64,000 nt of DNA, taken from contig JACQKD010000004.1 in NCBI GenBank assembly GCA_016204695.1, positions 251 to 64,250 of the forward strand, in the 5' to 3' direction. Source of the DNA: Candidatus Kaiserbacteria bacterium. Lineage in GTDB: Bacteria; Patescibacteriota; Minisyncoccia; Phycocordibacterales; UBA918. The position numbers and the translations under genes are program-made. Numbering within the stretch: the first letter of the stretch is position 1; every line of letters starts with the position of its first letter. Shown here piece by piece: positions 1-64,000 of the stretch. The notes below the pieces were generated by a model. It worked only from the letters and a program-made list of their open reading frames with translations, was not told where the DNA came from and did not search any database.

Positions 1-345
1 GAACTTCAGCAGTTGCTGAATGAGCGGGGTATCGCTCCGGCTTCAAGCGGAGGCGCCTCCGATGCTGTGACGGATGATGGAAGCAACGATACTCCCGCAT
101 CGTCTGGCGATACGGGGTCCGGTGAGAGTGATGTGTCGAACAACGGTGACACGGAAGAACCTGTAGGTGAGACGACTCCGGAGCCGGCGCCTGCCGAAAT
201 CGTCGTAGAGGAAGAAGCACCTCCATCGGCGGAGCCTGTTTCAGGTTCTGAAGAGGGTATCGGCGAGTCTGTCGACAGTGCCGCACCGGAAGCATCCTCA
301 AGCGAAAGTGCCGGATCCGAGAGTGGTGAATCTTCGGGTGTGTAG
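1..345 (+). CDS. 3' end of a CDS that begins upstream of the window. Acidic Ser/Gly/Glu/Pro-rich low-complexity tail, hypothetical.
   Basis: Frame 1 is open from base 1 to the stop at 343-345. Low-complexity acidic composition. No recognisable domain. Confidence 0.4.
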   Translation, partial: ELQQLLNERGIAPASSGGASDAVTDDGSNDTPASSGDTGSGESDVSNNGDTEEPVGETTPEPAPAEIVVEEEAPPSAEPVSGSEEGIGESVDSAAPEASSSESAGSESGESSGV

Positions 346-477
346 CGATCGGCGGTATGATTTTTGTGCAATACCGCTCATATAAAAGACAAAGCATGTA
401 GCGGGCGTGTGGATACGGTATATATTCGCCCGCCGCGACATATAGTAGTATGGTGGTCTATTCGTCATTGATCAGTC

Positions 478-1032
478 ATGCGTAACATACAAGACAGTGC
501 GGCGTTCGGATTTATCTTCTGTATCGTCCTGTTATCGGTGATTTCCATCTTCGGCGTGTGGGAATTTCTCGCGCGCGACGTCATCGGCAAATCCTTTTGG
601 TCCATCGGCCTGTTGGCGGCGGTGGCGGCGATCGTTATGGTTGCCGGTCGATTCATCGACAAACATCAGACTCTCACGGTGTCGCCCGGTTCAGTCGAAG
701 CGGTGGATGCGGGGGCGGTGATCAATCCTGCGTTTACCGCCATTCGGCACCTGACGCTGACCACGCTCATCGTCTTCGTGTCGCTTCTCGGCCTTGTCGG
801 CATACTCGCGATCTGGGAAATACTTGAGGGCGATACGGTGTACAAGTCGCTCGCGACGATGGGTATCGGCGCGTTCTCCTCGTTTGTCGTCGTGGTGACC
901 TGTCTTGATCGGGAAAATCACAAATGGTTGCGTCGGGAAGACGGCAAGAAGTCGGGCATGGGCTTGGGCACCATGATCTTTCTGACTCTGCTTGGCCTGT
1001 GGGTGCTGTCGTCTTTCTTGAGCTTGTTTTGA
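478..1032 (+). CDS. Hypothetical multi-pass membrane protein with an internal two-fold repeat.
   Basis: 184-aa ORF with four hydrophobic segments. The two halves are similar: '...ISIFGVWEFLARDVIGKSFWSIGLLAAV' versus '...ILAIWEILEGDTVYKSLATMGIGAFS'. Confidence 0.5.
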   Translation: MRNIQDSAAFGFIFCIVLLSVISIFGVWEFLARDVIGKSFWSIGLLAAVAAIVMVAGRFIDKHQTLTVSPGSVEAVDAGAVINPAFTAIRHLTLTTLIVFVSLLGLVGILAIWEILEGDTVYKSLATMGIGAFSSFVVVVTCLDRENHKWLRREDGKKSGMGLGTMIFLTLLGLWVLSSFLSLF

Positions 1033-1053
1033 TTGGTACGTATATAGGCGGAA

Positions 1054-2079
1054 CTATTTGTCCAGATGCTGTATGACCTCAAGGTACAGGTCTTCGACGA
1101 TTTTTGCCTGGGTCTTGCCTATGTGCGCATAGTGATCGAGACCGGGAGCGGAATTGATCTCGAGAATCCGGTAGGATCCGGGCTCCGGTTTTTTCGAGAT
1201 GTCTCCGCGGACGATCATGTCGACTCCGCAGAGCCGCAGTCCCATGTCTTTGGTGAGCCGTATCGCGAGTTGTTTGAAGCCGGGGTGGACGTTTTTTGTG
1301 ACCTCGACCGCGTCGCCTCCCGTCGAGAGATTGGCGTTATCGAGAAGAAACACTCGTTCTCCCTTGTGGGGAACGGAGTCGAAGGTGAGTTTTTGGTGTT
1401 TTAATTTCAGGGCGATGCGCGGATCGTCAGTCTTGATCCGCGTGTCGCGACTTGCGGCGACAAAGTCTTGCTCCTTTTTACGCAAGAGTTTTCCGATGCT
1501 CGACGTGCCGTCTCCCACGACATTGAGCGGGATGCGCTCATAAGCCGAGATGAGCTGTTTGTCGAGAACAACCAAACGATAGTCACTGCCGCGCACCGGC
1601 CGCTCTACGATCACGATACGGTCGCGCTTGAACACCGAGCGTACAGCCGCATAGAATTCATGTTTGGTATGGACCAACGCCACGCCCGTCCCTTGACTGC
1701 CGCTTGAAGGTTTAACGAACACGGGGAAGCCGAGCGTCTGCGCGTAGCGATAGGCGGCGTCGATATTCCGTCGGGGCGAGCCGATAGCCCGTCCCCATTC
1801 CTTTGAGAAAAATGTTTTGCTTCCCGGGACGGTGGGGTAGCCCATCGACCGCATGAAGAAATTCGCATAATCCTTGTCCTTTGCGATTTCAGAGCTTCCC
1901 ATCGGATTGAGGTCCAGTGTGTTGTACCTGAAATAGGACCGCCGGCCGCTCTTGAAGGTGATCTGGCCGACGACGCCCCATTCGGGCTCGATGAGCACGG
2001 TGGCGCCGATCCGCGGAGCAATCTTTCGCAAGATACGTCCCAGCACGAGTGACTCTTTTTTCTTCTTCGGCTTCTCCAT
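1054..2079 (-). CDS. ATP-grasp domain protein resembling the cyanophycin synthetase (CphA) N-terminal ATP-grasp half.
   Basis: Start at 'MEKPKKKK' (ATG at 2077-2079). Motifs 'VFVKPSSGSQGTGVALV', 'SDYRLVVLD..ISAYERIPLNVVGDGTSSIGKLL', 'ANLSTGGDAVEVT' and 'ILEINSAPG' match the CphA/RimK ATP-grasp pattern. There is no Mur-ligase half. Confidence 0.7.
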   Translation of the reverse strand: MEKPKKKKESLVLGRILRKIAPRIGATVLIEPEWGVVGQITFKSGRRSYFRYNTLDLNPMGSSEIAKDKDYANFFMRSMGYPTVPGSKTFFSKEWGRAIGSPRRNIDAAYRYAQTLGFPVFVKPSSGSQGTGVALVHTKHEFYAAVRSVFKRDRIVIVERPVRGSDYRLVVLDKQLISAYERIPLNVVGDGTSSIGKLLRKKEQDFVAASRDTRIKTDDPRIALKLKHQKLTFDSVPHKGERVFLLDNANLSTGGDAVEVTKNVHPGFKQLAIRLTKDMGLRLCGVDMIVRGDISKKPEPGSYRILEINSAPGLDHYAHIGKTQAKIVEDLYLEVIQHLDK

Positions 2080-2185
2080 ATTTTTATATACTGCTTTGTA
2101 GCATATTTTGTCCGTCTCATATACTTTTTCAAATTGTCCTCTTGGGACACAATCTGTTAGCATAAGGAGATATTTTTCACGGCGG

Positions 2186-2503
2186 CGTATGGGCGGCAAA
2201 ACATTCAGTGAGCGAGTGGTGGCGCTGGCGCGCAGTATTCCGAAAGGGAGGGTGACGACGTATGGGGATTTGGCCCGCGCCTGCGGAGCGGGCCCGATGG
2301 CCTCGCAAAGCATTACCGCCATTCTCGGCAAGGCGCGGCAGAAGGGCGTCAAGGATATTCCGTTTCATCGTATCGTGTATGCGGGCGGCAAAATATGGAT
2401 TGACGACGAATGCCGCGCGGCGCGTATGAAACTGTATAAAAAGGAAGGTATAACAATCGACGACCGAGACCGCGTTGTTGATTTCGACGAGATACGAATA
2501 TAA
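2186..2503 (+). CDS. Alkyltransferase-like protein (MGMT/Ogt DNA-binding domain) lacking the reactive cysteine.
   Basis: 'TYGDLARACGAGPMASQSITAILGKARQKG...IPFHRIV' has the MGMT C-terminal architecture, but the PCHRV cysteine is replaced by Phe (PFHRI). Start taken at 'MGGKTFSERVV'. Confidence 0.65.
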   Translation, partial: RMGGKTFSERVVALARSIPKGRVTTYGDLARACGAGPMASQSITAILGKARQKGVKDIPFHRIVYAGGKIWIDDECRAARMKLYKKEGITIDDRDRVVDFDEIRI

Positions 2504-2519
2504 GAGGTATACTGTCTGC

Positions 2520-4196
2520 ATGACGCAGACAGAAGCACTTGATGTGCTGAAAACCGGCGCGAACGTGTTCCTGACCGGCGAGCCGGGGGCGGGGAAGACG
2601 CATACGCTCAACGCATACATTACCTACCTGCGCGAGCACGGGATCGATGCGGCGGTCACGGCCTCGACCGGCATTGCGGCGACGCATATCGGCGGCATGA
2701 CCATTCATGCGTGGTCGGGCATCGGCATCAAGGATTCGCTTTCGCCATACGACCTTGAGCAGATTGCGACGCGTGAACGGGTCGCGAAGCGCGTTGCGCA
2801 GGCGAAAGTGCTTGTTATTGACGAGATTTCAATGCTCGATGCGCGGACATTCGGCATGGTTGACCAGGTCTTGCGGGCGGTGCGGAGAAGCCGCGAGCCG
2901 TTCGGGGGCATGCAGGTGGTGCTTGTCGGCGACTTCTTCCAACTGCCTCCCATCGGGAGAAGTACGGAAACGCAATTCGCTTTCATGTCGCCGCTCTGGC
3001 ATGAGCTTGGACTGATGAGTTGTTATCTCCATGAGCAGTATCGGCAGTCCGATGACTCGCTCACGGGTCTGCTCGGCTCTCTGCGCAATGGCACGGTGGA
3101 CGAGTCGGTCTATGACGTGCTCGAATCGTGCAAGGAGACGAGCTTTCAGGACGGTATCGAGCCGACGCGGCTCTATACACATAACGCAGACGTTGACCGT
3201 ATCAACGGCGAGCGTCTTGCGCGGCTTTCCGGCACGGCGCGGACATTTGCGATGGAATCGCGCGGCGCGCGGGCGCTTGTCGAGGGACTGAAGAAAAGCT
3301 GTCTCTCGCCGGAAACTTTGGAATTGAAAATCGGCGCGGTCGTGATATGTACGAAGAATAATTTTGATGTCGGATATGTCAACGGCACGCTCGGGCAGGT
3401 GGTGAAGTATGAAGAAAAAACGGGGTATCCGGTGATTGAGACGTTTGACGGCGAGGAGCTTGTCATTGCGCCGGCGAGCTGGTCGGTGACCGAGGGCGAC
3501 GCGGTGCTCGCTGAAGTGACGCAGGTGCCGTTGCGCCTTGCGTGGGCCATCACGGTGCATAAGAGCCAAGGTATGTCGCTCGATGCCGCCGAGATTGACC
3601 TCTCAAATGCCTTCGAGTACGGGCAGGGGTACGTCGCGCTCTCGCGCGTACGCTCGCTTTCGGGGCTTCTTTTGCGGGGATGCAATCAGCGCGCGCTTGA
3701 GGTCCATCCGCATGTTCGGAAGTACGATGGAAATTTCAAAGAACAATCCGAAGCGGCGTGTGCGGCGTTTGCCGAGATGTCCGAGAGCGAGCGGCAAAAA
3801 ATGCACGAGCAGTTCATCAAGGCGAGCGGAGGCACGCTTGAACGAAAAGAAATAGAGACGCGCCCCGCGCGCGGCGCCGATAAGACCTCGACATACGAGA
3901 AGACGCGGCTCCTTCTCGCAAGCGGCCAGACCATCGCCGACATCGCCCGCGCGCGAGGCATGAGTGCGGAGACGATCGTGGGCCACGTCTATCGTCTTGC
4001 CGAGGAGGGAAAGATAGCCGCGGGCGATATCAAGCATCTCACGTTCGAACAAGAACAGCTTGACGCAATCATGGCGATGGTCGAAAAGGTGGGAGGAACC
4101 GAGAAGCTTGCGCCCATCTACTACGGCCTAAAAGAGGCGTATTCATACAACGACATCCGCCTGCTTCTCGCAATCAATTTAATTCTCACTCGATAG
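2520..4196 (+). CDS. PIF1/RecD-family (SF1B) DNA helicase with a C-terminal helix-turn-helix-like extension.
   Basis: Walker A 'GEPGAGKTH', 'VLVIDEISML', 'VLVGDFFQLPPI', 'ICTKNNFDVGYVNGTLGQV' and 'AITVHKSQGMSLD' are the typical PIF1/RecD motif order. Confidence 0.75.
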   Translation: MTQTEALDVLKTGANVFLTGEPGAGKTHTLNAYITYLREHGIDAAVTASTGIAATHIGGMTIHAWSGIGIKDSLSPYDLEQIATRERVAKRVAQAKVLVIDEISMLDARTFGMVDQVLRAVRRSREPFGGMQVVLVGDFFQLPPIGRSTETQFAFMSPLWHELGLMSCYLHEQYRQSDDSLTGLLGSLRNGTVDESVYDVLESCKETSFQDGIEPTRLYTHNADVDRINGERLARLSGTARTFAMESRGARALVEGLKKSCLSPETLELKIGAVVICTKNNFDVGYVNGTLGQVVKYEEKTGYPVIETFDGEELVIAPASWSVTEGDAVLAEVTQVPLRLAWAITVHKSQGMSLDAAEIDLSNAFEYGQGYVALSRVRSLSGLLLRGCNQRALEVHPHVRKYDGNFKEQSEAACAAFAEMSESERQKMHEQFIKASGGTLERKEIETRPARGADKTSTYEKTRLLLASGQTIADIARARGMSAETIVGHVYRLAEEGKIAAGDIKHLTFEQEQLDAIMAMVEKVGGTEKLAPIYYGLKEAYSYNDIRLLLAINLILTR

Positions 4197-4200
4197 TCAC

Positions 4201-4755
4201 ATGGTTTTAGAAGCACATAAGACAGCAGTATTTGCGGGAGGATGCTTTTGGTGTACGGAGGCTGTTTTCAAAATGCTCAAAGGTGTGCGAAGCGTGACGC
4301 CGGGGTACGCGGGAGGCACGACGCCGGACCCGACATATGAAGAAGTTGTTGAAGGAAACACGGGCCATGCCGAATCCATACAGATAGAATATGATCCGTC
4401 GCAGATTTCATTTCGCGACCTCCTGACCGTCTTTTTCGCGACACATGACCCTACGACATTGAATCGGCAAGGGTACGATGTCGGCCCGGTGTATCGGTCC
4501 GCCATTTTCTATACGGACAAGGAGCAGAGGGAAGAAGCGGAGCGGCTTATCGACGAACTTAATCATGCAAATGAAGAAGGCGACCCGATCGTGACCGAGG
4601 TGTCGCCGCTCGAAACATTCTATCCCGCCGAAAACTACCACCGCGACTACTACGCGAAAAACAAATCCCAGCCATACTGCCAGCTTGTGATCAACCCCAA
4701 GCTCGAAAAAGTCCAGGCACAATTCGCGGAACTGTTAAAAGAGAATGAGAAATGA
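4201..4755 (+). CDS. msrA: Peptide methionine sulfoxide reductase MsrA.
   Basis: 'AVFAGGCFWCTEAVF' active-site motif at the N-terminus. Length ~184 aa. Confidence 0.9.
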   Translation: MVLEAHKTAVFAGGCFWCTEAVFKMLKGVRSVTPGYAGGTTPDPTYEEVVEGNTGHAESIQIEYDPSQISFRDLLTVFFATHDPTTLNRQGYDVGPVYRSAIFYTDKEQREEAERLIDELNHANEEGDPIVTEVSPLETFYPAENYHRDYYAKNKSQPYCQLVINPKLEKVQAQFAELLKENEK

Positions 4756-4759
4756 GTGT

Positions 4760-5356
4760 ATGGATATCTGTGTTTTCGGCGATAGCATAACTCACGGCGC
4801 AAGCGATTACAAGAAAGGAGGCTGGGTCGAGCGCCTGAAAGCTTACTGTATGGAAAAATATGCTGACGTGAGTATCTATAATCTTGGAATATCGGGTGAT
4901 ACATCGAGTGGTGTCTTGCGGAGATTTAAAGTAGAGGCAGAAGAACGAGAACCAGACATAACCATCTTTGCTGTAGGAATCAATGACTCGCGTTATGCCG
5001 AGTCGAAAGAAAAACGTCAAGTTAGTGCCGACGTCTTTGAGAAAAATCTTGCCAAACTTCTTTTTCTTTCACGCAAAATAGCGGACAAAGTCATGTTTGT
5101 TGGGTTGACGGAGGTGGATGAATCAAAGACAATGCCGATACTGTGCGATATAGAAAGGTATTACGACAACGAAAGCGTAAGGGAATATAATGGCATTATC
5201 GAAAACTGCTGTGAGAAAAATGATGTGGAGTACGTGAGCATGAAGGGAGTAGTCGTGGCGGATGATTTGGAGGACGGCTTGCATCCGAACTCTCACGGGC
5301 ATGAAAAAATGTTTCAAGCCGTATTAAAGAAGTTGGATACACACTTACACTTTTAA
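4760..5356 (+). CDS. SGNH/GDSL-family hydrolase (esterase/lipase-like).
   Basis: 'ICVFGDSITHG' GDS(L) block near the N-terminus and a 'DGLHPN' block near the C-terminus. GC content is clearly lower than in both flanks. Confidence 0.7.
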   Translation: MDICVFGDSITHGASDYKKGGWVERLKAYCMEKYADVSIYNLGISGDTSSGVLRRFKVEAEEREPDITIFAVGINDSRYAESKEKRQVSADVFEKNLAKLLFLSRKIADKVMFVGLTEVDESKTMPILCDIERYYDNESVREYNGIIENCCEKNDVEYVSMKGVVVADDLEDGLHPNSHGHEKMFQAVLKKLDTHLHF

Positions 5357-5358
5357 CT

Positions 5359-5805
5359 ATGGATTCACAAAAACATCCGCCGACTGGCGGACAAACCGAA
5401 GACACATGGAAGGAGAAGCTTTCCCCTGAAGCGTATGTAGTGCTCCGCGAGAAGGGGACCGAGATGCCCTTTTCGGGGAAGCTTCTGCAGGAGAAGCGGG
5501 ACGGCATGTACCGATGTGCGGCATGCGGCAATCCCTTGTTTCCTTCGGATGCGAAGTTCGATTCCGGTACCGGTTGGCCGAGTTTCGACAAAGCGCTTCC
5601 GGGCGCGATCAAAGAAATTTCCGATACATCCCATGGTATGGAACGAGTCGAGACAGTCTGCGCGAACTGCGGCTCGCATCTCGGGCATATCTTCGACGAT
5701 GGTCCGACCGAGACCGGCAAACGCTATTGCATGAATTCCGTCTGTCTTGATTTCAGTCAAAGTGAAATAGACGAAGTCTCCAAAAAAGACAAAAACGTGC
5801 AGTAG
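5359..5805 (+). CDS. msrB: Peptide methionine sulfoxide reductase MsrB.
   Basis: 'CAACGNPLF...GWPSF' and 'CANCGSHLGHIFDDGP' are SelR/MsrB zinc and catalytic motifs. Confidence 0.9.
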   Translation: MDSQKHPPTGGQTEDTWKEKLSPEAYVVLREKGTEMPFSGKLLQEKRDGMYRCAACGNPLFPSDAKFDSGTGWPSFDKALPGAIKEISDTSHGMERVETVCANCGSHLGHIFDDGPTETGKRYCMNSVCLDFSQSEIDEVSKKDKNVQ

Positions 5806-5849
5806 GAATCAGATAACCCCCGCGCTTTCGCAAGTACGGGGGTTAGTAG

Positions 5850-6623
5850 TTATGTGTCACCTCCTCTCCGAGGCCAAAGAAAGAAGATCACGCCCACCGG
5901 AACGGAGAGCATCCCTCCGGCAAAAAAGATTTCCAATTCGGGGCTCACCCAGTTCCAGACACTGGGTAACGACATTGTCACCCCACCGAGCACGGCGACG
6001 AGCGTCGCAGTGCCGATGCTCCCAACTTTCAACTCATGGGTCAGGAACATCGCCGCAACAGCGCTCAACATGAGCGCTCCAGCCGCAAACCACCACACGA
6101 TGTATCGCGTGGTGGTTCTATCCCCTCCAACATATTCAAAGTTGGAGAAGACAAAAAGACCGGCCCACACTGCAATTGCCAGACCCAGACAATCGCCGAT
6201 TGCTATGTTCCTCCAATTTCCTTTCATTCTCCGGAAACTCCAGAGGATGAACCGAGGCGTAATCTTGAGGAAACAAGCGATGATACCTATGTATACGATC
6301 GCGAGTAATACAGGTCCTGGACCGGGATACGCCCATGCCCAGAAGAATGGACGGTAGAATAACCATGCCCCACCAAGAAGGCTGATCCCAAAAGAGGTTG
6401 CCTCTCCCCCTGCAAACACGGCGCCGAAGAAGGTCACGAAGAAGCTAAGACTCCCCACCAGGAGCACAAAAGCAAACAAAACGCCGCTCGGCCCGCTTGG
6501 TAGGCCATGGTGAAATTCGACAAGAAATCCTGTCAATCCCCACCATATAGCGGGGACCAAACCATAACACAGGCCATTGATGACTCTTTCAAACAGACTC
6601 ACGCTTTCTTTTGTGTCCTTCAT
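5850..6623 (-). CDS. Hypothetical polytopic membrane protein.
   Basis: About seven hydrophobic helices. Start assumed at 'MKDTKESV'. No recognisable domain. Confidence 0.45.
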   Translation of the reverse strand: MKDTKESVSLFERVINGLCYGLVPAIWWGLTGFLVEFHHGLPSGPSGVLFAFVLLVGSLSFFVTFFGAVFAGGEATSFGISLLGGAWLFYRPFFWAWAYPGPGPVLLAIVYIGIIACFLKITPRFILWSFRRMKGNWRNIAIGDCLGLAIAVWAGLFVFSNFEYVGGDRTTTRYIVWWFAAGALMLSAVAAMFLTHELKVGSIGTATLVAVLGGVTMSLPSVWNWVSPELEIFFAGGMLSVPVGVIFFLWPRRGGDT

Positions 6624-6753
6624 GACATCTCCTCTTCCTGTTGGGGTTGTCAGCGACTTTTCCAGATAGGACTGTATAGAAATGTAACGCGGAGTCAACC
6701 AATATGACTGTTTTACTTTATTTTGTATTCTGAAGTAAGGATAATTTATACTT

Positions 6754-6772
6754 TAGTCACATATATTGACTA
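6754..6772. promoter_or_regulatory. Palindromic operator candidate upstream of the TrmB-family regulator gene.
   Basis: TAGTCA-catatat-TGACTA: a 6-bp perfect inverted repeat around a 7-nt AT spacer, in an AT-rich promoter region ~30 nt before the 6800 start. Confidence 0.35.
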
Positions 6773-6799
6773 CTATTATGTTTCTGCTATGCTCGCTCG

Positions 6800-7567
6800 A
6801 TGGATAACCAAGAAATAGGCAAAATCTTGCGATCGCTCAATTTGAGCGACAGCGAAACGAAAGTGTACCTCGCGTCCCTCTCGCTCGGTGAAAGTACCGC
6901 GTACGAGATCGCGAAGGTTTCGGGCCTTAAGCGGCCGACAGTGTATGTCCTGCTTGAAGGTCTCGTGGAGAAAGGTTGGATTACGTCATACAAAGGACGC
7001 GATAAGACGGTGCACAGCGCGGTGGAGCCGAAGCACGTGGTCGAACTCTGGAAAGGGAGAGTCGCGTCACTTGAAGCGATTTCCCCGGATTTGCATACAC
7101 AATACCGGCGTGCGCCCAAAACCCATCCGCAGGTGCGTGTCCTTACGGGCGAGAGCGGACTCGACACGGTGTATACTCAAATCATTACAAGTAAGGATAC
7201 CAAGGACGGGGAGATTTTGGCCTTCGGGTCGATACACGCGATCAAGTCGCGTTTCAGCCACTTGTTTCCAGTGTGGGAGAGGACGGTCAAAAACAAACGC
7301 AATCATATCAAGGAACTCATCAACAGAGAATCCGATGTGCAGGAGTATATTCGGCGGATGAAAGCATTGGGAAATCCTCATTATGAAATACGGGTCGTGG
7401 GTGGAGGCATGTTCGGAGCATGCGACAATCTCATATACCAAGACAGACTGGCGATGTTCTCGGTTGCAAAGGGAGAGGTATTCGGAACGGTCGTCGAGTC
7501 GCAAGATATTGTTCTGACCTACAAGACTCTTTTTAATGCCGCGTGGATGAAAGCGAAAAAAACATAA
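6800..7567 (+). CDS. TrmB-family transcriptional regulator (N-terminal wHTH).
   Basis: 'LSDSETKVYLASLSLGESTAYEIAKVSGLKRPTVYVLLEGLVEKGWI' is the typical TrmB N-terminal HTH. Length ~255 aa. Confidence 0.7.
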   Translation: MDNQEIGKILRSLNLSDSETKVYLASLSLGESTAYEIAKVSGLKRPTVYVLLEGLVEKGWITSYKGRDKTVHSAVEPKHVVELWKGRVASLEAISPDLHTQYRRAPKTHPQVRVLTGESGLDTVYTQIITSKDTKDGEILAFGSIHAIKSRFSHLFPVWERTVKNKRNHIKELINRESDVQEYIRRMKALGNPHYEIRVVGGGMFGACDNLIYQDRLAMFSVAKGEVFGTVVESQDIVLTYKTLFNAAWMKAKKT

Positions 7568-7573
7568 AGAACG

Positions 7574-8020
7574 ATGTGGACGTTTCGACGAAAAAGGACG
7601 CGGAGGCGAACGAGGCGGTCTGCCGGACGACAGCCGACAAAGCACTATCTCGCGCATAAAGAAACGGCGCGGGCGTTTGTGCATGAGCGGCTTGCGCTCC
7701 ACAACGCGGAGTATAGCTTTTCATACAAGCGCGTGTTCATAAAAAACCAAAAGTCATGTTGGGGAAGCTGTTCCGAAAAAGGCAATCTCAATTTTAACTA
7801 CAAGCTCCTTTTTCTCCCGCCGCATATCGCCGACTACGTCATTATCCACGAGCTCTGCCATCTTGCGGAGCTCAATCACTCGCCGAAGTTTTGGTCGCTC
7901 GTGGCGCAAGCGTGTCCGGAATACAAAGCATGTCGAAAAGTGCTCAAGACCACGACGATGCGTGGTGTATCATATGCATATGGATCCACAACAGCACGAA
8001 CAACGGCTCGCACAGCTTGA
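7574..8020 (+). CDS. YgjP/DUF45-like metal-dependent hydrolase (HExxH). Short form.
   Basis: 'YVIIHELCHLAELNHSPKFWSLV' is the WLM/SprT-like zinc-hydrolase motif of the YgjP family. The N-terminal region is shorter than typical and the C-terminal tail is unusual, so the start and end are uncertain. Confidence 0.55.
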   Translation: MWTFRRKRTRRRTRRSAGRQPTKHYLAHKETARAFVHERLALHNAEYSFSYKRVFIKNQKSCWGSCSEKGNLNFNYKLLFLPPHIADYVIIHELCHLAELNHSPKFWSLVAQACPEYKACRKVLKTTTMRGVSYAYGSTTARTTARTA

Positions 8021-8186
8021 AGCAAAGTTGGACAAAATATACGAGTCAACGGAAAAAACGAGAAAATATTTTCTCGCGGTGATTATCGTCAGTGTCGTGC
8101 TCTTCGTACTTCCGCTTCTCGGTCTTATCTTCGCAATTCCGACATTTCTCGGCGCTCTCAATACCGCAAGCGAACTCGGGATATAA
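7974..8186 (+). CDS. Small hypothetical membrane protein (coiled coil plus one TM helix).
   Basis: 71-aa ORF 'MHMDPQQHEQRLAQLEAKL...LAVIIVSVVLFVLPLLGLIF'. It overlaps the tail of the previous ORF. Weak support. Confidence 0.25.
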   Translation: MHMDPQQHEQRLAQLEAKLDKIYESTEKTRKYFLAVIIVSVVLFVLPLLGLIFAIPTFLGALNTASELGI

Positions 8187-8792
8187 ATGAACCATCTCAA
8201 TTTTAATACCGCGTACTTTTTTCGGGCGGGACAGATCATCGCGGACACCATGTATCGGTATCGCCTTTCTGCGGGCATCGCTGTGTGGCTTCTCACGGCG
8301 GCCTTGATCCTCGCCGTCGTATTCGACGCAATACCGTGGGATAGGCTTCAATCACTTGGCTACGTCGGACTGTTTTTCGTAACGCTCATCAATGGCGCGA
8401 CGATCGTTTTTGGCGGACCAAGCCAAGTCGCCACTTTCTTCGCGGGGCAAAAGTTTTCACCATTTGCGGTCGGTATCGTAGCCGGTCTCGGGACTTCGAT
8501 CGGGGAACTCTCGGGCTATGTACTTGGGTACACAAGCACCGCTTTTCTTAATACACGTTTGGGCGAGAGAGTTACGTCGCTCCAAAAGACGCGTTGGCAT
8601 CGCTTGGTTATACAGTGGACGTTTCCCGCACTTATGCTTCTTGCCCTTGTGCCGAATCCTTTTTTCGATATCGTCAGTATTGCGGCAGGAATGACAAAAT
8701 TGCCCCTAAGGAAATACTACCCGCCGGTGATTCTCGGGAAGATGTTGCGATTTGTAGCACTTGCGTATGCGGGAGCGTGGCTTTTGTCCTGA
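8187..8792 (+). CDS. DedA/VTT-domain (SNARE-associated) membrane protein.
   Basis: Multi-TM protein with the pattern 'GLFFVTLINGATIVFGGPSQVATFFAG...GTSIGELSGYVLGY', typical of the DedA/YqaA family. The real start may be the internal Met at ~8250. Confidence 0.6.
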   Translation: MNHLNFNTAYFFRAGQIIADTMYRYRLSAGIAVWLLTAALILAVVFDAIPWDRLQSLGYVGLFFVTLINGATIVFGGPSQVATFFAGQKFSPFAVGIVAGLGTSIGELSGYVLGYTSTAFLNTRLGERVTSLQKTRWHRLVIQWTFPALMLLALVPNPFFDIVSIAAGMTKLPLRKYYPPVILGKMLRFVALAYAGAWLLS

Positions 8793-8831
8793 TTGAGTAC
8801 CGATAATGCAAAGGGGTGGATACTTGAAGAT

Positions 8832-9287
8832 CTAGACAAACAGTTTTTCGACGACTGCTTTTACATCAGCCCCGTCTGCTTTTCCGGCAAGCTCTTTCAT
8901 GACGGCTCCCATGAGCTGTCCCATGTTTGATTTATCCGTGACGCCAAGCTCGTCTTTTTTCGCGCGGGCAATCGGTTCGACGTCTTCCTGCGACATCATC
9001 CGGGGAAGATAGCTTTCCAGCACGACAAGCTCTTCCGACTCCACCGTCGCGAGGTCTTTGCGGTTGCCTTTGAGGAATTGCTCGATGGAATCCTTGCGCT
9101 GTTTTGCGAGCCGCCTGATGACGTTCACCACCTCGAGGTCGGCAAGCTCGTCTTGCGGCTTTCGACTCGTCGCGACAAGCTCATTGGTAAAGGCCGTCAG
9201 CATGTTGCGAATCGTCCGCAAGCGCACCTCGTCTTTGGCTTTCATCGCGTTCTTCAGCTGTTCTTTTATGTCGGTGTGTAATGGCAT
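8832..9287 (-). CDS. GatB/YqeY-domain protein.
   Basis: The 'MPLHTDIKEQLKNAMKAKDEVRLRTIRNMLTAF' ... 'LVVLESYLP' pattern is typical of YqeY. Confidence 0.8.
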   Translation of the reverse strand: MPLHTDIKEQLKNAMKAKDEVRLRTIRNMLTAFTNELVATSRKPQDELADLEVVNVIRRLAKQRKDSIEQFLKGNRKDLATVESEELVVLESYLPRMMSQEDVEPIARAKKDELGVTDKSNMGQLMGAVMKELAGKADGADVKAVVEKLFV

Positions 9288-9306
9288 AGAATAAGAGAGC
9301 GAATTT

Positions 9307-10065
9307 TTAAATAAGATTGACTTTCTCTTTTATCTTATCAGCGTACTCGTATAGTTCATTATAGGACAAACCAGATTGACCCCCGTTAGGAATAACACAA
9401 AAGGCAGTATCTTTGTTTGATGCGAATCGTGTTCGACGAGTAGTTTCTTCCGGCATTTCTCCAATAATATTCGTCCAATAAGGCAAATATCCCATTGAGT
9501 AAAAAATGATAAGCTTTGGTTTGTGTACTTGTATAAACTCCTTTATTTTCCGTGTCCTTTCTTGTAAATATTCCCTTTCATATTCTCGACGAGAAGAAAG
9601 TCCCACGAGGTCCGAGTTCCCGTAGAGCCAGTCCTCTTTTTTGGTGCTTGGGCAAGGAAGCGGTGATAATTCTAGTGTTGCTGTTTCTTTTTTCTCCGCG
9701 TCGGCAAGTATATTTCTTTGATATTCCTTTATCACCCTTCCTCTTTCGTCAGTTGTAAGTGATATGCCAGACTGAAGGTATAGATACAAAGCGATGGGAT
9801 ATTTCCATGTGGTCTGTAATTCACTCTCCGGAAGGAATGGCCCCATATTCGCAAGGTGATTCCACTCATTGATTTTTGAACGACTTGCATCCAGCATTCC
9901 GCCAAGCATGTTGGCCTCTGTATAACGGAATTGTTCCTCAAGCATCTCCAGACCTTCGGATGAATCAAATCGTTCATCCATACCGACAAACCACACAGGC
10001 GCTTCCATGCTACCGTATCCAAAAAAATTATTGATCCTGTTTTGTAAAATCTCTTGTGTAATCAT
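9307..10065 (-). CDS. Hypothetical protein with no recognisable domain, encoded in a low-GC segment.
   Basis: 252-aa ORF. The surrounding DNA (9300-10100) is markedly more AT-rich than its neighbours. Confidence 0.5.
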   Translation of the reverse strand: MITQEILQNRINNFFGYGSMEAPVWFVGMDERFDSSEGLEMLEEQFRYTEANMLGGMLDASRSKINEWNHLANMGPFLPESELQTTWKYPIALYLYLQSGISLTTDERGRVIKEYQRNILADAEKKETATLELSPLPCPSTKKEDWLYGNSDLVGLSSRREYEREYLQERTRKIKEFIQVHKPKLIIFYSMGYLPYWTNIIGEMPEETTRRTRFASNKDTAFCVIPNGGQSGLSYNELYEYADKIKEKVNLI

Positions 10066-10132
10066 TTTTATTTACGCAGTACGGATTGTATCACAAAACC
10101 GAGGGTCTTTCGGTTATGCTAAACTAGCAACT

Positions 10133-11233
10133 ATGGAATCTCTATTACCCATACTGATTATTCTTCTGCTCGTTGCTATTGTGGCAATCGGGTTTTTCTT
10201 GTGGAAATTGTCGCAGAGTTTGCGGGAGCGGGGGCAGGGGAGGGGGAACGAGATGCTTCTGCTCCAGCAACAACTGCAGGAGCTTTCGCGGACGCTTGAC
10301 GCGAAGATGGGGGAGACGACACGGACGATGCATCGGGCGGTGGAGACGCAGTTTAGTGAGTCTCAGCGGCTCATTCGCGACATCAACAAGGAAGTGAACG
10401 AGCAGATGATGAAGGTCGTCAAAGAAGTGAGCCAGGTGTCGGAATCGTCGAAGCAGGTGTTCACGGTTGCCGAACAGCTCCAAAATCTTGAGAAAGTGCT
10501 GAAACATCAGAAACAGCGCGGCAACCTCGGCGAAGCGTCGCTCCAGCTTGCGCTTGAAAATATGCTTCCGGCCGGCGCGTATCATCTCCAGTACCAATTT
10601 CCGGGGGGCGACACGGTGGACGCGGTGATTGAGACGAAGGACGGACTCATCTGCATTGATGCGAAGTTTTCGCTCGACAATTACCGTCGGCTTGTGGACG
10701 AGCCGGACGAGTTCCGCCGCAAAGAGCTCGAAAAAGATTTCACGAACGATCTCAAAAAGCGCATAGACGAGACGGCAAAATACATCCGCACGAAAGACGG
10801 CACGCTTCCGTTTGCCTTCATGTACATTCCCGCCGAGGCCATTTATTACGATCTCCTCGTCAACGAAGTGGGTGCGCTCAAGGTCAACACGCGCTCGCTG
10901 ATTGACTATGCGTACAAGGATAAGAACGTCATCATTGTTTCGCCGACGACGTTTGCCGCGTACTTGCAGTCGGTGCTCTATGGCTTTCGCGCATTCAAGA
11001 TTGAAGAATCCGCAAAGCAGATAGGCAAACAAGTGGAGGACTTATCGCGGCATCTCAAGGCGTATGACGACTATTTCAAGAAAGTGGGCACTGCGCTCGG
11101 CACGACCGTCAACCACTACAATGCCGCGCAAAAAGAGCTCGGCAAAGTGGACAAGGATGTCACGCGCATTACTGGTACCGGCGTGGGAGTGGAACAACTG
11201 GCGCTTGATAAGCCGCATGCGCTTGATGAGTAA
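10133..11233 (+). CDS. rmuC: DNA recombination protein RmuC.
   Basis: N-terminal TM helix, long coiled coil, then the conserved RmuC core 'DAVIETKDGLICIDAKFSL...FMYIPAEAIYYDL'. ATG preceded by a gap of ~60 nt. Confidence 0.8.
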   Translation: MESLLPILIILLLVAIVAIGFFLWKLSQSLRERGQGRGNEMLLLQQQLQELSRTLDAKMGETTRTMHRAVETQFSESQRLIRDINKEVNEQMMKVVKEVSQVSESSKQVFTVAEQLQNLEKVLKHQKQRGNLGEASLQLALENMLPAGAYHLQYQFPGGDTVDAVIETKDGLICIDAKFSLDNYRRLVDEPDEFRRKELEKDFTNDLKKRIDETAKYIRTKDGTLPFAFMYIPAEAIYYDLLVNEVGALKVNTRSLIDYAYKDKNVIIVSPTTFAAYLQSVLYGFRAFKIEESAKQIGKQVEDLSRHLKAYDDYFKKVGTALGTTVNHYNAAQKELGKVDKDVTRITGTGVGVEQLALDKPHALDE

Positions 11234-11246
11234 TGGGAGGTACGTT

Positions 11247-11879
11247 ATGGGAAACGCAACAGCCGCGAAAGCCAAAAAGCACTTTGTGCTTTTTGGCTTT
11301 CGCGGCTTCACTCCCGGAAATGAGGAGCGAAGCGGCTTCACTTTGATTGAACTCCTCGTCGTAATTTCCATCATCGGTCTTCTCGCGAGTATCGTGATGG
11401 CATCGCTTAATTCCGCACGGGTGAAGGCCCGGGACGCCAGGCGTAAATCCGATCTCCGGGAGATAGCGCTTGCACTTGAACTATTTTATGACGCGAACGG
11501 AAGCTACATATCGACCGGGGCTACGGATGTAAACAATGAATACAACACGCTCGACAGCGCGGTGCTGGGCGGCGGCGGTACGTATGACTGGCATAGGCTC
11601 GATGGATTGGTGACCGGAGGATATATTTCCGTTCTTCCGGTAGACCCCGTGAATAAGGATATCGGCCCGTGGTGTTGGGTGCGGCCGGACGGAGGTCTGA
11701 AGGATTATATTTATACCTACACGAGCGACGGACAGCACTATATATTGTGCACATGGATGGAGAACACATCCGACCGCGATACGCTTCAGTTTAAAGATGC
11801 TCCCAATCCGTGGAATGCTTCGGAGAGACTATATGCGAATCGCAATTACTCCCCGTATAGTTATGTGATCGTGAAGTAG
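11247..11879 (+). CDS. Type IV pilin-like protein (prepilin-type N-terminal cleavage/methylation domain).
   Basis: RBS 'GGGAGG' then ATG. 'G|FTLIELLVVISIIGLLASIVMASLNSARVKARDARR' is a class III signal/pilin N-terminus, followed by a variable C-terminal domain. Confidence 0.75.
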   Translation: MGNATAAKAKKHFVLFGFRGFTPGNEERSGFTLIELLVVISIIGLLASIVMASLNSARVKARDARRKSDLREIALALELFYDANGSYISTGATDVNNEYNTLDSAVLGGGGTYDWHRLDGLVTGGYISVLPVDPVNKDIGPWCWVRPDGGLKDYIYTYTSDGQHYILCTWMENTSDRDTLQFKDAPNPWNASERLYANRNYSPYSYVIVK

Positions 11880-11912
11880 TATGGTGGGAATGTGCTCGCG
11901 GGATTGAATACT

Positions 11913-12458
11913 ATGGCGGTTTTTCTCAAAATGAATATACGAAGAAAAAAAGGAAATTGCGGCAAGGACTTGCGTGCAAGCGGTTTCACCTTGATCGAAC
12001 TCCTCGTCGTCATCTCCATCATCGGGCTTCTTGCGAGCGTGGTGATGGCGAGCCTCAACTCCGCACGAGCGAAAGCGCGCGATGCGCGACGCATGGCTGA
12101 TTTTAGAAATGTAACCTCGGCGTTGGACTTGTACTACGACAAATACGGTCGCTATCCTGCTTCGCCGAACGGCTGTTGCAGTGGCGGACCCGGCGGTACG
12201 CATAATCAAAGTTTTGAAGCGGTTACAGGCGCGCTTGTCGCAGAGGGATTTTTGACGGCAATACCGAAAGACCCTACAACCGCGAGCGCGTACATGCTCT
12301 ATGACTACGGCGGTACGATTGGTCCTATCACAGTGACCTATCTTGAGTCCATTAGCGCGACAACGGTTGGTCCGTCCAATTCGTGCCGACCGTTTGATCA
12401 GAATTGGTGCAGTCACACACTCCCCTCAACGGCGTATTGTATCTGTCATCCGTACTGA
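11913..12458 (+). CDS. Type IV pilin-like protein, paralogue 2.
   Basis: 'GFTLIELLVVISIIGLLASVVMASLNSARAKARDARR'. C-terminal domain has Cys pairs. Start could be 11913 or 11931. Confidence 0.7.
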   Translation: MAVFLKMNIRRKKGNCGKDLRASGFTLIELLVVISIIGLLASVVMASLNSARAKARDARRMADFRNVTSALDLYYDKYGRYPASPNGCCSGGPGGTHNQSFEAVTGALVAEGFLTAIPKDPTTASAYMLYDYGGTIGPITVTYLESISATTVGPSNSCRPFDQNWCSHTLPSTAYCICHPY

Positions 12459-12464
12459 CATTGT

Positions 12465-13145
12465 ATGAAGTTCATAAAGACAAAAAGGAACGGTCTCACT
12501 CCTTACAGGAGCAGTACACCTTTTGGATATTTCTTGTTCGCTTCGCTCCCAAAATATCTCAAAAGGTCTGTAAAGCCGTCCCATGGCTTTACACTTATCG
12601 AACTGCTCGTCGTTATTTCCATCATCGGCTTGCTCGCAAGCGTGGTGATGGCGTCGCTGAATAGTTCCCGCTCAAAGGCGAAGTGGGCGAGGATGATGTC
12701 GGACTTCAACCAAATGGGCAAGGCGGCGGAGCTGTTTATGGCGAATGAAAATCTGTACTCCTGCGATTCTCCTCCGGGATACGACGCGAGCTGGAATAGC
12801 GGCGGTCGGTACAGCCCGGCGTCGGAACTCGGTATCACTTGCCAAAACAAAGGCATCGTCGAAATGGGCTATCTCTCGCAGTGGCCGAAACCGCCGTGCG
12901 CAGGGTGGGATTATGACTGGGATAATTGGAGCCCCGCCGTAGCTCTTCCGACCGGAGGGGGACAGGTCGTGCGCATTACACTCCGAGGCCCGGCTCCCGC
13001 ATACGCGGCGATGTACTACTACTGCATATACGACACGCACGGCAGTACGGCATATCCATGCGGCGGCCAGTCGGGCGACCATGTCTATACGCTTGGCGGC
13101 AGTATGGTAAACGGAACATCCGGCGGGTCGCTGGTGTGCCAGTGA
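12465..13145 (+). CDS. Type IV pilin-like protein, paralogue 3, with an unusually long leader.
   Basis: 'HGFTLIELLVVISIIGLLASVVMASLNSSRSKAKWARM' is preceded by ~42 aa. The true start may be an internal non-ATG codon. Cys-rich C-terminal domain. Confidence 0.65.
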   Translation: MKFIKTKRNGLTPYRSSTPFGYFLFASLPKYLKRSVKPSHGFTLIELLVVISIIGLLASVVMASLNSSRSKAKWARMMSDFNQMGKAAELFMANENLYSCDSPPGYDASWNSGGRYSPASELGITCQNKGIVEMGYLSQWPKPPCAGWDYDWDNWSPAVALPTGGGQVVRITLRGPAPAYAAMYYYCIYDTHGSTAYPCGGQSGDHVYTLGGSMVNGTSGGSLVCQ

Positions 13146-13209
13146 GCGTGCGCGTGCTGATTATCGCGTTGACAGACCGATGCGGGAAGCGTAGCTTGTC
13201 TTGTAGTAT

Positions 13210-13400
13210 AAAATGACAAAGCATCACATATAAATGCTTTGTATGTTGTCCGGTGCGGGCAGGGTCTGCTACCCTCTGTCTTGTGGTAGGGTCCAGTGTC
13301 CTTTACTCCTTGCAGCTCTGTGTGTAAGACCGCAGGAGGGTAGCAGATCCATCCCCGGCGAGCGGCAAATCGTCTGGGGGTTCTTTTTCCCCCACATATT
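13210..13400 (+). ncRNA. Candidate structured 5' leader / cis-regulatory RNA upstream of rplU.
   Basis: 9-bp perfect IR ACAAAGCAT/ATGCTTTGT (~13216-13242). Long-range complementarity GTCTGCTACCCTC (~13264) with GAGGGTAGCAGAT (~13336). GGGGG-ttcttttt-CCCCC terminator-like hairpin (~13376-13393) ~55 nt before the rplU ATG. Confidence 0.3.
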
Positions 13401-13446
13401 TTCTGCCGTTGCTTTTCTAGGCCTTTTCTTGTAGTATTCGCGCATT

Positions 13447-13836
13447 ATGGCTCGGGCGACAACGACAAAGACAACGGCTAAAACCGCACCGGCGGCGAAA
13501 AAAGAGCCGAAACAAAAAGATGAATTTGCCGTTATTTTGAGCGGCGGAAAGCAGTACGTCGTTTCGGTGGGAGACATCGTTGATGTTGAGCTTCTTCCGA
13601 AAGAGTATAAGGAGGGCGATGTAGTCGAGTTTGATACCGTGCTTCTCGTAGACAATGGCGCCGATGCGACTATCGGCACACCCTATATAGATGGTGCGAA
13701 AGTGAAAGCGATTTATCAGGGAGAGAAGAAAGGCAAGAAGTTGCAGATCGTGCGATACATGGCAAAGAGCAATCGCGACCGGAAGATAGGGCATCGCCAA
13801 CACTACAGCCGAGTGAAGATAGAGTCTTTGGTGTAA
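13447..13836 (+). CDS. rplU: 50S ribosomal protein L21 with an N-terminal Lys/Ala-rich extension.
   Basis: 'FAVILSGGKQYVVSVGDIVDVE...EFDTVLLV...KKLQIVRYMAKSNRDRKIGHRQHYSRVKIE' is the bL21 signature. Confidence 0.9.
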   Translation: MARATTTKTTAKTAPAAKKEPKQKDEFAVILSGGKQYVVSVGDIVDVELLPKEYKEGDVVEFDTVLLVDNGADATIGTPYIDGAKVKAIYQGEKKGKKLQIVRYMAKSNRDRKIGHRQHYSRVKIESLV

Positions 13837-13846
13837 TAACACAGCG

Positions 13847-14416
13847 ATGTCAACCGAGCAATTACTTTTCATTCCGGTCATCCTCGGTACTGCACGTGAA
13901 GGACGCCGCTCGGAACATGCGGCGCGTTTTGTTTTTGAGGAGCTCAAGAAGAGGGAAGGTATCGAGACGGAGCTTATCGACGTGCGCGAGCATCGCCTAC
14001 CGGCGACCGACGATACGGGAGAGACGGAGACTGCCCGAAACATTCTCCCGACGCTCGAACGCGCTGACGGCTTTATCGTTGTTTCTCCCGAATACAATCA
14101 CGGCTATCCCGGCGAGCTCAAGATGTTTTTGGATATGTCCGACGGGCAGTATGCGAAAAAGCCGATCGCGATATGCGGGGTCTCGGAAGGTGCCGTCGGC
14201 GGCGCGCGCATGATGGAACAGCTTCGGAATGTCATCCTCGACCTCGGCGCGACGCCCATTCTCGCGGCGGTCTATTTTGCGACTGTTGAAAAACTTTTTA
14301 ACGAGGAAGGAGAAATACAGGACGATTCGTACCGCGACCGCGTCTCAAAAATGTTCGACAGCCTGCTCTGGTATACAAAGGTGCTGAAAGCGGGACGCGA
14401 AAGGGAGAGCGAATAA
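13847..14416 (+). CDS. NADPH-dependent FMN reductase (flavodoxin-like fold).
   Basis: 'IPVILGTAREGRRSE' near the N-terminus, 'FIVVSPEYNHGYPGELK' and 'KPIAICGVSEG' are typical of the NADPH-dependent FMN reductase family. Confidence 0.75.
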   Translation: MSTEQLLFIPVILGTAREGRRSEHAARFVFEELKKREGIETELIDVREHRLPATDDTGETETARNILPTLERADGFIVVSPEYNHGYPGELKMFLDMSDGQYAKKPIAICGVSEGAVGGARMMEQLRNVILDLGATPILAAVYFATVEKLFNEEGEIQDDSYRDRVSKMFDSLLWYTKVLKAGRERESE

Positions 14417-14426
14417 ACTTTTACGA

Positions 14427-15038
14427 TTACGTCCGGTTTTTCAGTGCGTTTTTGATGGTTTCGGGGTCGGCGTATTCGAGCTCGGAGCCGGTGGAGAGAC
14501 CGCGGCCGAGAGTGGAGATTTTGATATTTTTTTCCTCTGTTTCTTTGAGAAGCGTGCCGACATAGCGGGCGGTGTTCTCTCCGTCGGGATTGACCGAGAA
14601 GGCGAGGATAACCTCTGCGAGCCCCTCTTTTGCGCGCATCTCCGCAATGCCTTTCAGTGCGCCGCCGCGCAGTTTGATATTCTCCTGCGGCTCAAGCAGG
14701 GGGACGGTACCGCCGAGCACGAAGTAGTAGCCGTCGTAGATGCCGGAGCGTTCGATCGGTGGAATGTCGGAGTCGCGTTCGACGACCATGAGGAGCTCGT
14801 GGTTGCGGTTTGCATCATTACATATTTCGCAGAGCGTATTGCCATTGTCGCGGGCGAAGTACCGGAAGCAGTGCGCGCACTCGGTCACTTTTGCCTGTAC
14901 GTCGGCGATGGCATCGGCGAGCGCGCGGAGCGATTGCGGGTCTTCGGTGAGGAGATGGTACACAAACCGCCGTGCTTGTCTCGGCCCGATGCCGGGGAAC
15001 CGTTCAAAATGTCGCACCAGTTCATCGAAAGAAGTCAT
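14427..15038 (-). CDS. recR: Recombination protein RecR.
   Basis: 'FPGIGPRQARRFVYHL' HhH, C4 zinc finger 'CAHCFRY...CEICND', and a Toprim region. The longer track ORF (to 15311) is read-through antisense of the pilin gene. Confidence 0.9.
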   Translation of the reverse strand: MTSFDELVRHFERFPGIGPRQARRFVYHLLTEDPQSLRALADAIADVQAKVTECAHCFRYFARDNGNTLCEICNDANRNHELLMVVERDSDIPPIERSGIYDGYYFVLGGTVPLLEPQENIKLRGGALKGIAEMRAKEGLAEVILAFSVNPDGENTARYVGTLLKETEEKNIKISTLGRGLSTGSELEYADPETIKNALKNRT

Positions 15039-15087
15039 GGGTCGGGTGTTAAAGTATGTTTTGGACTGTAGTACTATACCAGGAAAT

Positions 15088-15636
15088 ATGAAATCTATCG
15101 GAAAGGGATTCACTCCGACAAACGAGGAGCAAAGTGGATGTTCACATACATTTTGTCCGAGTGCCGTCGGAGCAAATCCTCGCAGAGGATTTACCCTTAT
15201 TGAACTTCTCGTCGTTATCGCAATCATCGGACTGCTCGCGAGCGTGGTGATGGCATCACTCAATAGTGCGCGAGCGAAAGCGCGGGATGCGCGGCGACAA
15301 TCCGACCTCAACCAGATATATCTTGCCTTACAACTCTACTTTGACGCCAACGGGTACTTGCCTACCACCTCCTCGTACGGCGGCGCAAATCCGGGCGGGT
15401 GGGACTACAGTTCGCAAGGCGACTTTCTGCCGTTTTTACGAACCGCGGGTTTTTTCTCGTCGGTGCCCGTAGACCCCGTCAATAATGGAACCGGCGATGT
15501 CTACTACGGGGGTAGCGGGTACGCGTACGCGTATTACTGTTATCCCGGTGAGAATTCGGTCGCGCTCGGCGCGCGGCTCGACAACGGCGTGGTGATTTGG
15601 AAAAGCAATCACGAGGCGAATTTCAAGTGCCAGTAA
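15088..15636 (+). CDS. Type IV pilin-like protein, paralogue 4.
   Basis: ATG at 15088. 'RRGFTLIELLVVIAIIGLLASVVMASLNSARAKARDARRQSDL'. Tyr/Gly-rich variable C-terminal domain. Confidence 0.75.
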   Translation: MKSIGKGFTPTNEEQSGCSHTFCPSAVGANPRRGFTLIELLVVIAIIGLLASVVMASLNSARAKARDARRQSDLNQIYLALQLYFDANGYLPTTSSYGGANPGGWDYSSQGDFLPFLRTAGFFSSVPVDPVNNGTGDVYYGGSGYAYAYYCYPGENSVALGARLDNGVVIWKSNHEANFKCQ

Positions 15637-15676
15637 CGTTCAAAGGAACGTAAAACACCGGACAGGTTTGAGTGCA

Positions 15677-17134
15677 TCAAAAATCGTCGTCTTGCGGGGC
15701 GCCGAAGCTCTCTTCGCCGCCGCGCTTTGTCTCAAGCGAGAGGAAGGTGGTGCGCTTCTCATCAAAATAGAGCTCGACTGCGCCGGTGGGACCATTGCGG
15801 TGTTTCTCGACGAGAATTTGCGCGATGTTCGGACGGTCGGAATTTTCGTTCGTCTTGTCATCGCGATGGATGAACATCACGACGTCCGCATCTTGCTCGA
15901 TGCTGCCAGAATCCCTCAAGTCGGAGAGACGCGGTTTGCCGCCGCGCTGTTCGACGGCGCGCGAGAGCTGTGAGAGCGCGAGCACCGGCACGTCGAGCTC
16001 GCGCGCCATGATCTTGAGTGCGCGCGATATCTCGGTGACCTGTTGGACCATCGAGTCGTGATATTTCATGTTCGCGGGCATCATGAGCTGGAGATAATCG
16101 ACGACGATAAGGCCGAGCCCGAACTCGTTTTTCAGCCGCCGAGCCGCGGAGCGCATCTTGAGGATGGAATTGCCCGGCTGGTCGTCTATGTGGATGGGCG
16201 CTTCGGAGAGCCGCGCCATCGCTTCCTGCACGAGGACAAACTCTTCGTCGGTGGAGAGCTTGCCGGTGCGGAGTTTCCATGCGTCCACTTTCGCCTCGGC
16301 GGCGAGCATGCGGTCGACGAGCTGTTGGTCACTCATTTCAAGGGAGAAAATGCCGACGGGCGTTTTGTATTCGCACGCGGCATGGCGCGCGATATCAAGC
16401 GCGAAAGCAGTCTTTCCGACCGACGGCCGCGCGGCGAGGATGACGAGGTCCGACTTCTGCAAGCCTGCGAGCAGATTATCAAGCGCGGGGAAGCCGGTCT
16501 GCACGCCGCGGATTTCGTCCTTGGCATTATGCAGGCGGTCGAGCCGGTCCCATGCTTCGCCGAGTGAGTTTTTAATGGGCGTGAATTTCTGCGCGGTCGG
16601 CGATTGCGTCACCTGATAGATTTTCTTTTCGGCGGTGTCGAGCGCTTCGTCGACGTCTTCCGGGTTCCCGAAGCCGATTTCGGCGATGTCGTCGGCGGCG
16701 CGGATGAGGCCGCGAAGCACCGCCTTGTCCTGCACCACTTCGGCGTAGTACTGGGCGTTGCCCGCCGCGGGAACATGTTCAATCAGTTCGGTGAGGTAGC
16801 TTGCGCCGCCGATGCGGTCAAGCGCGTTTTTGTCTTTGAGCTTATGCGTGACGGAGAGGAGGTCGATGGGGTTGCTCTTGGTGAAAATTTCCAGCATCGC
16901 GGTGAAAATCTCGCGGTGCTTGTCCGCGTAAAATGATTCGGGATACACCGACACCGAAATGTCGTGCATGCTCTCGGGCTTCAGCATAATGGCGCCGAGG
17001 AGCGCCTGCTCGGCATCAAGGTTGTGCGGGATGGTCCGCAGTGCCTTCGAGACGACCGGCGGTTGCCGAGACGATGATGTGCGCGGTGCGTAGGGCGATG
17101 TTTGTGGAGTCGTTTCCGCCATAGTGAGCGTCAT
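15677..17134 (-). CDS. dnaB: Replicative DNA helicase DnaB.
   Basis: 'NLDAEQALLGAIML' N-terminal domain, Walker A 'ARPSVGKTAFALDIARHAA', 'GLIVVDYLQLM', and 'RELDVPVLALSQLSRAVEQR'. Confidence 0.95.
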   Translation of the reverse strand: MTLTMAETTPQTSPYAPRTSSSRQPPVVSKALRTIPHNLDAEQALLGAIMLKPESMHDISVSVYPESFYADKHREIFTAMLEIFTKSNPIDLLSVTHKLKDKNALDRIGGASYLTELIEHVPAAGNAQYYAEVVQDKAVLRGLIRAADDIAEIGFGNPEDVDEALDTAEKKIYQVTQSPTAQKFTPIKNSLGEAWDRLDRLHNAKDEIRGVQTGFPALDNLLAGLQKSDLVILAARPSVGKTAFALDIARHAACEYKTPVGIFSLEMSDQQLVDRMLAAEAKVDAWKLRTGKLSTDEEFVLVQEAMARLSEAPIHIDDQPGNSILKMRSAARRLKNEFGLGLIVVDYLQLMMPANMKYHDSMVQQVTEISRALKIMARELDVPVLALSQLSRAVEQRGGKPRLSDLRDSGSIEQDADVVMFIHRDDKTNENSDRPNIAQILVEKHRNGPTGAVELYFDEKRTTFLSLETKRGGEESFGAPQDDDF

Positions 17135-17193
17135 TGTATCACGACGGGCGTGCGCCCGCGCCCGTCATTTTTCGTCACTTTTGCACAACTTGT

Positions 17194-17250
17194 GCATGTA
17201 GTTATCCACGCATATCCCCTGACGACATAACTTGCCATTGTCTATCCACA
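17194..17250. promoter_or_regulatory. dnaB upstream region with two DnaA-box-like 9-mers.
   Basis: TTATCCACG (~17202-17210) and CTATCCACA (~17242-17250), each one mismatch from TTATCCACA. A GACGGGCG...CGCCCGTC hairpin lies immediately upstream (~17142-17165). Confidence 0.35.
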
Positions 17251-17291
17251 TGGGGTAGTATGTCGCCTACCTAGCAATAGGTACAATAAAC

Positions 17292-17330
17292 AAAGCCCCC
17301 ACCATGATGGTGAAGGGCTTTGAATGTAAA
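17292..17330 (-). terminator. Intrinsic terminator-like nested hairpin for leftward transcripts.
   Basis: AAAGCCCC-CACCAT-G-ATGGTG-AAGGGCTTT: a nested perfect stem. On the minus strand it is followed by a TTTGTTTATT tract. Confidence 0.45.
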
Positions 17331-17726
17331 AGTACTAAGAAGCTATTGCTTCTTCAGAAACATCCTCTCTAGCCAGAGGATTTTCTGTTTCACTATCTCT
17401 CGTAGAGAGTGGTGGTGCCCAGCTACCATTGAGGTGCTGACACCAAACCATACCCGTTTTCTTGTCGAGGTGACAGTGAGCGAATTGACTGCTCATGTTG
17501 GTTTCTGCTATTTAGTTGTGTAAAGATCGACCCCTCTAAGAAACGAAAAGACTCCACTGGCAGATACTCGCGGTAAAGCAAGTATCAGCCACTAGAGTCT
17601 TTCTCCCACCGTAGAACAACTTTTCGTTTCTAATAATTACCTCACCGCTATGTATCTGCCGCCTCATTGTTTCCGTAGAGGTACATACAGTATGAACTCT
17701 TTAATTTTTTGTGCAAGTGCTTGGTG

Positions 17727-18056
17727 CTAGTTTCCCCCCATTAGTCTACCGTTGAGATATTCGCGGAAAAAGAAACCGAGTCCAAATAATACCACTGTCT
17801 TTGCGTTACTGGTGATTTCCACAAAAAGTTTTTGGAGCGCACGTACCCCTTCGGTGTCAGGGAGTTTGCTTTGTGTTACTCCGGCAATGATAATCAGGAC
17901 AAGAAAGACACATAGGGCGAGTGCCAATACGACCATTAAGCCAATCTGTATCCAATTTTTTGCAGTTTCAAAGCGCTGTGTACGTCTGAAATCCCCTATG
18001 TGGACATCAGGTGTTGACTCGATTGATTGAGGAGGGTTCTTCTTTGTCATAATCAC
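17727..18056 (-). CDS. Small hypothetical membrane protein (one TM helix), low-GC.
   Basis: 109-aa ORF overlapping the upstream 80-aa ORF by 4 nt (coupled). Hydrophobic core 'LMVVLALALCVFLVLIIIAGV'. Confidence 0.4.
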   Translation of the reverse strand: MIMTKKNPPQSIESTPDVHIGDFRRTQRFETAKNWIQIGLMVVLALALCVFLVLIIIAGVTQSKLPDTEGVRALQKLFVEITSNAKTVVLFGLGFFFREYLNGRLMGGN

Positions 18057-18295
18057 AGACGCCGTAAGTCAATTTCATAGCGGCCATTCTTTTTCTCTAT
18101 GGTTATAGTTGTGCCTTCTTTTCCTACATCAATTAGATTGAGTCCTTTCACCAAAACATCACCGAGACGTTCTTCGGGTATACCAAGCTCACGAGCCACC
18201 TTGCGCAATTTTGCTAGTGCCCCATTTCGGAATGTGACACTGAACTCTTGGGGCTCTTGCTCTCGCGCTTCTTCTGTGTTAGCTCTTTCATCCAT
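18053..18295 (-). CDS. Small hypothetical soluble protein (80 aa), low-GC, immediately downstream of the transposase.
   Basis: Acidic N-terminus, then 'FRNGALAKLRKVARELGIPEERLGDVLVKGLNLI'. No recognisable domain. Confidence 0.4.
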   Translation of the reverse strand: MDERANTEEAREQEPQEFSVTFRNGALAKLRKVARELGIPEERLGDVLVKGLNLIDVGKEGTTITIEKKNGRYEIDLRRL

Positions 18296-18343
18296 AATGG
18301 CATGATACTATAGGATGCACTATGAATAAAGCTCATTTCCTCT

Positions 18344-19213
18344 CTATCTTGCGCCGCGTAATACAGCACCAAGCAACACCGCGAACCTCGCGCTGTCGTT
18401 GCCAGAATTGTTCCGATGAAAGACGAAAGCGTCCAAATACGACTGCAAATGCTCCTTCGAAATAGTCTTGTGCGTGCCTGCGATTGAGCGTTTGAGGTGA
18501 GCGAAAAAGGTTTCAATGGTATTTATGTGAATCCTGTCCCACGCGTACTCTTTCTTGCTGTGGTTGACTTTGAGGTGGCGGTACACCTTCGAGGATGACT
18601 TATAAGTAGCGGCATTGTCTGTCATCAGCAGAGCGTCTTTTGATACATGACTTTCAAGGAACGCTTCTATTACGGGTAAACCTGCGTTGGGTACTACTTT
18701 CAGCTTCGCTTTGCCCCCGCGTGAGACTGCACCCATGACAACGCTCTTTGCCGCCATCGCCTCGCTCTGTCGGTGATTGTCCGTGCCTGCGCGAAAGCGG
18801 CCGCCGAAGTACCCCGTGTCCATTTCTACGTCTCCCGTTAGCTTTTCTTTATCCTGTCCGAGCGCAGAGCGTATCTGCTTGTGCATCCGCCACGCGCATT
18901 TGTACGTTACGCCAATCTGCCGTTCCAGTTCTTTGGCGGAGATACCACTTTTGGCGTTTGAGAAGATAAAGAGAGCATAGAACCAGCCCGTGAGGGGAGT
19001 ATCGGACTTGTGGAAGATCGTCCCCGCCGTGGGTGCGATCTGAAAGCGGCATTTTGAGCACTGGTACTGCTTTCGGGCTTTCACACGCCGATACTCGCCC
19101 CCACAGGAGCATTTGCGGCTGTGGAGGGCATCGAATATGAAATCCAAACAAACGTCCTCGGTGGAAAATTGAGCTTTTAAGTCCTTGATTGTGTATTTAT
19201 TGATTCTAGCCAT
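18344..19213 (-). CDS. IS1595-family (ISXO2-like) DDE transposase.
   Basis: N-terminal zinc-ribbon 'CSCGGEY...CSKCRFQ' followed by the IS1595-type DDE catalytic domain ('GDVEMDTGYFGG', 'LMTDNAATYKS', 'HINTIETFFAHLKRSI'). Confidence 0.8.
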   Translation of the reverse strand: MARINKYTIKDLKAQFSTEDVCLDFIFDALHSRKCSCGGEYRRVKARKQYQCSKCRFQIAPTAGTIFHKSDTPLTGWFYALFIFSNAKSGISAKELERQIGVTYKCAWRMHKQIRSALGQDKEKLTGDVEMDTGYFGGRFRAGTDNHRQSEAMAAKSVVMGAVSRGGKAKLKVVPNAGLPVIEAFLESHVSKDALLMTDNAATYKSSSKVYRHLKVNHSKKEYAWDRIHINTIETFFAHLKRSIAGTHKTISKEHLQSYLDAFVFHRNNSGNDSARFAVLLGAVLRGAR

Positions 19214-19299
19214 ATACCTACAGTATAGACCATAGGATTATGTTGTCAAGGGATAGGCATGTAGTTATCCCCACACAGCAGTGTAGAGGATCAGAGGGA

Positions 19300-20181
19300 T
19301 TATTTGGTAAATCTAAAGCTGGAGAGTATTTCGTTCAAAAGAGAATCATAGACACTATCTTTTGATGCGTCATATTCAACCATAGAAAAAAATATCCATG
19401 TAGCATGGTCTTTTTCATAAATTGTAGCAGTCCGATAATTTTGAGACGCTCGTGCCCACCCGGTGTATGAAATTTTGATCGCCGGACTCCCATCAAGCAG
19501 TATGGATTCTTCTTTGAAATCATCGTTGTGGATACTTGATGCCTTCTCGTCATTAACGAGTTCTTCAATAGTAAAATTTCTTCCTTTCTCCCTTGAATAG
19601 TAGAATGCTCCATGGAGGATAGAAAGTTTACTAAGGAAATCCGGTGACTGAAAATCTACTCTTGTTCCTCCACTATCTGAATACTCAGGGGTCACACTCC
19701 AATCAAGGGGATGTTGCATTGAAAATCCCATCTGTTGATTTTGATACGTCTTCCAGTCGGCGGAAGTGGCAGATTGCGTGACAGGTTTTGCGGTCGGTAC
19801 CCAGCCGTTTTCAAAACCTTCGGGGCAGAGATAGTCGCACATCTCGAAATCGCATACTTTTTTGGTTTCTTGCTCGCATGTCTCCTTGGAGCGCCATCTG
19901 TTTTTGCCTTCTCCCGGGCATGCCGCAAACTCGCATTTTGGTCCGGTACGTCCGACGTAGGTTCCGTCCGGACATTGTTTCGCTTCTTGTGTACACGCTG
20001 TTTCTTCCGGTGCTGAAGGGGGAGCGGGGGCCGTATCGGCGTAGTCCGGCATCTGACTCTGTGTATACACATACCCGCCGACTCCTGCGGCGATGATGAG
20101 CGTCACGATGATCCCGAAGGTCGAACTAATCGCACCTCTGTGGTGTACGCGAGCATCTTGCATTGTCTCTAATCCTATCAC
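19300..20181 (-). CDS. Hypothetical membrane-anchored extracytoplasmic protein with a Cys-rich segment.
   Basis: N-terminal TM helix 'FGIIVTLIIAAGVGG', then a 10-Cys region (CTQEAKQCPDG...CEFAACPG...CDFEMCDYLCPEG) and a ~170-aa C-terminal domain. Its start overlaps the cysS stop (ATGA). Confidence 0.5.
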   Translation of the reverse strand: MIGLETMQDARVHHRGAISSTFGIIVTLIIAAGVGGYVYTQSQMPDYADTAPAPPSAPEETACTQEAKQCPDGTYVGRTGPKCEFAACPGEGKNRWRSKETCEQETKKVCDFEMCDYLCPEGFENGWVPTAKPVTQSATSADWKTYQNQQMGFSMQHPLDWSVTPEYSDSGGTRVDFQSPDFLSKLSILHGAFYYSREKGRNFTIEELVNDEKASSIHNDDFKEESILLDGSPAIKISYTGWARASQNYRTATIYEKDHATWIFFSMVEYDASKDSVYDSLLNEILSSFRFTK

Positions 20182-21674
20182 GCCTTCGTGACGCGCACGC
20201 CCTTGGGAGTGTCTTCGACGAGGTAGCCCTTGAGGTTGATGGCCTCACGCAATGCGTCCGCGCCGTCCCAATCTTTTCGCTTTCGGGCATGCTCCCGTTC
20301 GGAGAGAAGCTTTTGTACTTCGTCGGGTAAATCGCTCACTTCGATGACGTTCAGGGAGCGCATTTCATTTTCGGAGATATCGCTGACACGCAGACCAAAT
20401 ACGGCGTCGAAATGTTTGATGGTTGCGGCTTTGTCGGGAAGCGGATACTTGGTGTCCTTCACGAGCTCCCAGATCAGGGCGAGTGCTCGAGGCGTGTCGA
20501 GATTGTTATTGATGGCGTGGTGAAATTGCTCGCGGTACGATTCGATCACCACTCCGTCCGCACAGGTGCCGCCGGACTCCCTTGCGCATCCTTCGACGAC
20601 AAACCGCTTCAGCCGAAAGAGCGCCTGTTTCGCGCCGTCGAGCGCCTCGAAGGTAAAGTTCATGGGCGATTTGTAGTGGCCGGTCAGGAGCCAATAGCGA
20701 TACTCGAGCGGGGAGTAGCCGCGGTCGCGGAGCTGGCGAAGCGTAATGCCGTTGCGGAGTGATTTCGATATCTTGGTGGCGTCTATTGTAATAAATTCGC
20801 CATGCATCCAATAGCGCACATAGGGCGATTTGCCGGTTGCGGATTCCGCTTGCGCGATTTCGCCGTTGTGATGCGTCGCGATATGGTCGATACCTCCGGT
20901 GTGGATATCGATCTGCTTGCCGAGCGTGGCAAACGCCATTGCGGTGCATTCGATATGCCAGCCGGGGAATCCCTTGCCCCATACACTGTCCCAGCCGAGC
21001 TCGCCGAATTTCCAGAGCGCAAAGTCGGCAGGATGCTTTTTTTCGGGGTTTGTCTCGATGCGCGCGCCCTCTTTCTGCGCCGCAAGGTTGATGTTGCCGA
21101 GCCGTCCGTACGCGGGGAAGCGCGAAATATCGAAATAAATGCCGTCGCGTGTCCGGTAGGTATAGCCCTTCTCGACGAGCGTGCGAATCAGGGCGATCTG
21201 TTCGCCGACATAGTCGCTTGCGCGCGTGTACTGCGAGGGTGGCAGATTGCCGATCGCATCCATGTCTTCCTTGAATGCTTCGGCAAATACGCTTGTGACT
21301 GCGCGCATATTCTCAAGATTGATCGGCTTGCCGGAACGTTGCAGTGCGAGCATGACTTTGTCCTCGCCCGCGTCCGCATCGTCGGTGAGATGTCCGAAGT
21401 CGGTGATGTTGATGGTGTGATTTACCGCAAAGCCGTTGTATCCGAGCGTACGTTTCAGAATATCGGCGAAGACATATGCGCGCATGTTGCCGATATGCAC
21501 GTAGTCGTAGACGGTCGGCCCGCAGGTGTACATGGTCACGCTCGAAGAGTTGCGCGGCTCGAAGTGTTCCGTAAGGTCCGAAAGGGTATTGCAGAGAAAG
21601 AGTGGCAGGGACGGCGTTTGGGACCGCTGTTTCTGTTTTGTGTCGCGTCCCGCCCGGGACAAAAATGCTACCAT
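20178..21674 (-). CDS. cysS: Cysteine--tRNA ligase.
   Basis: 'MYTCGPTVYDYVHIGN' (HIGH), 'FPGWHIECTAMA', 'KISKSLRN' (KMSKS). The N-terminal ~45 aa of the ORF may be upstream of the true start. Confidence 0.9.
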   Translation of the reverse strand: MVAFLSRAGRDTKQKQRSQTPSLPLFLCNTLSDLTEHFEPRNSSSVTMYTCGPTVYDYVHIGNMRAYVFADILKRTLGYNGFAVNHTINITDFGHLTDDADAGEDKVMLALQRSGKPINLENMRAVTSVFAEAFKEDMDAIGNLPPSQYTRASDYVGEQIALIRTLVEKGYTYRTRDGIYFDISRFPAYGRLGNINLAAQKEGARIETNPEKKHPADFALWKFGELGWDSVWGKGFPGWHIECTAMAFATLGKQIDIHTGGIDHIATHHNGEIAQAESATGKSPYVRYWMHGEFITIDATKISKSLRNGITLRQLRDRGYSPLEYRYWLLTGHYKSPMNFTFEALDGAKQALFRLKRFVVEGCARESGGTCADGVVIESYREQFHHAINNNLDTPRALALIWELVKDTKYPLPDKAATIKHFDAVFGLRVSDISENEMRSLNVIEVSDLPDEVQKLLSEREHARKRKDWDGADALREAINLKGYLVEDTPKGVRVTKA

Positions 21675-21755
21675 ATGGCATCAGCATACTCCTCCGACAA
21701 GCGAGAGGCAAAACAAAGTACCAGGCGTTCTCATGTTGTTTGAGCGCGGTCGGTT

Positions 21756-22664
21756 TTACATCCAGTGCTTGTGTCTGAAAAATGCAAAAAGGACGGTCGC
21801 GGCGACGACCATAATACCGATCACGATCCAAAAATCGCCGCGGGTGCCGGCCAGAGGCAGGGTCGTATTCATGCCGAAAATGGACGAAAGCAGAGCAAGC
21901 GGAAACGTAACGGAGGCCAGAATCGTGAGCGTCTTCATGATCTCATTTTGTTTGGTCGTGAGCAGGGTGTTGTTGGTCTCGCGCAATTCGATGCCGGTCG
22001 CCGCGAGTGTTGAGAGATACTGCGTCAGGTGCGCGAATGCGCGATCGAACGTGTCGAGGGAAGCGGCAAACGATGCCCCGAACAGTGCGCCGAAATGGGT
22101 TTTGGCTTGTTCAAGCACGTACTCGTGCCCGACGAGCGTCTGCCGGAACATGATGAGCCGCTGACTCATCTGCGACAGATCAAGCACCATTTCCTTCTCG
22201 CGTCCGCTCACTATTTCTTCTTCGATGTCGACGAGGCGCGCTTCTATGTAGTCAAGCTTCTGCGACAACGCTCCGTACAGCGCGTTCATGACCGCGAGGA
22301 ACAGGTGCCCTCCGTGCAGGCGCTTGCGTGTTTTTTGCAGGGTGGCCACCACCTCGAACTCTTTTGCGAACTGATGAAGCGCGGCGATGTCCGCGTAGCG
22401 CACCGTAATCAGGGCATTCTTGGTGACGATGAATTTCATTTCCTGGGGGAACTCCCGCTGGGAGAGTTTGACGACCGGGAAATCGAGGGTGATCTTGACG
22501 GCGCCCGGCACACTGACGACATCCGCTCGCCGTGTGGGTACGGCGAGGTCGGTGACGAGTCCCGGATCGATTGCGTATTCCTCCATCAGCTCGCGGATCT
22601 CTTCCGCCGTCGGTTCGAGGACGTCAATCCATGCGGTATTGTCCTGTAGATAGCGGACAATCAT
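21756..22664 (-). CDS. corA: Magnesium/cobalt transporter CorA.
   Basis: C-terminal 'FPLALLSSIFGMNTTLP' GMN motif and two TM helices. Start taken at 'MIVRYLQDN'. Confidence 0.85.
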   Translation of the reverse strand: MIVRYLQDNTAWIDVLEPTAEEIRELMEEYAIDPGLVTDLAVPTRRADVVSVPGAVKITLDFPVVKLSQREFPQEMKFIVTKNALITVRYADIAALHQFAKEFEVVATLQKTRKRLHGGHLFLAVMNALYGALSQKLDYIEARLVDIEEEIVSGREKEMVLDLSQMSQRLIMFRQTLVGHEYVLEQAKTHFGALFGASFAASLDTFDRAFAHLTQYLSTLAATGIELRETNNTLLTTKQNEIMKTLTILASVTFPLALLSSIFGMNTTLPLAGTRGDFWIVIGIMVVAATVLFAFFRHKHWM

Positions 22665-22788
22665 AGGTTCTGACCTTCTTCGCAGTGTAGCATGCCTGTC
22701 TCGCATCGTTATGGGCATGGTGTAGATTATTTCGATTTGTATGCGTCATCTGTGGATTGTGTTTGACGTCTGTGGCATAATGCACAGC

Positions 22789-24048
22789 ATGGAACAAGAC
22801 AAGACGGCACACGGTCGGCACAAAGCGTGGAAATCTCCGTCCGCATTTTCCTTGGTTGGCATGGGACTCGCGGTCGTATTTGTTGCGGCGGCTTTTTTCT
22901 CGGGTGTGCACGTGGGCTCCGACATGCGTCTCGGTACGAGCGTCAATTCGCTCTTTGCGGCGTCGGAAGCGGAACAGACCGTCGATCTCGGACGTTTTTG
23001 GGCGGTATGGAAAATACTCAATGAGCGGTTCGTGTCGGCGAGTTCGACCGACCCGCTCTCGGAAGAAGACCGCATCAACGGGGCGATTCAGGGTCTTGTC
23101 AACGCATATGGCGACCCGTACACCGTCTATTTCCTCCCGGAAGACGCGGCGCTTTTCCAGGAAGACGTGTCGGGGAATTTTCAGGGTGTGGGCATGGAGG
23201 TCGGCTCGCGCGACGACGTGCTGACGGTCATCGCTCCGCTTCCGAACACCCCTGCGGAAAAAGCGGGCATCCGCTCCGGCGACAAAATCATCCGCATCGA
23301 CGGCGATTCGACGGAGAACATGAGCGTGGACGCGGCGGTCAAGCGCATTCGCGGAGAGAAGGGAACCGAAGTGACATTCACCATCTTGCGAAAAGGAGAA
23401 GGTGAATTGCGTGAGATTGCCGTGGTGCGCGACACGATCAATATTCCGACAGTCAAGACCGAGACGCGCGGCGATACGTTCATCATTCGTCTTTTCAACT
23501 TCTCTGCCATCTCCGAGGCGAAGTTCGGGGAGGCGATCCGGGAGTACGTGCGTAGCGACAAAACGAAACTCATCCTCGATCTGCGCGGCAATCCGGGCGG
23601 ATATCTCGAAAGTGCCGTGTCGATCGCGAGCTACTTCCTGCCGACCGGCAAGGTGATAGTGCGCGAAAGTTTCGGAGAAGGTGTCGATGAAAAAGTGCAC
23701 CGTAGCACCGGGCGTCTCTTGGGCAAGCACGCGCCGGAACAGATGGTGGTGCTTGTCGACGGCGGTTCGGCGTCGGCGTCCGAGATCCTTGCCGGAGCGC
23801 TCTCCGAGCACAATGTCGCAACACTCATCGGCACCGATACGTTCGGCAAGGGTTCGGTGCAGGAACTTCTTGATCTCGATGACGGATCGTCACTGAAAGT
23901 CACGATCGCGCGCTGGCTTACGCCCGACGGCAATTCGATCTCGGCCGGGGGCTTGAAACCCGACGTGAAGGTCGAAGTAACCGCCGAACAGCAGGAAAAG
24001 GGCGAAGATCCTCAGCTCGAAGCCGCGATTGACTACCTCGACAAGTGA
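22789..24048 (+). CDS. Carboxyl-terminal processing protease (S41 family) with a PDZ domain.
   Basis: N-terminal TM anchor, PDZ 'GIRSGDKIIRIDG', and 'LDLRGNPGGYLESAV...GSASASEILAGAL...GTDTFGKGSVQ' with catalytic Ser/Lys. Confidence 0.85.
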   Translation: MEQDKTAHGRHKAWKSPSAFSLVGMGLAVVFVAAAFFSGVHVGSDMRLGTSVNSLFAASEAEQTVDLGRFWAVWKILNERFVSASSTDPLSEEDRINGAIQGLVNAYGDPYTVYFLPEDAALFQEDVSGNFQGVGMEVGSRDDVLTVIAPLPNTPAEKAGIRSGDKIIRIDGDSTENMSVDAAVKRIRGEKGTEVTFTILRKGEGELREIAVVRDTINIPTVKTETRGDTFIIRLFNFSAISEAKFGEAIREYVRSDKTKLILDLRGNPGGYLESAVSIASYFLPTGKVIVRESFGEGVDEKVHRSTGRLLGKHAPEQMVVLVDGGSASASEILAGALSEHNVATLIGTDTFGKGSVQELLDLDDGSSLKVTIARWLTPDGNSISAGGLKPDVKVEVTAEQQEKGEDPQLEAAIDYLDK

Positions 24049-24127
24049 TCGCTTGTCTCCGGAGTGAAGGGGGTTTTGACCAATATTTGAAATAGGAAGA
24101 TTCTTCCATTATACTGCGGTGCGAAGT

Positions 24128-24571
24128 ATGAAAGTTATCCTTCTGGCGGATGTTGCCCGGGTAGGGCGCAAGCACGAGCTTGTCGAGGTGCCCGACGGGC
24201 ACGCTCACAATTATCTTATTCCGCGCAAGCTCGCTCTGCCGGCGACACCGCAGAACCTCGCACGGCAGACGGAACACAACGCTCGTGTCGAGGCCGAAGC
24301 GGCCGCGGGCGAATCCGCCTTCTCGGCCTTACTCGAACGATTCAAGGATGCGCCGCTTGTCATCAATGCTCCGGCAAACGACCACGGTCATCTTTTCAAG
24401 GGCTTGCGGGCGGAAGATGTGGCGAAAGAAATCAATGCGAGCGCGGGCATTGCGCTTTCGCCCTCGGCTATAGCGCTCGAACGTCCGATCAAGCAGATCG
24501 GCGAACATACCATCACTGTCGTGTCGGGCGGACGAGAGGGAACCATACCGATAATCGTACAAACAACATGA
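24128..24571 (+). CDS. rplI: 50S ribosomal protein L9.
   Basis: 'MKVILLADVARVGRKHELVEVPDGHAHNYLIPRKLA' is the bL9 N-terminal signature. Confidence 0.85.
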   Translation: MKVILLADVARVGRKHELVEVPDGHAHNYLIPRKLALPATPQNLARQTEHNARVEAEAAAGESAFSALLERFKDAPLVINAPANDHGHLFKGLRAEDVAKEINASAGIALSPSAIALERPIKQIGEHTITVVSGGREGTIPIIVQTT

Positions 24572-25323
24572 CCGCAAGTCCGAAATCAGTGATCGTCGCG
24601 ATCCTCATTACCGCCGTTCTCATCGGCGGTCTCGCCGCGTGGGTCGGATACCGCAAAGGAGAACTGACTCTTTTTACTCGCGAGTATGTGGCGGATCATG
24701 AGTTCCCGAAGGCGCTTCCCGAACCGGGGACGCAAGCGGAGCAGGGAAGGGAAGACACCGATCAAACTACAAGTCAATCAACAACAACCCCTATGGCGGA
24801 AAAAACAGCTACGCACAATCCCACGGTGACATTGCACACGAGCCACGGAGATATCGTGCTCGAATTGTATGCGGATGTGATGCCGATCACGGTGGGCAAT
24901 TTCCTCGCGCTCGCCGAAAAGGACTTCTATGACAATACCAAGTTTCATCGGGTGATTGACGGGTTCATGATCCAGGGAGGCGACCCGAACTCGAAGACCG
25001 ACAAGGCGGAAACATACGGCACGGGTGGTCCGGGGTACGCGATCAAAGACGAGTTTGTCTCCGATCCGCGACTCACCAATGTGCGGGGCACGATCGCGAT
25101 GGCCAATGCCGGACCCGAGACCGGCGGCAGTCAGTTTTTTATAAATCTTGTGGACAATACGGGGCTTGATTTCGATAAACCGCCCGAGACCTCGTCGCAT
25201 CCGGTGTTTGGCAAGGTGATCGCCGGCCTGGATGTCGTCGACAAGATCGCGAAGGTCCCGACAAACAGTCGCGATCTGCCGCTTGAGCCGGTGGTAGTCC
25301 AGGACGTAGCGGTTGCTAAATAA
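24568..25323 (+). CDS. Cyclophilin-type peptidyl-prolyl cis-trans isomerase, membrane-anchored.
   Basis: N-terminal TM 'VIVAILITAVLIGGLAAWV'. 'FHRVIDGFMIQGGDP', 'GTIAMANAGPETGGSQFFI' and 'HPVFGKVIAGLDVVDKI' are cyclophilin blocks. ATGA overlap with rplI. Confidence 0.85.
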   Translation: MTASPKSVIVAILITAVLIGGLAAWVGYRKGELTLFTREYVADHEFPKALPEPGTQAEQGREDTDQTTSQSTTTPMAEKTATHNPTVTLHTSHGDIVLELYADVMPITVGNFLALAEKDFYDNTKFHRVIDGFMIQGGDPNSKTDKAETYGTGGPGYAIKDEFVSDPRLTNVRGTIAMANAGPETGGSQFFINLVDNTGLDFDKPPETSSHPVFGKVIAGLDVVDKIAKVPTNSRDLPLEPVVVQDVAVAK

Positions 25324-25376
25324 ATGAGTGTCAAGAAGGGGGGAGAAGGGCAGATATAAGACATGGAGGAAAACAA

Positions 25377-25408
25377 ATCACCCGGCGGCCGAAAGGCCGC
25401 CGGGTGAT
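25377..25408. terminator. Bidirectional intrinsic terminator between convergent ppiB-like and rpmA.
   Basis: ATCACCCGGCGGCC-GAAA-GGCCGCCGGGTGAT: a 14-bp perfect stem with a GAAA tetraloop, and A/T tracts on both sides. Confidence 0.7.
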
Positions 25409-25431
25409 TGTCTCGCTATCGTACCCCTGTA

Positions 25432-25716
25432 TTATTTTCCTCCTCCAACGATGTGTACGATCTTTTTTGCGACGATGGTTCCGTCAAAATGCGTTCTGCG
25501 CACGTTCCGAAACGAGACGACGCCGGGCTCTGTTGCGAAGAGGGTATGATCGCGTCCGACTCGCACGTTTTTCCCGGGCACGATGCGAGTGCCGCGCTGG
25601 CGCACGAGAATCTCCCCGGCTTTCACCGTCACGCCATCCGCGCGCTTTACTCCGAGGTATTTCGGCCCTGAATCTCGAAGGTTTTTTGCTGACCCGCCTG
25701 CTTTTTTAGTAGACAT
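25432..25716 (-). CDS. rpmA: 50S ribosomal protein L27.
   Basis: '[58 protein letters not shown]' is the bL27 signature. Confidence 0.9.
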
Positions 25717-25737
25717 ATCCTATACTGTAGAGACGAT

Positions 25738-26226
25738 ATGGGTGCCACTATACGGGAATGGACGCAAAAAGGCAAGTCACTGCTTACGCATCTGCTCGCG
25801 GGCGGGGCTTCCGATCGAGGTCTCTTTCCCGCACTACTTCTGGTCACTGTAGGTCTTGTATCATTCGGACTCGGTCGTCTCTCGGTCGAGACCGGACCCG
25901 CGGATAGGGGAGGGTCATTGCTGTCCGCCACGGCGGCGGCGGAAGACGGTACGTCTGTCGCCACCGGGCGGAGCGGTCCAGCTGGAGGCGTGGGAGAAGC
26001 GGATACAAGAGAATCGGACATCCGTACTGTCGGTAGTGCGGATGAAACGTCCTCTTCTCCGGCATCTGAAAAGCGCTATGTGGGGTCAAAAAATGGCAGT
26101 AAGTATCACCTGCCGTGGTGCTCGGGCGCCGCACGCATAGCCGAAGAAAACAAAATATGGTTTTCTTCGAAAGAAGAAGCGGAGGCGGCCGGATATACTC
26201 CTGCCGCGAATTGCAAAGGCATTTGA
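25738..26226 (+). CDS. Hypothetical membrane-anchored protein with a C-terminal Ada-like metal-binding-type motif.
   Basis: TM helix, disordered Ser/Gly/Ala linker, then 'KYHLPWCSGAARIAEENKIWFSSKEEAEAAGYTPAANC'. This resembles the x-C-x(n)-N-x-x-F-x-S-x-x-EA-x-x-AG[YF]-x-P-x-C pattern of the Ada N-terminal Zn domain, with fewer Cys. Resemblance only. Confidence 0.4.
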   Translation: MGATIREWTQKGKSLLTHLLAGGASDRGLFPALLLVTVGLVSFGLGRLSVETGPADRGGSLLSATAAAEDGTSVATGRSGPAGGVGEADTRESDIRTVGSADETSSSPASEKRYVGSKNGSKYHLPWCSGAARIAEENKIWFSSKEEAEAAGYTPAANCKGI

Positions 26227-26229
26227 CAT

Positions 26230-26475
26230 ATGATTTGGAAAAAATATTTACGTAGGACAGCCGGTGTCATCATATGTATCCTGGGTCTGTTTTCGATGCT
26301 CATACCGCTCATCCCCGGCATAGTGCTTCTGCCGATCGGTCTGTATCTTCTCTCACTTGATTCTCCCGCGCTCAAACGACATCTCGAGCTTCTCTACGTG
26401 CGCTATCCGGTGTTTCTGCGCATACGCGCCTCGTATCGGCGCCTGTTTGGCCGGGGAAGGGACGGCCAAGAATGA
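26230..26475 (+). CDS. Small hypothetical membrane protein (two TM helices).
   Basis: 81 aa, 'VIICILGLFSMLIPLIPGIVLLPIGLYLL', basic C-terminus. Confidence 0.35.
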   Translation: MIWKKYLRRTAGVIICILGLFSMLIPLIPGIVLLPIGLYLLSLDSPALKRHLELLYVRYPVFLRIRASYRRLFGRGRDGQE

Positions 26476-26495
26476 ATGTATGGTATGCTTTCCGC

Positions 26496-27077
26496 ATGAT
26501 CGCAATTGATATCGAAGCGTCGGGCACCGACAACAGGGCACATTCCATCGTCTCGGTCGGGGCCATTGACCTTCGAGACCCCACTCGTCAATTCTATGAC
26601 GAGTGCCGGATCTGGGACGGGGCGCACATCATGGAAAGCGCGCTTGCCGTCAACGGCTTTAGCGAAGCGGAGATCATGGATCCGCAGAAAAAGAGCGAAG
26701 CGGAGCTGGTAGAGGCTCTGCTCGCTTGGATATATGAAGCCGACGAGCGCACGCTTGCCGGACAAAACGTGTCGTTCGATCGTGACTTTATCGAAGCGGC
26801 CGCGCGCCGGGCAGGCATGGAAGCGGATATCGCCTATCGCACCGTGGATACGCATACGCTCTGCTATATGCACATGACGGTGCATGGCCGGAGCGTGCCG
26901 CTTACCAAACACCATTCGGGTCTCGATCTCGACGCCATACTGCGGTACTGCGGCATTCCCGAAGAGCCGACGCCGCACAATGCGCTCACGGGTGCGCTCT
27001 GTCATGCCGAGACAATCTCGCGTCTGCTCTATGGCAAGAAGCTTCTGCCGGAGTTCGAACGGTATGATATGCCATAA
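26496..27077 (+). CDS. DEDDh 3'-5' exonuclease (DnaQ-like).
   Basis: 'MIAIDIEASGTD' Exo I motif, 'GQNVSFDRDFI' Exo II, and 'HHSGLDLDAIL...HNALTGAL' Exo III (H-x4-D). Confidence 0.7.
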   Translation: MIAIDIEASGTDNRAHSIVSVGAIDLRDPTRQFYDECRIWDGAHIMESALAVNGFSEAEIMDPQKKSEAELVEALLAWIYEADERTLAGQNVSFDRDFIEAAARRAGMEADIAYRTVDTHTLCYMHMTVHGRSVPLTKHHSGLDLDAILRYCGIPEEPTPHNALTGALCHAETISRLLYGKKLLPEFERYDMP

Positions 27078-27141
27078 CACGCATGTTTGTCCGCGCGCGA
27101 GTGGTATACTGATACACGTATTTTTGAGATAGGTTCATATT

Positions 27142-27924
27142 ATGTTTGGTATACGAAATAAAGAAAGACAGAAGCGCGGCGGCATGGTATTGCAGGCAGA
27201 TACGGTGGCCGTTGAAAAAGAGCGGATCGCCAATCTTCCGGTCGGGCGCACCGGCGCGAGCCGCGTGGAAGAGGAGTTGCTTTCGGCGAGAGCGAAAGAA
27301 GACGAGGTTGAGTCGTGGCGGGTATTCAAGATACTTGCCGAGCTTGTGGCGGGATTTGATCTCTTGCGCAACTACGACCTCGCGGCGACCATCTTCGGCA
27401 GTTCGCGGTGCGAAGCGGATAACACCGTATACGCCGACGCCGAGATACTCGCCCGGAAGCTCGTGGCGGCGGGGTTTGCGGTGATCACCGGCGGCGCAAA
27501 CGGCGTGATGCAAGCGGCGAACAAGGGTGCCAAAGATGCGGGCGGCGAATCGGTCGGCCTCAATATCACTCTGCCCGCCACCCAGCAGGCAAACGGCTAT
27601 ACGACGCGCAGTCAAGAGTTCCACTACTTTTTCACGCGCAAGGTCATGCTCGCGTTTGCATCCGAGGTGTACATTTTCTTTCCGGGCGGCTATGGCACAC
27701 TCGATGAATTCTTCGAGATCATGACGCTTGTGCAGACAAAAAAGGTCAAGCCGCTTCCGATCATTCTCATCGGGAAGGACTATTGGCAACCCCTGCTGGT
27801 CTGGTTTGAGTCCACGCTTAAAGAGCGATATCGTACGATCGACGAAGGAGATATGCGTATTTATGATCTCGTCGAGACGGTCGACGAGGCGATGGCCATC
27901 ATCAAGAAAAAAGTGGCGTTATAA
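27142..27924 (+). CDS. LOG-family protein (TIGR00730; cytokinin riboside 5'-monophosphate phosphoribohydrolase-like).
   Basis: 'TIFGSSR', 'VITGGANGVMQAANKGA' and 'FPGGYGTLDEFFEIMTLVQTKK' are the LOG signature (PGGxGTxxE). Confidence 0.8.
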   Translation: MFGIRNKERQKRGGMVLQADTVAVEKERIANLPVGRTGASRVEEELLSARAKEDEVESWRVFKILAELVAGFDLLRNYDLAATIFGSSRCEADNTVYADAEILARKLVAAGFAVITGGANGVMQAANKGAKDAGGESVGLNITLPATQQANGYTTRSQEFHYFFTRKVMLAFASEVYIFFPGGYGTLDEFFEIMTLVQTKKVKPLPIILIGKDYWQPLLVWFESTLKERYRTIDEGDMRIYDLVETVDEAMAIIKKKVAL

Positions 27925-27961
27925 TCTTGTTGGGAGATCGGAAGCGGGGAGAAAAAAGAAC

Positions 27962-28954
27962 ATGACAAACGCCTCAACAACCGGCAACGTCGGCACCGGG
28001 ACCGGCAAGTACCGGGAAATACTCGCACAGTTTGACGAACATTCCATACCCGATCTTGATATCGCGGTGCTCGGGGCGCTTGAGCTTTTCGAGACTGCCG
28101 CACTGCCGCCCTTTCCTATCCCCCGGCTGGCGGGGAAGCGCTTGCTGGTGGTCGGCAGTGGCAACGCGGCGGTCGTCGGCCGCTTGCTATTTGACGATGT
28201 GGATGCTCGCTATGCCGACGAGAGCACATATGAGCACGAGTTGGCGACGCACCGAGAACGTATTGATTCGGCCGTGATCGTCTCCGCTTCAGGCGGTAAG
28301 GATGCGGACGGTATTGCCGCGGCGCTGAAGAAAGAAGGGATTCCGCTGTGGCTCCTCACGGCCAACGAGCGTGCTCCCGCTCGCGCCCATGTCGATCCGG
28401 AGCAGGTACTCGTTTTTCCCAAAAATCGGGAACCGTACACTTATAACACCTCGACCTACATGGGTATGCTACTTGCCAAGACCCAAGAGGATCCGAACGC
28501 GATCCTCGGGTTTATTACCGATACAGTCGCCCAAGCCATTCCCGATACACTTGCCAAGTACGACGCGTTTTATTGCATACTGCCGGCGCACTGTATCGGC
28601 ATGAAGGATATGTTGCTTACCAAGTTCGACGAGCTTTTCGGTGCGCGCGTCTCTGCGCGCGCCTTCACTCTCGAAGAGACCATGCATGCCAAGACCGATG
28701 TGCCGTCCGAGACGGAATGCTTTATCAGTTTTGGAGAAGAGAACACGATGTTTGGCGATCCGTCCGCGCGCGTGCATATTCCGCTTCCGTCTCCGCCGAC
28801 CGGCGGAGGGTATGCCGCCATGATGGCAATCGCGTACTATACTATCGGCCAAATTCAGAAACAGCATCCCCCGTATTTTAAAGACAACATCGGACGATAT
28901 GCGGAGGAAGCGTCAAAGTTATTCGGCGAGCGTATTTCTGTAATTGTTGCATAA
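27962..28954 (+). CDS. SIS-domain protein, possibly a bifunctional phosphoglucose/phosphomannose isomerase-like enzyme.
   Basis: ATG at 27962. 'RLLVVGSGNAAVVGRLL' and 'AVIVSASGGKDADGIAAALKKEGIPLWLLTAN' resemble SIS phosphosugar-binding blocks. ~330 aa. Confidence 0.45.
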   Translation: MTNASTTGNVGTGTGKYREILAQFDEHSIPDLDIAVLGALELFETAALPPFPIPRLAGKRLLVVGSGNAAVVGRLLFDDVDARYADESTYEHELATHRERIDSAVIVSASGGKDADGIAAALKKEGIPLWLLTANERAPARAHVDPEQVLVFPKNREPYTYNTSTYMGMLLAKTQEDPNAILGFITDTVAQAIPDTLAKYDAFYCILPAHCIGMKDMLLTKFDELFGARVSARAFTLEETMHAKTDVPSETECFISFGEENTMFGDPSARVHIPLPSPPTGGGYAAMMAIAYYTIGQIQKQHPPYFKDNIGRYAEEASKLFGERISVIVA

Positions 28955-28964
28955 CGTTCTTCCT

Positions 28965-29822
28965 ATGTACGCGCTTTTTGACATCGGGGGAACCAAGACG
29001 CGGGTCGCGGTAAGCGACGATCTGCAAGGATTCGGCGAACCGATAAAATTTGATACGCCGCAGGCGTACGGCGACGGCCTTGCGGCCGTCGCCGACGCGA
29101 TCACAAAACTCGCCGGAGGGAAGCATCTCGACGCCTGCGCCGGCGGCATTCGCGGGCCGCTTCTGCCCGATCACTCCGGTATTGCCGGTGATGACATACT
29201 CATCGACTGGGTAGGGAAGTCCCTTGCGCGTGATTTGGAAAAGCTGACGAATGCGCCGGTGCAGATTGAAAATGATGCCGCACTCGCCGGTCTTGGCGAG
29301 GCACACTTCGGGGCGGGGAAGGGATACCGTATCGTCGCGTACCATACCGTCTCGACCGGGGTCGGGGGCGCACGGATCGTCGACGGAAAGATAGACGCGG
29401 CAAGTAGCGGCTTTGAGCCGGGGCATCAGACCATCGACATTGACAAGACCGTATGTCCGACCTGCGAGAGCGGGGAGCTTGAAGACCTCATTTCAGGCAC
29501 CGCGCTTGAAAAACGCACCGGCAAGAAGCCGAAGGAAACATCCCAGAACGATCCGGTCTGGGACGAGCTTGCGCACTACCTCGCGCACGGGCTCAAGAAT
29601 ACCATCGCCTACTGGTCGCCTGACGTCATCGTGCTCGGCGGCTCTATGATCCTGGGTGACCCGCGCATCAAGCTTGAAGATGTCGAGCGCCATCTCACCG
29701 ACCTCCTTGCCGGCCTCGTGTCTCCGCCATCCGCCGACCGGCGGGTCGGACCGCCCATTAAAGACGCACTTTTGGCCGATGTCGGCGGCCTCTATGGCGC
29801 AATGGCACTCCTAAAAGGATAA
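28965..29822 (+). CDS. ROK-family sugar kinase (glucokinase-like).
   Basis: 'MYALFDIGGTKTRVAV', 'ENDAALAGLGE', 'VSTGVGGARIV', and a Cys cluster 'CPTCESGELE'. Confidence 0.75.
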   Translation: MYALFDIGGTKTRVAVSDDLQGFGEPIKFDTPQAYGDGLAAVADAITKLAGGKHLDACAGGIRGPLLPDHSGIAGDDILIDWVGKSLARDLEKLTNAPVQIENDAALAGLGEAHFGAGKGYRIVAYHTVSTGVGGARIVDGKIDAASSGFEPGHQTIDIDKTVCPTCESGELEDLISGTALEKRTGKKPKETSQNDPVWDELAHYLAHGLKNTIAYWSPDVIVLGGSMILGDPRIKLEDVERHLTDLLAGLVSPPSADRRVGPPIKDALLADVGGLYGAMALLKG

Positions 29823-29949
29823 TTTCTCCCCTAATGGCGGTATTTCCGACTTTCTCGGGTAAGAAGAGATGTGTTATTGCACCAGAAAAGGTGACAAGGG
29901 GGCAAGGAGATTGCGGTTTTTGTGGCTCTATAGAGCCACTTATGTACTC

Positions 29950-30040
29950 ATTGACAGAGGGCGAGAATCATCTTGTAGTATTGACAATACTCAAATATGT
30001 GCTATAGTGGTGGCGTAATCGGTCGCAAGCCGATTTTTTG
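29950..30040 (+). promoter_or_regulatory. Tandem sigma70-like promoters with a palindromic -35 and a short hairpin plus T-run just downstream.
   Basis: TTGACA-17-TGTAGT and TTGACA-16-TATAGT (~29951-30009). Perfect palindrome AGTATTGACAATACT (29978-29992) spans the second -35. AATCGG-tcgcaag-CCGATT hairpin followed by TTTTTT (~30017-30040). Confidence 0.4.
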
Positions 30041-30084
30041 TTAGATAAGACCATTGGCTTATTTTAAGCACGATAGTCGCAGTA

Positions 30085-30501
30085 GTGATTGCAGTATCTT
30101 CGATGACTTCGGTTCCCGAAACTGCATACGGGCACATTGAAATGAAAGAAGACAAGAAGGTAACGACCGCCCTCGCTGCCGCCGAACTAAACGCCACTGA
30201 AATGGCTGTACGGGAGTATTTCAAAGATATCCCCGTTATGGTGCAAATCGCGAAATGCGAGTCGCACTTCCGGCATACACTTGCAGACGGCTCGATTCTT
30301 CGCGGGAAGGTGGACGCGGCAGATCTCGGTGTGATGCAAATCAACACCCGATACCATGCCGCTCGCGCCGCCACCCTTGGTCTTGATCTTCATCTCCTTG
30401 AAGACAATCTCGAATATGCGCGTGACCTGTACGAAGCGCAAGGTACGGTTCCGTGGAATTCTTCCGCGCCGTGCTGGAAGCGCACACTCGCCCAGGCTTA
30501 A
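30085..30501 (+). CDS. Small lysozyme-like / lytic-transglycosylase-like (SLT/Rpf-type) domain protein.
   Basis: 'IAKCESHFRH...DLGVMQINTRYH' matches the E-S ... G-L/V-M-Q-I core of family-1 lytic transglycosylase / transglycosylase-like domains. 138 aa. Confidence 0.5.
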   Translation: MIAVSSMTSVPETAYGHIEMKEDKKVTTALAAAELNATEMAVREYFKDIPVMVQIAKCESHFRHTLADGSILRGKVDAADLGVMQINTRYHAARAATLGLDLHLLEDNLEYARDLYEAQGTVPWNSSAPCWKRTLAQA

Positions 30502-30529
30502 TTTCGGGAACCATTGAAAAGCACTAAAA

Positions 30530-30565
30530 CACAAAACACCGCCGCAAGGCGGTGTTTTGTGTGTC
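30530..30565 (+). terminator. Intrinsic terminator.
   Basis: CACAAAACACCGCC-GCAA-GGCGGTGTTTTGTG: a 14-bp perfect stem, followed by a TGTCTCAAGTTTT tract. Confidence 0.7.
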
Positions 30566-30590
30566 TCAAGTTTTGGGATATCATTGCCGA

Positions 30591-31133
30591 ATGATCTACT
30601 TCATTACTGGCAACAAAGGGAAATACGAGGAAGTGAAAGCGATTCTGCCCGAAGTCGAACAGCTTGATATCGACTTGCCGGAGATACAGGAGATCGATGC
30701 ACATGAAGTGATCAAGGCGAAACTTGAAGCGGCATTCGCACACAAGGAAGGAGAGTTTATCGTCGAGGACATTTCTTTATACCTTGATTGTCTTAATGGG
30801 CTTCCGGGGCCGCTTATCAAGTGGTTCTTGAAAACAATCGGCAATGATGGACTGGCCGAGATTGCCGAAAAATTCGGCAATGACAAAGCGACTGCAAAGA
30901 CGATGATTGGCTATGCGAAAAGTAGTGACGACGTGCACTTTTTCGAAGGAGTGATTGAAGGACGGATTGTGCCGGCGAGAGGGGAGGGGGGATTCGGCTG
31001 GGACCCTATCTTCCTGCCCGACGGACACGATAAGACATTTGCTGAAATGACCGCGGAAGAAAAGAACGAGATCAGCATGCGCCGCATTGCGACCAGCAAG
31101 CTGAAAGAATTTCTAACTGCAAAAAATATATGA
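30591..31133 (+). CDS. rdgB: Non-canonical purine NTP pyrophosphatase (RdgB/HAM1, ITPase).
   Basis: '[15 protein letters not shown]', '[19 protein letters not shown]', '[19 protein letters not shown]', '[10 protein letters not shown]'. Confidence 0.85.
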
Positions 31134-31462
31134 TCAGCTATGAAGATTTCGAGAAGGTGGACGTCAGGGTAGGGGAGATCATTGAGGTCGAGGATTTTCC
31201 TGAAGCGAGAAAACCGGCATATAAATTGACCATTGATTTCGGGCCGGAGATCGGCATCAAGAAATCGTCCGCGCAGATCACGAAGCACTACACAAAGAAG
31301 GAACTTGTCGGCAGGCAAGTGCTCGGCGTTGTGAACTTTGCCCCGAAACAAATCGGACCATTCATTTCCGAGGCCCTTACACTGGGGCTTCCTGATGGAG
31401 AAGAGGGTGTGGTGCCGATAGTCCCAACAGAGGACGTGCCGAAGGGAGGCAAGATGTTTTGA
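31130..31462 (+). CDS. tRNA-binding protein (CsaA/Trbp111, OB-fold tRNA_bind domain).
   Basis: '[29 protein letters not shown]...[19 protein letters not shown]' is the tRNA_bind signature. ATGA overlap with rdgB. Confidence 0.8.
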
Positions 31463-31471
31463 GGTCTGCGT

Positions 31472-32431
31472 CTACTGCGTGCCGCCGTGGAATTTCTCGT
31501 GGACGTCGCGCAGGCGCTTATTGGTGAGGTGGGTGTAGATCTGTGTTGTTGCGACATTGCGATGCCCGAGAAGCTCCTGGACACTACGCAGATCGGCGCC
31601 GTTACCTAACAGGTCGGTGGCGTAGGTGTGGCGAAGCGTGTGGGGTGTCACCTTTTTTGAGAGGCCGGCAAGTATTGCGCATCGTGAGATTGTCTGCTCT
31701 ATGGAACGCGGGGAGAGCCGTTTGTTCTCGGTGCGCGAACTGTAGTTGATAAACAAAGGAGTATGGACATCGGTGCGTGTCTTGATGTAGTCGCGCAACC
31801 AGAGAGCCGCACGCGGCGAAATGAAAATCGTGCGTACGTGTTTTCCTTTGCCGACGATGGAGAGCTCGTATGTGCGCGTCGTACTGTTGTCCTCAAGCAT
31901 CGACAACTGGTCGATGTTGAGCGCGGTGAGTTCGGAGATGCGCATGCCGGAAGAAAACAACAGCTCCATGATGGTACGGTCGCGCAGGCCCGTCGGCGAG
32001 GTGACATCCGGCACTTTGAGCATCTTTTCTATGTCGCGCACTTCAAGGAAGGTAATCGTTTCTTCGTCCTTTTGTTTGGCGAGCTTCACTTTGACCGACG
32101 GCAGACATTCGATGTCCCGCTCCGCGAGAAAATCCAACAGTGCGCGCAATGCGATCAGGTAATAATTTTGCGATTTTTTCGAGAGGTATCCGCCACTGTG
32201 CGTTCTGTGTTTGCGTGCGAGATAGAGTCGGTAGTCCCAGATATGTTCTGCGGAGAGCTGGTGGGGGAGCAGGGAAGGGTGGCCCGCTTCCCTCAACCAC
32301 TTCACAAAAAGCTTCAAATACTGTTCGTAATTGCGTTGGGTATTATTCGAAAGACCTTTCTCGATTTCGCAGTATTCGAGGAAGGGAAGAATGTATTCGG
32401 TGATCGGTTCGGTGCTCTTGACAGGTCTCAT
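31472..32431 (-). CDS. Tyrosine site-specific recombinase, XerC/XerD family.
   Basis: N-terminal SAM-like domain, C-terminal 'RDRTIMELLFSSGMRISELTALNI', 'HTLRHTYATDLLGNGADLRSVQELLGHRNVATTQIYTH' with the R-H-R-Y catalytic residues. Confidence 0.85.
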   Translation of the reverse strand: MRPVKSTEPITEYILPFLEYCEIEKGLSNNTQRNYEQYLKLFVKWLREAGHPSLLPHQLSAEHIWDYRLYLARKHRTHSGGYLSKKSQNYYLIALRALLDFLAERDIECLPSVKVKLAKQKDEETITFLEVRDIEKMLKVPDVTSPTGLRDRTIMELLFSSGMRISELTALNIDQLSMLEDNSTTRTYELSIVGKGKHVRTIFISPRAALWLRDYIKTRTDVHTPLFINYSSRTENKRLSPRSIEQTISRCAILAGLSKKVTPHTLRHTYATDLLGNGADLRSVQELLGHRNVATTQIYTHLTNKRLRDVHEKFHGGTQ

Positions 32432-32437
32432 AGGGGG

Positions 32438-32600
32438 GTGTGGATAACTCTGCTATCCCAGATTAGCTGATTCGCACAATATATGTAAAGCGAACTAATC
32501 CACAGTTTTCCTGTGGTATTAATTCACTTTGCATATCGCAGATTTTACAAACCCCTTGGTTCTCCAATAATCTGCTCAAAGCGAACTAATCAACAGTTTG
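32438..32600. repeat. xerC/D-family upstream region: perfect DnaA box, 21-bp direct repeat pair containing DnaA-box-like cores, and a dif-like AT core.
   Basis: TGTGGATAA (32438-32446). AAAGCGAACTAATCCACAGTTT (32486-32507) and AAAGCGAACTAATCAACAGTTT (32578-32599). TTCGCACAATATATGTAAAGCG (~32470-32492) weakly resembles XerCD dif sites. Confidence 0.4.
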
Positions 32601-32662
32601 TTTTATTTTAATCCGCTTTCTGTGCCCCGGCTCTTCCATGGCCGTTCACACACACTTTCTTG

Positions 32663-33976
32663 CTACAGCGGCGGCAAATACAGCAACGGATTGAGATATC
32701 CGGTGTATGCCGCTATGGGGATCGTCAGCGTCACTCCGCTGTTGCAGGTATATTGCTTAAACGTGACCGCGTCCGATGCGTACACCGTAAAATGCAGGTG
32801 CGGTCCCGTGGCGTAACCGGTGTCTCCGCTGTAGCCGATAACATCGCCGGTCGATACTGCCGCGCCCTGATTGACATTGACGACGGAGAGGTGCGCGTAG
32901 AGCGTGGTGAGGCCGTTGGCGTGCCGTATGACGATCCATTTACCATACTGACACATGGGAGCGACCTGTGTATTGACCGCGAGCACGTTGCCCGAAAGCG
33001 CCGCACGCACCGGAGTGCCGCGCGGTATGCCAAAGTCGACGCCGTTGTGTCCGGAGCCGTTATATGCGGCGGTGCGAGCAAAAGCGGTATTTCCGAACTC
33101 CTGGGTGATGCGGATGGAATCGAGCGGCCAACTCAATGCGGTGGTACCGGCGGTCGGGATGCTTGCAGGGTCAAGCGTAAATTGCAACTTTGCTTCGAGC
33201 TCCCGGAGTTCTTTCTCGAACTGCGCCTTGGCGGCCTGTTTCTCCGCCAAAAGACTCTGATAACTTGCCTCTTGGTTTCTCGTCTGGGCGAGGAGCTGGC
33301 TTTTTTCGGATCTGTTTACGTCAAGCACTTTCTGTTGGCCCGAATACTGGTCTTTGAGCGCGACAAGATCGCCGCGCTTCGCGTGATGCTCGGTCACTTT
33401 TTCTTCGAGTATGTTTTGCAGATCGGTAAGATCGCGCATGCGCTCGTCCATGACCGCACGCACCTGCGCCATGCCGTCGAGCGCGGCCCATGCCTCGGAG
33501 AGATTGTCGTGAATGAGCAATACCTCGACAAGAGAAAGATTGTCCTGCTCGTGCATACGGCGGACCATTTCTTCCACAGCGAGGCGATTGCGGTCAATAC
33601 GGCCTCCGGTCTCTTCTATCTCGAGATCAAGTTTCTGAATTTCAAGATCGGTCGCGCCGATCTTGTTTTGCGTGTAGCTCAAGTCGCTCTGCACTTTTTT
33701 GCGCTCAAGCTCTAGCTGGCGGATGGCGTTTTGAAGGGTTGCTTTTTCCCCGCCCACTTTTTGCAATTCTTGCTGGTATTGCGCGATTTCCGCCTCAATC
33801 TGCTTCAGCCGGTTGTTTCGGTCGGCAATGCCCTCTTTCAGGCGGGCTACCTCCGAAGAAACATCCGAGGGGGGTTGTGTCTGCGCAAATGCAAACTCTC
33901 GCGCGTAGTGAGCGCTTGATACGAAAAAAGATCCGATAAAAACACCCGCAAGAAAGGAACGGATTTGCCTCTTCAT
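32663..33976 (-). CDS. M23-family peptidase with an N-terminal coiled coil (EnvC/NlpD-like murein hydrolase).
   Basis: Signal/TM, ~250 aa of heptad-rich coiled coil, then 'HNGVDFGIPRGTPVRAALSGNV...GDTGYATGPHLHF', the LytM/M23 zinc motifs. Confidence 0.8.
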   Translation of the reverse strand: MKRQIRSFLAGVFIGSFFVSSAHYAREFAFAQTQPPSDVSSEVARLKEGIADRNNRLKQIEAEIAQYQQELQKVGGEKATLQNAIRQLELERKKVQSDLSYTQNKIGATDLEIQKLDLEIEETGGRIDRNRLAVEEMVRRMHEQDNLSLVEVLLIHDNLSEAWAALDGMAQVRAVMDERMRDLTDLQNILEEKVTEHHAKRGDLVALKDQYSGQQKVLDVNRSEKSQLLAQTRNQEASYQSLLAEKQAAKAQFEKELRELEAKLQFTLDPASIPTAGTTALSWPLDSIRITQEFGNTAFARTAAYNGSGHNGVDFGIPRGTPVRAALSGNVLAVNTQVAPMCQYGKWIVIRHANGLTTLYAHLSVVNVNQGAAVSTGDVIGYSGDTGYATGPHLHFTVYASDAVTFKQYTCNSGVTLTIPIAAYTGYLNPLLYLPPL

Positions 33977-33986
33977 GTGCCGAAAA

Positions 33987-35351
33987 TTATACCACGAGGG
34001 CGGCGCGAGCCGCCGCTATCCGTCGGAGCGCCTCGTCTCTGCCGAGTATGTAGATGAGTGTAAAGGGATCGGGGGACTTTTCCCGTCCCGAAAGAGCGAC
34101 ACGCAGGGGCCAGAGGACTTCCCCCCTTCCCTCTTGCTCGGCGTATTCCCAAACGGCTTCTTTCGCTTCATCGGCAGTCGGAAATGACGGCAGTGCGCCG
34201 ATGATTCCGGCGAGTTTCTCAAGACGGGGAAGTACGACGGTCGGAGAGGGGTCTTTTTTCCACGCAAGCGTGGCGGTCGGCGGATTGGGAGCAAAGAACG
34301 CGAAGTCGTACTCCCCCGCCTCCGCATCGCGCGAGATGTCGGCAAGTATCGTCGTGCGGTCTTGTATGGTCGGCAGAAGACGTTCGAAGCGTCCCGCGTG
34401 CTCGACTTCCGAAAGAAGCGATGTGATTCGTTCCGGCAAGCGGTGTGCGGCCAATGCTTTGAAGTCGGTCTCGGGAATCTTCTTGACGTATTCTCGGTTG
34501 AACCACAAGAGCTTGTCGATGTTGAACACCCCGGCGCTTTTCTGGATACCTCCGAAGTCGAATCGCTCGACAAGCTCGGGGAGCGTGAAAAATTCTTCAT
34601 CGGTACCCGGACTCCAGCCGATGAGGGCGAGGAAGTTGGTAAGCGCTTCTTTGAGATAGCCGGTCTCGCGGTACTCGTGGAGAGAGGTGGCGCCGTGGCG
34701 TTTCGAGAGCTTTTTGCGGTCGGGCGCGAGAATGATCGGCAGGTGCGCGTAGACGGGCCGCGGCGCGCCGATGGCTTCCTGGATAAGTATCTGTCGCGGC
34801 GTGTTGGAGATATGCTCTTCCCCGCGGATGATATGGGTGACGCCCATATCTGAATCGTCGGCGACCACGGCGAAATGATACACCGGATCATCGATCGCGC
34901 GCGCGATCACGATGTCGCCGAGCTCGGTCGTATCAAAAGTGATCTCGCCGCGAATTTCGTCGACGAAGGTGATGATTTTGCCGGGATTTTTCAGTCGCAC
35001 GACTTCCGCCGTCTCTCCCGGCGTGAGCTTACTCTCTTCTTTCGAGAGATATGCCTTTCCCTCCCCCACCAGCTTCTCAAGATATGTTTGGTGGATGTCT
35101 TTGCGTTCCGACTGGCGATGGAATTCGTCCCAAGAGAGGCCGAGCCATGCAAGGTCGTCGAGATTGGCAGACTCATATTCGCGTTTGCTTCTGGCACGGT
35201 CGGTATCTTCGGAGCGGAAGATGATCCTGCCCCCATGCTTTTTTGCGAAGAGATAGCTGAAAAGAAGCGTGCGCACGTTGCCGATATGCACGTACCCGGT
35301 CGGGCTCGGGGGGAAGCGTACTATGACGTGGCTGTCGTGTTTAGCGTTCAT
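33987..35351 (-). CDS. gltX: Glutamate--tRNA ligase.
   Basis: 'RFPPSPTGYVHIGNVRTLLFSYL' (HIGH) and 'KKLSKRHGATSL' (KMSKS). ~455 aa. Confidence 0.9.
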   Translation of the reverse strand: MNAKHDSHVIVRFPPSPTGYVHIGNVRTLLFSYLFAKKHGGRIIFRSEDTDRARSKREYESANLDDLAWLGLSWDEFHRQSERKDIHQTYLEKLVGEGKAYLSKEESKLTPGETAEVVRLKNPGKIITFVDEIRGEITFDTTELGDIVIARAIDDPVYHFAVVADDSDMGVTHIIRGEEHISNTPRQILIQEAIGAPRPVYAHLPIILAPDRKKLSKRHGATSLHEYRETGYLKEALTNFLALIGWSPGTDEEFFTLPELVERFDFGGIQKSAGVFNIDKLLWFNREYVKKIPETDFKALAAHRLPERITSLLSEVEHAGRFERLLPTIQDRTTILADISRDAEAGEYDFAFFAPNPPTATLAWKKDPSPTVVLPRLEKLAGIIGALPSFPTADEAKEAVWEYAEQEGRGEVLWPLRVALSGREKSPDPFTLIYILGRDEALRRIAAARAALVV

Positions 35352-36477
35352 GTTCGAGACCAATCTCTATTAAAATTTCCGCGATCTTCTTCGCCGCGTC
35401 CACTGGCGCAAAAGCGCGCGCGGCCTCCTGCATGCGCAATCGGATGGCTTGGTCGCCTATAATACGGCTGATCTCGGCCGCGAGCAAGTGGGGGGTGAGA
35501 TTTTTCTCTTCCATGACGATGGCGGCGCCGGTGCGAGCGTAGGTGTAGGCATTGAGGCGCTGATCGTGGCTGATTTCCTCTGGAATGGGAATGAGAATGG
35601 ACGGCTTGCCGGCAAGCGCAATCTCGTTGATCGAGCCGCTGCCCGCGCGCGAGATGACGAGTGCCGCGGCGCGAAGCGCCGCGGCGAGGGTGGTAACGTC
35701 AAGGAAACCGCGCACGTGATAGCGATTGAGATAGCTTTTTTCCTTGGTGAGCGCTTGCGCCGTTTCGGTGACGATGGTGGCGTGACTCTCTCCTGTTTGG
35801 TGTAAGATGACGTATTTTGACAACAACACATCGAGCGACGTGGCGATGAGGTCGTTTATCCGCTCGGCGCCTTGCGAACCGCCGAGTACCAAAATGAGCG
35901 GCAGATCGCGGTGAGCATCGAACTGCAACTGTTCGTACGGGTCACCCGCTCCCGGCGTAAGAAGGTGGCTCCGCGTGGGTATGCCGGTGCGGACCACCTT
36001 GTGTGCCGGAAAGTATTTGTTATCGCCTGCGTAGGTGACGGCGATGGTGCGCGCGAATCGCGCGACGAGCTTGTTTGCGCGCCCGGGTTGCGCATCGGAT
36101 TCGTGGATGACGATCGGAATGCGCAGAAATATCGCCGCGAGGATGACCGGCACGCTCGTGTAGCTCCCTTTGCTCACGACCACATCGGGGTACAGCGTAA
36201 ACAACTTCCATGTCGCGACACATACTCCGGCCAGCGTCCTTGCCGTGTCTGTGAAATTTTTCCACGAAAAATACCGCCGCATTTTTCCGGCCGGCACGTA
36301 TTGAAAGGAGATGCCGTGGCGCATCAATGCTTCCGGATCGTATGGCTCCGGACCCATAAGGTACAATTCGGGCAGAAGAAGCTTCTGGTCCCGCGCATGT
36401 ATGATCAGGGCTTCGGCAATGGCGATAAGCGGATAGAAGTGTCCGCCGCTCCCGCTTCCTGTAAGGACGATACGCAT
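35341..36477 (-). CDS. murG: UDP-GlcNAc:lipid I N-acetylglucosaminyltransferase MurG.
   Basis: 'MRIVLTGSGSGGHFYPLIAIAEAL', 'LVLGGSQGAERIN' and C-terminal 'GAGSGSINEIALAGKPSILIP' are the GT28 signatures. Confidence 0.9.
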   Translation of the reverse strand: MRIVLTGSGSGGHFYPLIAIAEALIIHARDQKLLLPELYLMGPEPYDPEALMRHGISFQYVPAGKMRRYFSWKNFTDTARTLAGVCVATWKLFTLYPDVVVSKGSYTSVPVILAAIFLRIPIVIHESDAQPGRANKLVARFARTIAVTYAGDNKYFPAHKVVRTGIPTRSHLLTPGAGDPYEQLQFDAHRDLPLILVLGGSQGAERINDLIATSLDVLLSKYVILHQTGESHATIVTETAQALTKEKSYLNRYHVRGFLDVTTLAAALRAAALVISRAGSGSINEIALAGKPSILIPIPEEISHDQRLNAYTYARTGAAIVMEEKNLTPHLLAAEISRIIGDQAIRLRMQEAARAFAPVDAAKKIAEILIEIGLEHER

Positions 36478-36491
36478 ACGCTGTATGCCCC

Positions 36492-37604
36492 TTATTGTAC
36501 CACTCCGCTCCTCTTCTTTCGGTGTTTTGAGACGTTCAGGATGATTCCCACCGAGGCCAGTACGGCAAGCAGGGCCGTACCCCCTTGGCTGATAAACGGT
36601 AGCGGCAGGCCGGAGAGCGGCGCAAGTGCGAGCATCGCGGCGATATTAAGAAACGCCTGGGATACGATCAGGGTGACAAATCCCACTACGAGTAACATGC
36701 CGAAGAGGTCCGTGCTTTCGGCGGCGATTCGGTATCCGCGAAAGGCGAAAAACGAAAACAAGAGTATCAATACGACGCCGCCGATAAAACCGAATTCTTC
36801 GCTGTATACGGCAAATATCGAGTCGCTGATCGGCTCCGGCAGATGTTCGAATTTCTGGATGCTCTGCCCGAATCCCCGTCCAAGAATGTGTCCCGAGCCG
36901 ATGGCGATGAGCGACTGGTTGATTTGATAGCTCTTGCCTTGCGGGTCGACACTGGGATCGATGAATGACGTGAGGCGGTCCATGATATACGGCCGTGAAA
37001 AAGCGAGTACCGCGACAAGGGCGATACCGAAAAGTGCGAGCCAGAGGACATCCCGCCACCTTCCGCCGGCGGTCAAAAACAACGCCACGCCCGCGAGTGT
37101 CATGATGACGAATGTGTCGGTGTCCGGTTGCGCCAAGACCACGGCTCCGACGAGAGCGACAATGCTGAAGAACGGGAGGGTGCCTTTCCTGAAGGAGCGG
37201 ATATGCTGTTTCATCCCCGAGAGCCATGTCGCCAGATAGATCACGTATCCGATCTTAAGAAACTCAGACGGTTGAAACGACACGAAGCCGATTCTGACCC
37301 ATCGGTGAGCTCCGTTGAGCTCAAGTCCGATCTTTGGCACGAAGACGAGCAGGGTCAGAATCCCCGTCGTGACGAAAATGTAGAATGCGTACCGTCGCCA
37401 GAAGCGATACTGGATTGAGCTGGCGACGAGGAGCGCGATACTGCCGCCTACGATACCGTAAAAGATCTGGTTGAATGCAACCGAGGAAAAACGCGCTCCC
37501 TCGCGAGCGAGAAGGCCGAGTGACGCGGAAGAAAAAATAAAAAATCCGCCCACCACGAGGAGGATGACGAGTCCAAGCAATGTTCTATCGAGAGTCCGGC
37601 TCAT
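36492..37604 (-). CDS. ftsW: SEDS-family peptidoglycan glycosyltransferase FtsW/RodA.
   Basis: 10-TM protein. 'RWVRIGFVSFQPSEFLKIGYVIYLA' and 'SDSIFAVYSEEFGFIGG' are conserved SEDS blocks. Located between mraY and murG. Confidence 0.85.
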   Translation of the reverse strand: MSRTLDRTLLGLVILLVVGGFFIFSSASLGLLAREGARFSSVAFNQIFYGIVGGSIALLVASSIQYRFWRRYAFYIFVTTGILTLLVFVPKIGLELNGAHRWVRIGFVSFQPSEFLKIGYVIYLATWLSGMKQHIRSFRKGTLPFFSIVALVGAVVLAQPDTDTFVIMTLAGVALFLTAGGRWRDVLWLALFGIALVAVLAFSRPYIMDRLTSFIDPSVDPQGKSYQINQSLIAIGSGHILGRGFGQSIQKFEHLPEPISDSIFAVYSEEFGFIGGVVLILLFSFFAFRGYRIAAESTDLFGMLLVVGFVTLIVSQAFLNIAAMLALAPLSGLPLPFISQGGTALLAVLASVGIILNVSKHRKKRSGVVQ

Positions 37605-37625
37605 GTCTGTTTCCGCATGTTTCCT

Positions 37626-38684
37626 TTAGGCGGTGAGGGCGATAGTCATGCCAACGATGGCGCATATGATTGAAATAATCCAATACCGCATTGTCACTTT
37701 GTATCCCGGCCACCCCATTGCCTCGAAGTGGTGGTGGAGCGGTGCGACGTACAGCACCTTTCTTCCCCAGACTTTCTTGGCCGTGAGTTGGACGATATTT
37801 GAGAGTACGGTGACGACAAGCGGCAGGCCGATGATGGGAAGTACCGCGATGCCGACTCCGGTGCCGAGATTGTCCGACATGAAGACCACGACCGCGAGGG
37901 TGAGTGTGAGCGCCATCGTGCCCGTCTCGGTCATCCAGAACCGCGCGGGTGGAATGTTAAACCACAAGAATGCGAGAATTGCGCCGGCAACCGTCGCGCA
38001 AAATGCCGCAAGGTCGAATTGGTCTTGGTAATAGGTAATGACGGAGTATGCGGTGAATATGGTCGCAAATACGCCCCCGGAGAGTCCGTCTATGCCGTCG
38101 ATGACTCCGCTTGCGTAGAGCGAAAGCGCCAACAGCATAAAGAACGGAATAATGAGCGCCCCGAGATATACTTCCCCGTCGTAGGGCAGGCCGATGGCTA
38201 CGACATCGAGTTTTTCATAAAACCACCAGCCGACGGCGAACGCGAGCGCCGCAACAAACAACAGGCGGACACGCAAGCGTATGCCCCGCCCGGCATATTG
38301 CACATCGTACCAATCGTTGAGAAAGCCGACGAGGGCGCCGAGAATGAGTGTTGAGAACGGAATCCATGTCTGCGACCGCGAGACGAAGTCGAGCGCCGCA
38401 AGCGGCGACTGCGGGAAGCACGAGGCGATCACCCACAGCACCGTGGTGGTGAGCAAAACGCTCATCCAGATGACGATGCCTCCCATGCGCGGCGTGTGCG
38501 CCTCGGTCGCCTTGTGGAGTTTGTTGAACTCGGTCGCCTCGGTGCCGTCGAGCGCTTCCTTGCCGGGATTTTTCTTCCATACTTTATACAAAAAGAGATA
38601 GTGCGTGACGATCGGCGTGATCGCGATGCCGAGTATGAAGGCGAGCGTTGCCGGAGCGAATATTTTTACAATGTCGGTAATCAT
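37626..38684 (-). CDS. mraY: Phospho-N-acetylmuramoyl-pentapeptide transferase MraY.
   Basis: 'TPRMGGIVIW', 'NDWYDV', 'VIDGIDGLSGG' and C-terminal 'HHHFE' are MraY signatures. Confidence 0.9.
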   Translation of the reverse strand: MITDIVKIFAPATLAFILGIAITPIVTHYLFLYKVWKKNPGKEALDGTEATEFNKLHKATEAHTPRMGGIVIWMSVLLTTTVLWVIASCFPQSPLAALDFVSRSQTWIPFSTLILGALVGFLNDWYDVQYAGRGIRLRVRLLFVAALAFAVGWWFYEKLDVVAIGLPYDGEVYLGALIIPFFMLLALSLYASGVIDGIDGLSGGVFATIFTAYSVITYYQDQFDLAAFCATVAGAILAFLWFNIPPARFWMTETGTMALTLTLAVVVFMSDNLGTGVGIAVLPIIGLPLVVTVLSNIVQLTAKKVWGRKVLYVAPLHHHFEAMGWPGYKVTMRYWIISIICAIVGMTIALTA

Positions 38685-38690
38685 ATGCGT

Positions 38691-39800
38691 CTATTGTTTT
38701 GTTCCGAGCGCTGTGCCGGTCTTTTCGATCAAGGTCATGACGTCGTTGAAACGCCCTTCGCGGGTTGATCCGAGTACCGCGATGGCGATCGGTCGGTTGA
38801 GCCCGGCATCGTAGGCGATGACCAGATTGCCTCCGGCAAGCCGCGTGAAGCCTGTTTTCGAGCCGAGGATGCCGGGGATATCGTGCGTAACTTCATTCGT
38901 GTTGAATGCATTAAACGCGAGGCCTTCCTGGTTGTACACGGTGCGGAGAGCGTCTTTTGTCCCTTCAAGGATTTCCGGGCGGTGCAGTACCAGATATTCC
39001 ATAAGAAATGCCATATCGCGCGCGGAGCCGTAGCTTCCGCTCTTGGCCCCGTCGACGTCAAGGCCGGTGGGATTGGTGAAATATGACTGCGAAAGGCCGA
39101 TCTCCTCCGCTTTTGCGTTCATAGCGTCTATGAAGGCGCGTTCCGCGTGGTCTTGGTCAAGTGCGGCTCCCGCCGCCGCGGCCAAAGCATAGGCGCCGTC
39201 GTTTGACGAGGTGATGAGCGTCAGGTCGGTGAGCTCCCGGAGTGTGAAGGTGTGGCCGGTCGCAAGCAGACTATCGCCCTCTTGTTCCACCGCTTGTTGC
39301 GTAATCGATATCTGATCGTCGGATTGTAAGTGTTCGTAGGCGACCAGTGCGGTCATGAGTTTCGTGAGCGAGGCGAGCGGAAGCTGTGCGCTCGCGTTTT
39401 TGTTAAAGAGCGCCTTTTGGTTTTTTATGTCCCAGACATAGGCGGCATGCGCAGTCAGTTGTACATCGTTAAATGCGCTACCGTCCGGCTCTCCGGTCGG
39501 CCGCTCCACTCCCGCTTTTCTCCCCACCTCTTTTTTTTGTTTTTCGCCCATTGGCAGATAGGAAGCGCCGAAGAGGAGCGCGAGCATGCCGAGGGCGATC
39601 GCAAGTTGCGGCAGAGTCGGCATTCGATGGGCCGGAAGAATTGATGCGGAGGGAGTCGGAGCGAGAGTTTCCACGGCGGCAGGTTCCGGCTCCGGAGCGG
39701 TTGCCGGGTTTTCGGCGGCTTCGGATGGTTGGTCCGCAGACGGATTCCCTTCCATTTCTTCCTGCTGTGTGTCGTCCGTATCCATATGCCAATTACTCAC
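38691..39800 (-). CDS. Serine-type D-Ala-D-Ala carboxypeptidase (PBP5/DacA-like, S11).
   Basis: 'ASLTKLMTAL' (SxxK), 'SSNDGAYALA' (SxN), 'SKTGFTRLAGGNLV' (KTG). N-terminal acidic region plus TM anchor. Confidence 0.8.
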   Translation of the reverse strand: MSNWHMDTDDTQQEEMEGNPSADQPSEAAENPATAPEPEPAAVETLAPTPSASILPAHRMPTLPQLAIALGMLALLFGASYLPMGEKQKKEVGRKAGVERPTGEPDGSAFNDVQLTAHAAYVWDIKNQKALFNKNASAQLPLASLTKLMTALVAYEHLQSDDQISITQQAVEQEGDSLLATGHTFTLRELTDLTLITSSNDGAYALAAAAGAALDQDHAERAFIDAMNAKAEEIGLSQSYFTNPTGLDVDGAKSGSYGSARDMAFLMEYLVLHRPEILEGTKDALRTVYNQEGLAFNAFNTNEVTHDIPGILGSKTGFTRLAGGNLVIAYDAGLNRPIAIAVLGSTREGRFNDVMTLIEKTGTALGTKQ

Positions 39801-40407
39801 TGTCGCTTGATGTCGCTATCGCCTCCATATTCTCCTCGCGGGCGTTGTTCTCAAATACATCGATCTCGTCCATGACGGTCGCATACCGCGGCAGGTCTTC
39901 TTTTTTTGCAATACCCATATGCGCGTAGAGTGCGGGCGTGGCGGCGTATTCAAATGCATGTGCGCGCGTCTTGTGCGCAACGCGCTCGACGAGCCCGCGC
40001 ACCTGGAGATTGCGCAGAATGTATCCCGAGTTCACGCCGCGGATATAGTCGATCTGCGCGCGAGAAACCGGTCCGCGATAGAGCACGATTGCGAGCGTCT
40101 CCGCTCCCGCCTTCCCTATCTCGCGCGAGAGTTCTTCTTTGCGAAGTTTTTCTACGATTTCAGAAACCTCGGGCGCGCTTGCGAGCTGAACTTCGCTTCC
40201 GGTATCTATGAGTCGCGCCGCACCACGCGAGAGCCGCTCGCCCAAGCTCGCAAGCGCGCCCGAGAGCTCCTCCTCCGAAACACCCAAAAACTCTCCAAGC
40301 TCTTTCTTGGTCACCGGCTCCGTCCTATAAAAAAGCACCGCTTCGATCAGTACATCAGCGTTCACCCCAGAAGTATAGCAAACTTCCCTCCTGCTCACAC
40401 AAAACAT
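39793..40407 (-). CDS. scpB: Segregation and condensation protein B.
   Basis: 'LIEAVLFYRTEPVTKKELGEFLGVSEEEL...LASLGERL' and 'LAIVLYRGPVSRAQIDYIRGVNSGYILRNLQVRGLV' are the two ScpB winged-helix repeats. The true start may be GTG near 40365. Confidence 0.8.
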   Translation of the reverse strand: MFCVSRREVCYTSGVNADVLIEAVLFYRTEPVTKKELGEFLGVSEEELSGALASLGERLSRGAARLIDTGSEVQLASAPEVSEIVEKLRKEELSREIGKAGAETLAIVLYRGPVSRAQIDYIRGVNSGYILRNLQVRGLVERVAHKTRAHAFEYAATPALYAHMGIAKKEDLPRYATVMDEIDVFENNAREENMEAIATSSDSE

Positions 40408-40461
40408 ATGTGGTTAAGCCATAAAATATCATGTAGTTTTGTCACATGATATAATGAAACG

Positions 40462-40636
40462 GATCAACCAAATAGAACCCTCTCCAGCGGCAAAACGGGA
40501 GCCGGAATCCGGCTACGGTGAGTATAGGCAACGAGACGTGGCGTAAGACGGGAGGTACCTTGCTTGGAAACAGAGCATGTTCAGTGGAAATGGTTGAAAG
40601 AGAAATAGCCCTTAGGGGCTATTTCTCTTTCTTGGT
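40462..40636 (+). ncRNA. Candidate small RNA (~175 nt) with its own promoter and intrinsic terminator, in the gap between scpA and scpB.
   Basis: Extended -10 TGaTATAAT (40447-40455). No ORF. GAGCCGG-aat-CCGGCT internal hairpin. 13-bp perfect terminator stem AGAGAAATAGCCC-ttag-GGGCTATTTCTCT (40600-40629) followed by TTCTTGG. Family unknown. Confidence 0.35.
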
Positions 40637-40663
40637 GTCTGGAAAACTGACAATCTGATTGCT

Positions 40664-41428
40664 TTACGAATACCTTGGAGTGTCAACTGATTCGCGTTCG
40701 ATATCGAAGTCGGCGAAGCGTGCTTCTTGGCGCACCATGACGATGCCTTGCTTGACGAGTTCGAGGACGGCGAGGAAGCTCACAATCACGTCTCCCTTCT
40801 CTCCCCCGCCGTGGAATGTGCTGAAACTCATCTTGAAGTGCTCGGTGATGCGCTGTTCAAGCCTCTGCATCATTTCCTCAAGCGAGATGACTTTTTTCAC
40901 CGACACTTGCGTGCGCGCCGGGGCTTTTTTCGGGAGATTCAGCAGTACGCGCCCTATCGCTTCTTGCATGCTCTCTATCGTCGTATATGAGTCGGGTATG
41001 AAAAGCGGATCCGCCAGCTGGCGGACGGGTGCAAACGGCCGGGCATAGAGCATGTGCGAGCCGAACACTGCTCTGATACCATCGCTCGCCTCTTTATATA
41101 TTTTGTAGAGCTTGAGACGAAGCTCGAGGTCTTCGATACTCGCTTCCTCTTCGCCCGTGAGGTCGAGCATGGGAAGGAGCGATTTTGATTTTATCAAAAG
41201 CAGGGTCGAAGCGACGAGTACGAATTGCGCCGTCTCTCCGAGATGATGCTCTTGGTGGTCGCTGTGCTCCGGCGCTTCGAGTGCGCTGACATATGCCATG
41301 AAGTCATCCGTCACCGCGGCGAGTGAAATATCATTGATGAGGAGCTTGCGCTTCTCGATGAGGTCGAGCAGAAGCTCCATCGGTCCCTCAAACACCTCTG
41401 TCTTAATAGCAAATTGCGTATCCGGCAC
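40664..41428 (-). CDS. scpA: Segregation and condensation protein A.
   Basis: 'FEGPMELLLDLIEKRKLLINDISLAAVTDDFMAYV' is the ScpA N-terminal signature. ~254 aa. Confidence 0.85.
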   Translation of the reverse strand: MPDTQFAIKTEVFEGPMELLLDLIEKRKLLINDISLAAVTDDFMAYVSALEAPEHSDHQEHHLGETAQFVLVASTLLLIKSKSLLPMLDLTGEEEASIEDLELRLKLYKIYKEASDGIRAVFGSHMLYARPFAPVRQLADPLFIPDSYTTIESMQEAIGRVLLNLPKKAPARTQVSVKKVISLEEMMQRLEQRITEHFKMSFSTFHGGGEKGDVIVSFLAVLELVKQGIVMVRQEARFADFDIERESVDTPRYS

Positions 41429-41479
41429 ATGAGTATCATAGCAAATATAGAGCTATAATTAGCTCATCGAAAGATACGT

Positions 41480-41779
41480 ATGAATAGGACTTCGTATACA
41501 ACCCTTCTTACCGAAAAAGATAAAAAGAAAGTAGTATTTAGTACCCGTAAGGGTCGAGTTACATATTTCAGTGTCCATTACTATAGTCTGATAGATGGTC
41601 GGTGGCGTTCAATTATTCGTTTTGATACCGCTCATGGTCGTCCCCATAAGCATACTTTCCACAAAGATGGTCGAGAGTATAGAGTAGATATACCAGGTGA
41701 TTATGGTACAATCTTTACTGAAGCGGTAAAGCTAATCACGCGGCGTTTTGAGGGGATAAAACGAAATTATTTGTACTAG
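41480..41779 (+). CDS. Small hypothetical protein (99 aa) in a low-GC islet.
   Basis: Preceded by palindromic GAGCTA-TAAT-TAGCTC. 'DTAHGRPHKHTFHKDGREYRVDIPGDYG' has only a faint resemblance to HicA-type 'GSHH.F.H.DG' toxins, not conclusive. Confidence 0.4.
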   Translation: MNRTSYTTLLTEKDKKKVVFSTRKGRVTYFSVHYYSLIDGRWRSIIRFDTAHGRPHKHTFHKDGREYRVDIPGDYGTIFTEAVKLITRRFEGIKRNYLY

Positions 41780-41786
41780 ATATATT

Positions 41787-42038
41787 ATGACTAAAGGACA
41801 GGTAAAAAAGAATATCGCTTTGTCACTTGATTTTGATACTTACGTTGCTCGTAATCCGCGGGTGCTTCGCTCTGTACCAAAGGGTGTAAATATTATCCTG
41901 ACTTCTGCAAGGGACAATAAATTGTCTGATTCAAATATGCAGATGGCCAGATCAGCACGTAGTGGACGATTTGTCGTTGCGCACAAAGAGAGTCGTGGTT
42001 GGACAATTGATTCGTTTCCTCCTAAGGACAGAAAGTAA
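41787..42038 (+). CDS. Small hypothetical basic protein (83 aa) in a low-GC islet.
   Basis: Directly downstream of the previous ORF (7-nt gap). No recognisable domain. Confidence 0.4.
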   Translation: MTKGQVKKNIALSLDFDTYVARNPRVLRSVPKGVNIILTSARDNKLSDSNMQMARSARSGRFVVAHKESRGWTIDSFPPKDRK

Positions 42039-42045
42039 TTTTAGT

Positions 42046-42132
42046 ATCTCTCCGCGATGAGGGTGAGGAGGCGGATGGGTTCGCCGGTGGCGCCTTTGGC
42101 GAGCTTGTCGCTTGCGACGGAGGTCATGCGCG
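42046..42132 (-). pseudogene. Duplicated 3'-terminal fragment of pepA (direct repeat copy 1).
   Basis: ~87 bp matches 43103-43189 with 4-5 mismatches. The minus strand encodes '...RMTSVASDKLAKGATGEPIRLLTLIAER', the pepA C-terminus. The plus-strand ORF 42057..42275 in the track is an artefact of this copy. Confidence 0.6.
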
Positions 42133-42143
42133 AGCCGATAGCT

Positions 42144-42749
42144 TTATTCAGTAGTTGTAGAAACTTCTGCTTGGGGGTCATTTACATATATTACAACATT
42201 TTCCTTTCCATCAGGTTCGCCAGAAGTAAGAGTTGCCAGTGCCAGAAGCGTTGTAACTACTGCGGTCAACAGTGAGATAATAATCTGAACGCCAATTTGT
42301 TCAACAGGCTTTAATGTCTCTGGAATATATTTGCACCAGAAGTATCGCTTGTTTAGAAGCTCCGTACCTTTGTCTGCGCCCACACGAATAAGACGCAAGC
42401 TAGACTTATCGTCGTCGAGTGCATCTGTCAAATTTTCAGGTTCTCTGAAGTGAGGATTTGGTTGATCGATTACGAACTTGTTAGCAATGCAGGTTCGCAG
42501 TAGGTTTTTCCAATTTCTTATGTAAGCTACATCCGTCTCCTCTTTTTGGTACTTCTGCATCATTGCTCTCAAGAGCTTATTCTCAAGTACCCAGAACTTC
42601 GTGTCGCCTACAAAGAAAAGCGGTATTCGTTCATGCTTTTGTTGGTGTAGTCGTTTGAGTTCCTTATTTTCAAAGTCCTCTAACTCTCGCACCAGCTTTC
42701 TTTGTTCCCATAAAACTGCCATGCGCCCCAATATACCCTTTTCTCCCAA
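42144..42749 (-). CDS. Hypothetical protein with a soluble N-terminal domain and C-terminal TM anchor, low-GC.
   Basis: 201 aa. ~150-aa charged domain, then 'IGVQIIISLLTAVVTTLLALATLTSG' and a short acidic tail. Tail-anchored topology. No recognisable domain. Confidence 0.45.
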   Translation of the reverse strand: MGEKGILGRMAVLWEQRKLVRELEDFENKELKRLHQQKHERIPLFFVGDTKFWVLENKLLRAMMQKYQKEETDVAYIRNWKNLLRTCIANKFVIDQPNPHFREPENLTDALDDDKSSLRLIRVGADKGTELLNKRYFWCKYIPETLKPVEQIGVQIIISLLTAVVTTLLALATLTSGEPDGKENVVIYVNDPQAEVSTTTE

Positions 42750-42777
42750 CTTGCACTAATGGAACGAGCACCAGTTT

Positions 42778-43095
42778 TTAACGATTCAGGCATATTTCGT
42801 AGTCAGATAAGGCCTCTTCGTATTCTTCGCAACCCTCGATGAAAGAATTGGAGTTCCCACTACAATAATTTCCTTGTTCTCCCCAATTCCATCCGGCATA
42901 GTGTCCCGACCCAATGTCGTAGGGGTTCTCTGGCTCGATACACTCCTGTCCCATCGCTTGGTATTGTTCAGAATAACTTTCTGATTCAAATCTATCCGAG
43001 GTCTCATCTTCGGAGAAAAAGCTATATACACCCCAAGCAATAAGCCCTATCAGAATGAGCGATCCGATTCCTTTCATTTCTTCGTTTTCTGACAT
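42778..43095 (-). CDS. Small membrane-anchored protein with an acidic 4-Cys C-terminal domain.
   Basis: ATG at 43093-43095. 105 aa. 'GIGSLILIGLIAWGVYSFF' TM helix, then 'ECIEPENPYD...NYCSGNSNSFIEGCEEYEEALSDYEIC'. The longer track ORF (to 43446) is read-through into pepA antisense. Confidence 0.4.
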   Translation of the reverse strand: MSENEEMKGIGSLILIGLIAWGVYSFFSEDETSDRFESESYSEQYQAMGQECIEPENPYDIGSGHYAGWNWGEQGNYCSGNSNSFIEGCEEYEEALSDYEICLNR

Positions 43096-43097
43096 TG

Positions 43098-44492
43098 TTA
43101 ATACCTCTCCGCGATGAGGGTGAGGAGGCGGATGGGTTCGCCGGTGGCGCCTTTGGCGAGTTTGTCGCTTGCGACGGATGTCATGCGCGGGGCCATGTCT
43201 ATGTGCGCCCACTTGCAACCGTCGGGGTAGCCCTCGGCGAAATGCGAGAGGAACATGCCGCCATTGATGGCGCCGCCCCATTTGTATCCGGAAGCGGGGA
43301 TATTTGCCACATCGCCGAAGCGGCCTTTGATGTACTGCTTGTATTCGTCCCAGAGCGGGAGCGGCCAGAGATAGTCGCCGCTTTCTTCGCCGAGCTTCAT
43401 GAATGTTTCGCGGACGGCGTCGTCTTTTGTCATGAGCGCGGAGCAATGCTCGCCGAGCGCGACGAGCGATGCGCCGGTGAGTGTCGCGACATCAACGACG
43501 AGCCTTGGAGAGTATATCTGCGCGTAGGTGAGCGCGTCAGAAAGGACGAGGCGGCCTTCCGCATCGGTATCGAGCACGTCAATAGTCTTTCCCGAGCGGC
43601 CGACGAGGACATCTCCCGGATGCAGACTGTCGTCCGAGATAGCGTTTTCGGTCGCGGGCACGAGGCCGATGATGTTTTTCTTGAGTTTCAATTTTGCCGC
43701 GAGAACGACTGCGCCGATGACCGCCGCGCCGCCGGACATGTCGAGGTGCATGTCGAGCATTGCACCTCCCACTTTTACGTTAAGCCCCCCGCTGTCGAAG
43801 GTAATGCCTTTCCCGACGAAGACGATGGGCGCTTCTTTTTTGCTTGCTCCATAGTATTCGAGGATGATGAATCGCGGGCCGTGCTTTGCCCCGCGGCCGA
43901 CACCGAGGAGCGCGCCCATACGCTCTTTCTCGATGCGCTTCTTGTCAAAGACGGTGACGCGCGCGCCCGTGCCTTTTACCATCTGCTTGGCGTGCTCGGC
44001 AAGGAGCGAGGGGGTCATGATGCTTCCCGGCGTGTTTGCGAGGTCGCGGCATTTGTTGACTTCGGTTGCGATGACGACTGCGCGGTCAAGCGCCTTTTTC
44101 GCCTCCGCACTTTGCACGCCGGAGATGAGTATCTCTTTGATGTCGTGCTTGTCTTTCTTGTACGCGGTGTATGTATAGTTTGCCAGGAGGAAATTTTCCG
44201 CCATGGTCCCGACGATCCAAGTGGCATCATGCGTCTCCAGTTGCGGGAACGGATGTTCGATTTCCACCACAAGCCGGTCTATCTTGTGCGTTTTTGCGGT
44301 GCGGACGATAGCGCGGCAGAGTGTGCGAAATGTGCGGACGTTTACGTCCTTGTATTTTCCGGCGGCGATAGAAAGTGTCGTGGAGCCGTCCTGTTGTTCG
44401 ATGTATTTTGACTCTTCCCCTTCGTGCCACGCGATGCGCACGCAGTCTTTCGGGAGCGTCTTTGAGTTACTGATCGGAGTTATTTTTGTCAT
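43098..44492 (-). CDS. pepA: Leucyl aminopeptidase (M17 family).
   Basis: 'LVGKGITFDSGGLNVK', 'DMSGGAAV', 'NTDAEGRLVLSDAL' and 'ATLTGA' are the M17 signature blocks. Confidence 0.9.
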   Translation of the reverse strand: MTKITPISNSKTLPKDCVRIAWHEGEESKYIEQQDGSTTLSIAAGKYKDVNVRTFRTLCRAIVRTAKTHKIDRLVVEIEHPFPQLETHDATWIVGTMAENFLLANYTYTAYKKDKHDIKEILISGVQSAEAKKALDRAVVIATEVNKCRDLANTPGSIMTPSLLAEHAKQMVKGTGARVTVFDKKRIEKERMGALLGVGRGAKHGPRFIILEYYGASKKEAPIVFVGKGITFDSGGLNVKVGGAMLDMHLDMSGGAAVIGAVVLAAKLKLKKNIIGLVPATENAISDDSLHPGDVLVGRSGKTIDVLDTDAEGRLVLSDALTYAQIYSPRLVVDVATLTGASLVALGEHCSALMTKDDAVRETFMKLGEESGDYLWPLPLWDEYKQYIKGRFGDVANIPASGYKWGGAINGGMFLSHFAEGYPDGCKWAHIDMAPRMTSVASDKLAKGATGEPIRLLTLIAERY

Positions 44493-45819
44493 TGTCGGGT
44501 TTGTTAGAAGAAAGCAACGTGTCGATGCGATTAATATCTCGCGGAAAGAGCGTCGCCTCCTTCACGTTCTCGAGGCCGAGCATCTGCTTGGTGAGCCGTT
44601 CAAGGCCGATGGAACAGCCTCCGTGCGGCGGCATGCCGTACTTGAACGCCTGTAGGTAGAAACTGAAATTTTTCGGGTCCATGCCGCGACTCTCGATCTT
44701 GGCGACGAGGTCGTCGTAGCTGTGGATGCGCTGTGCGCCGGAGAGGATTTCAAGGCCCCGAAAAAGCAGGTCGAAGCCGCGCGAGTACGGCGCTTCCGAA
44801 GGGTCTTCGTAGGTATAAAATGCGCGCTTCGCGGTTGGGAATTTTGTGACGAATACGAAATCGGAACCATGCTCCTTCTTCGCCCATTCGCAGATGGCGC
44901 GTTCGTGCGCGGGCTCAAGGTCGGGTTCCTCCGGCACACCGATGATTTTTTGGACTTCGCGGAGGGTGAGTATTGGGAACGGCTTGCTCGGCAGAAGCGG
45001 AAGCTCTGCGCCGCATGTTGTGAAGTGATGGGCGTAGCCCTCTTTCATCTCCGTACTGATGTCGCGTACGACGGTTTCAAGTACGGCAAGCACGTCGCGC
45101 TCATCCTTGATGAAGGCCATCTCGAAGTCCATCTGCGTGAGCTCGGAAATATGTCGCGTCGTCGCGCTCTTTTCCGCGCGGAAGATGCGCGCGATGGTAA
45201 AGGCTCGTTCGTAGACGCCGGTGAGGATTTGTTTGTAGAACTGGGGAGAGGTCGCGAGATTGGCGGTATGGCCGTTGAAGTATTCGACGCGAAAAACCTC
45301 CGCGCCGCCTTCGGCGTCGCTTCCGACGAGTGCCGGCGCCTGAAACTCCGTGAAGTCCTGCCGCAGAAGCGAGTTGCGGTATGCCTGCGAGAGCCCGGCC
45401 TGCACGGCGAAAATCGCTCGCTCGCGCTCGCGGCGCAGGGTCAGCGGGCGATAATCAAGAAGCGTGTCGAGATTGAGCTCGGCATCGGAAGCAAACGGCA
45501 ACTCTTGAGCGGGACTCAATACTGTAATGGAAGTCGCCTCAAGCTCAATGTTTCCGTTCGGTTCGTCGGCGTTCACCATTTTCTCCGGGCGCGCGCCCAC
45601 CGTGCCGGTGAGCGTCACGACCCATTCCGGGCGGAGCGTCTGTGCGGTTGCAAGCGCATCGGCATGATTCGGCAAGACAACACTCTGCACACTGCCGGAG
45701 CGGTCGCGCAGTACGAGAAAAATGAGCTTGCCGTGGTCTCGTCGCACGTCAATCCATCCGGAAACAGACACTTCTTTCCCGGTGTGTTTTTGCAAATCCG
45801 CAATCAGTGTTCGTTCCAT
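44467..45819 (-). CDS. Class IIb aminoacyl-tRNA synthetase: archaeal/eukaryotic-type aspartate--tRNA ligase or asparagine--tRNA ligase.
   Basis: N-terminal OB fold. Motif 2 'FRAEKSATTRHISELTQMDFE', motif 3 'GMPPHGGCSIGLERL'. ~450 aa, fitting the short AspRS/AsnRS type. Asp versus Asn specificity cannot be decided by eye. Confidence 0.8.
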   Translation of the reverse strand: MERTLIADLQKHTGKEVSVSGWIDVRRDHGKLIFLVLRDRSGSVQSVVLPNHADALATAQTLRPEWVVTLTGTVGARPEKMVNADEPNGNIELEATSITVLSPAQELPFASDAELNLDTLLDYRPLTLRRERERAIFAVQAGLSQAYRNSLLRQDFTEFQAPALVGSDAEGGAEVFRVEYFNGHTANLATSPQFYKQILTGVYERAFTIARIFRAEKSATTRHISELTQMDFEMAFIKDERDVLAVLETVVRDISTEMKEGYAHHFTTCGAELPLLPSKPFPILTLREVQKIIGVPEEPDLEPAHERAICEWAKKEHGSDFVFVTKFPTAKRAFYTYEDPSEAPYSRGFDLLFRGLEILSGAQRIHSYDDLVAKIESRGMDPKNFSFYLQAFKYGMPPHGGCSIGLERLTKQMLGLENVKEATLFPRDINRIDTLLSSNKPDNDKNNSDQ

Positions 45820-45821
45820 AC

Positions 45822-46769
45822 TTATAGCGTTACTCCTATCTTCTGCCGCACGTCTTTCATTTTTGCTTCCGCTACTTCCCGCGCTCTGTCACCTCCCTCT
45901 CGTATGATTTCCTTCACTTTTTCCGGCTGTGCCGCGAAGGATTCTCGGCGCTCGCGCAGAGGTGCGATAAACGCGTCAATGTCCTCCGCGAGCGCTTCTT
46001 TGAGTACTTTGTAATTTCCTTCGTTCTGTGTGTATATCGGCTCAAGTTCGGCTTCACTTTTGAATAATCGATGGATAGCATGCACATTTTTCGGCCGCCC
46101 GCCGGAAGAATCGGTCACGATGCCCATAACGGCTTTCTGGATTTCCTCCCGCGAACCAAAAAGCGGAATCGTATTTTTGTAGCTCTTGCTCATCTTCTGT
46201 CCGTCGGTACCGGGTACGACCGCTACCGCTTCCTGAATAATCGCTTCCGGTAACTTGAATGTCTCGCTGTAAATGTTGTTGAATTTTAAGGCCGTGTCCC
46301 GGGCGAATTCAACGTGTTGTTTTTGATCCTGTCCGACCGGCACCACGTCCGTATCGTAGAGCAAAATATCGGCGGCCATGAGCATCGGATAATTAAACAC
46401 CCCGACGGTGATTTCTTTGTTTTTTGCTTCAGCATCCTTGAAGGCATGTGCACGCATGAGGTACGGCATTGTCGTGATGGTATCGAATATCCATGTCAGC
46501 TCCGGATGCTGGGGTACGTCAGACTGCTTGAAGAGTATCGTGTGCTCCGGGTCGAGTCCCGCACCGAGGTAGTCGATGGCGAGGTTTAAGATAAGGTCGC
46601 GCATCTCCGGGCCGTTCTGCACGCTCATCAGCGCATGAAGGTCCGGGATGAACAGGTACGAGAAATAGTCGTGTTGCATCTCGATACACGGCTTCATCAT
46701 CCCGAAATAGTTGCCAAGATGGGGCTGTCCGGTCGGCTTCACGCCGGATAGGAGCGTTTTCTTATCCAT
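45822..46769 (-). CDS. trpS: Tryptophan--tRNA ligase.
   Basis: 'LLSGVKPTGQPHLGNYFG' (HIGH-like), 'VGQDQKQHVEFARD' and 'KMSKSYKN' (KMSKS). Confidence 0.9.
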   Translation of the reverse strand: MDKKTLLSGVKPTGQPHLGNYFGMMKPCIEMQHDYFSYLFIPDLHALMSVQNGPEMRDLILNLAIDYLGAGLDPEHTILFKQSDVPQHPELTWIFDTITTMPYLMRAHAFKDAEAKNKEITVGVFNYPMLMAADILLYDTDVVPVGQDQKQHVEFARDTALKFNNIYSETFKLPEAIIQEAVAVVPGTDGQKMSKSYKNTIPLFGSREEIQKAVMGIVTDSSGGRPKNVHAIHRLFKSEAELEPIYTQNEGNYKVLKEALAEDIDAFIAPLRERRESFAAQPEKVKEIIREGGDRAREVAEAKMKDVRQKIGVTL

Positions 46770-46826
46770 GCGTGGAATACTAGCAAAAAACGCGGCACTA
46801 CGGAAGTCTCAACATCTTGTTGAATA

Positions 46827-47312
46827 CTAGATAAAAAACAAACCGATGAGGGGGAGGAGCAGGAGCCAAAAGAAATATTGGGGAGGTGAAAAGAGCGCGC
46901 CGACGGCGGAGCCGGGGTCAAAGAGCGCAGTGACGGGGAGCACATGATAGCTGTACGCCATCACGAGTATGGTCGCCAGAACCGCGAGCAGGATTTTCTT
47001 CGGGACGCCTTCGTATATCTCGCGATAATCGCGCGGGAGCAGGCGTCCAAAGAGGAGCGTGGCAAGGACGGTGAATATCACAAAGACGATGATGGCCGCG
47101 ATGGGTGCGCCTGATTCTCCGCGCGAAAGGACGCCGTAAATGGCATCGTAGTATGGAAATTTCAGCGAGACGAGGAGTGCGATGTATAGGCCGAGCAAGA
47201 GCGTGATGAGTGCGCGATTGCCGCGAATGGCCGCATACGCGAGCAGTGCGCCAAACACGACAATCAGCGGGAGAAATTCTTTTGCGTATGCGAGCAATGC
47301 GTATACATCCAT
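46827..47312 (-). CDS. Hypothetical polytopic membrane protein.
   Basis: 161 aa, five hydrophobic helices, no domain recognised. Confidence 0.45.
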   Translation of the reverse strand: MDVYALLAYAKEFLPLIVVFGALLAYAAIRGNRALITLLLGLYIALLVSLKFPYYDAIYGVLSRGESGAPIAAIIVFVIFTVLATLLFGRLLPRDYREIYEGVPKKILLAVLATILVMAYSYHVLPVTALFDPGSAVGALFSPPQYFFWLLLLPLIGLFFI

Positions 47313-47361
47313 TGCTCTTGATTATACCGCTATCGCTCCGGTAAAAAGCGGCGGAGGTGGA

Positions 47362-48429
47362 TTAAATCCCTTCTTCGCGCAATTCCTCCACGAGCTTTTT
47401 CGCTTTTCGCGACAGTTTCTGCGGCGTGTCGATAATGACTTTCACGAGGAAGTCTCCTCTTCCGCCGCCGGTCTTCACTCCTTTTTCGCGGATGCGCAAC
47501 AGCTCTCCGCTCTGCATGCCCGCAGGTATTTTTACGCTTACCGGCCCGTCAAGCGTGGTCACGGTATATGTGGCGCCGAGAAGAGCATCGGTAAGTTTGA
47601 CAGACAGGGTACTGCGCAGGTTTGCTCCGTCGCGGACGATGGATGCGTGTTTGCCGACGTGTACTTTGATGTAGAGGTCGCCGGGTACGCCGCCGCGCAC
47701 GGCTTCACCCCGGCCGGTCATACGGATCATCTCGCCATCCTCAATGCCGGGAGGAACGGTGAGTCCGATTTCTTCCTCGCTCTTCAGCACGCCCCGGCCT
47801 CCGCACTTCGCGCAAGGGATCTTGGGGACGGTACCGCGACCGTCGCAGACGGTGCACTCGCGGACGGTGGTAAATGTGCCGAGAATGGACTGGCGCGTCT
47901 CACGTATCTTGCCATTGCCGTTGCAGGCGGTGCAGGCGACCGTACCGGCTTTCCTGTCGGCGCCGCTTCCCTCGCATTCCGGGCAGACGTTATTTTTTGT
48001 AAGCAGTATTCTGCGAGTGGCGCCGAAGACGGCTTCGGCAAGAGATATCTCAATATCTATCGAAATGTCGCGACCGCGCACTTCCTTGCGACCGCGTCTT
48101 CCGCCTCCGAACATGTCTCCGAATCCCTCGAAAATATCGTTGAGATCAAACTCGATCCCGCCGGCTCCCGCGCCGAATCCTCCCCAGTTCATGCCTGCGC
48201 CGCCCGCGCCGGGTCCGCCGTTGGCATACGAACGGCCGTACATATCATATTCGGCGCGCTTTTTCTGATCGGAGAGTACCGCGTACGCTTCGCTAATCTC
48301 CTTAAACTTCGCCTCATCGCCCCCCTTTTTATCGGGATGATACTTCGTGGCGAGCTTGCGAAACGCCTTCTTTATCTCATCTTGCGAAGCATTTTTCGTG
48401 ACCTCAAGAATCTGGTAGTAGTCCTTCAT
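47362..48429 (-). CDS. dnaJ: Chaperone DnaJ.
   Basis: J domain '[32 protein letters not shown]', G/F region, and four CxxCxGxG zinc repeats ([32 protein letters not shown]). Confidence 0.9.
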
Positions 48430-48516
48430 GGTGCATGTAGTATGCCAGAAAAAGAAATACGCCACAACCGGCGGGTTCGGTAGCCGTGCGTGTTGTATGG
48501 CCTTGCGGTCGGACTG

Positions 48517-49683
48517 TTATTCTATTGAAGGGTCGTCGACGATGGTAAATGACGTATCGCTCGAATCACAGAGTGGCTTGAACGTCACAGACGGGTTAGG
48601 TGTGCCCTCGTCACAGATAGTGATGCGATACTCTCCCAAAGGTACGTTCGCGGCTTCGGCCGGGAGTGTCTCAGTATTTTTGCCGATACCGCCGGAGAGC
48701 GGGGCCTCGTAGTATTCCGTGCCGGTTGTGTTGTTAAAAAGGTGGATGAAGAGGTCTTCGTCTTGGTAATTTTGCGACCAAGTCACGCGGATAGGGGTTC
48801 CCCTCTCGTATACTTCTCCGCCGTTCGGAGAGGTGACAGTGATGGAAGGACTCTCGGTGTTGCCGGTTAGCGTGAAGTAGGCGTCGCTCGTGTCGGTCGC
48901 AGTTGGTCCCTTGTCATCAGTGCTTACGATTATCTTGTACTTTCCATTAGGAATACTCGAATCGTATTTCCAAGAAAAACTTCCCATGTCTCGAACACCC
49001 GTACCGATCCATTTGACGATTTGGTCGTCGGCGTCGACAAGACCTACATTTATCGGCACATTATTGGTATACGCCGATGTCCACTTGATGTTTGCAATTA
49101 AGCCGCTGTCTTTTGCGCCCGAATTGTCCAATTGTTCTCCGCCGTTCGGATAGACGACCATGACAACGGCCCCTCCCTTCACGCTTGTTCCTATGGTTCC
49201 CACAAAGTACGGAGCACTCGCTCCTGCCGGATTTTGCACATACAGATAGTATGCGTCCTTGGCGAGCCAGTCGGGTACGACGACATCAATTCGGGCATCG
49301 TTCACGATGGTGTGTTTCAAATAGATGCTTTCAGTGGAATTTTCTCCTCTGATGCCGACCCCTGCGGTACGTTGCAGGTAGACGAGCGTTACCTCGTCGA
49401 AATGTTCTCCGAAAATGGAATTGCTGTCGCCCGTGCCGAAACCTCCTTTACCGTTGACGCTGGTGATGACCGGGAGCGGAATATCGGGGCCCGGGATTGG
49501 AGGGATTTCCGGATTTTCGCCAGCCACTATTCCACTATCTAACTGATGAGTCGCCACGGTGATTGCACGGTTGGCGACCTCTATCGCCTGTTCGCGGAGC
49601 GAAGCGTCAAGCGACGGGTGTGCCTGTACGAACAAAAGCAGTGATATGGCGGCTTGGAGCAAGAGGGCGGTGACGGATGTCAT
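48517..49683 (-). CDS. Secreted repeat-domain protein, member 1 of a tandem paralogue triplet.
   Basis: Shares the first ~40 aa 'MTSVTALLLQAAISLLLFVQAHPSLDASLREQAIEVAN.AI.VAT.Q' with the next two genes, and shares 'ITSVNGKGGFGTGDSNSIFG' and 'YYLYV.N..G.SAPYFVGTIG' with member 2. Ig/PKD-like beta-rich repeats. Confidence 0.6.
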   Translation of the reverse strand: MTSVTALLLQAAISLLLFVQAHPSLDASLREQAIEVANRAITVATHQLDSGIVAGENPEIPPIPGPDIPLPVITSVNGKGGFGTGDSNSIFGEHFDEVTLVYLQRTAGVGIRGENSTESIYLKHTIVNDARIDVVVPDWLAKDAYYLYVQNPAGASAPYFVGTIGTSVKGGAVVMVVYPNGGEQLDNSGAKDSGLIANIKWTSAYTNNVPINVGLVDADDQIVKWIGTGVRDMGSFSWKYDSSIPNGKYKIIVSTDDKGPTATDTSDAYFTLTGNTESPSITVTSPNGGEVYERGTPIRVTWSQNYQDEDLFIHLFNNTTGTEYYEAPLSGGIGKNTETLPAEAANVPLGEYRITICDEGTPNPSVTFKPLCDSSDTSFTIVDDPSIE

Positions 49684-49712
49684 GAATTAATTTATTTTAA
49701 TCCTTTTCAAGG

Positions 49713-51110
49713 TTAGTCGTTAGTCACCACGAAAAATGCGTCTGATTCATCTGTCACCGAACCTGTGCCGGTGTCGTATCCCACAACAGATATCTTCACA
49801 TTCTTTGATTCTGAAAAGGTTCCAATATCAACACTCCAATCATACGAATAGGTCCCGCTATTTTTCGAAGTGGGAATGTCAGTCGCTATCCAACTGACTG
49901 AACCGGTACCTAGCGACCATCCGAGGTACACCTTGTCTATCTGGGATGACTTCCATTTGATTGTGTAGGTTTCTCCTTGCGTCAGTGTCTCTCCCCCGTT
50001 AGGCGACAGAACGGCAATGGAACGCCCTGATTGTGTCTCGGTTGACACATCACTAATGGTGGCTGAACAACTCGTCGATATCGTGGTACCGGAGGCATCA
50101 GTAATGCGCACGGTCGCTTTTTTGGTTCCGATGGATGCATAATTCACCATGAGAGCTTGCGACTGAATACTACCTTCTCCGTAATTTGAGATGTCATCAA
50201 ACATGGTCCATGCATATCGGTATGGACTTTGTCCTCCTGACACGTATGCGGACCACGATGCTCCCGGTGTGCCAAAGTTGAAGGTGGCGGCTGAGCATGA
50301 AGCAGTCAATGACTGCAGAGTATCGTGTGCTCCGATAGTTCCCACAAAGTACGGAGCACTAGTCCCGGATTGGTTTTCCACATATAGATAGTAGGTGTCT
50401 TTAACCAAATACGGCACATCGACATTGAGTCTCGTGTCATCCACAATCGTATATCCTAAATGAATTCCTCCTTTGCCACTCCCATCTTTTCCATAGTCGA
50501 TCTCATGTCTGCCTTTCAGGTAAACATATGTTACTGTCGAGAAGTTTTTTCCGAAAATGGAATTGCTGTCGCCCGTGCCGAAACCTCCTTTACCGTTGAC
50601 GCTGGTGATGACGGGTGTTTTGGCTGTGTTTGCATCTCCTACGGAGATGGTGAGTGTGCCAACTGTCTGTAAATCTTTAGGGCCGCCATCTTTCCACCGT
50701 GAAAGTGTCGCGGTGTATGTTCCCGAATGAGTGTAGTCGTGACCGGCGACTCCGGTCGCGTTTGTGCAGTCATTGCAGGTGGTGTTCAAGGCCACTATGT
50801 CTGAACCATCACCAAAATCAAGCGCATAACCGAATGTATGGGGGTCATACAGGTTCTGTGCCTTAAAATTTACATGGAGGGGCGCATTGCCGGATTTCGG
50901 CGAAGCTGAAAATGCATTATTGTCTGCTGTGTCTTGGCTTTCTTGTGACGTTTTTTGTGGGGTTTCCGACTGATGAGTCGCCACGGTGATTGCATGGTTG
51001 GCGACTTCTATCGCCTGTTCGCGGAGCGAAGCATCAAGCGAGGGGTGTGCCTGCACGAACAAAAGCAGTGATATGGCGGCTTGGAGCAAGAGGGCGGTGA
51101 CGGATGTCAT
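49713..51110 (-). CDS. Secreted PKD-domain protein, member 2 of the triplet.
   Basis: Identical leader. PKD-like block 'YALDFGDGSDIV...HDYTHSGTYTATLS'. A ~60-nt DNA stretch is identical with member 1 (49400-49460 versus 50560-50620). Confidence 0.6.
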   Translation of the reverse strand: MTSVTALLLQAAISLLLFVQAHPSLDASLREQAIEVANHAITVATHQSETPQKTSQESQDTADNNAFSASPKSGNAPLHVNFKAQNLYDPHTFGYALDFGDGSDIVALNTTCNDCTNATGVAGHDYTHSGTYTATLSRWKDGGPKDLQTVGTLTISVGDANTAKTPVITSVNGKGGFGTGDSNSIFGKNFSTVTYVYLKGRHEIDYGKDGSGKGGIHLGYTIVDDTRLNVDVPYLVKDTYYLYVENQSGTSAPYFVGTIGAHDTLQSLTASCSAATFNFGTPGASWSAYVSGGQSPYRYAWTMFDDISNYGEGSIQSQALMVNYASIGTKKATVRITDASGTTISTSCSATISDVSTETQSGRSIAVLSPNGGETLTQGETYTIKWKSSQIDKVYLGWSLGTGSVSWIATDIPTSKNSGTYSYDWSVDIGTFSESKNVKISVVGYDTGTGSVTDESDAFFVVTND

Positions 51111-51157
51111 AGTAAAGATTTAAAATTAATTACCATATGCAGTAGCAAAAAGAATAG

Positions 51158-52144
51158 TTAAAAACCACTCTGGCTTGAAGTACTGCCGCCCCCGCCGCTA
51201 CCGGATGACGCGCCTCCGCCGCTTGACGAGCCGCCTCCACCTCCGGAAGAATCGCCGCTTCCACTTCCCGAACCACCCCCGCCTTCGTTACCACCTGAAC
51301 TTGAAGCGGTAATACTAAACGGCGTATTACTGAAATCTGACTTGATTTCCATGCCATCGCCACTTTTCCAAAATGCGTAGACGAAATACTTTCCGGGAAC
51401 GATGTCGGAGCCAAGTACGGCGTTTTTTTCTATGATACTTCCTGCCGTACTCGGCGAAATGTCGAGTGTCAGAAGATGGTACGCCGGGTCGCTTGGCTTA
51501 CCGCCCGCAAGTTCCTCCGAAAGCATCAGTTGCAGAGACCCGCGCGATTTGCTACTCCGCAGGTCAACTTTCAGCAGCAGAGTATCTCCCTGTGTGAAGG
51601 TTTCTCCCCCGTCTGGCGACACCACTTTTACGGAGGCGGCACTACCGGCTACGACTACCGTAAATGAGGCGATCCCGATTCCTCCTTTGCAGTCCGAGAC
51701 GGTCATTTCTACCGTATAGGTCCCGGGTGTATTCCAAGTGTGCGATTGAGTGAAGGCAGTATTTTCCGGGACACATATCGTACTGGATTTGCCGTTCCCC
51801 CAGTCTAGTGACCAGCCCACATTGTCGCCGTCCGGGTCTGTGCCCTTCCATGAAAAAGTAACTGCTTGTCCTGCGATAACATTGGTTGGTGTTTGAGGGA
51901 TGCTGGTGAACCGTGGAGGTTCATTTTCTGTCTCCGCTTTTTCTGTTGGGAGATTGGCAGTCGGAGCGACTTTAGGGAGTGGAGTGTCATGTTTCACTGT
52001 CGGTTGCTCCGTCGCCACTCTGATCGCTTGATTGGCGACTTCTATCGCTTGCTCGCGGAGCGAAGCGTCAAGCGACGGATGCGCCTGCACGAACAAAAGC
52101 AGTGATATGGCGGCTTGGAGCAAGAGGGCGGTGACGGATGTCAT
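51158..52144 (-). CDS. Secreted PKD-like protein with a Gly/Ser-rich tail, member 3 of the triplet.
   Basis: Identical leader. 'WSLDWGNGKSS...HTWNTPGTYTVEMTVSD' PKD-like block. C-terminal 'SSSGGNEGGGGSGSGSGDSSGGGGGSSSGGGASSGSGGGGS'. Confidence 0.6.
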   Translation of the reverse strand: MTSVTALLLQAAISLLLFVQAHPSLDASLREQAIEVANQAIRVATEQPTVKHDTPLPKVAPTANLPTEKAETENEPPRFTSIPQTPTNVIAGQAVTFSWKGTDPDGDNVGWSLDWGNGKSSTICVPENTAFTQSHTWNTPGTYTVEMTVSDCKGGIGIASFTVVVAGSAASVKVVSPDGGETFTQGDTLLLKVDLRSSKSRGSLQLMLSEELAGGKPSDPAYHLLTLDISPSTAGSIIEKNAVLGSDIVPGKYFVYAFWKSGDGMEIKSDFSNTPFSITASSSGGNEGGGGSGSGSGDSSGGGGGSSSGGGASSGSGGGGSTSSQSGF

Positions 52145-52315
52145 AAATGATGTGAAAAGTTATAGATAAGACCCATCTATAATGTGCGCGTAGGTATATC
52201 ACACAAACCGCCTATTTGTCAAGGCGGTTGTCCCCATGTGTGGGCGTTTTAGCTTTTCTGCTCTCCTCCCTCCTCTGTCTCAGTAACGATATTTGGCAGC
52301 AAGAGGGAAATGGGG

Positions 52316-52543
52316 TCAATTTTGTTTAACAAATCCTTGTCTCTTTAGGTGTGTGTAAGCAATGCCTTGAGCGCGTTGCAGCGCAGTCTTTTCAGTTGGA
52401 AATGTTTCTTCTGGTTGGGGAATTCGGATGTCTGTGATTTGACCAGCAATCATGATCCGAATCATACCCCACGCTGCCCAACTTCCATCCGGAATCTGAT
52501 GTGCGCTTGGTGATATTTTGATTGGTACCTTGAAGTAAATCAT
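52316..52543 (-). CDS. Possible small protein (75 aa) just downstream of dnaK. Weak.
   Basis: ATG 15 nt after the dnaK stop. No domain. Could be non-coding. Confidence 0.2.
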   Translation of the reverse strand: MIYFKVPIKISPSAHQIPDGSWAAWGMIRIMIAGQITDIRIPQPEETFPTEKTALQRAQGIAYTHLKRQGFVKQN

Positions 52544-52557
52544 AGTATTTGCTTTCC

Positions 52558-54444
52558 CTACTTTTCTCCACCATCATTCCCAATATCCGCGTCGTGGATG
52601 TTTTCACTGTTTGGGTTGGTTTGCGCGTCTCCGCTTGCCGGTGCGGCCTTTGCGACGGCTTCGCCGATTTTGGACATTTCGGTCGAGAGCGCGGCGGTTG
52701 CGGCAATGATGGCGTCGGCATCGTCCTTTTCTTTCGTGGATTTCAGGTCGGTGATTTTGGCTTCAACGCCGGTCTTCACGTCATTGCCGATTTTGTCTTT
52801 GTGGTCGGCGAGCGCTTTCTCGGCGGTGTAGATCATCTGGTCGGCTGTGTTGCGCGCCTCAATCACTTTCTTTTTCTTCTCGTCTTCGGCGCTGTGGGCT
52901 TCCGCGTCCTTCTTCATGCGCTCAATGTCGTCCGGTGTGAGTCCGGAGCTTGCTTCGATGCGGATGGATTGTGTCTTGCCGGAGGTCTTGTCCTTTGCAG
53001 TGACGTTCAGCACGCCGTTGGAGTCTACGTCAAATGCAACTTCCACCTGCGGAAGGCCGCGCGGCGCGGGCGGGATGCCGTCGAGGATGAAACGCCCGAG
53101 CGACTTGTTGTCGGCCGCCATCGGACGCTCGCCCTGCGTGATGTGGATTTCCACCGACGTCTGGTTGTCGGCGGCGGTTGAGAAGACCTGCTCTTTTTTC
53201 GTCGGAATATGCGTGTTTTTCTCGATGAGCTTCGTCGCCACGCCGCCGAGCGTTTCGATGCCGAGCGAGAGCGGAATGACATCCACGAGCGTGATGTCGT
53301 TGACATCTCCTTGGAAAATGCCGGCCTGGATCGCCGCACCGAGCGCGACGACTTCGTCGGGGTTGATGGTCTTGTTCGGCTCTTTTCCGAAGAGGTCTTT
53401 CACTGCCGAGACGATTGCAGGCATGCGCGTCTGTCCGCCGACCATGATGATTTCATCAATGTCGCCTTTCTGGAACGGCGATGCTTCAAGCGCGCGCTTC
53501 GTTATCTCGATTGAGCGGTCGATGTATTCGCGGGCGAGTTCTTCGAGCTTTGCGCGGCTCATTTTGAGCAACATGTGTTTCGGTCCGTTCTGGTCGGAGG
53601 TGATGAACGGAATGTTGATTTCCGTTTCGCCGACGGTCGAAAGTTCGTGCTTGGCTTTCTCGGCCGCTTCGGTGAGGCGCTGGAGCGCGAGCGGGTCTTT
53701 GCTGATGTCGATACCTTCGGACTTTTTGAATTCCGCGAGGAGCCAACGCACGATGCCCTGGTCGATGTCGTGGCCGCCCATGTGCGCGTCGCCGTCGGTC
53801 GCCTTCACCTCGATAACATCGTCGCCGACTTCAAGTACGGTGACATCGAAGGTGCCGCCGCCGAAGTCGAAGACAACGAGTTTCTCTTCTTTCTTTTTAT
53901 TAAAACCGTACGCGAGCGCGGCGGCGGTCGGTTCGTTGAGAATGCGCTTCACTTCAAGTCCCGCGATTTTTCCCGCGTCCTGCGTCGCTTTGCGCTGGGC
54001 ATCATTGAAATACGCCGGTACGGTGATGACCGCTTCGGTGATTTTTTCTCCAAGTTTCGCTTCCGCATCGGCTTTGAGTTTGCCGAGAATCATTGCGGAA
54101 ATTTCCTCCGGGCGCAGGTCTTTCTCGCCCATTTTGACGAGCACGCCGCCGTCCGGGCCGTCCTTCACTTCATACGGCACCATTTCCTTGTCTTTCTGCA
54201 CATGCTCTTCCTTGAAACTGTGCCCCATGAAGCGCTTGATGCCGTAGATGGTGTTCTGCGGATTGGTCACCGACTGGCGCTTCGCAATCTGGCCGACGAG
54301 CCGCTCGCCGGTCTTCGAAATTGCGACAACCGATGGTGTCGTGCGTGCGCCATCGCTGTTTTCGATGATGCGCGGTTCGCCACCTTCGACGATCGCCATC
54401 GCGGAGTTGGTCGTACCCAAATCGATTCCAAGAATTTTTGCCAT
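52558..54444 (-). CDS. dnaK: Molecular chaperone DnaK (Hsp70).
   Basis: '[22 protein letters not shown]', '[14 protein letters not shown]', '[14 protein letters not shown]' and the EEVD-like acidic C-terminus. Confidence 0.95.
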
Positions 54445-54458
54445 ATGTCGTGTTGTTG

Positions 54459-55142
54459 TTATTTTTGATAAGTTCCGACTACTACTTTTGCCGGACGGAC
54501 GAGCCGTTCGCCCATGCGGTATCCTTTCTGAAGCACTTCGAGCACGGTATGGTCTCGGGCGGCGTCCTCGACGGGGATTTCAGAAACCGCCTCATGGAAG
54601 TGCGGGTCAAACGGTGCGCCAGCCGGCTCCAATGCTTCTACATCGTACGATTTCAAAACAGCCGCGAGCTGATTATATATCTGCTCCACGCCCGCGCGCC
54701 AGTTCTCCTCCTTACAGGAGCTGTTCAGGTTGTATGACGGTTTCTCCCTTTGGTCGAAACCGTCGACAACCTCTTGCGAAGCTCCAAGTATTCGCTTCTC
54801 ACTTCCCTGCTTTTTAATGTCCTCCATCGCTCGGTCGAAGCTGTCGGCAAGCGGAAGAATTTTCTCGATGAAGCGCGCGGTCTGTCGTTCCGCTTCCCGT
54901 TCGCGTTCCTCGACGGCCCGACGCTGGCTATTCAGATAATCCGCCTTTGCCCTCTGCCAGCCGTCGAGATATTCCTGCCGTTCCTGTTGACACGCCGCGA
55001 GCTTCTCCTTCATCTTCTTTAATTCTCCTTTGAAATCGCCCTCGATGTCTTCCAATTCTGGCTCATCTCCGCCTGCTGGCGGACTGTCAGCGTCATCAAA
55101 AACCATATCGTCGCCTTCGCCTGTTGCCTTCTTCTTAATCAT
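54459..55142 (-). CDS. grpE: Nucleotide exchange factor GrpE.
   Basis: Long helix then C-terminal '[45 protein letters not shown]'. Confidence 0.9.
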
Positions 55143-55179
55143 AACGTGCGTATTATAAATTGGTTTTTACCTTGTGTCA

Positions 55180-55213
55180 AAAAAAACGGGCAGGCACGCC
55201 TGCCCGTTTTTTT
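55180..55213 (-). terminator. Intrinsic terminator after rpsI, before grpE.
   Basis: AAAAAAAA-CGGGCAGG-cacg-CCTGCCCG-TTTTTTT: an 8-bp GC stem with flanking A and T tracts (bidirectional shape). Confidence 0.6.
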
Positions 55214-55228
55214 GAGGGGAGAGAAACT

Positions 55229-55654
55229 CTATCTCTTACTCCACTGAGGTGCTTTGCGGGCTTTCTTGAGGCCGAATTTGCGGCGTTCCTTGCTTCTAGG
55301 GTCGCGCATGAGGAGGCCGGCTTGTTTGAGCTCGGTGCGGCGCTCCGGCTTCTCCTTCACGAGCGCTCGCGCGATGCCGAGCTTGATGGCGTCTCCTTGG
55401 GCGCGGATGCCGCCGCCCGAAACGTGTGCGGAAACTTCGTAATTACCGAGTGTCTCGTCGGCGGAAAATGCCAAGAGTACGGCGTGCTCAAGCGCCGGTG
55501 AACGGAAATATTCGGCAAGCGACTTGCCGTTTACCGTGATTGCGCGTTCCTTTGCGGGAGTGAGACGCACGCGGGCGGTCGCGGTCTTGCGGCGGCCGAT
55601 TCCCTCTTTGTACTTCTCTGTGTTTGTAACTTTTTTCGTTTCCGGCATAGGCAT
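55229..55654 (-). CDS. rpsI: 30S ribosomal protein S9.
   Basis: 'GRRKTATARVRL' ... 'VSGGGIRAQGDAIKLGIARAL' ... C-terminal 'KFGLKKARKAPQWSKR'. Confidence 0.9.
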   Translation of the reverse strand: MPMPETKKVTNTEKYKEGIGRRKTATARVRLTPAKERAITVNGKSLAEYFRSPALEHAVLLAFSADETLGNYEVSAHVSGGGIRAQGDAIKLGIARALVKEKPERRTELKQAGLLMRDPRSKERRKFGLKKARKAPQWSKR

Positions 55655-55660
55655 AAGTGA

Positions 55661-56032
55661 CTATTCTTTTATGGAAAGATTCTGCATGCGCACCTTGTGA
55701 AGTCTGTTTTTGGGGAGCATGCCGCCGATGGTGCGGGTGAGCGCTTCGCCATAGCCGCGTCGGATTGCCAAGTGGCCGAGCGTCTCCTCCTTCTGGCCCC
55801 CGGGATATCCGGAATAGGTTTTGTATATTTCTTGTTCGCGCTTCTTCTCGCTGATATCCATAAGACGGGCGTTCACGATCGTGAGCGTAATCGGATATGC
55901 AAGACGTTTCTCAAACGCCGGCGAGTGCTTGCCGAGAAGGAGCGAGGCGGCCTCCACGGCCACAACACCGAGGCGCTTCCCTTGCGCGTCAATCGTTCGT
56001 TCTTCTTTCTGTTGTACGGTTTTTACGGCCAT
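55661..56032 (-). CDS. rplM: 50S ribosomal protein L13.
   Basis: 'IDAQGKRLGVVAVEAASLLLGKH' and 'YKTYSGYPGG', the uL13 pattern. Start at 'MAVKTVQQ'. Confidence 0.9.
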   Translation of the reverse strand: MAVKTVQQKEERTIDAQGKRLGVVAVEAASLLLGKHSPAFEKRLAYPITLTIVNARLMDISEKKREQEIYKTYSGYPGGQKEETLGHLAIRRGYGEALTRTIGGMLPKNRLHKVRMQNLSIKE

Positions 56033-56051
56033 GGTTAGTATACGGATTTGA

Positions 56052-56402
56052 TCATACGAACTCAATGACGGCTTCGCGCCGTCCGGCCGCAGTCGGGCCG
56101 GTCTTCACGATACGTGTGTAGCCCCCCGGACGCTCGGCGTACTCGGCCGCCTTCGTGAAGATTTTCTGCACGGTCGTCCCCGACGGTTCGCCGAGCCGCG
56201 AGGACACGAGACGACGCGAGGCGACCGAGTCATGTTTTGCGGCGGTGATCAGGTGCTCGACGCGCGGGCGGAGTTCTTTCGCTTTCGCTTCGGTTGTGAC
56301 GATTCGTCCATGCGAAACGAGCGACACGATAAGGCCTCGCAGGAGCGCGGTGCGGCCCCGGCGGGTGCGGGAGAGTGTTCGGTTGTGGTCGTGGTGTCGC
56401 AT
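56052..56402 (-). CDS. rplQ: 50S ribosomal protein L17.
   Basis: 'MRHHDHNRTLSRTRRGRTALLRGLIVSLVSHGRIVTTEAKAKELR' and 'GGYTRIVK' are bL17 signatures. Confidence 0.9.
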   Translation of the reverse strand: MRHHDHNRTLSRTRRGRTALLRGLIVSLVSHGRIVTTEAKAKELRPRVEHLITAAKHDSVASRRLVSSRLGEPSGTTVQKIFTKAAEYAERPGGYTRIVKTGPTAAGRREAVIEFV

Positions 56403-56423
56403 GAGGATGTAACAAATAAACCC

Positions 56424-57383
56424 TTACTCCTTGAGACCGAGATCCAGCGATTTCAGCACGTCCTCAATCTCGAGGAGCGCTTTGGGACCCAAGCCGTCGA
56501 TCTGGAGGATATCATCTTTTTTCTTGCGGACAAGGCCGCCGACCGTGCGGATGTTTGCCTCTTCCAAGGCGTGTGCGGTGCGGGTCGAGAGATCGAGAGT
56601 CTCGATGCGCGTCTTCAATATATCGGCATCCGGCTTCGTATCGTTCTCGGATTCCGAGAACGCCTCCTCCTGCGGCTCTTCGGCGGACTTTTCCTGGAAG
56701 CCGATGATGGCATGGAGTTGGTGAATCATGATCTCGATCGAACGCTCAAGCGCCTGGCGCGGGGAGATCGATCCGTCGGTCTCGATGAAAATGCGGAGGC
56801 GGTTGTAGTCGGTCTGGTCGCCGACACGCATGTTCTCCACTTCGTAGTTGACGCGGCGAATCGGCGTGAAGACGGCATCAAGGGATACCGTACCGATGTC
56901 CATCTTGTCCTTCTGATGGATCTCGCGCGGCACGTAGCCGAGGCCTCGTTCGACGAGCATCTCGAGCTCGAGACCGGCGCCTTTGCCCGTGATCTCGGCG
57001 ATGTACTGGTCGGGATTCAGAATCTCGACTTGACTCGGCGCAGTGATGGCCGCGGCGGTGACGATGCCGGGCTGGGTGTATTTCAGTGTCATTGAAAGCG
57101 GACCGTCGGCATGCATCTTCATCCGGACGCGCTTGAGATTGAGTACGATCGTGAGCACGTCTTCTTTGACGCCATCGATCGCGGAGAACTCATGCTGTAC
57201 GCCCTCGATTTTGACCTGCGTGACTGCGGAGCCGGAGAGCGACGAGAGGATGATACGGCGGAGCGAATTGCCGAGGGTATGGCCGTATCCGGGATAGAGG
57301 CCGTCTATCTCGTAGATCCCGCTGAATCCTTCTTCGGTGACGACGCGCGGTTTCGATGGCAGTGCTACGTTTGTTTCAAGCAT
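56424..57383 (-). CDS. rpoA: DNA-directed RNA polymerase alpha subunit.
   Basis: 'GYGHTLGNSLRRILLSS'-type N-terminal domain and a C-terminal domain with an HhH ('LDLSTRTAHALEEANIRTVGGL'). Confidence 0.95.
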   Translation of the reverse strand: MLETNVALPSKPRVVTEEGFSGIYEIDGLYPGYGHTLGNSLRRIILSSLSGSAVTQVKIEGVQHEFSAIDGVKEDVLTIVLNLKRVRMKMHADGPLSMTLKYTQPGIVTAAAITAPSQVEILNPDQYIAEITGKGAGLELEMLVERGLGYVPREIHQKDKMDIGTVSLDAVFTPIRRVNYEVENMRVGDQTDYNRLRIFIETDGSISPRQALERSIEIMIHQLHAIIGFQEKSAEEPQEEAFSESENDTKPDADILKTRIETLDLSTRTAHALEEANIRTVGGLVRKKKDDILQIDGLGPKALLEIEDVLKSLDLGLKE

Positions 57384-57418
57384 ATGAAAATAGTTACGTT
57401 GCTAAACGAGCGCTCGTA

Positions 57419-58033
57419 TTATCGGCTATAGTACTCGAACACCTGTTCAAGGTCGAACAGAAGCTCGTGCGCGTCGTACGACGGGACCGCAGTCACGCTT
57501 CCCGCAAGCGCCTTGCGGTCAAATGAGAGCCATACCGGCACGCGACCGTCGTCTCCCTCCTCCCGTATGCTCTGGAAGAGCACCGACTCTTTGCTCCCGT
57601 CGCGGACCGCCACCTGCTGATTCTGTACCACCAAATAGGACGGAACGGTGACTTTTCGACCGTTCACCGTGATGTGTCCATGCGACACCATCTGGCGTGC
57701 CAGACGCCGCGTCCGCGCGAGGCCGAGACGGTAGACGACGTTATCGAGACGCGATTCAAGCCGGGTCATAAGTGCATGACTCGGATTGTCGCTTTTCTCG
57801 ATCGATTCGTCCACATATCGCGAAAGCTGGGTTTCGGACAAGCCGTACATGTAGCGCATTTTCTGCTTCTCGATGAGCTGGCGCTTGTAGTCGCTTGCGG
57901 CGCCCTGTCGCTTGCCACGGCCTCCGGTGGTCTTTTTGCGCGCTTCGACAAGGGTGAATTTCTGCGTCTGGCATTTCTCAAACACCGCGCCGCCGAGACG
58001 CTTGCAGATCTTGAATTTCGGTCCGATGATCAT
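57419..58033 (-). CDS. rpsD: 30S ribosomal protein S4.
   Basis: 'SDYKRQLIEKQKMRYMYGLSE', 'LESRLDNVVYRLGLARTRRLARQMVSHGHITVNGRKV'. Confidence 0.9.
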   Translation of the reverse strand: MIIGPKFKICKRLGGAVFEKCQTQKFTLVEARKKTTGGRGKRQGAASDYKRQLIEKQKMRYMYGLSETQLSRYVDESIEKSDNPSHALMTRLESRLDNVVYRLGLARTRRLARQMVSHGHITVNGRKVTVPSYLVVQNQQVAVRDGSKESVLFQSIREEGDDGRVPVWLSFDRKALAGSVTAVPSYDAHELLFDLEQVFEYYSR

Positions 58034-58048
58034 ATAAATAGATACTGG

Positions 58049-58477
58049 TTACACCCTTCGCGCCTTCGGAGGACGCGGTCCGTTATGCGCGACCGGCGTA
58101 CGGTCGCGGATGGCGACGATGCCGACTCCTTTTCCCGCAAAAGCGCGCAGAGCGCTCTCGCGGCCCGCACCGACGCCGCGCACCACGACTGTCGCTTCGC
58201 GCATGCCCATCTGCAGGGCTTTCTCGCCGATCACTTCTCCGACTTTGGCGGCGGCAAACGGCGTCGACTTGCGGGAACCCTTGAAGCCGATCGCGCCGCT
58301 CGACGCGCTGATGAGCGCGTTACCCTTCACATCGGCAAGCGTCAGAATGGTGTTGTTGAAGGTTGCGAGCACATTCAAGATACCGGACTCGACTTTCCGC
58401 TTCGGGATGCGGGAAAGCGCGCGTGTCGCCTGCGCGTCCGATCCCCCACTTTTCTTTATGATACGTTTCTTACCCAT
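58049..58477 (-). CDS. rpsK: 30S ribosomal protein S11.
   Basis: 'ATFNNTILTLADVKGNALISASSGAIGFKGSRKSTPFAA' and 'VRGVGAGRESALRA' are uS11 signatures. Confidence 0.9.
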   Translation of the reverse strand: MGKKRIIKKSGGSDAQATRALSRIPKRKVESGILNVLATFNNTILTLADVKGNALISASSGAIGFKGSRKSTPFAAAKVGEVIGEKALQMGMREATVVVRGVGAGRESALRAFAGKGVGIVAIRDRTPVAHNGPRPPKARRV

Positions 58478-58509
58478 AGATCATTACGTAAAAGTATGAC
58501 AAGCGAGGA

Positions 58510-58887
58510 TTATGTCTTTTCAAGCTTACGGCGGCCACTACCCATTGTCTTCCTCACTCCTTTCAGTGTGCGCGCATTGGTCTTCGTGCGCTGGCCTCGT
58601 GCCGGCAGGCGCTTGATATGCCGACTGCCGCGGTACGACTTGATGTCTTTGAGGCGCTTGATGTTGCCGCCCACTTCACGGCGCAGTTCTCCTTCGATGG
58701 GAAGCGCCTCGACTTTTTCTCTGATCGTATTTTCCTCTGCGGTGGAAAGATCTCCGGGTCGCTTGGTCTCCGCAACATGTGCCGCTTCAAGAATGGAGGC
58801 GGCCTTGCTTCTGCCGATACCGTAAATCGCTGTCAGTCCGAAGACGAGTTGTTTGTTGTCCGGGATGGTGATTCCTGCGATACGCAT
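58510..58887 (-). CDS. rpsM: 30S ribosomal protein S13.
   Basis: 'MRIAGITIPDNKQLVFGLTAIYGIGRSKA' and 'GELRREVGGNIKRLKDIKSYRGSRH'. Confidence 0.9.
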   Translation of the reverse strand: MRIAGITIPDNKQLVFGLTAIYGIGRSKAASILEAAHVAETKRPGDLSTAEENTIREKVEALPIEGELRREVGGNIKRLKDIKSYRGSRHIKRLPARGQRTKTNARTLKGVRKTMGSGRRKLEKT

Positions 58888-58890
58888 ATG

Positions 58891-59007
58891 CTATCCTTGT
58901 CGCTGTTTATGCCGCGGCTTGCGCTTGTTGATGACGTATACGCGGCCGCGGCGACGCACGATAATGTCATCGGGACTCATCTTCTTTACTGACGATCGTA
59001 CTTTCAT
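58891..59007 (-). CDS. rpmJ: 50S ribosomal protein L36, cysteine-less (zinc-independent) form.
   Basis: Hand translation gives '[38 protein letters not shown]' (38 aa): the bL36 frame, but without the CxxC...C...H ligands. Not in the ORF track (too short). Confidence 0.75.
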
Positions 59008-59022
59008 GGATATCTGTTCTGT

Positions 59023-59244
59023 TTACAGTCGTTTGGTGATTCTTGCTTTCCCTCCGTACGGGTCGATGACCATACCCACCCGGTCCCCGACGAGTACTCT
59101 GATGCGAAATTTCCGCATCTTGCCGGCCAGGTACGCAAGTATAACCGAGCCGTCATCGAGCATAACCCGAAAAAGCGTATCAGGCAACGCCTCCTCGACG
59201 GTGCCATACACGAGGTTGTCTTCCTTGCCGCTTTGAACTTCCAT
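59023..59244 (-). CDS. infA: Translation initiation factor IF-1.
   Basis: 'KEDNLVYGTVEEALPDTLFRVMLDDGSVILAYLAGKMRKFRIRVLVGDRVGMVIDPYGGKARI' is the IF-1 S1-like OB fold. Start chosen at the internal Met. The track ORF extends to 59271. Confidence 0.85.
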   Translation of the reverse strand: MEVQSGKEDNLVYGTVEEALPDTLFRVMLDDGSVILAYLAGKMRKFRIRVLVGDRVGMVIDPYGGKARITKRL

Positions 59245-59314
59245 TACGCTTATGCCCCAATAAGATAGCATGAGCCAAAAAACGAGTCAATGCCGATCGG
59301 CGGGGTTTGGGACA

Positions 59315-60694
59315 TTATTTTGGCGCTTCGAGGACTTCGATGATCTTTATGTCGGCGGGGTCTTCCGGGAATGACTGTTTCCAGAAGGGGCGCATGACCG
59401 TGGTGGCTCGCTGGATTGCCGGCTGGTAGCTCAAGAGTACCGAGGGGAGCTCTTCTTTTGCGGTACCCGCGACATCGGCGCGGAGCTTTTCGGTATCGTA
59501 CGTCCAGATCATTTTTGTGTTCCCGGAGAGCTTGAAATCGATTTTCTCCATGCCGGCCATGGCTTCCGTGCTCGTGGCGGCGTAGGTAAACGAGAGAGAT
59601 TGGGAATTTTCAAGTTTTACGTTTTCGCCTTTATAATCCACGATCGTGTTTTGCGCGAGATATCGGGCAAGGTCCGCCTCCGCAAAGAGCGGCGCTTCAA
59701 GGACCGCTTTCTCGCGGATGGTGGCCTTGCTTTCGCCTCCGTCTATCGACGGCAGGGACTCGAATCTGATGCGCGCGGCGCTCTCATAGAGCACGAAGCC
59801 GGCGGGACGCTCATTACGCAGACGCTCCGAAAGTTTGGCGCGCAGGTCGTTTTGGATCGCCTCTTTTGCGCCCTTGAGCGCACTCTCTTCGACGATGAGT
59901 TTCTGGCCGACAAATCCTCCCTGCATGGCCGCTTTGGGTTCGGCGTACATGCTCTCAAATTGCGGCGTACCTTTGAGTCCGGGGATGGTAAGCCGTCCCG
60001 GATTGACGTTGTATTTGTCGCCCGTACCGTCGGCGAACACCTTTGCGGTCGCCGTGCCGGGCACTTTCTCATTTCCTTCGGTCGTATATCCCGGAATGAC
60101 GACCGATTCTTGAATTTTGAAAATCAACCCGTCCTTCGACTCGAAACGTGTGTTTTTAATGAGACGTTGGGGTTCTTTTGAAAATGCGTTGGAGATTGTG
60201 ATCTCTCCGGTCGCACGTTCTTCCACCGGTTCCGTGCCGGTCGCCTCGACCGCGCGCTCGCCCGTTTCTTCGAGTGAGAGGAGTTCGTAACCGAGTGCGT
60301 TTGCTTCCGGATTTTGACTGGCGGTAAACGCGGCGTCTACGGTCACCTCCTTGCTCTTTGGATAGACGGTAAGCTCCGCTCCTTGAAAGAAGAAAGAAGT
60401 GAGGAGGCCGAGTATCAGCAGTACGGCAAGGACGACCGCGCCGAGAATCGTTTTTCTTTTTCCGCCTCTGCCCGCGAAACCGCGTCTCGTCCTCGTCGGA
60501 CGTTCTTCGGATTCGACGTATTCATCTTCGCTATCCATGGAATCTTGGGATGCGGACGGCGCGCTCCGGGCGACCATGTCCTGCATTGTCCGAGCGCTTC
60601 TCTGTCGTGTCGGACGCTCGGACGGTCCTCGTTCGGGGGGGCGGATATCTCCCAAATTCCATTTTTGCTGTGGCATAAGGACAGTATACAACAC
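59315..60694 (-). CDS. Hypothetical single-pass membrane protein with a large extracytoplasmic domain.
   Basis: Arg-rich cytoplasmic N-terminus, TM 'ILGAVVLAVLLILGLLTSFFF', ~360-aa C-terminal domain without recognisable motifs. Confidence 0.5.
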   Translation of the reverse strand: MLYTVLMPQQKWNLGDIRPPERGPSERPTRQRSARTMQDMVARSAPSASQDSMDSEDEYVESEERPTRTRRGFAGRGGKRKTILGAVVLAVLLILGLLTSFFFQGAELTVYPKSKEVTVDAAFTASQNPEANALGYELLSLEETGERAVEATGTEPVEERATGEITISNAFSKEPQRLIKNTRFESKDGLIFKIQESVVIPGYTTEGNEKVPGTATAKVFADGTGDKYNVNPGRLTIPGLKGTPQFESMYAEPKAAMQGGFVGQKLIVEESALKGAKEAIQNDLRAKLSERLRNERPAGFVLYESAARIRFESLPSIDGGESKATIREKAVLEAPLFAEADLARYLAQNTIVDYKGENVKLENSQSLSFTYAATSTEAMAGMEKIDFKLSGNTKMIWTYDTEKLRADVAGTAKEELPSVLLSYQPAIQRATTVMRPFWKQSFPEDPADIKIIEVLEAPK

Positions 60695-60736
60695 TCTTCG
60701 CGCTGTCTATAAAACCGGTGTATATAGAGCCGTCAT

Positions 60737-61960
60737 CTACGCGACTTCGCCGCAGGCATGCAGTTTGTGGAAAAATCTGGCGAGAAGCGCATGGCGCGGG
60801 TCCATCAATGTGCCGGGCGGCGCCGCCACGAACGTGTGTGCGTCGGCGGATAGCGGCACGATATTCTTTTCACCGATGCCGGTATTGTCGCGGAGCGCCT
60901 CGACGAATGTGTCTTTGAAGAAACCGGTGAGAGACGGTTCGGCAACGAGAAAAACGGTCTGCGGAAGCACATATCGTTTCCGCAATTCCGTGTGCATCAT
61001 GTCGAGCATGTGTACGTAATCGCGTTGCACCTCCGCCACTGCTTTTGTTTGTGCCGGTTTCAGTGCGTTCTGCGCGTAGGCGCGCAGATAGCCGCGGGAT
61101 TCTTCGGGGATGGTCTTTCCGGCGGCCGCCATGTCGCGGATGAGCGTGCTGGATCCCTTGTCAGTGACGATTGATTCGCAAAAGACGCTGTCGCGCATCA
61201 ATCCTATTTCGATTGCTTCTTCGGAAATGAGCGCGATCAGCGCGTTTTTGGTGCGCGGGTACAGGTCTCGAAGGGCACAATACGACACAAGCATCGCCGT
61301 GTGCAGATGCATATCTGTGCCATCGAGAAGTCGTTTTTGCATTTCTTCGATGGTGTGGAAGATGGGATCGGCGAGCAGTCCTCGTACGTGGGTGACTGCG
61401 ATCTCGGATGCTTGTTTTGTGTACGGGTCGTCGACCGAGTATCCGTTAAGCGTGACGTCGACGATGGTTTTTTCGACGATACGGTACCCTTTTTTAAGTC
61501 CCGATGCCGGCGCTTCCGGCTGTACCCGCTCTTGTTCGTATGCATGCGCGATCATGTCATCGACCATGCGCTTCGTGACCGTAAACGGCGTTTCTTGTTC
61601 AAGGCGAATCATCTGCGCGACCGTATATGCCCAAGGAGCGGTGGAGGAAACGACCACTTTCTCTATGTGCAGACGCGCGTCGTATTTCTGAAGTGCCATG
61701 ACGCCCGCGCGTTCGATGTCAAGGAGGACCGAAAAAAGCGCGTGCCGTGTCGTGCGGATGCGGTCGGCCGATGAGAGTGTGCCGTTAAGCGGGAGGACTT
61801 TTCTGCATGTGTAGAGAATCTCCGGGAGGGCGGCGCCCTCTTTTGAGATAGCGATACTGGCGGTCACACTTCCCGATCCTATATCGATCAGCATCCCGCA
61901 AAGCACTTTCGGCTTTCGTGTGAAAAACGCGGCCATGTTTGGGTCCATTATAAAATACAT
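60737..61960 (-). CDS. Actin-fold (ASKHA) protein, possibly Ppx/GppA-phosphatase-like. Low-confidence assignment.
   Basis: 'GMLIDIGSGSVTASIAI' near the N-terminus and a second 'ALISEEAIEIGLMRD' block mid-protein resemble the duplicated phosphate-1 motifs of Ppx/GppA / FtsA-type ATPases. Confidence 0.35.
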   Translation of the reverse strand: MYFIMDPNMAAFFTRKPKVLCGMLIDIGSGSVTASIAISKEGAALPEILYTCRKVLPLNGTLSSADRIRTTRHALFSVLLDIERAGVMALQKYDARLHIEKVVVSSTAPWAYTVAQMIRLEQETPFTVTKRMVDDMIAHAYEQERVQPEAPASGLKKGYRIVEKTIVDVTLNGYSVDDPYTKQASEIAVTHVRGLLADPIFHTIEEMQKRLLDGTDMHLHTAMLVSYCALRDLYPRTKNALIALISEEAIEIGLMRDSVFCESIVTDKGSSTLIRDMAAAGKTIPEESRGYLRAYAQNALKPAQTKAVAEVQRDYVHMLDMMHTELRKRYVLPQTVFLVAEPSLTGFFKDTFVEALRDNTGIGEKNIVPLSADAHTFVAAPPGTLMDPRHALLARFFHKLHACGEVA

Positions 61961-62019
61961 ACGAGGAAAACCAGCACGGGATGTCCCCGTTTTATGGAAG
62001 TATCTTCTGAACCGAATGT

Positions 62020-64000
62020 CTATTCCAGGATCGCTTTGATGCGGCGGACGCCGGCGGATGAGGATTCTTCGGAGGTGATTTTGAATGTGCCGTTGAGCGC
62101 GGATGTATTCTCGACATGCGGGCCGCCGCAGAGTTCGCGGGAGTAGATGACGCTGTTGTCATCGGAAACGGTGTAGACGGTCACTTCGTCGGGATAGCGG
62201 TCCCAGAAGCTCCCTTCCACGGTCGGGTCGTTTTCCGCGTCGGCTTTTTTCATGGTTTCAATAGTAACTTTCGCTCCCGCCTTAATTGCGTCGTTCACAT
62301 ACTCCTCGAGTTTTGCGAGTGTTTCCTTCTCCACTTTTTTCGGATAGGTGAAATCAAAACGGAGCCGCTCGCCGGTGATGTTCGAGCCGGCCTGATGGAC
62401 TTCATTGCCAAGCTCTTTGCGAAGTGCGGCAAGCAGAAGGTGTGTGGCGGTATGGTACTGCACGACCTTCTCCGAGTGGTCCGCAAGGCCGCCCTTGAAC
62501 TTATGCTCCGCTCCGGCACGAGATGTCTCCTGATGTTTTTTAAACTCAGCTTTGAAGTCTTTTTCAATTACGCCAACGTCGAAATCATTAAATCTTATTC
62601 CTCTTTTTTCTATTTCCTCGAGAGACATTTCTAATGGAAAACCAAATGTTTGATAGATATAGAAAAACCATTTTCCAGTCAAAAAACGGCTGGTTACGCC
62701 CGGGATACCACCCGGGTGACCGTCTACCATAGACAAATCTGGAATATTTTCAGGTTTCTCTCTCCCTAGTTCAAATGTTTTTGCAATATCTCCTGACAGT
62801 ACCTTCAAACCCTTCGCAAGCGTTTTCCTGAATTGTGTTTCCTCTTGCGCAATCATCTCCATAATCTCCTGTTTCTTCTCAACAACATTCGGATAGAAAC
62901 CTTGATACGGCGCGATGACGCTTTCCACGATGTCTTTCAACCTGCCGGCGGGTATACCGAGCACATCCGCATAACGCACGCTTCGGCGCAAAAGCCGGCG
63001 GACGAAATATCCCTGCTCGGTGTTTGACGGATAGATTCCCTCTCCGATCATGAATGTCGCGCCGCGCATGTGGTCGGTGATGACGCGGAACGCCAAAAGA
63101 TTATCTTCGTATTTCTTCCCCGACAGTTTTTCGATTTGTTGCACCACGCTATCGAGCAAGTCGATTTTGAACACATCCGGCGTATCTATCGCGGCGGCGG
63201 CGATGCGTTCGAGGCCCCCGCCGAAGTCGACATTTTTCTGCGGGAGTTTTGAGAATGTACCGTCTTGGTTTTTGACGTACTCCATGAAGACGTTATTGCC
63301 GATCTCAATGAAGCGCCCGCAGTCGCAGTTGGGGTGGCAGTGCTCGCCGTATTTTGTGTCGTGCTCGGTGCCGAAGTCGTAAAACATTTCGGTGTCCGGG
63401 CCGCCCGGCTCGCCTGCGGGCATCTTCTCCGGTACGCCCGCGCGGCTCCACCAATTTTTCTTCGCTTCGTAATAGAAAATGCGCTCGCCTTCTTTCATCC
63501 CGCACTTTCCGCCGTCGGCTTCGGAGCCGATATGCGCGACTCCGTGCGAGACACCCGCGTCTGCGAGAAGTCTCTGCCAAATGGCAACCGATTCGTCGTC
63601 TTTCGGCAGATTGTTTTTTTCGTCTCCCGCAAAAACGGTGAAGTAGAGTTTCTGCGGGTCAAGCCCGACCACTTTGGTCAAAAATTCGAACATCCAACTG
63701 ATTTGCTCTTCTTTGAAATAATCGCCGAAGGACCAGTTGCCCAGCATTTCAAAAAATGTCGTGTGGCGGTTGTCGCCGACCTCTTCTATATCGTCGGCGC
63801 GAAATGCTTTTTGCGAGTCTGCGATGCGCGTGCCTTTCGGATGCGGCTGGCCCAAAAGATACGGCAACATCGGTTGCATGCCGCTTCCGGTAAAAAGCGT
63901 GGTCGGGTCGTTCTCGGGCACGAGCGCGGCCGACGGCACGATGGCGTGCCCCTTCCCTTCAAAAAATTCCAGATATTTCCTCCTAATTTCGTTTCCGGAC
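62020..64000 (-). CDS. alaS: Alanine--tRNA ligase. N-terminus lies beyond the window edge.
   Basis: The reading frame stays open to base 64000 ('...IRRKYLEFFEGKGHAIVPSAALVPENDPTTLFTGSGMQ'). 'WSFGDYFK' and C-terminal editing/'HTATHLL' blocks. The track ORF starts at an internal GTG. Confidence 0.9.
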   Translation of the reverse strand, partial: SGNEIRRKYLEFFEGKGHAIVPSAALVPENDPTTLFTGSGMQPMLPYLLGQPHPKGTRIADSQKAFRADDIEEVGDNRHTTFFEMLGNWSFGDYFKEEQISWMFEFLTKVVGLDPQKLYFTVFAGDEKNNLPKDDESVAIWQRLLADAGVSHGVAHIGSEADGGKCGMKEGERIFYYEAKKNWWSRAGVPEKMPAGEPGGPDTEMFYDFGTEHDTKYGEHCHPNCDCGRFIEIGNNVFMEYVKNQDGTFSKLPQKNVDFGGGLERIAAAAIDTPDVFKIDLLDSVVQQIEKLSGKKYEDNLLAFRVITDHMRGATFMIGEGIYPSNTEQGYFVRRLLRRSVRYADVLGIPAGRLKDIVESVIAPYQGFYPNVVEKKQEIMEMIAQEETQFRKTLAKGLKVLSGDIAKTFELGREKPENIPDLSMVDGHPGGIPGVTSRFLTGKWFFYIYQTFGFPLEMSLEEIEKRGIRFNDFDVGVIEKDFKAEFKKHQETSRAGAEHKFKGGLADHSEKVVQYHTATHLLLAALRKELGNEVHQAGSNITGERLRFDFTYPKKVEKETLAKLEEYVNDAIKAGAKVTIETMKKADAENDPTVEGSFWDRYPDEVTVYTVSDDNSVIYSRELCGGPHVENTSALNGTFKITSEESSSAGVRRIKAILE

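Follow-up and report, generated by a model that had tools for sequence, protein, structure and literature searches.

We describe an insertion sequence (IS) of the IS1595 family that lies upstream of dnaB in a Candidatus Kaiserbacteria genome, and whose relatives appear to share a defined target, the DnaA box. In the window, which is the whole 64-kb stretch of DNA that was analysed, positions 17207-19261 very probably hold a single, apparently intact element of 2,055 bp that arrived by ordinary DDE transposition; judging from sequence comparison, its clade most likely takes the DnaA-box consensus as its target and rebuilds the box at the new junction. Members of this clade come mostly from Patescibacteria, also called the candidate phyla radiation. 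The closest other transposase among 5.8 billion proteins is 69% identical, and at the usual thresholds the element would be a new IS.

Boundaries of the element

The ends of the element were located by comparison with homologous elements (Table 1). DNA similarity to relatives stops at the core of the terminal inverted repeat, some 40-50 nt before the transposase ATG, and an inverted copy of this core lies at 17213-17231. The two repeats are 25 bp long and imperfect, with 20 of 24 positions matching; a preliminary description of this DNA had found no clean pair, one that becomes visible by such comparison. Their core, TATCCCTTGAC, is common to 76 more distant IS1595 elements, with different outermost 6 nt (CAC.. 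here versus the usual GG..). Directly adjoining both repeats is TAGTTATC, a perfect duplication of 8 bp, the size given for the IS1595 family (PMC12561309). Read along the minus strand, the element runs from the left inverted repeat through the transposase gene, genes for proteins of 80, 109 (with one membrane segment) and 53 amino acids and two terminators to the right inverted repeat, so that the repeats enclose the whole 2,055 bp and not the transposase gene alone. An IS with passenger genes, the first option of the preliminary description, is the one borne out by repeats and a duplication that bound transposase and cargo together.

Table 1. Features of the element and its flanks (positions in the window)
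Feature	Position	Strand	Description
Target-site duplication, dnaB-proximal copy, TAGTTATC	17199..17206	.	Perfect 8-bp direct repeat abutting the inverted repeats; with tip CACG gives junction TTATCCACG
Right inverted repeat (IRR), CACGCATATCCCCTGACGACATAAC	17207..17231	+	20/24 match to IRL; core TATCCC-TGAC common to all related elements
Subterminal DnaA-box-like motif, CTATCCACA	17243..17251	+	8/9; ~40 nt inside the right inverted repeat
Predicted intrinsic terminator	17296..17316	-	9-pair stem, then T-run; ends the element's transcription unit before dnaB
ORF4, 53-aa protein, MSSQFAHCHLDKKTGMVWCQHLNGSWAPP...	17335..17496	-	Conserved as protein
Long hairpin	17539..17631	-	25-nt arms (17547-17602) and 12-nt outer stem, then U-run; read as intrinsic terminator after ORF3
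ORF3, 109-aa protein	17727-18056	-	One transmembrane segment (~residues 40-58); conserved GFFFREYLN C-terminus; 16 homologues
ORF2, 80-aa soluble protein	18053-18295	-	Conserved core FSVTFRNGAL..L.KVA; 6 homologues
IS1595-family DDE transposase, 289 aa	18344-19213	-	Putative CxC...CxxC zinc ribbon; D132, D199, E234, K241
Predicted transposase promoter	19222..19249	-	TTGACA-16 nt-TATACT (11/12); -35 hexamer inside left inverted repeat
Left inverted repeat (IRL), CATGCCTATCCCTTGACAACATAAT	19237..19261 (read 19261 down to 19237)	-	From comparison with homologous elements
Target-site duplication, distal copy, TAGTTATC	19262..19269	.	Host CCCACA next, so original target box TTATCCCCA retained

The window contains two exact copies, and no more, of the 14-mer GCATGTAGTTATCC, one at 17194-17207 and the other, in the same orientation, at 19257-19270; the pair had been reported on both sides of this block, with the right copy placed one position too far along. 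The repeat reaches 19 nt when two mismatches are allowed. With up to two mismatches, the mean number of matches in 100 shuffles of the window was 0.24, and two shuffles reached two matches. Our own estimate for an exact pair within 2.7 kb is ~0.01, in line with the earlier statement that two copies 2 kb apart are unexpected by chance; across the 64 kb, however, several such pairs are expected, and it is therefore the position of the pair that counts and not its mere existence. The 14-mer consists of the 8-bp duplication, GCATG (flank matching the left tip) and a single C (flank matching the right tip). On the non-box side other clade elements show 0-3 of 6 flank-tip matches, against the five-base GCATG identity here, which is attributed to chance (~0.5% per site; ~12% for at least one case among 28).

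Such a repeat might also be the attachment-site-like core of a site-specific recombination event, or a local duplication of sequence upstream of dnaB, the block between the copies then being an island. At 14 bp it exceeds the 8-bp duplication of the family, and the inverted repeats are not obvious without comparative data. Direct repeats longer than 8 bp are nevertheless frequent in the clade (20 of 28 elements) from the same cause, a tip that matches the flank. This interpretation is contradicted by the inverted repeats and exact 8-bp duplication that abut the ends of the block, as in the 104 bounded IS1595 elements surveyed below, by the six of 14 bases that belong to element tips, and by a Pfam and ORF survey of the block that found no integrase or recombinase; we give it almost no credence. 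No tRNA or tmRNA genes were found in the window.

Transposase and passenger genes

The assignment of the 289-aa ORF to the IS1595 family, made earlier from the sequence alone, is confirmed by profile searches: it matches Pfam PF12762 (DDE_Tnp_IS1595) at 4.6e-34 over profile positions 1-153 of 153, and NCBIfam NF033547 with 171.4 bits (cutoff 75). Its putative zinc-ribbon region matched no Pfam zinc-ribbon model at E<=0.1; C35, C37, C52 and C55 are invariant in 24 homologues. D132 and D199 are likewise invariant among homologues and E234 nearly so, and the motif HINTIETFFAHLK matches the IS1595/IS1016 catalytic motif quoted in PMC12561309. In every relative, the TTGACA of the predicted promoter falls within the conserved core of the repeat.

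It is conceivable, though doubtful, that the window copy is a fixed and immobile relic, or that its transposase has been domesticated for a host function upstream of dnaB. The distance to the closest other transposase would fit this, as would the single copy in the window, where no second one was found, the 20/24 repeats and a left tip reading CATGCC where most relatives have CAC. Set against it are an intact ORF, intact catalytic residues and promoter and a perfect duplication; moreover, repeats matching at 15-21 of 24 positions are the norm for cargo-bearing relatives, and domestication is at odds with the occurrence of these relatives in many genomic contexts with no conserved gene order. 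An apparently intact IS remains the preferred reading of the window copy, and the decayed element that the preliminary description had considered is not supported. A search of PLSDB plasmids (distant mode) gave no match, and no decayed inner right repeat, which would be a sign of cargo capture by read-through, was found just after the transposase gene in the window (best 13/25).

The 80-aa and 109-aa ORFs lie downstream on the same strand, as described before, but the cargo comprises three genes and not two, and the overlap reported for the coupled pair may not be real: the two reading frames as called share 4 nt, whereas ORF3 homologues align from its third residue, an ATG that may be the true start. 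The additional gene, ORF4, is recovered by tblastn in the related element L003 (1.8e-9, same strand) and in L014/L110 (7.8e-6, opposite strand), and a search of 1.84 billion representatives gave 17 matches to it at E<=1e-3, of which ~12 are 47-78 aa long and share the motif C..WCQH.NGSWAPPF. Neither ORF2 nor ORF3 has a significant match in Pfam, PHROGs, PADLOC, NCBIfam or PDB profiles, and the suggested search for toxin-antitoxin or abortive-infection functions returned no toxin, antitoxin or defence family for either. The order of the two genes, a small soluble protein followed by a small membrane protein, by itself recalls toxin-antitoxin or defence modules. A ribbon-helix-helix fold for ORF2, suggested by a sequence pattern, was rejected, as the AlphaFold model had low confidence (pLDDT 54) and PDB profiles yielded only noise. 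Cargo varies widely among related elements, and the ORF2-ORF3 pair is also found without any transposase, in phage-like contigs and chromosomes; phages that infect these hosts may have been the source of the passenger genes.

The 441 nt at 17290-17730 are strongly structured (z = -6.8 on the gene strand, -6.0 on the other), which upholds the earlier description of ~400 nt of hairpin-rich DNA; it is not simply non-coding, since the conserved 53-aa gene and terminators lie inside. We considered a large structured non-coding RNA here, given the z-score and the compensatory pairs shared with L003. This was dropped, because the conserved island is the 53-aa ORF, kept as protein even on the opposite strand, and the big hairpins end in U-runs. 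A search of 15000-22000 against Rfam at E<=1 gave no match, and an exact-pattern scan of viral contigs for a conserved 14-mer of the supposed RNA gave chance matches only. The hairpin at 17539..17631 is kept in L003 with eight two-sided compensatory changes and no broken pair, its G-U pairs being formed on the minus strand, and L003 has a terminator of unrelated sequence at the position equivalent to 17296..17316. The hairpins of this region are mainly intrinsic terminators.

GC content is 0.43-0.47 over 17200-18700 against 0.58-0.61 in dnaB. The block is thus AT-richer than dnaB, as had been stated for both flanks, but the middle of the transposase gene reaches 0.53-0.57 and the neighbouring host gene (19300-19600) has 0.37.

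The target site upstream of dnaB

A DnaA box by sequence, meaning the 9-mer TTATCCACA or a one-mismatch variant, is present on both sides of the element. The target, TTATCCCCA at ~19266-19274 (19265 as start in one listing), and the new junction, TTATCCACG at ~17203-17211 (17202 as start in one listing), each match TTATCCACA at 8 of 9 positions. The original target would have lain 65-73 nt upstream of the dnaB start, its dnaB-proximal copy having been turned into TTATCCACG. The DnaA-box-like TTATCCACG had already been noted as overlapping the left 14-mer, correctly; it is a junction of target and element tip, which makes it more than a part of the dnaB control region. The sequence that separated the PsbP-like gene from dnaB before insertion is reconstructed as ...GCATGTAGTTATCCCCACA..., with ...GTGCATGTAGTTATC joined directly to CCCACACAGC...; as no empty site was found in a close relative, exact-protein look-ups for the transposase and DnaA giving the same locus only, this sequence is a reconstruction and not an observation. 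dnaB retains a predicted promoter of the TGnTACAAT type ~10 nt upstream of its ATG. Box-like motifs occur 40-80 nt inside the right repeat in several relatives as well. A replication origin near dnaB was considered and rejected, there being no GC-skew switch in the window and no box cluster.

Probable DnaA-box targeting across the clade

Ends were surveyed without bias at 238 loci, at most 80 per collection out of ~7,200 transposase homologues, the sole requirements being a perfect duplication of 8 bp and a match at 15 or more of 24 repeat positions. This bounded 112 loci, corresponding to 104 unique elements, that of the window included. The clade set comprised 30 distinct elements, with transposases at least 50% identical to that of the window and all below 81% DNA identity to each other, and a control set of 76 more distant IS1595 elements (33-50% transposase identity). 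Each site was oriented by the full 9-mer, with an identical rule for the control set; in an earlier reconstruction of 20 elements the host CACA had been left out of this step.

When the empty sites of the 30 clade elements are reconstructed, they give the DnaA-box consensus, (A)GTTATC|CACA, in a single register. At positions 4-8 of the duplication the counts are T25, T26, A23, T29 and C24, followed by C29, A26, C28 and A23 for the next four host bases, and the two bases preceding the box are A and G at 18 of 30 sites each. In register, 13 elements score 9/9, eight score 8/9, five score 7/9 and four score 6 or less, these last (for example L368 and L011) lying outside a box. None of the 76 control elements, which have GG... 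tips and AT-rich duplications, exceeds 6/9 in register, although one reaches 8/9 when the whole 32-nt site is scanned. Elements occur in both orientations relative to the box (17 versus 13), and extra boxes are only ~2.3-fold denser within 500 nt of the sites (0.71 per kb) than at greater distance (0.31 per kb). The minimal 1.0-kb elements L109 and L115, with perfect 24/24 repeats in perfect boxes, show signs of recent activity within the clade. In open-access text we found no paper that links IS1595 with the DnaA box, and no report of such a target choice.

A possible mechanism

In the mechanism that we propose, DDE transposition duplicated 8 bp of the target, TAGTTATC. At the level of sequence the insertion point is not random: across the clade, the staggered cut leaves a duplication with TTATC at its end, followed in the host by CACA, and the target TTATCCACA is thus cut between positions 5 and 6. 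Because the tips of the clade read CAC(A/G), changed from GG..., each insertion recreates TTATCCAC(A/G) at the new junction, so that one box is turned into two, one on either side of the element. The transposase itself probably reads the motif. The argument is one of geometry: the cut falls inside the 9-mer, which fits poorly with a box occupied by DnaA. The cut position is also within a TATCC pentamer common to the target and the repeat core. Rebuilding of the box, together with the element's own terminator, may keep the insertion harmless to dnaB.

DnaA bound to its box might instead recruit or position the transposase, with no direct reading of the sequence by the latter, in parallel to TnsD at attTn7 or to XerC as proposed for the IS1202 family. 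We consider this improbable, although several observations speak for it. The preferred sequence is the universal DnaA-box consensus, including the preceding AG. The strong Escherichia coli boxes R1 and R4 also read GTTATCCACA. By eye, many sites are found in front of genes for replication, repair or division (lexA three times, mraZ/rsmH twice, recR-topA, dnaB and trxB-ftsZ), and there are the box-like motifs inside the elements near the right repeat. The IS1202 family offers a precedent for targeting the site of a host protein (PMC10132070). Yet known protein-guided systems insert beside the bound site and not within it, the shared TATCC ties the target to a repeat core bound by the transposase, and none of the sites examined lay in a dnaA-dnaN origin region or beside either gene.

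Equally improbable, in our judgement, is that the motif is a pseudo-end resembling the terminus of the element itself, or the site of another Patescibacterial regulator, and agrees with the DnaA consensus by coincidence. The host bases beside the duplication are identical to the tip, CACA, TATCC is common to target and repeat core, and IS30 and IS911 are known to target sequences similar to their ends. The three independent sites upstream of lexA might point to the operator of another regulator, and the window holds no excess of box-like 9-mers (15 observed versus ~14 expected). However, 13 of 30 sites match TTATCCACA at 9/9, far above what an end resemblance of 4-5 nt gives; beyond CACA the flanks carry no further repeat-like sequence, and the motif is neither palindromic nor repeated as LexA operators are.

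We lean, by a modest degree, towards a broader proposal: that an IS1595 clade spread across Patescibacteria has adopted the DnaA box as its own insertion site and acquired termini that restore the box on both sides. This would be the first known case of a DDE insertion sequence aimed at the recognition sequence of the replication initiator. DnaA may then act in target choice or in the control of transposition, and the regenerated site, which would permit repeated insertion, could be a route for the uptake and exchange of phage-derived cargo.

Significance and comparison with known systems

With these results the window is explained as holding a complete insertion sequence with defined ends, which accounts for both the DnaA-box-like motif and the 14-mer. 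Sequence-specific DDE insertion sequences are, to our knowledge, rare. If the proposal is true, it represents a new strategy, using and repairing a motif found in essentially every bacterial genome, and one suited to survival in tiny, gene-dense genomes and to movement between very divergent hosts and their phages. Occupied sites could map candidate DnaA-regulated promoters in unculturable organisms, and the change of tip from GG to CAC, coupled to a change of target within one family, would offer a tractable case of target-specificity evolution.

IS1595 subgroups with passenger genes (ISNwi1, ISSod11, ISNha5) were reportedly described by Siguier, Gagnevin and Chandler in 2009, a paper cited in PMC12561309. 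The elements described here share with the family the transposase type, with DDE(K) residues and a putative zinc ribbon, a single transposase gene, the 8-bp duplication, optional passenger genes between transposase and right repeat, and the core TATCCCTTGAC. Typical IS1595 members, of which ISApl4 is an example (PMC12561309), have GG... ends and AT-rich 8-mer duplications. Unlike these, which follow no strict sequence, the present clade has CAC(A/G)CC ends and inserts into a defined sequence of 10-11 nt.

A DnaA box in the outside end of IS50/Tn5 was reportedly found by Yin and Reznikoff and by Phadnis and Berg, both in 1987. In Tn5 the box is built into the end and DnaA serves as a host factor; the targets of Tn5 are not DnaA boxes. 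Box sequences likewise flank, or lie in, the ends of the present elements after insertion, but here the box is the target and is completed at the junction from five duplicated and four tip bases. As in IS30 and the IS911/IS3 family, the host bases adjoining the insertion (CACA) equal the element tip; unlike in those, the resemblance to the end covers 4-5 nt only, and the conserved target is a 9-11-nt motif and not the inverted repeat.

The IS1202 family (ISAjo2 type), or 'dif site hunters', has a TnsB-like transposase of 441-457 aa and a 5-bp duplication, and its insertions lie 5 bp from the XerC site, in a single orientation (PMC10132070). Like the present clade, it consists of DDE insertion sequences that choose the binding-site sequence of a universal host protein across many genomes, and in the case of IS1202 also plasmids. 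The clade described here differs from the IS1202 family in its unrelated transposase, in a cut that falls within the motif, in insertion in either orientation and in the rebuilding of the motif.

Boundaries of the element

No convincing terminal repeats could be recognized from the window sequence alone, so homologous loci were compared. More than 7,000 proteins are related to the transposase; apart from identical ones, the nearest shares 69% identity, and the close ones come almost all from Patescibacteria. The best-matching database entry carries the organism name Candidatus Kaiserbacteria. Three of the loci (L003, L004 and L007) resemble the window in DNA sequence as far as a conserved block, TATCCCTTGACAACATAAT, situated about 40-50 nt before the transposase ATG. 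The block recurs in inverted orientation downstream of the transposase, at 17213-17231 in the window and after 1-3.7 kb in the relatives. Six more bases outside this block are also part of the element. Because the resulting inverted repeats are directly bordered by an 8-bp duplication, the size known for the IS1595 family (PMC12561309), the element is placed at 17207-19261 (2,055 bp). The leading interpretation of the preliminary description, an insertion sequence with passenger genes, was right, and its repeats, duplication and cargo are now located; the database matches likewise uphold the 289-aa protein as an IS1595-family transposase, and the element is a new member of this known family. 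A strong promoter-like site (TTGACA, 16 nt, TATACT; 19249-19222) has its -35 hexamer within the left inverted repeat.

Coordinates of the insertion sequence and neighboring genes in the window
Feature	Position	Strand	Basis or remark
dnaB	15677-17134	minus	
Target-site duplication, 8 bp, TAGTTATC	17199-17206 and 19262-19269		directly outside both inverted repeats
Right inverted repeat, CACGCATATCCCCTGACGACATAAC	17207-17231		comparison with homologous elements
Element's own terminator	17316-17296		
ORF4, 53 aa	17496-17335	minus	best-conserved island of the downstream stretch
ORF3, 109 aa	17727-18056	minus	
ORF2, 80 aa	18053-18295	minus	
Transposase, 289 aa	18344-19213	minus	Pfam PF12762, 4.6e-34; NCBIfam NF033547, 171 bits (cutoff 75)
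Left inverted repeat, CATGCCTATCCCTTGACAACATAAT	19261 down to 19237	minus	comparison with homologous elements
PsbP_2-like gene	19300-20181	minus	
cysS	20178-21674	minus	

The closest relative (L003, positions 4940-7060) lies on a phage-like contig that also encodes a terminase and a ParB-methyltransferase. Its inverted repeats are good, and no target-site duplication borders them (AAGTTATA versus GAGAAACG), an arrangement consistent with recombination between copies or with rearrangement of the phage genome.

All genes of the neighborhood are on the minus strand, and GC content is 0.43-0.47 over most of the block, as against about 0.60 in dnaB, with 0.53-0.57 at the center of the transposase gene. 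The lowest GC of the region, below that of the insertion sequence, is found in the 3' half of the PsbP_2-like gene (0.37-0.41 at 19300-19750, versus 0.56 in the 5' half); this gene may be a mosaic or a recent acquisition. Several pilin-like genes with a GFTLIELLVVIAIIG N-terminus occur at 11328-12737 and 14740-15636, and their 5' parts form repeats with 72-84% DNA identity.

Insertion into DnaA-box sequences

Element ends were searched blind to DnaA boxes, with a perfect 8-bp duplication and repeats matching at 15 or more of 24 positions as the criteria, at 238 loci drawn from several thousand transposase homologues in genome, metagenome and viral collections (a sample of 80 loci per collection). 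Elements were bounded at 112 loci (104 unique), and two further close relatives were included after this survey. The target set consists of 30 distinct elements of what we call the clade, with transposases at least 50% identical to that of the window and mutual DNA identity below 81%. In their reconstructed empty sites, positions 2-8 of the duplication are A18, G18, T25, T26, A23, T29 and C24 (counts out of 30), followed by host bases C29, A26, C28 and A23. The clade target, as reconstructed, reads (A)GTTATC|CACA, which is the DnaA-box consensus TTATCCACA with the cut between its bases five and six. Scored in this single register, 13 of the 30 elements match the box at 9/9 positions, eight at 8/9, five at 7/9 and four at 6/9 or fewer. 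A first reconstruction of 20 elements, in which site orientation was chosen without use of the host CACA, had CACA at 15-18 of the sites. Both orientations relative to the box are found (17 versus 13, n=30). No empty site was observed, all pre-insertion sequences being reconstructions.

As a control, the same procedure was used to bound 76 more distant IS1595 elements (transposases 33-50% identical). These have the TATCCCTTGAC core in common with the clade, but mostly GG(T/C)... ends and AT-rich 8-mer duplications; none scores above 6/9 in the clade register, and a scan over the whole reconstructed site brings one of the 76 to 8/9. In the clade, the change of target is accompanied by a change of the outermost six bases to CAC(A/G)CC. 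Because of these tips, the junction TTATC|CAC(A/G) recreates the box, turning one box into two, and for the same reason many of the clade elements (20 of 28) and fewer of the distant ones (22 of 76) have direct repeats of more than 8 bp. A clade-wide DnaA-box target with box-restoring termini seems to be a form of DDE transposition not previously described; the open-access literature searched yielded no paper that connects IS1595 with DnaA boxes.

The window's own target is reconstructed as TTATCCCCA, an 8/9 box kept at the distal junction (19266-19274), while the dnaB-proximal junction became TTATCCACG. This junction of target and element tip is the DnaA-box-like motif previously noted at the left copy of a 14-mer repeat, GCATGTAGTTATCC. 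The 14-mer does occur on both sides of the block, with exactly two directly oriented copies in the window, at 17194-17207 and 19257-19270, although the right-hand coordinates had been placed one base too high. It is composed of GCATG, the 8-bp duplication and C, where GCATG is host flank in the left copy and element tip in the right, and the final C is the reverse.

Only one perfect DnaA box, TGTGGATAA at 32439-32447, is present in the window; it precedes the start of a XerC/D-like recombinase gene (31472-32431, minus strand) by about 8 nt. A second box, scoring 8/9, is 57 nt away at 32496-32504 (both sets of coordinates may be one base higher). The locus is a potential unoccupied landing site for the element.

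A 988-bp minimal relative with a transposase about 50% identical and tips GAGAGG and CAGAGG is present in three copies (L026, L027 and L028) in one Parcubacteria MAG (CAVYBN01), not in DnaA boxes. The same 17 nt, TTTTGACTTAGAATTTT, extend across one flank and the duplication start in all three, suggesting that this subclade uses a different repeated target sequence.

Genomic setting of the occupied sites

Sequence context gives only circumstantial evidence on whether the occupied sites are real DnaA boxes. Within 500 nt of the sites, the density of extra box-like 9-mers is 2.3 times that found farther away, and some sites (L004, L011 and L029) have one or two additional boxes within 70 nt. Inspection of flanking ORFs by eye places the sites mostly in intergenic regions, often ahead of replication, repair or division genes; neighbors include lexA (three genomes), the pilC-pilin spacer (two), mraZ/rsmH (two), recR-topA, trxB-ftsZ and rpoB, as well as dnaB in the window. 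None of the flanking ORFs examined is dnaA or dnaN, and the window has neither a GC-skew switch nor a general excess of box-like 9-mers.

In two cases (L013 and L023; L009, L010 and L097), different elements occupy one intergenic spacer across different genomes, one spacer being pilC-pilin and the other upstream of lexA. These elements differ in size (2,148 versus 1,011 bp), duplication and orientation, and their sharing of a spacer implies conserved boxes at the pilC-pilin and lexA promoters in Patescibacteria.

Cargo genes and the downstream stretch

Searches of 5.8 billion proteins returned six homologues of ORF2 and 16 of ORF3, and neither has a match in Pfam, PHROGs, PADLOC, NCBIfam or PDB. 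For ORF2, the predicted structure (pLDDT 54) is of too low quality for use. Since the pair is also present without a transposase, on phage-like contigs (L240, and L244 with a terminase, chaperonin and lysin) and on chromosomes (L243, and L241 upstream of mraZ), it is portable cargo and not transposition machinery. The cargo of other clade elements, assessed by eye, is quite different, with HicA/HicB-like pairs (L004 and L099), a reverse transcriptase with a four-helix-bundle partner (L019), a DUF3800-like protein (L100) and others. About eight relatives have an analogous pair of small soluble and small membrane proteins, and minimal 1.0-kb elements have no cargo. Clade elements seem to transport genes of addiction and defence types. 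One element (L105) contains, just past the transposase stop (element positions ~943-955), an internal copy of its left flank and duplication (TGTGGACAAAAA) resembling a former right junction of a minimal element. This hints that cargo can be acquired when a second element inserts into the regenerated box and the inner ends are later lost.

Beyond ORF3, the 441 nt at 17290-17730 had been described as hairpin-rich and non-coding. The structure holds, as the gene strand folds far better than shuffled controls (z = -6.8), but the stretch encodes the conserved ORF4. It is homologous only to its counterpart in L003 (nhmmer, 7.8e-11) and has no match in Rfam. Protein-level conservation of ORF4 extends to L003 and, with the gene on the opposite strand, to L014/L110. 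Among 1.84 billion library representatives it has 17 relatives, about 12 of them 47-78-aa proteins with the same C..WCQH.NGSWAPPF motif. A long hairpin (17547-17602) followed by a U-run, kept in L003 through eight two-sided compensatory changes, is read as the terminator of ORF3. Two of the ORF4 hits, giant collagen-like proteins (P0143, 1,729 aa; P0144, 925 aa), repeat a unit resembling the ORF4 motif (...IYTDTATSTVYVQNADGTWTPINGKDG...) 9-12 times, and ORF4 may be a lone copy of a beta-hairpin repeat known from fibre-like proteins.

Mechanism and comparison with known systems

The junction sequences show that the element inserts with an 8-bp stagger at one fixed position of the motif, in either orientation, and that the motif is regenerated. 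DnaA could conceivably assist insertion, but this is unlikely: known protein-guided systems insert beside the bound site, whereas here the cut falls inside the 9-mer, within a TATCC pentamer common to the target and the conserved repeat core. From this we infer that the transposase reads the target DNA itself. Box rebuilding and the element's own terminator would limit damage to the adjoining gene; the sequence TGnTACAAT is preserved about 10 nt ahead of the dnaB ATG (seen by eye and not flagged in the promoter scan).

The outside end of IS50/Tn5 contains a DnaA box, and DnaA serves this transposon as a host factor; boxes are not known to be its targets, whereas the present clade targets the box. 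Among published systems, the closest parallel is offered by the IS1202 family, whose insertions fall 5 bp from the XerC side of dif sites (PMC10132070).

Follow-up and report, generated by a model that had tools for sequence, protein, structure and literature searches.

A candidate small non-coding RNA gene in the scpA–scpB spacer of a Paceibacterota genome

The scpA–scpB junction and its variability

The window, by which we mean the whole 64-kb stretch of DNA that was analysed, carries the genes scpA and scpB on its minus strand, and the spacer between them contains the signals of a transcription unit on the plus strand. The two genes and their start signals are the following.

40664-41428, minus strand: scpA (Pfam SMC_ScpA, 1.2e-19)
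41435-41443, minus strand: extended -10 of scpA, TGCTATGAT, then 6 nt and the GTG start at 41428
39793-40407, minus strand: scpB, longest open reading frame (Pfam SMC_ScpB, 8.3e-35)
40380-40372, minus strand: extended -10 of scpB, TGCTATACT, then 6 nt and a leaderless GTG at 40365
40366-40425, minus strand: conserved block upstream of scpB, kept in the relatives L002, L004, L006 and L040

The gap of 256 nt given in the first-pass annotation is correct for the distance between the open reading frames (40408-40663) but not for that between the genes. The Pfam match of ScpB starts at residue 20 of the long open reading frame, whose first 14 codons are without coding conservation in the relatives and contain an in-frame stop in L004. 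As read from these alignments, the real start of scpB is the GTG at 40365, 42 nt later than that of the long open reading frame, and the scpA–scpB gap therefore becomes 298 nt (40366-40663). The -10 element and the GTG of scpB are conserved also in L003 and L007. As the extended -10 of scpA sits 6 nt before its GTG, scpA likewise appears to be leaderless and a unit of its own. Promoters of the type TGnTAnnnT occur at nine leaderless genes in the 64-kb window (1.76 expected), and many genes of this organism appear to be leaderless. Throughout this Paceibacterota clade, scpA and scpB are uncoupled, each with an extended -10 promoter and a leaderless start of its own.

The premise that a small RNA has split a normally contiguous scpA–scpB pair is wrong for this clade, in which relatives lacking the RNA already have a spacer of ~105-130 nt. 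This short spacer, with a separate scpB promoter and empty of cargo, is found in L006, L007 and L040, and that of L006 carries a terminator-like hairpin. A spacing of ~580-700 nt with orphan open reading frames is observed in L002-L004, and such unrelated frames fill the junction in four relatives altogether (L002-L005). The inserted frames of L002-L004 are related neither to each other nor to the gap that holds the RNA here, and those of L002-L004 and L005 have no significant Pfam match. For the further ScpA relatives L039 and L040, the slot lies beyond the contig coverage or is empty. In distant Firmicutes and Proteobacteria the tblastn matches of scpA and scpB lie close together. Among the relatives compared, no contiguous pair is found in this clade, the junction is a variable slot, and this slot holds the small RNA in this genome only. 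The candidate RNA gene occupies this variable intergenic slot in a lineage-specific way. This mends the local gene map, in which scpA and scpB are now read as separate leaderless units and the junction as a hot spot of gene turnover.

Promoter, body and terminator of the predicted RNA

The features of the plus-strand unit and its surroundings are listed here with reference to a homolog on an AT-rich Paceibacterota contig, L029.

40426-40434 / 40444-40452, both strands: AT-rich 9-bp inverted repeat, ATATCATGT-N9-ACATGATAT
40447-40455, plus strand: extended -10 of the small RNA, TGATATAAT
40462-40635, plus strand: predicted small RNA transcript, ~174 nt, with start and end placed from the signals and the L029 homology
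40462-40596, plus strand: conserved non-coding body, 135 nt, identical to L029 in 117 of 141 alignment columns
40464-40470 with 40591-40597, plus strand: proposed helix P0, which closes the body; four pairs invariant
40476-40487, plus strand: invariant body block AACCCTCTCCAG
40479-40484 (CCUCUC) with 40550-40555 (GGGAGG), plus strand: proposed helix P1, from RNAalifold
40489-40518, plus strand: invariant body block, 30 nt
40499-40514, plus strand: hairpin P2, AGCCGG-AAU-CCGGCU, sequence identical in L029
40527-40536, plus strand: invariant body block
40540-40559, plus strand: invariant body block GGCGTAAGACGGGAGGTACC
40559-40579, plus strand: proposed hairpin P5; one pair changes from U-A to C-G between the two sequences
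40578-40586, plus strand: invariant body block
40596-40611 / 40616-40631, both strands: 16-bp perfect palindrome (loop TTAG), predicted to act as an intrinsic terminator in both directions

The extended -10 noticed in the first-pass annotation is indeed present and matches TGnTATAAT perfectly. It is one of only two TGNTATAAT sites in the 64 kb on both strands, with a chance expectation of 0.78. The -35 is weak, and the promoter is of the type used by scpA, scpB and other leaderless genes here. Its counterpart in L029 is TGTTATAAT at L029 1633-1641, with equal spacing to the first conserved bases, and both copies have a putative promoter of their own at this fixed distance upstream of the conserved RNA. 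The homologous stretch in L029 (1647-1828) sets in at the predicted +1 (GAUCAACCA / GAGCAACCA) and stops at the terminator. RNA polymerase would start ~7 nt past TGATATAAT, near G40462, and would transcribe through the ~135-nt body and stop at the terminator (40596-40631), which places the likely 3' end just past the latter. The 3' arm of the AT-rich inverted repeat overlaps the -10. On the minus strand TTTTAT follows this repeat, where relatives have a terminator-like hairpin. The repeat is absent from L029 and therefore lies outside the conserved unit; it may serve as an operator or as a weak terminator on the minus strand, or may be a scar of the junction.

The terminator hairpin is real, but the stem described previously as 13 bp at 40600-40629 is actually 16 bp long and shifted by one base. 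It has A-rich 5' and U-rich 3' flanks and a G+C-rich stem top. A T-rich tract follows as claimed (TTGGTGTC) but is modest, most of the U-run being the 3' arm of the stem, and a consensus terminator scan did not call the palindrome. The L029 terminator is only 53% identical, with 15 of 15 pairs kept and six compensatory double changes; slid controls of the pairing are only 38-49% paired. The RNA thus appears to have kept its 3' intrinsic terminator in evolution. The perfect palindrome, the A-tract 5' and U-tract 3' and the position between convergent units are shared with bidirectional terminators of convergent genes, while the U-run here is largely inside the stem, the tail is weakly U-rich and the function is a predicted one. 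On the minus strand the palindrome stands 32 nt past the scpA stop, and it would work both ways, also ending the convergent scpA transcript. A role as scpA terminator, proposed earlier as an alternative, is compatible with the plus-strand reading and no rival to it, the palindrome being typical of bidirectional terminators.

The GAGCCGG-aat-CCGGCT hairpin seen in the first reading is confirmed at 40499-40514 (P2), with C40496-G40517 and G40497-C40516 as possible further pairs. In the predicted, weakly tested fold, the 5' end would pair with the stretch that immediately precedes the terminator (P0), the invariant P1 would enclose a junction bearing P2, and P5 would follow. The outermost pair of P0 is U-A here and G-C in L029, according to the alignments. 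All six pairs of P1 are invariant, so covariation neither backs nor contradicts this helix. Among the 25 body pairs of the two sequences, 23 never vary, one changes on both sides (in P5) and one is disrupted in one of the two; with only two members known, there is almost no room for covariation in the body to show. The covariance model scores of 199 bits here and 224 bits for L029 are expected to be high by construction. Fold z-scores of the whole gap are -3.4 on the plus and -6.0 on the minus strand and stem wholly from the pair of palindromes. On neither strand do the intervening 141 nt fold better than shuffles (z ~0). The alifold energies of the two strands are near-equal (-22.8 vs -21.5).

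The statement that the unit has no open reading frame needs a correction, since plus-strand frames of 35 and 46 aa exist, but neither is conserved. No open reading frame is common to both copies, and the conserved blocks lie in different frames. Having no conserved reading frame, the RNA is judged to be non-coding.

The homolog L029 and the search for further copies

L029 (source sample Ga0055584) was found by a metagenome scan with a 20-mer from the RNA body. Its alignment with the window spans the -10 to the terminator and nothing beyond. The body is 83% identical; it has six indels, each 1-2 nt long and never 3. In L029 the RNA adjoins V-ATPase B/D genes and not scpA/scpB, with a divergent 116-aa gene on one side and a gene starting MP.. 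on the other. The 116-aa gene, the minus-strand neighbour, is separated from the element by a TTGACA-N17-TATACT promoter of its own, and no minus-strand gene in need of termination is found upstream of the hairpin. By its V-ATPase D, L029 is close to Parcubacteria OLB19 (85% identity), whose ScpA is only 49% identical to that of the window. The G+C content is 40% in the L029 DNA vs 54% in the window, and within L029 it is 50% in the RNA body and 33-34% in its flanks.

Known members of the RNA are two, in the window and in L029. A single 20-mer scan catches near-identical copies only (at 81% identity ~1.5% of homologs match), so the rarity of the RNA is not inferable from it. The other four 20-mer matches (L030-L033) fall by chance in coding DNA rich in G+C. 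Four viral contig scans gave zero hits or one chance coding match (L034), and blastn against phages and plasmids gave no match to the RNA. A search with nhmmer --max and the covariance model over the window and the Paceibacterota loci compared returned self matches only. The V-ATPase D relatives of L029 (L035-L038, L041-L044) are without the RNA, and the region is variable there too. Thus, at the corresponding locus, the RNA is absent in all close relatives examined of either genome.

The Rfam/Infernal check of the predicted RNA that the first-pass annotation had called for matched no family. The 4227 covariance models of Rfam 15 gave no match at the gathering threshold in the whole window. 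Permissive searches (E <= 10) of 39800-41500, of 40440-40650 (211 nt) and of L029 hit the terminator hairpin only, with scores far under the thresholds of the families concerned, which are generic hairpin or miRNA-like ones. ARAGORN found no tRNA or tmRNA gene in the whole window, and a six-frame chimera of both copies searched against 5.8 billion proteins returned nothing at E <= 10. The RNA is not described in the literature found on non-coding RNAs of these bacteria, in searches aimed partly at other questions; PMC12641178 is irrelevant to this RNA. RNase P, group II intron domain V, c-di-GMP-I, omega/bridge RNAs and retron msr were rejected on features; in the window no reverse transcriptase or recombinase lies nearby, and no Y1 transposase is found.

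Interpretation and alternative readings

With a probability of roughly three in four, the scpA–scpB spacer holds an independent plus-strand gene for a small non-coding RNA of ~174 nt, antisense to both neighbours. Promoter, body and terminator are conserved together in L029, which favours a plus-strand non-coding RNA gene over a spacer, leader or protein gene. The signals, their conservation, the non-coding nature and the differing contexts are seen directly in the sequences, whereas the exact transcript ends, the fold and the way the RNA acts are inferred. The discrete plus-strand unit of ~175 nt predicted earlier is well supported, since L029 keeps both signals around the 83%-identical body in an unrelated context and with a compensated terminator. 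The plus-strand reading also agrees with the lack of an upstream minus-strand gene in L029 and with the U-G pair of P1, which is valid on the plus strand only, its minus-strand counterpart being an A-C mismatch. That the region could prove to be a 5' UTR element of scpB only is contradicted by the scpB promoter and leaderless GTG between element and gene. As this -10 sits 6 nt before the GTG, the element lies upstream of the scpB promoter and is no scpB leader or riboswitch.

A non-functional filler, in which the hairpin serves as scpA terminator and the rest is decaying, horizontally acquired scrap, left over from a cargo cassette of the kind found in the relatives and resembling L029 through recent transfer, is unlikely. 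It would suit a variable junction filled with unrelated orphan open reading frames in L002-L005, an element that no close relative of either genome has at the equivalent locus, and a body without excess fold stability. However, the L029 homology is bounded by promoter and terminator and is not a random fragment, no frame has a protein relative, and the L029 hairpin has no upstream minus-strand gene to terminate. In particular, the terminator is 53% identical with every pair kept, while the body is 83% identical with invariant runs of 30 and 20 nt; this contrast points to differential constraint rather than uniform recent transfer. A cis-acting plus-strand RNA, like a riboswitch or attenuator, whose terminator gates read-through (antisense into scpA here, into the next gene in L029) is very unlikely. 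In its favour are the architecture, a multi-helix junction with long unpaired stretches that are invariant and a terminator after it, the resemblance of GGGAGGUACC to the T-box core GGGUGGUACC, and a plus-strand gene that starts ~140 nt downstream in L029. But this gene has its own TGGTATAAT promoter and leaderless ATG, and the downstream contexts share nothing, the next plus-strand gene of the window being ~850 nt off, across the antisense scpA. Furthermore, the terminator is a self-contained perfect palindrome with no evident alternative pairing with the body, and the 211-nt query has no Rfam riboswitch or T-box match at E <= 10.

We regard a very small protein gene or a type I toxin-antitoxin pair as hardly credible. 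The candidate frames are a plus-strand one of 33 aa (TTG 40560) and a minus-strand one of 29 aa (40442-40531) with VAGFRLPFC. Both copies have a strong Shine-Dalgarno-like GGGAGG followed by TTG at spacings of 4 and 9 nt, yet the plus-strand frame of 33 aa in the window has only three codons in L029. VAGFRLPFC is common to the minus-strand frames of both copies, where two nearby indels total 3 nt, but it is the mere translation of the invariant palindromic hairpin. These minus-strand frames (29 and 55 aa) have neither promoter nor ribosome-binding site, their start codons differ and their C-termini are unrelated; no called protein resembles any frame. A type I toxin-antitoxin system was rejected because the small frames on both strands differ between the homologs in start, length and sequence.

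For the independent RNA gene, the occurrence of the unit at a non-homologous locus in a distant genome suggests selection on the RNA itself and a conserved job independent of scpA and scpB. Since the RNA is absent in close relatives, its high identity could partly reflect recent horizontal transfer instead of long purifying selection. The RNA most likely acts in trans. Its long invariant, mostly single-stranded stretches suggest protein or ligand binding at the junction, or base-pairing via the pyrimidine-rich 12-mer AACCCUCUCCAG, as possible modes. As a local side effect, the RNA may form a duplex with the 3' end of the scpA mRNA across the common terminator. Duplex energies of the seed or the full RNA with the start regions of 66 window open reading frames show no outlier, and a 12-nt match of the RNA tail to scpB at 40300-40311 is at chance level (E = 0.81).

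Stand-alone trans-encoded small RNAs with a pyrimidine-rich conserved motif are known, for example RoxS/RsaE of Firmicutes. The candidate resembles this type in its intergenic gene of one to two hundred nt, sigma-70-type promoter, Rho-independent terminator as 3' domain, non-coding nature and a C/U-rich stretch that lies close to the 5' end and is invariant. In contrast to this type, it matches no Rfam small RNA family in sequence or structure, and in the predicted fold its C/U-rich stretch pairs with the internal GGGAGG and is not exposed in a loop. Shine-Dalgarno targeting is also less obvious here, because many genes appear to be leaderless. With a T-box riboswitch the RNA shares a GGGAGGUACC core near GGGUGGUACC, a terminator hairpin after it and a total of ~170-180 nt. 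The T-box was rejected, since the UGGN tRNA-acceptor bulge reads AGGU here, RF00230 gives no hit at E <= 10, there is neither a Stem I/specifier nor an antiterminator competing with the terminator, and no aminoacyl-tRNA-synthetase or amino-acid gene lies downstream. Size, conservation in distant lineages and raised G+C in an AT-rich genome recall 6S RNA and SRP RNA. Both were rejected, since neither Rfam nor ARAGORN gives a match and close relatives lack the RNA at the syntenic locus; as predicted, the RNA folds into a P0-closed multi-branch junction with a separate terminator, in contrast to the rod with a central bubble of 6S RNA and the long hairpin of SRP RNA.

It is conceivable, though doubtful, that we are dealing with a self-contained cassette of structured RNA, which is passed on horizontally among candidate-phyla-radiation genomes and settles in variable intergenic 'cargo slots'. 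These slots would be the scpA|scpB junction here and, in L029, a site downstream of the V-ATPase operon by a Y1-transposase-type gene. If true, the cassette would represent a new accessory RNA class with its own function instead of a vertically inherited regulator; an RNA toxin or antitoxin, an anti-phage RNA and a mobile-element guide-like RNA are examples of such functions.

Candidate-phyla-radiation bacteria are uncultured organisms with tiny genomes, whose annotation is almost confined to proteins and a few universal RNAs. To our knowledge, essentially no regulatory or accessory RNAs have been described for them. As judged from sequence, the candidate is for now a good lead rather than a discovery. 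For a candidate spotted by eye its support is unusually good, as the putative, complete promoter-RNA-terminator unit is 83% conserved between two lineages that share only ~49% identity in ScpA and differ by 14 points in G+C content, and the two-copy alignment with its covariance model provides a seed for searching Paceibacterota MAGs.

Genes, promoters and signals around the scpA–scpB gap

Both genes are confirmed by Pfam, and the nearest named relatives of the window ScpA are found in Candidatus Paceibacterota and Nomurabacteria, which makes the source a candidate-phyla-radiation bacterium. The region contains the following features:

40664-41428, minus strand: scpA
41443-41435, minus strand: extended -10 of scpA, TGCTATGAT, with GTG 41428 after 6 nt
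39793-40407, minus strand: scpB as the longest ORF
40372-40380, minus strand: extended -10 of scpB, a conserved motif, then GTG 40365
40447-40455, plus strand: extended -10 of the proposed sRNA, TGATATAAT, one of two TGNTATAAT sites in the window (0.78 expected by chance)
40426-40452: AT-rich 9-bp inverted repeat, ATATCATGT-N9-ACATGATAT, overlapping the sRNA promoter
40499-40514, plus strand: hairpin GAGCCGG-aat-CCGGCT
40596-40611 / 40616-40631, both strands: terminator palindrome, a 16-bp perfect inverted repeat

A conserved TTTGnTATACT, with GTG exactly 6 nt on, precedes scpB in the window and in L002, L003, L004, L006, L007 and L040 (scpA loci of relatives). It is a predicted extended -10 promoter with a leaderless start, and by this prediction scpB is its own transcription unit throughout the clade. 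The 14 codons 5' of this GTG in the long scpB ORF are not conserved as coding sequence, their frame is interrupted by a stop codon in L004, and similarity to ScpB in Pfam starts only at residue 20. This places the scpB start at 40365 and lengthens the spacer to 298 nt; the two genes are apart, as the first-pass annotation had noted, but not by its 256 nt. The predicted arrangement of scpA is the same, an extended -10 and then GTG; the gene callers placed its start at an internal ATG, giving the 238-aa P0001. In the window we counted nine cases of an ORF of at least 60 aa with TGnTAnnnT 5-8 nt before its start codon, compared with 1.76 in shuffles (further starts at 6800, 10133, 26496, 46769 and 20163). 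TGnTAnnnT is thus a native promoter type here and many genes are apparently leaderless, which suggests that leaderless mRNAs are common in the source organism. A 60-nt block 5' of the scpB start (40366-40425, minus strand), opening with ATGGCTTAACCACA, is conserved in L002, L004, L006 and L040. It reaches well past the -10 element and may include a regulatory site in its upstream part.

The sRNA promoter lies back-to-back with that of scpB, with ~67 nt between them. Both it and the GAGCCGG hairpin were found in the gap as first described, and the large palindrome is likewise present, though with 16 bp and not as the 13-bp stem reported. The whole gap folds more stably than its shuffles (z of -3.4 on the plus and -6.0 on the minus strand) because of the palindromes only; the 141 nt between them have a z of ~0 on both strands. 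The suggested Rfam search gave no family: Rfam 15 has no match at gathering threshold in the gap or in the entire 64 kb, where ARAGORN also finds no tRNA or tmRNA. The 9-bp inverted repeat is specific to the window. Read on the minus strand, it precedes TTTTAT, at the place where relatives carry a terminator-like hairpin; possible explanations for it are a weak terminator, an operator and an insertion junction.

A second copy and the nature of the predicted RNA

A metagenome scan with an exact 20-mer from mid-gap as query returned five matches. Four of them fall in G+C-rich coding DNA and are due to chance. True homology is confined to the fifth contig, L029 (Ga0055584_100211409, 1972 nt), in which 176 nt align at 81% identity and the 9-bp inverted repeat is lacking. 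The homology has sharp borders, the -10 at one end and the hairpin with its Ts at the other. It opens with TGTTATAAT (L029 1633-1641), at the same distance to the first conserved bases as TGATATAAT in the window. In the body 117 of 141 columns are identical, with invariant runs of 12, 30, 10, 20 and 9 nt. In the terminator identity drops to 53%, yet all 15 counted pairs are kept, six of them via changes on both sides; when the partners are slid by 1-3 columns as a control, pairing falls to 38-49%. The L029 copy follows V-type ATPase B and D genes and lies beside a divergent ORF for a 116-aa membrane protein. A near-consensus TTGACA-N17-TATACT promoter stands between this ORF and the element. 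The plus-strand gene that follows carries a TGGTATAAT of its own and a leaderless ATG.

Promoter, spacing, body and terminator are thus kept while the surroundings differ, which argues for an independently transcribed gene, and we put the probability of an independent plus-strand non-coding RNA gene at roughly three in four. The discrete plus-strand unit of the first-pass annotation gains support from this conservation in an unrelated context. A leader of scpB, which that annotation had named as the alternative, or of the L029 neighbour, can be ruled out, since promoters sit between each gene and the element. A coding role is opposed by the indels between the two copies, six in all and each 1 or 2 nt long, never 3, and by the conserved blocks, whose reading frames differ between the copies. 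Moreover, window and L029 have no ORF in common on either strand, and none of the six frames has a relative among 5.8 billion proteins. Four points assign the gene to the plus strand. Its -10 is conserved on this strand, the hairpin comes at the 3' end when read in this direction, L029 has no minus-strand gene upstream for the hairpin to terminate, and a U-G pair in helix P1 would become an A-C mismatch on the opposite strand. T-box, 6S, SRP, tmRNA, type I toxin-antitoxin and 5'-leader identities were rejected on tests of their features.

If the RNA starts 7 nt past the -10, as assumed for leaderless genes, it would run from G40462 to just past 40631, ~174 nt (~182 nt in L029). With its sigma-70-type promoter and intrinsic terminator, the predicted gene belongs in kind to the ordinary stand-alone sRNA genes of bacteria.

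Variable sites in both lineages

The scpA locus was compared in nine relatives. The two genes are contiguous in no member of the clade examined; the adjacency assumed in the first-pass annotation is seen in distant bacteria and fails in this lineage. The junction content varies:

Window and L001 (same sequence): the sRNA element
L006, L007, L040: empty, ~105-130 nt, then the scpB promoter block; in L006 a terminator-like hairpin with a T-run precedes the block
L002 1228-1855, L003 3093-3669, L004 1124-1835, L005 827-1486: one orphan ORF each, of 151, 155, 169 and 134 aa

None of the four ORFs has a significant Pfam match, and those of L002-L004 are unrelated to each other and to the gap of the window. 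Except in L001, the gap sequence is absent from this locus in the relatives examined. Read from these sequences, the junction is a hot spot for gene gain or turnover. The orphan ORFs of L002-L005 are co-directional with scpA, each with its own Shine-Dalgarno sequence. They are bounded on one side by the scpA stop and on the other by a terminator-like hairpin whose base is conserved (GAGCCGC...GCGGCT in L004 and L005); a similar hairpin is found in the empty slot of L006.

Other features are seen near scpA in the window. A 99-nt direct repeat (42041-42139 and 43098-43196) has copies that are 93% identical and lie at a distance of 1057 nt. The second forms the 3' end of an M17 leucyl-aminopeptidase gene (43098-44492, minus strand), the first is an orphan duplicate of that end, and the ~1 kb between them contains a 201-aa ORF of unknown function (42144-42749, minus strand). 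In L003 the aminopeptidase gene directly abuts scpA. The segment has the look of an element that inserted into the gene at its 3' end and brought a replacement end along. Between it and scpA, on the plus strand opposite to scpA, lie adjacent small genes for DUF7718 (99 aa, 41480-41779) and DUF5647 (83 aa, 41787-42038), which may be another accessory pair.

Parcubacteria OLB19 has a V-ATPase D with 85% identity to the one in L029 and a ScpA with only 49% identity to that of the window. The G+C content is 40% in L029 and 54% in the window; within L029 the element body has 50% between flanks of 33-34%. In both lineages the element sits where close relatives differ, in the scpA|scpB slot or after atpD. 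L029 relatives at 87% DNA identity carry a Y1-transposase gene there and no sRNA, and more distant ones other genes. These variable sites, and an identity of 83% between lineages far apart in phylogeny and base composition, allow either strong purifying selection on a gene with shifting location or horizontal transfer of a cassette. A lone homolog does not show the element to be rare, since an exact 20-mer would catch only ~1.5% of homologs at ~81% identity. The Y1_Tnp (IS200-like) gene encodes 222 aa (L036 1880-2030 region, also L037 and L038) and is preceded by an inverted repeat, a ~48-nt tandemly duplicated stretch and an extended -10 with leaderless ATG. L029 has 30 nt of this upstream region in common with them (L029 1917-1972), and a gene opening ATGCCAAG (MP..) stands ~140 nt past its sRNA terminator, at the contig end; it is possibly of the same kind.

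Proposed helices and possible action

From RNAalifold and inspection of both copies we propose a closed architecture with these helices:

P0, 40464-40470 with 40591-40597: joins the 5' end to the segment right before the terminator; outer pair U-A in the window, G-C in L029
P1, 40479-40484 (CCUCUC) with 40550-40555 (GGGAGG): invariant
P2, hairpin 40496-40517: invariant
P5, 40559-40564 with 40574-40579: one compensatory pair

Between the two sequences 23 of 25 body pairs show no variation, and the body is thermodynamically no more stable than shuffled sequence. Long invariant stretches lie between the helices; they suggest that a protein or small molecule recognises the RNA specifically, or that it base-pairs in trans. 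Neither the pyrimidine-rich 12-mer nor the whole RNA has an outstanding partner among 66 gene-start regions in the window, and an anti-Shine-Dalgarno mode is not compelling since many genes here have no leader. The palindrome is a predicted bidirectional terminator common to the sRNA and the convergent scpA. Since this setting is missing in L029, an influence on scpA or scpB would be no more than a local by-product. The best-supported statement is a putative trans-acting structured sRNA. To our knowledge almost no such RNAs are known in this bacterial group. As a candidate for a new sRNA family the element is well supported, though on the thin evidence of two copies.

Follow-up and report, generated by a model that had tools for sequence, protein, structure and literature searches.

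Tandem genes with near-identical leaders between dnaK and dnaJ in Candidatus Kaiserbacteria: a probable locus of exported Ig-like-domain proteins homogenized at the leaders by gene conversion

Results

Three tandem genes in the dnaK-dnaJ interval

In the Candidatus Kaiserbacteria window (the whole stretch of 64,000 nucleotides analyzed here), the interval between dnaK and dnaJ holds three intact tandem genes on the minus strand, termed g1, g2, and g3. Their ORFs, of 388, 465, and 328 aa, were found as the earlier note had described them. The genes and their flanks are as follows.

47362-48429, minus strand: dnaJ, the downstream flank, with the start set at the ATG at 48429 (ORF and tblastn matches in reference loci)
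48517-49683, minus strand: g1, 388 aa; leader, Pro-rich linker, TIG-like module, and two Kre9/KNH-like beta-sandwich modules (ORF)
49713-51110, minus strand: g2, 465 aa; leader, linker, PKD, TIG-like module, Cys-containing beta module, and Kre9-like module (ORF)
51158-52144, minus strand: g3, 328 aa; leader, linker, PKD, Ig-like module, and Gly/Ser tail (ORF)
52558-54444, minus strand: dnaK, the upstream flank (ORF and tblastn synteny, with the order grpE-dnaK-dnaJ in 80 reference loci)

The start codons of g1, g2, and g3 are intact, the ORFs are full, and the orientation is direct throughout. The NCBI proteins for the three genes come from one 81-kb Candidatus Kaiserbacteria contig; P0001, a PKD domain-containing protein, is g2 (100% identity), while P0002 (388 aa, tag HY416_01535) and P0011 (a 328-aa PKD-domain protein) correspond to g1 and g3, respectively. 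Three promoters or promoter-like elements were noted around the genes.

55152-55180, minus strand: perfect sigma-70 consensus promoter before grpE, at the start of the grpE-dnaK unit (TTGACA, 17 nt, TATAAT; 12/12 matches)
52193-52222, minus strand: tentative promoter-like element upstream of g3 (TTGACA, 18 nt, TG-A-TATACC), read by eye from the sequence, the consensus scan being silent
48439-48467, minus strand: promoter-like motif before dnaJ (TTGTGG, 17 nt, TG-G-CATACT), overlapping a hairpin and T-run 3' of g1

The element upstream of g3 lies in a spacer of 413 nt with a folding z of -3.3. A terminator-like site follows g1 (48473-48460), and the motif TTTTTCTGGCATACT before dnaJ is common to the related contigs L001, L005 (twice), and L007.

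Behind a low-complexity linker rich in P, T, S, Q, and E, each protein carries beta-sandwich modules of the PKD, TIG-like, or Kre9/KNH-like type, at least two and at most four of them. All three proteins had been labeled as PKD-like, and the label stands for g2 (PF18911, PKD_4; 30.7 bits, aa 71-146, Pfam cut-off 27) and g3 (PF00801, 38.4 bits, aa 86-155, cut-off 23.5; PF18911, 35.4 bits) but not for g1, in which no PKD family of Pfam matched at E <= 1 and Kre9_KNH was found instead (PF10342; 34.4 bits at aa 285-366, cut-off 24.6; two matching stretches in the protein). The Kre9_KNH match of g2 was weak (14.8 bits, below the cut-off of 24.6), and g3 gave no Pfam match to this family. The IPT/TIG family of Pfam (PF01833) matched neither g1 nor g2 at E <= 1. 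The profile of their SVNGKGG module aligned to a small set of TIG-type modules, which contains the Pfam-confirmed TIG of P0051, with an hhalign probability of 94% and an E of 9.6e-8; judged by this alignment, we regard the module as TIG-like, formal TIG membership aside. The AF2 model of g1 comprises two helices (residues 4-21 and 27-49), a disordered stretch (46-66), and three beta-sandwiches. Foldseek matched proteins with Ig/FnIII domains in tandem, among them contactins, titin, and giant adhesins of bacteria. The Gly/Ser-rich tail noted previously for the third gene is real, is limited to g3 among the three proteins, and is kept in an orthologue in another species (L005b; see below).

51161-51304, minus strand: Gly/Ser-rich C-terminal tail of g3, about aa 281-328 (translation)

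Extent of the DNA shared among the genes

All three genes start with a leader of 47 codons.

49543-49683, minus strand: leader coding region of g1 (aa 1-47), with the identical 56 nt at 49628-49683
50970-51110, minus strand: leader coding region of g2 (aa 1-47), with the exact 56-nt copy at 51055-51110
52004-52144, minus strand: leader coding region of g3 (aa 1-47), with the exact 56-nt copy at 52089-52144

The identity of the 5' ends of all three genes was seen at first inspection, albeit its exact length is 56 nt from the start codon (62 nt for the g2/g3 pair) and not about 66 nt. No match as long as the leader identity appeared in 100 shuffles of the window. Over 142 nt, the other two copies were 96% and 88% identical to g1. 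In the proteins, the common leader was initially taken to span 40 aa; residues 1-38 are identical in g1-g3 and the alignable part reaches 47 aa.

A second region of identity was found inside g1 and g2, namely an exact block of 63 nt (49408-49470 in g1 and 50550-50612 in g2) and another of 23 nt (49196-49218 and 50338-50360, respectively). An identical internal stretch had been reported before, with the coordinates of the second copy about 10-18 nt off. Both blocks fall within one homologous module of about 95 aa.

49189-49473, minus strand: TIG-like 'SVNGKGGFGTGD' module of g1 (aa 71-165), holding the 63-nt block
50331-50615, minus strand: TIG-like module of g2 (aa 166-260), holding the 63-nt block

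Between these two modules, the synonymous divergence (pS) was 0.06 in codons 1-22 and 0.82 in codons 23-75. The view of the genes as mosaics is borne out by the shared modules and by this block beyond the leader.

The dnaK-linked locus in related genomes

The relatives compared here are short metagenome contigs of different species. In all five of the related contigs that contain the 3' end of dnaK (L001, L004, L005, L006, and L007), a leader gene directly follows dnaK, and the dnaK-linked position is therefore not a one-off. The dnaK-linked leader genes occur in one to three copies (one or two in L001, L004, L005, L006, and L007), and their module sets and order vary among the relatives, which is the opposite of a series of stable orthologues. 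On the other hand, of the reference genomes in which dnaJ could be placed, the two closest have dnaK and dnaJ adjacent, with gaps of 60-95 nt, so the block inside the dnaK-dnaJ interval is unusual, as the earlier note had put it. Altogether, the leader gene behind dnaK in the relatives and the adjacency in the reference genomes imply that the insertion marks a narrow clade and is variable.

Full-length orthologues were found for two of the genes: P0008/L004 for g1, with 52% aa identity, and L005b (L005:2256-3263) for g3, with 53% aa identity and the same architecture and tail. As the synonymous divergence is saturated in both the g1/L004 and the g3/L005b pairs, the paralogue types predate the split of the species. 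In the bodies, the non-synonymous divergence (pN) of 0.30-0.33 was below the pS of 0.68-0.84, indicating real genes under purifying selection. The pN of dnaK was 0.06-0.11 for the same species pairs, and the non-synonymous evolution of the bodies is three to five times faster than that of dnaK.

Evidence for gene conversion

Within the window, the pS of the leader was 0.11 for g1/g2 and 0.29-0.30 for g3 against g1 or g2, with zero over the first 19 codons in all three genes, whereas it was 0.53-0.79 between species and 0.62-0.74 for the orthologous pairs. The paralogues within the genome are more alike than the orthologues, and the same positions of the leader and the TIG-like module carry different synonymous codons in other species. 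Old paralogues with near-identical leaders, at codons that are free to change between species, point to gene conversion within the locus. The sequences indicate that short-tract conversion between tandem copies (i.e., concerted evolution) homogenized the 5' ends, and the recombination or gene conversion among paralogues proposed in the earlier note is borne out by the mosaic synonymous pattern together with the orthologue comparison. The two leader genes of L005 were not homogenized (pS of 0.72 to each other); judged from this pair, conversion comes in episodes and is not a permanent feature of the locus.

A recent tandem duplication without conversion, in which one ancestral gene was doubled twice in this lineage, the leaders owe their similarity to their youth alone, and replacement or fast divergence altered the bodies, would suit copies that are adjacent and in the same orientation. 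It would also suit an insertion of about 10 residues that is common to the TIG-like modules of g1 and g2 and absent from other species, making the two modules sisters within the genome. Nevertheless, the saturated full-length orthologues of g1 and g3 speak against it, and uniform aging cannot give a tract with a pS of 0.06 abutting one with 0.82. We thus consider this scenario, already disfavored, improbable.

Constraint at the nucleotide level is the second alternative to be weighed. The stretch of about 56 nt may be a DNA or RNA element (for translation initiation, as an sRNA target, or as a recombination site) kept by selection and not by conversion. The shape of the identity is in line with such an element: it begins exactly at the ATG, the DNA upstream of the three genes being unrelated, and is perfect over 56 nt in all three, while the next 85 nt show six differences between g1 and g2 and 15 between g1 and g3. 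Likewise, g2 and g3 are preceded by no obvious Shine-Dalgarno sequence, and the L-L-Q-A codons ('TTGCTCCA') recur in several species. The 56 nt nonetheless vary at many synonymous sites between species (e.g., 10/56 differ from L007), as do the leaders as a whole and the pair in L005, and no Rfam family matched the leader region. Selection on the nucleotides is unlikely to account for the pattern in place of conversion, albeit the perfect 56-nt identity could include some constraint of this kind.

Programmed antigenic or phase variation, with an expression site and cassettes switched by a site-specific recombinase or a homopolymer, as in vsp/vsa of Mycoplasma or pilE/pilS of Neisseria, would suit the conserved 5' ends on divergent bodies and a tract of 10 C upstream of the leader gene in L004. 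We found no inverted repeats within 48000-52600, and neither tandem nor homopolymer repeats at the locus in the window. The three genes are complete direct ORFs and none is a silent cassette, and the neighboring genes over several kb look like housekeeping genes and include no recombinase. Programmed switching appears very unlikely on these grounds.

The 63-nt tract has likewise been copied between g1 and g2, which indicates a short-tract event, and the bodies are reshuffled between species, with the copy number ranging from one to three. Unequal exchange and the shuffling of modules may be driven by the homology of the shared leader DNA.

The leader belongs to a large family and may serve export

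The leader consists of a very hydrophobic helix, a V-Q-A/H-P junction, and a conserved amphipathic helix. Its family comprised 408 clusters without annotation, and the leader was almost always N-terminal among the best 150 matches listed. No match was found in Pfam, NCBIfam, PHROG, or PDB. Judged from the family matches, the leader is not private to the triplet but one member of a large un-annotated family of Paceibacterota. The motif V-Q-x-[N/H]-P is conserved across the family, and the junction of the putative sorting signal reads V-Q-x-[N/H]-P-x-L-P, after an uncharged N-terminus and the hydrophobic helix.

Bacterial Sec signals typically have a positively charged n-region, and Q at position -1 makes a poor site for signal peptidase I. 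The leaders of g1-g3 resemble canonical signal peptides of this kind in their N-terminal position, a hydrophobic core of about 17 residues, a V-Q-A ahead of H-P that is compatible with small residues at -3 and -1, and extracytoplasmic passenger domains. The median Kyte-Doolittle value of the h-region was 2.1 (17 aa). The leaders differ from such signals in the lack of a charged n-region, as they begin with MTSVTALLL, without K or R, and 139 of the 140 family members likewise lack K and R ahead of the hydrophobic helix. Moreover, Q is common at -1 in the family (n=149; Q 46, A 35, S 25, G 16), the approximately 25 residues after the junction, which form the amphipathic helix, are strongly conserved, and the 47 aa together behave like a single conserved domain. 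Other routes were not matched by the sequences: aa 1-60 of all three proteins lack a Cys that could form a lipobox, and the uncharged N-terminus M-T-S, with neither Gly at -1 nor Glu at +5, does not match a type IV pilin or class III signal. The proteins had been called secreted in the earlier note; a hydrophobic core is present, the charged n-region is absent, and no LPXTG sortase signal was found, the C-termini being ...FTIVDDPSIE, ...FFVVTND, and ...GGSTSSQSGF in g1, g2, and g3, respectively.

Homologous modules in P0005, P0007, P0009, P0012, and P0013 follow ordinary K-rich signal peptides, implying that the leader replaces a signal peptide. We infer that the leader serves either as a signal for export or to anchor the protein in the membrane, and the three proteins are probably exported to the cell surface. 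If the leader were not an export signal, the proteins could work with DnaK/DnaJ, as clients or as partners, in the cytoplasm or at the membrane, as the uncharged N-termini across the family and the location in a chaperone cluster might suggest. This seems highly improbable, since PKD, TIG, and Kre9/KNH are folds found outside the cytoplasm, K-rich signal peptides precede the same modules elsewhere, a disordered low-complexity stalk follows the leader as in surface proteins, and the genes of most other family members that were inspected lie away from dnaK. In the role of export signal or anchor, the leader would place the Ig-like modules on the surface of a wall-bound bacterium without an outer membrane, where the modules may bind a host or substrate.

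Discussion

We regard the locus as likely to be a lineage-specific, fast-evolving one of a narrow clade, encoding exported Ig-like-domain proteins whose leader DNA is homogenized by conversion while the bodies are shuffled and diverge. The leader is new and undescribed and so is the dnaK-dnaJ location, while the phenomenon itself is of a known kind. In the streptococcal emm-like family (mrp-emm-enn, the mga regulon), surface proteins are encoded by two or three paralogues in tandem on one strand, with highly conserved 5' signal-sequence DNA, and their divergent, mosaic bodies recombine between neighbors. The triplet resembles this family in its tandem same-strand paralogues with conserved 5' DNA and mosaic bodies. 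The M-like proteins, in contrast, are coiled-coil fibrils with a YSIRK-type signal and an LPXTG anchor, encoded by genes conserved at the 3' ends as well, whereas the genes in the window encode Ig-like bodies with a non-canonical leader and no LPXTG and are conserved only at the 5' end. Near-identical 5' ends on divergent bodies are also known from the clustered vsp/vlp/vsa paralogues of Mycoplasma, in which the 5' end encodes a signal peptide, the bodies are variable, and the surface repertoire is quick to change; these genes differ in sharing upstream DNA and a promoter and in having a lipobox Cys, internal tandem repeats, and switching by inversion or homopolymers, all of which are absent here. 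In the outer-membrane-protein paralogues babA/babB of Helicobacter and opa of Neisseria, short-tract, non-reciprocal exchange gives mosaic genes with conserved ends. The conversion between paralogues is alike, but the paralogues of those diderm pathogens are dispersed on the chromosome, encode beta-barrels or adhesins, and have their exchange documented within populations.

Among CPR bacteria, Pam pili are built of CPR-specific extracellular proteins with Ig-like/FnIII-like folds that are thought to take part in host contact; their components are reported to have signal peptides predicted by SignalP and an operon with chaperones, and the pilins to be mainly of Saccharimonadia and Microgenomatia (bioRxiv 10.64898/2026.03.03.709456). 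The products of the triplet are likewise Ig-like-fold proteins of a CPR bacterium, and the PKD region of g3 weakly matched the PamR model (NF058578; 32.4 bits over about 65 residues, aa 112-176). We rejected an assignment to Pam pili, as the score is far below the equivalog cut-off of 300 bits and, unlike in the Pam operons with their PamC/D chaperones, no chaperone-like gene neighbors the triplet at the window locus.

More tentatively, the leader may be an undescribed sorting or anchoring signal used across Paceibacterota, which would work with a dedicated machinery or a shared envelope partner and not with plain Sec and would be used by phage-like and integrative elements too. The dnaK-linked array may then be a rapidly diversifying locus for host contact, the expression or export competence of which is coupled to the DnaK unit. 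We hold this extension to be possible, though rather doubtful.

The general picture of how families of bacterial surface proteins evolve is unchanged by the present results, which add a clean natural example, from a bacterium with a reduced genome, of short-tract conversion combined with the shuffling of modules. A life attached to other cells is assumed for CPR/Patescibacteria, and the surface molecules involved are almost unknown outside Saccharibacteria. Fast-evolving Ig-like proteins, probably exported to the surface, can be found next to dnaK and compared across the clade. A definition of the leader would improve the prediction of the Paceibacterota secretome and could point to an unrecognized route of export or anchoring.

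The dnaK-dnaJ locus

Three tandem genes, g1, g2 and g3, lie between dnaK and dnaJ:

47362-48429: dnaJ, flanking the triplet
48517-49683, minus strand: g1, complete ORF, 388 aa
49713-51110, minus strand: g2, complete ORF, 465 aa
51158-52144, minus strand: g3, complete ORF, 328 aa
52558-54444: dnaK, flanking the triplet on the side opposite to dnaJ

Beyond dnaK, further upstream on this strand, are grpE, rpsI, rplM, rplQ and rpoA; downstream come a membrane protein gene, trpS and an aspS-like gene. All three genes are represented among the NCBI proteins of one 81-kb Candidatus Kaiserbacteria contig: P0001 (100% identity to g2), P0002 (388 aa, tag HY416_01535) and P0011 (a PKD-domain protein of 328 aa). 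In the contig index, g2 had no exact match. The GC content of the locus is 48-53% versus 53-60% in the flanks, and base composition gives no clear sign of a foreign origin.

Each protein comprises an N-terminal leader of 47 aa (MTSVTALLLQAAISLLLFVQAHPSLDASLREQAIEVAN.AI.VAT) and a body, in which a low-complexity stretch rich in P/T/S/Q/E precedes beta-rich modules. In the Pfam search, PKD was above the threshold in g2 and g3 only, and Kre9/KNH-like Ig domains were above the threshold in g1 and weak in g2. The module common to g1 and g2 (~95 aa; 'PVITSVNGKGGFGTGDSN...YYLYV.N..G.S.PY.VG.IG') had no direct match in Pfam; its profile matched TIG-type modules, including the Pfam-confirmed TIG of P0051, with a probability of 94% and an E-value of 9.6e-8. 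The AlphaFold2 model of g1 (mean pLDDT 72) has helices at 4-21 and 27-49, disorder at 46-66 and three beta-sandwich domains, and its Foldseek matches are Ig/FnIII strings (e.g. contactins, titin and bacterial giant adhesins). The C-terminal end of g3 is a Gly/Ser tail of ~48 residues. Neither an LPXTG motif, a lipobox nor a pilin-type N-terminus is present in g1, g2 or g3, and PHROGs, the PDB sequence search and tblastn against GenBank phages gave no match to the leader or the proteins. Membership in the Pam-pilus family was rejected (32 bits against a cut-off of 300).

Leader genes at dnaK in related species

Homologues bearing the same leader were identified in other metagenomes (P0003, P0004, P0006, P0008 and P0010). 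In every recovered homologue contig that includes the 3' end of dnaK, a leader gene immediately follows it.

Gene order downstream of dnaK in the homologue contigs
L001: dnaK, one gene (296 aa), dnaJ
L007: dnaK, one gene (268 aa), then the promoter-like motif found upstream of dnaJ
L005: dnaK, 376-aa gene, 335-aa gene, dnaJ
L004: dnaK, at least one gene
L006: dnaK, at least one gene

The DnaK sequences of these contigs are 81-91% identical to that of the window with synonymous p-distances (pS) of 0.54-0.65, and the contigs thus represent different species. As independent metagenomes show the same kind of locus, the triplet is unlikely to be an assembly artefact. The module sets vary by contig (leader-TIG-Kre9, leader-TIG-Kre9-Kre9, leader-X-Kre9 and leader-PKD-Ig-GS tail), and so does the gene order, the g3-type gene being the first in the window and the last in L005.

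A search with the DnaK C-terminus yielded 80 GTDB species representatives, none of which has a leader gene within 8 kb of dnaK. The dnaK-dnaJ gap is 95 nt in the two closest representatives with dnaJ located (L013 and L015; DnaK 85-86% identical), 60-89 nt in the next closest (L014, L016 and L018; 80%) and up to ~3.7 kb in more distant Paceibacterota. In the closest GTDB relative (L012; DnaK 85% identical), no dnaJ was found in the remaining 1.2 kb downstream of dnaK; this region (8672-9928) carries no ORF longer than ~96 aa. Since leader genes adjoin dnaK in the relatives but are absent within 8 kb of dnaK in the 80 representatives, the closest of which with dnaJ located have short gaps, the insertion is derived; it is restricted to a narrow clade, where its position is stable and its content varies. 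No relative turned up when GTDB was scanned with the family alignment, and the clade of the window locus is not among the GTDB species representatives.

Two further leader genes reside away from dnaK, on L002 and L003. On L002 (51-656 and 479-922), the leader gene follows a fragment of a nusA-like KH-domain gene and an IS-type transposase-like ORF lies upstream; this contig could be rearranged or chimeric. In L004, the dnaK stop is closely followed by a run of 10 C (745-760) that precedes the leader gene; the run could be a slippage-prone tract and has no counterpart in the window.

Gene conversion among g1, g2 and g3

The earlier note described identical 5' ends of ~66 nt and an identical internal block in g1 and g2. 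The observation itself stands, albeit the shared 5' end is slightly shorter, with 56 nt identical in all three genes and 62 nt in g2 and g3; no identity match of that length occurred in 100 shuffles. Over 142 nt, the other two copies are 96% and 88% identical to g1. The identity begins exactly at the ATG, and the DNA upstream of the three starts is unrelated. The internal block is exact over 63 nt (49408-49470 = 50550-50612), the second copy thus being placed at 50550-50612 instead of 50560-50620, and g1 and g2 share a second block of 23 nt.

Synonymous divergence (Nei-Gojobori p-distances; leader comparison over 47 codons)
Leader, g1 against g2: pS 0.11
Leader, g1 or g2 against g3: pS 0.29-0.30
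Leader, first 19 codons, g1/g2/g3: pS 0
Window leaders against leaders of other species: pS 0.53-0.79
The two leader genes of L005, leaders against each other: pS 0.72
TIG-like module, g1/g2, codons 1-22: pS 0.06
TIG-like module, g1/g2, codons 23-75: pS 0.82 (saturated)
TIG-like module, g1/g2, codons 76-96: pS 0.52

The second leader gene of L005 is the orthologue of g3 (53% aa identity along the entire protein, with the architecture and tail alike), and L004/P0008 that of g1 (52%). The g1-type and g3-type genes therefore predate the species split. The leader of g3 is nevertheless closer to that of g1 (pS 0.30) than to that of its own orthologue (0.62), and H22 and S24 are common to the three window leaders and absent from other species. 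Judged from these substitution patterns, the leaders of g1, g2 and g3 show concerted evolution. A recent duplication with no conversion conflicts with the orthologues in other species and with the mosaic of pS values. Constraint at the nucleotide level, which would preserve the identical 5' ends irrespective of exchange, is contradicted by synonymous sites that vary freely between species; the case against it is weaker for the very first 56 nt, as the probability that none of the 15 g1/g3 differences falls there is ~5e-4 if they are uniform over 141 nt. As for the 63-nt identity, the pS mosaic in the TIG-like module and the different synonymous codons that other species use in its first 22 codons identify it as a conversion tract rather than a constrained nucleotide element.

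The bodies have non-synonymous p-distances (pN) of 0.30-0.33 versus pS of 0.68-0.84, a pattern indicative of purifying selection, and their non-synonymous change is three to five times faster than that of dnaK (pN 0.06-0.11).

The leader family

A word-indexed search with the leader alignment returned two matches only and missed known members, and an exhaustive profile search (50 positions, 1.84 billion representatives) was used instead. It recovered 408 proteins at E <= 1e-3, 20 of them at E <= 1e-10. Among the 150 best matches listed, the leader nearly always sits at the very N-terminus, in proteins of 60-650 aa. The bodies include PKD, TIG, Kre9/KNH, PsbP-like, PG_binding_1 and DUF4214, and many are without any match. 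The consensus starts with M-x(2-6) and a hydrophobic helix, LLxAALSLLxFV (median Kyte-Doolittle 2.1 over 17 residues), followed by Q-x-[N/H]-P-x-L-P-x-x-x-R-D-Q-A-x-x-V-A-x-Q-A-I-x-x-A-T and an S/T/Q/P-rich linker. At the junction, V at -4 and P at 0 are nearly invariant, and the putative signal peptidase I -1 residue (149 members) is Q in 46, A in 35, S in 25 and G in 16. In 139 of the 140 members with a helix that starts within 10 residues of the N-terminus, no K/R precedes it. No entry covering the leader was found in Pfam, NCBIfam, PHROGs or PDB sequences, and the literature search brought up a preprint on Pam pili but no description of the leader or the locus. The leader family is thus large and un-annotated, and lacks the charged n-region of Sec signals.

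One named member is from a Candidatus Paceibacterota MAG, and L008 and L093 carry leader-family genes in ordinary CPR chromosomal contexts. Others lie beside an integrase/TrwB-like element (L010, ~9561-10970), on a phage-like contig with SU10 adaptor and HNH genes (L011, ~9848-10249) and on the phage-like IMG/VR contig L092 (4704-5363), which also has methyltransferases and GroES/GroEL-like genes; the same leader is therefore in use on mobile elements of these bacteria. In P0009 and P0012, parcubacterial proteins with canonical signal peptides, an amphipathic Ala/Gln/Leu-rich helix (e.g. LQAEIASLLKVVASLEAQIAAL) directly follows the signal peptide, and such a helix may be a general feature of surface proteins in their group.

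Transcription signals

All statements on transcription are from pattern matches. A perfect sigma-70 consensus promoter (TTGACA-17 nt-TATAAT; 55152-55180, minus strand) lies directly in front of grpE, and no CIRCE element (TTAGCACTC-N9-GAGTGCTAA) was found anywhere in the window. A terminator-like hairpin after rpsI precedes the grpE promoter, and both lie within 55152-55206. In the relatives, only ~54-135 nt separate dnaK from the first leader gene, suggesting read-through from dnaK. The corresponding spacer of the window (52145-52557) is 413 nt long, folds more stably than shuffles (z = -3.3) and contains a weak promoter-like site; it resembles no other fetched sequence, and Rfam gave no credible match over 47000-55600. 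A decayed leader gene in this spacer was rejected, as blastx, blastn and tblastx showed no similarity to any family protein or locus. The spacer also holds a 75-aa ORF (~52316-52543, minus strand) and a strong hairpin, CCCUCUUGCUG...CAGAGGAGGG.

A hairpin with a T-run occupies the g1-dnaJ interval together with a promoter-like motif, TTGTkG-17 nt-TG-G-CATACT (core TTTTTCTGGCATACT), that is conserved in all relatives at 9-12 nt before the dnaJ ATG:

Window, 48439-48467, minus strand: dnaJ-upstream motif
L001, ~2640-2672: dnaJ-upstream motif
L005, ~2200-2235 and ~3305-3340: two copies, one of which precedes the second leader gene
L007, ~1505-1540: dnaJ-upstream motif

The position of the motif points to a separate promoter for dnaJ and an mRNA with almost no leader. 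Suspected copies before g3 and in the g3-g2 spacer were not convincing on alignment.

Known systems and possible function

It is well known that surface-protein paralogues can stand in tandem, with conserved signal-sequence DNA, mosaic bodies and gene conversion, as in the streptococcal emm-like genes, mycoplasma vsp/vlp, Helicobacter bab and Neisseria opa. In contrast to these, the host here is a genome-reduced CPR bacterium, the site lies between dnaK and dnaJ and is conserved within the clade, and the leader belongs to a large un-annotated family. The host lineage, the site and the leader are new, whereas this kind of tandem mosaic surface-gene system is already known. Of the defining features of programmed phase or antigenic variation that were tested, the locus has none.

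With the architecture, the clade-specific position, the between-species variation and the conversion of the leader and one internal tract demonstrated, we infer that the leader is an export signal or membrane anchor of the protein, because it sits where a signal peptide would be, the homologous modules of P0005, P0007, P0009, P0012 and P0013 follow ordinary K-rich signal peptides, and the passenger folds are typically extracytoplasmic and set behind a disordered stalk. The leader would be either cut at VQA|HP or kept as an anchor, and the amphipathic helix conserved after the junction suggests that the proteins share a partner in the envelope with which they interact. The leader DNA, identical and directly oriented, provides a substrate for unequal exchange, by which the variation from one to three copies and the reshuffling of the bodies would be explained. 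In L005, TTTTTCTGGCATACT occurs a second time in the spacer that separates its two leader genes, as would fit the duplication of a gene together with its junction. A role of these proteins in adhesion or host contact is plausible for a CPR bacterium.
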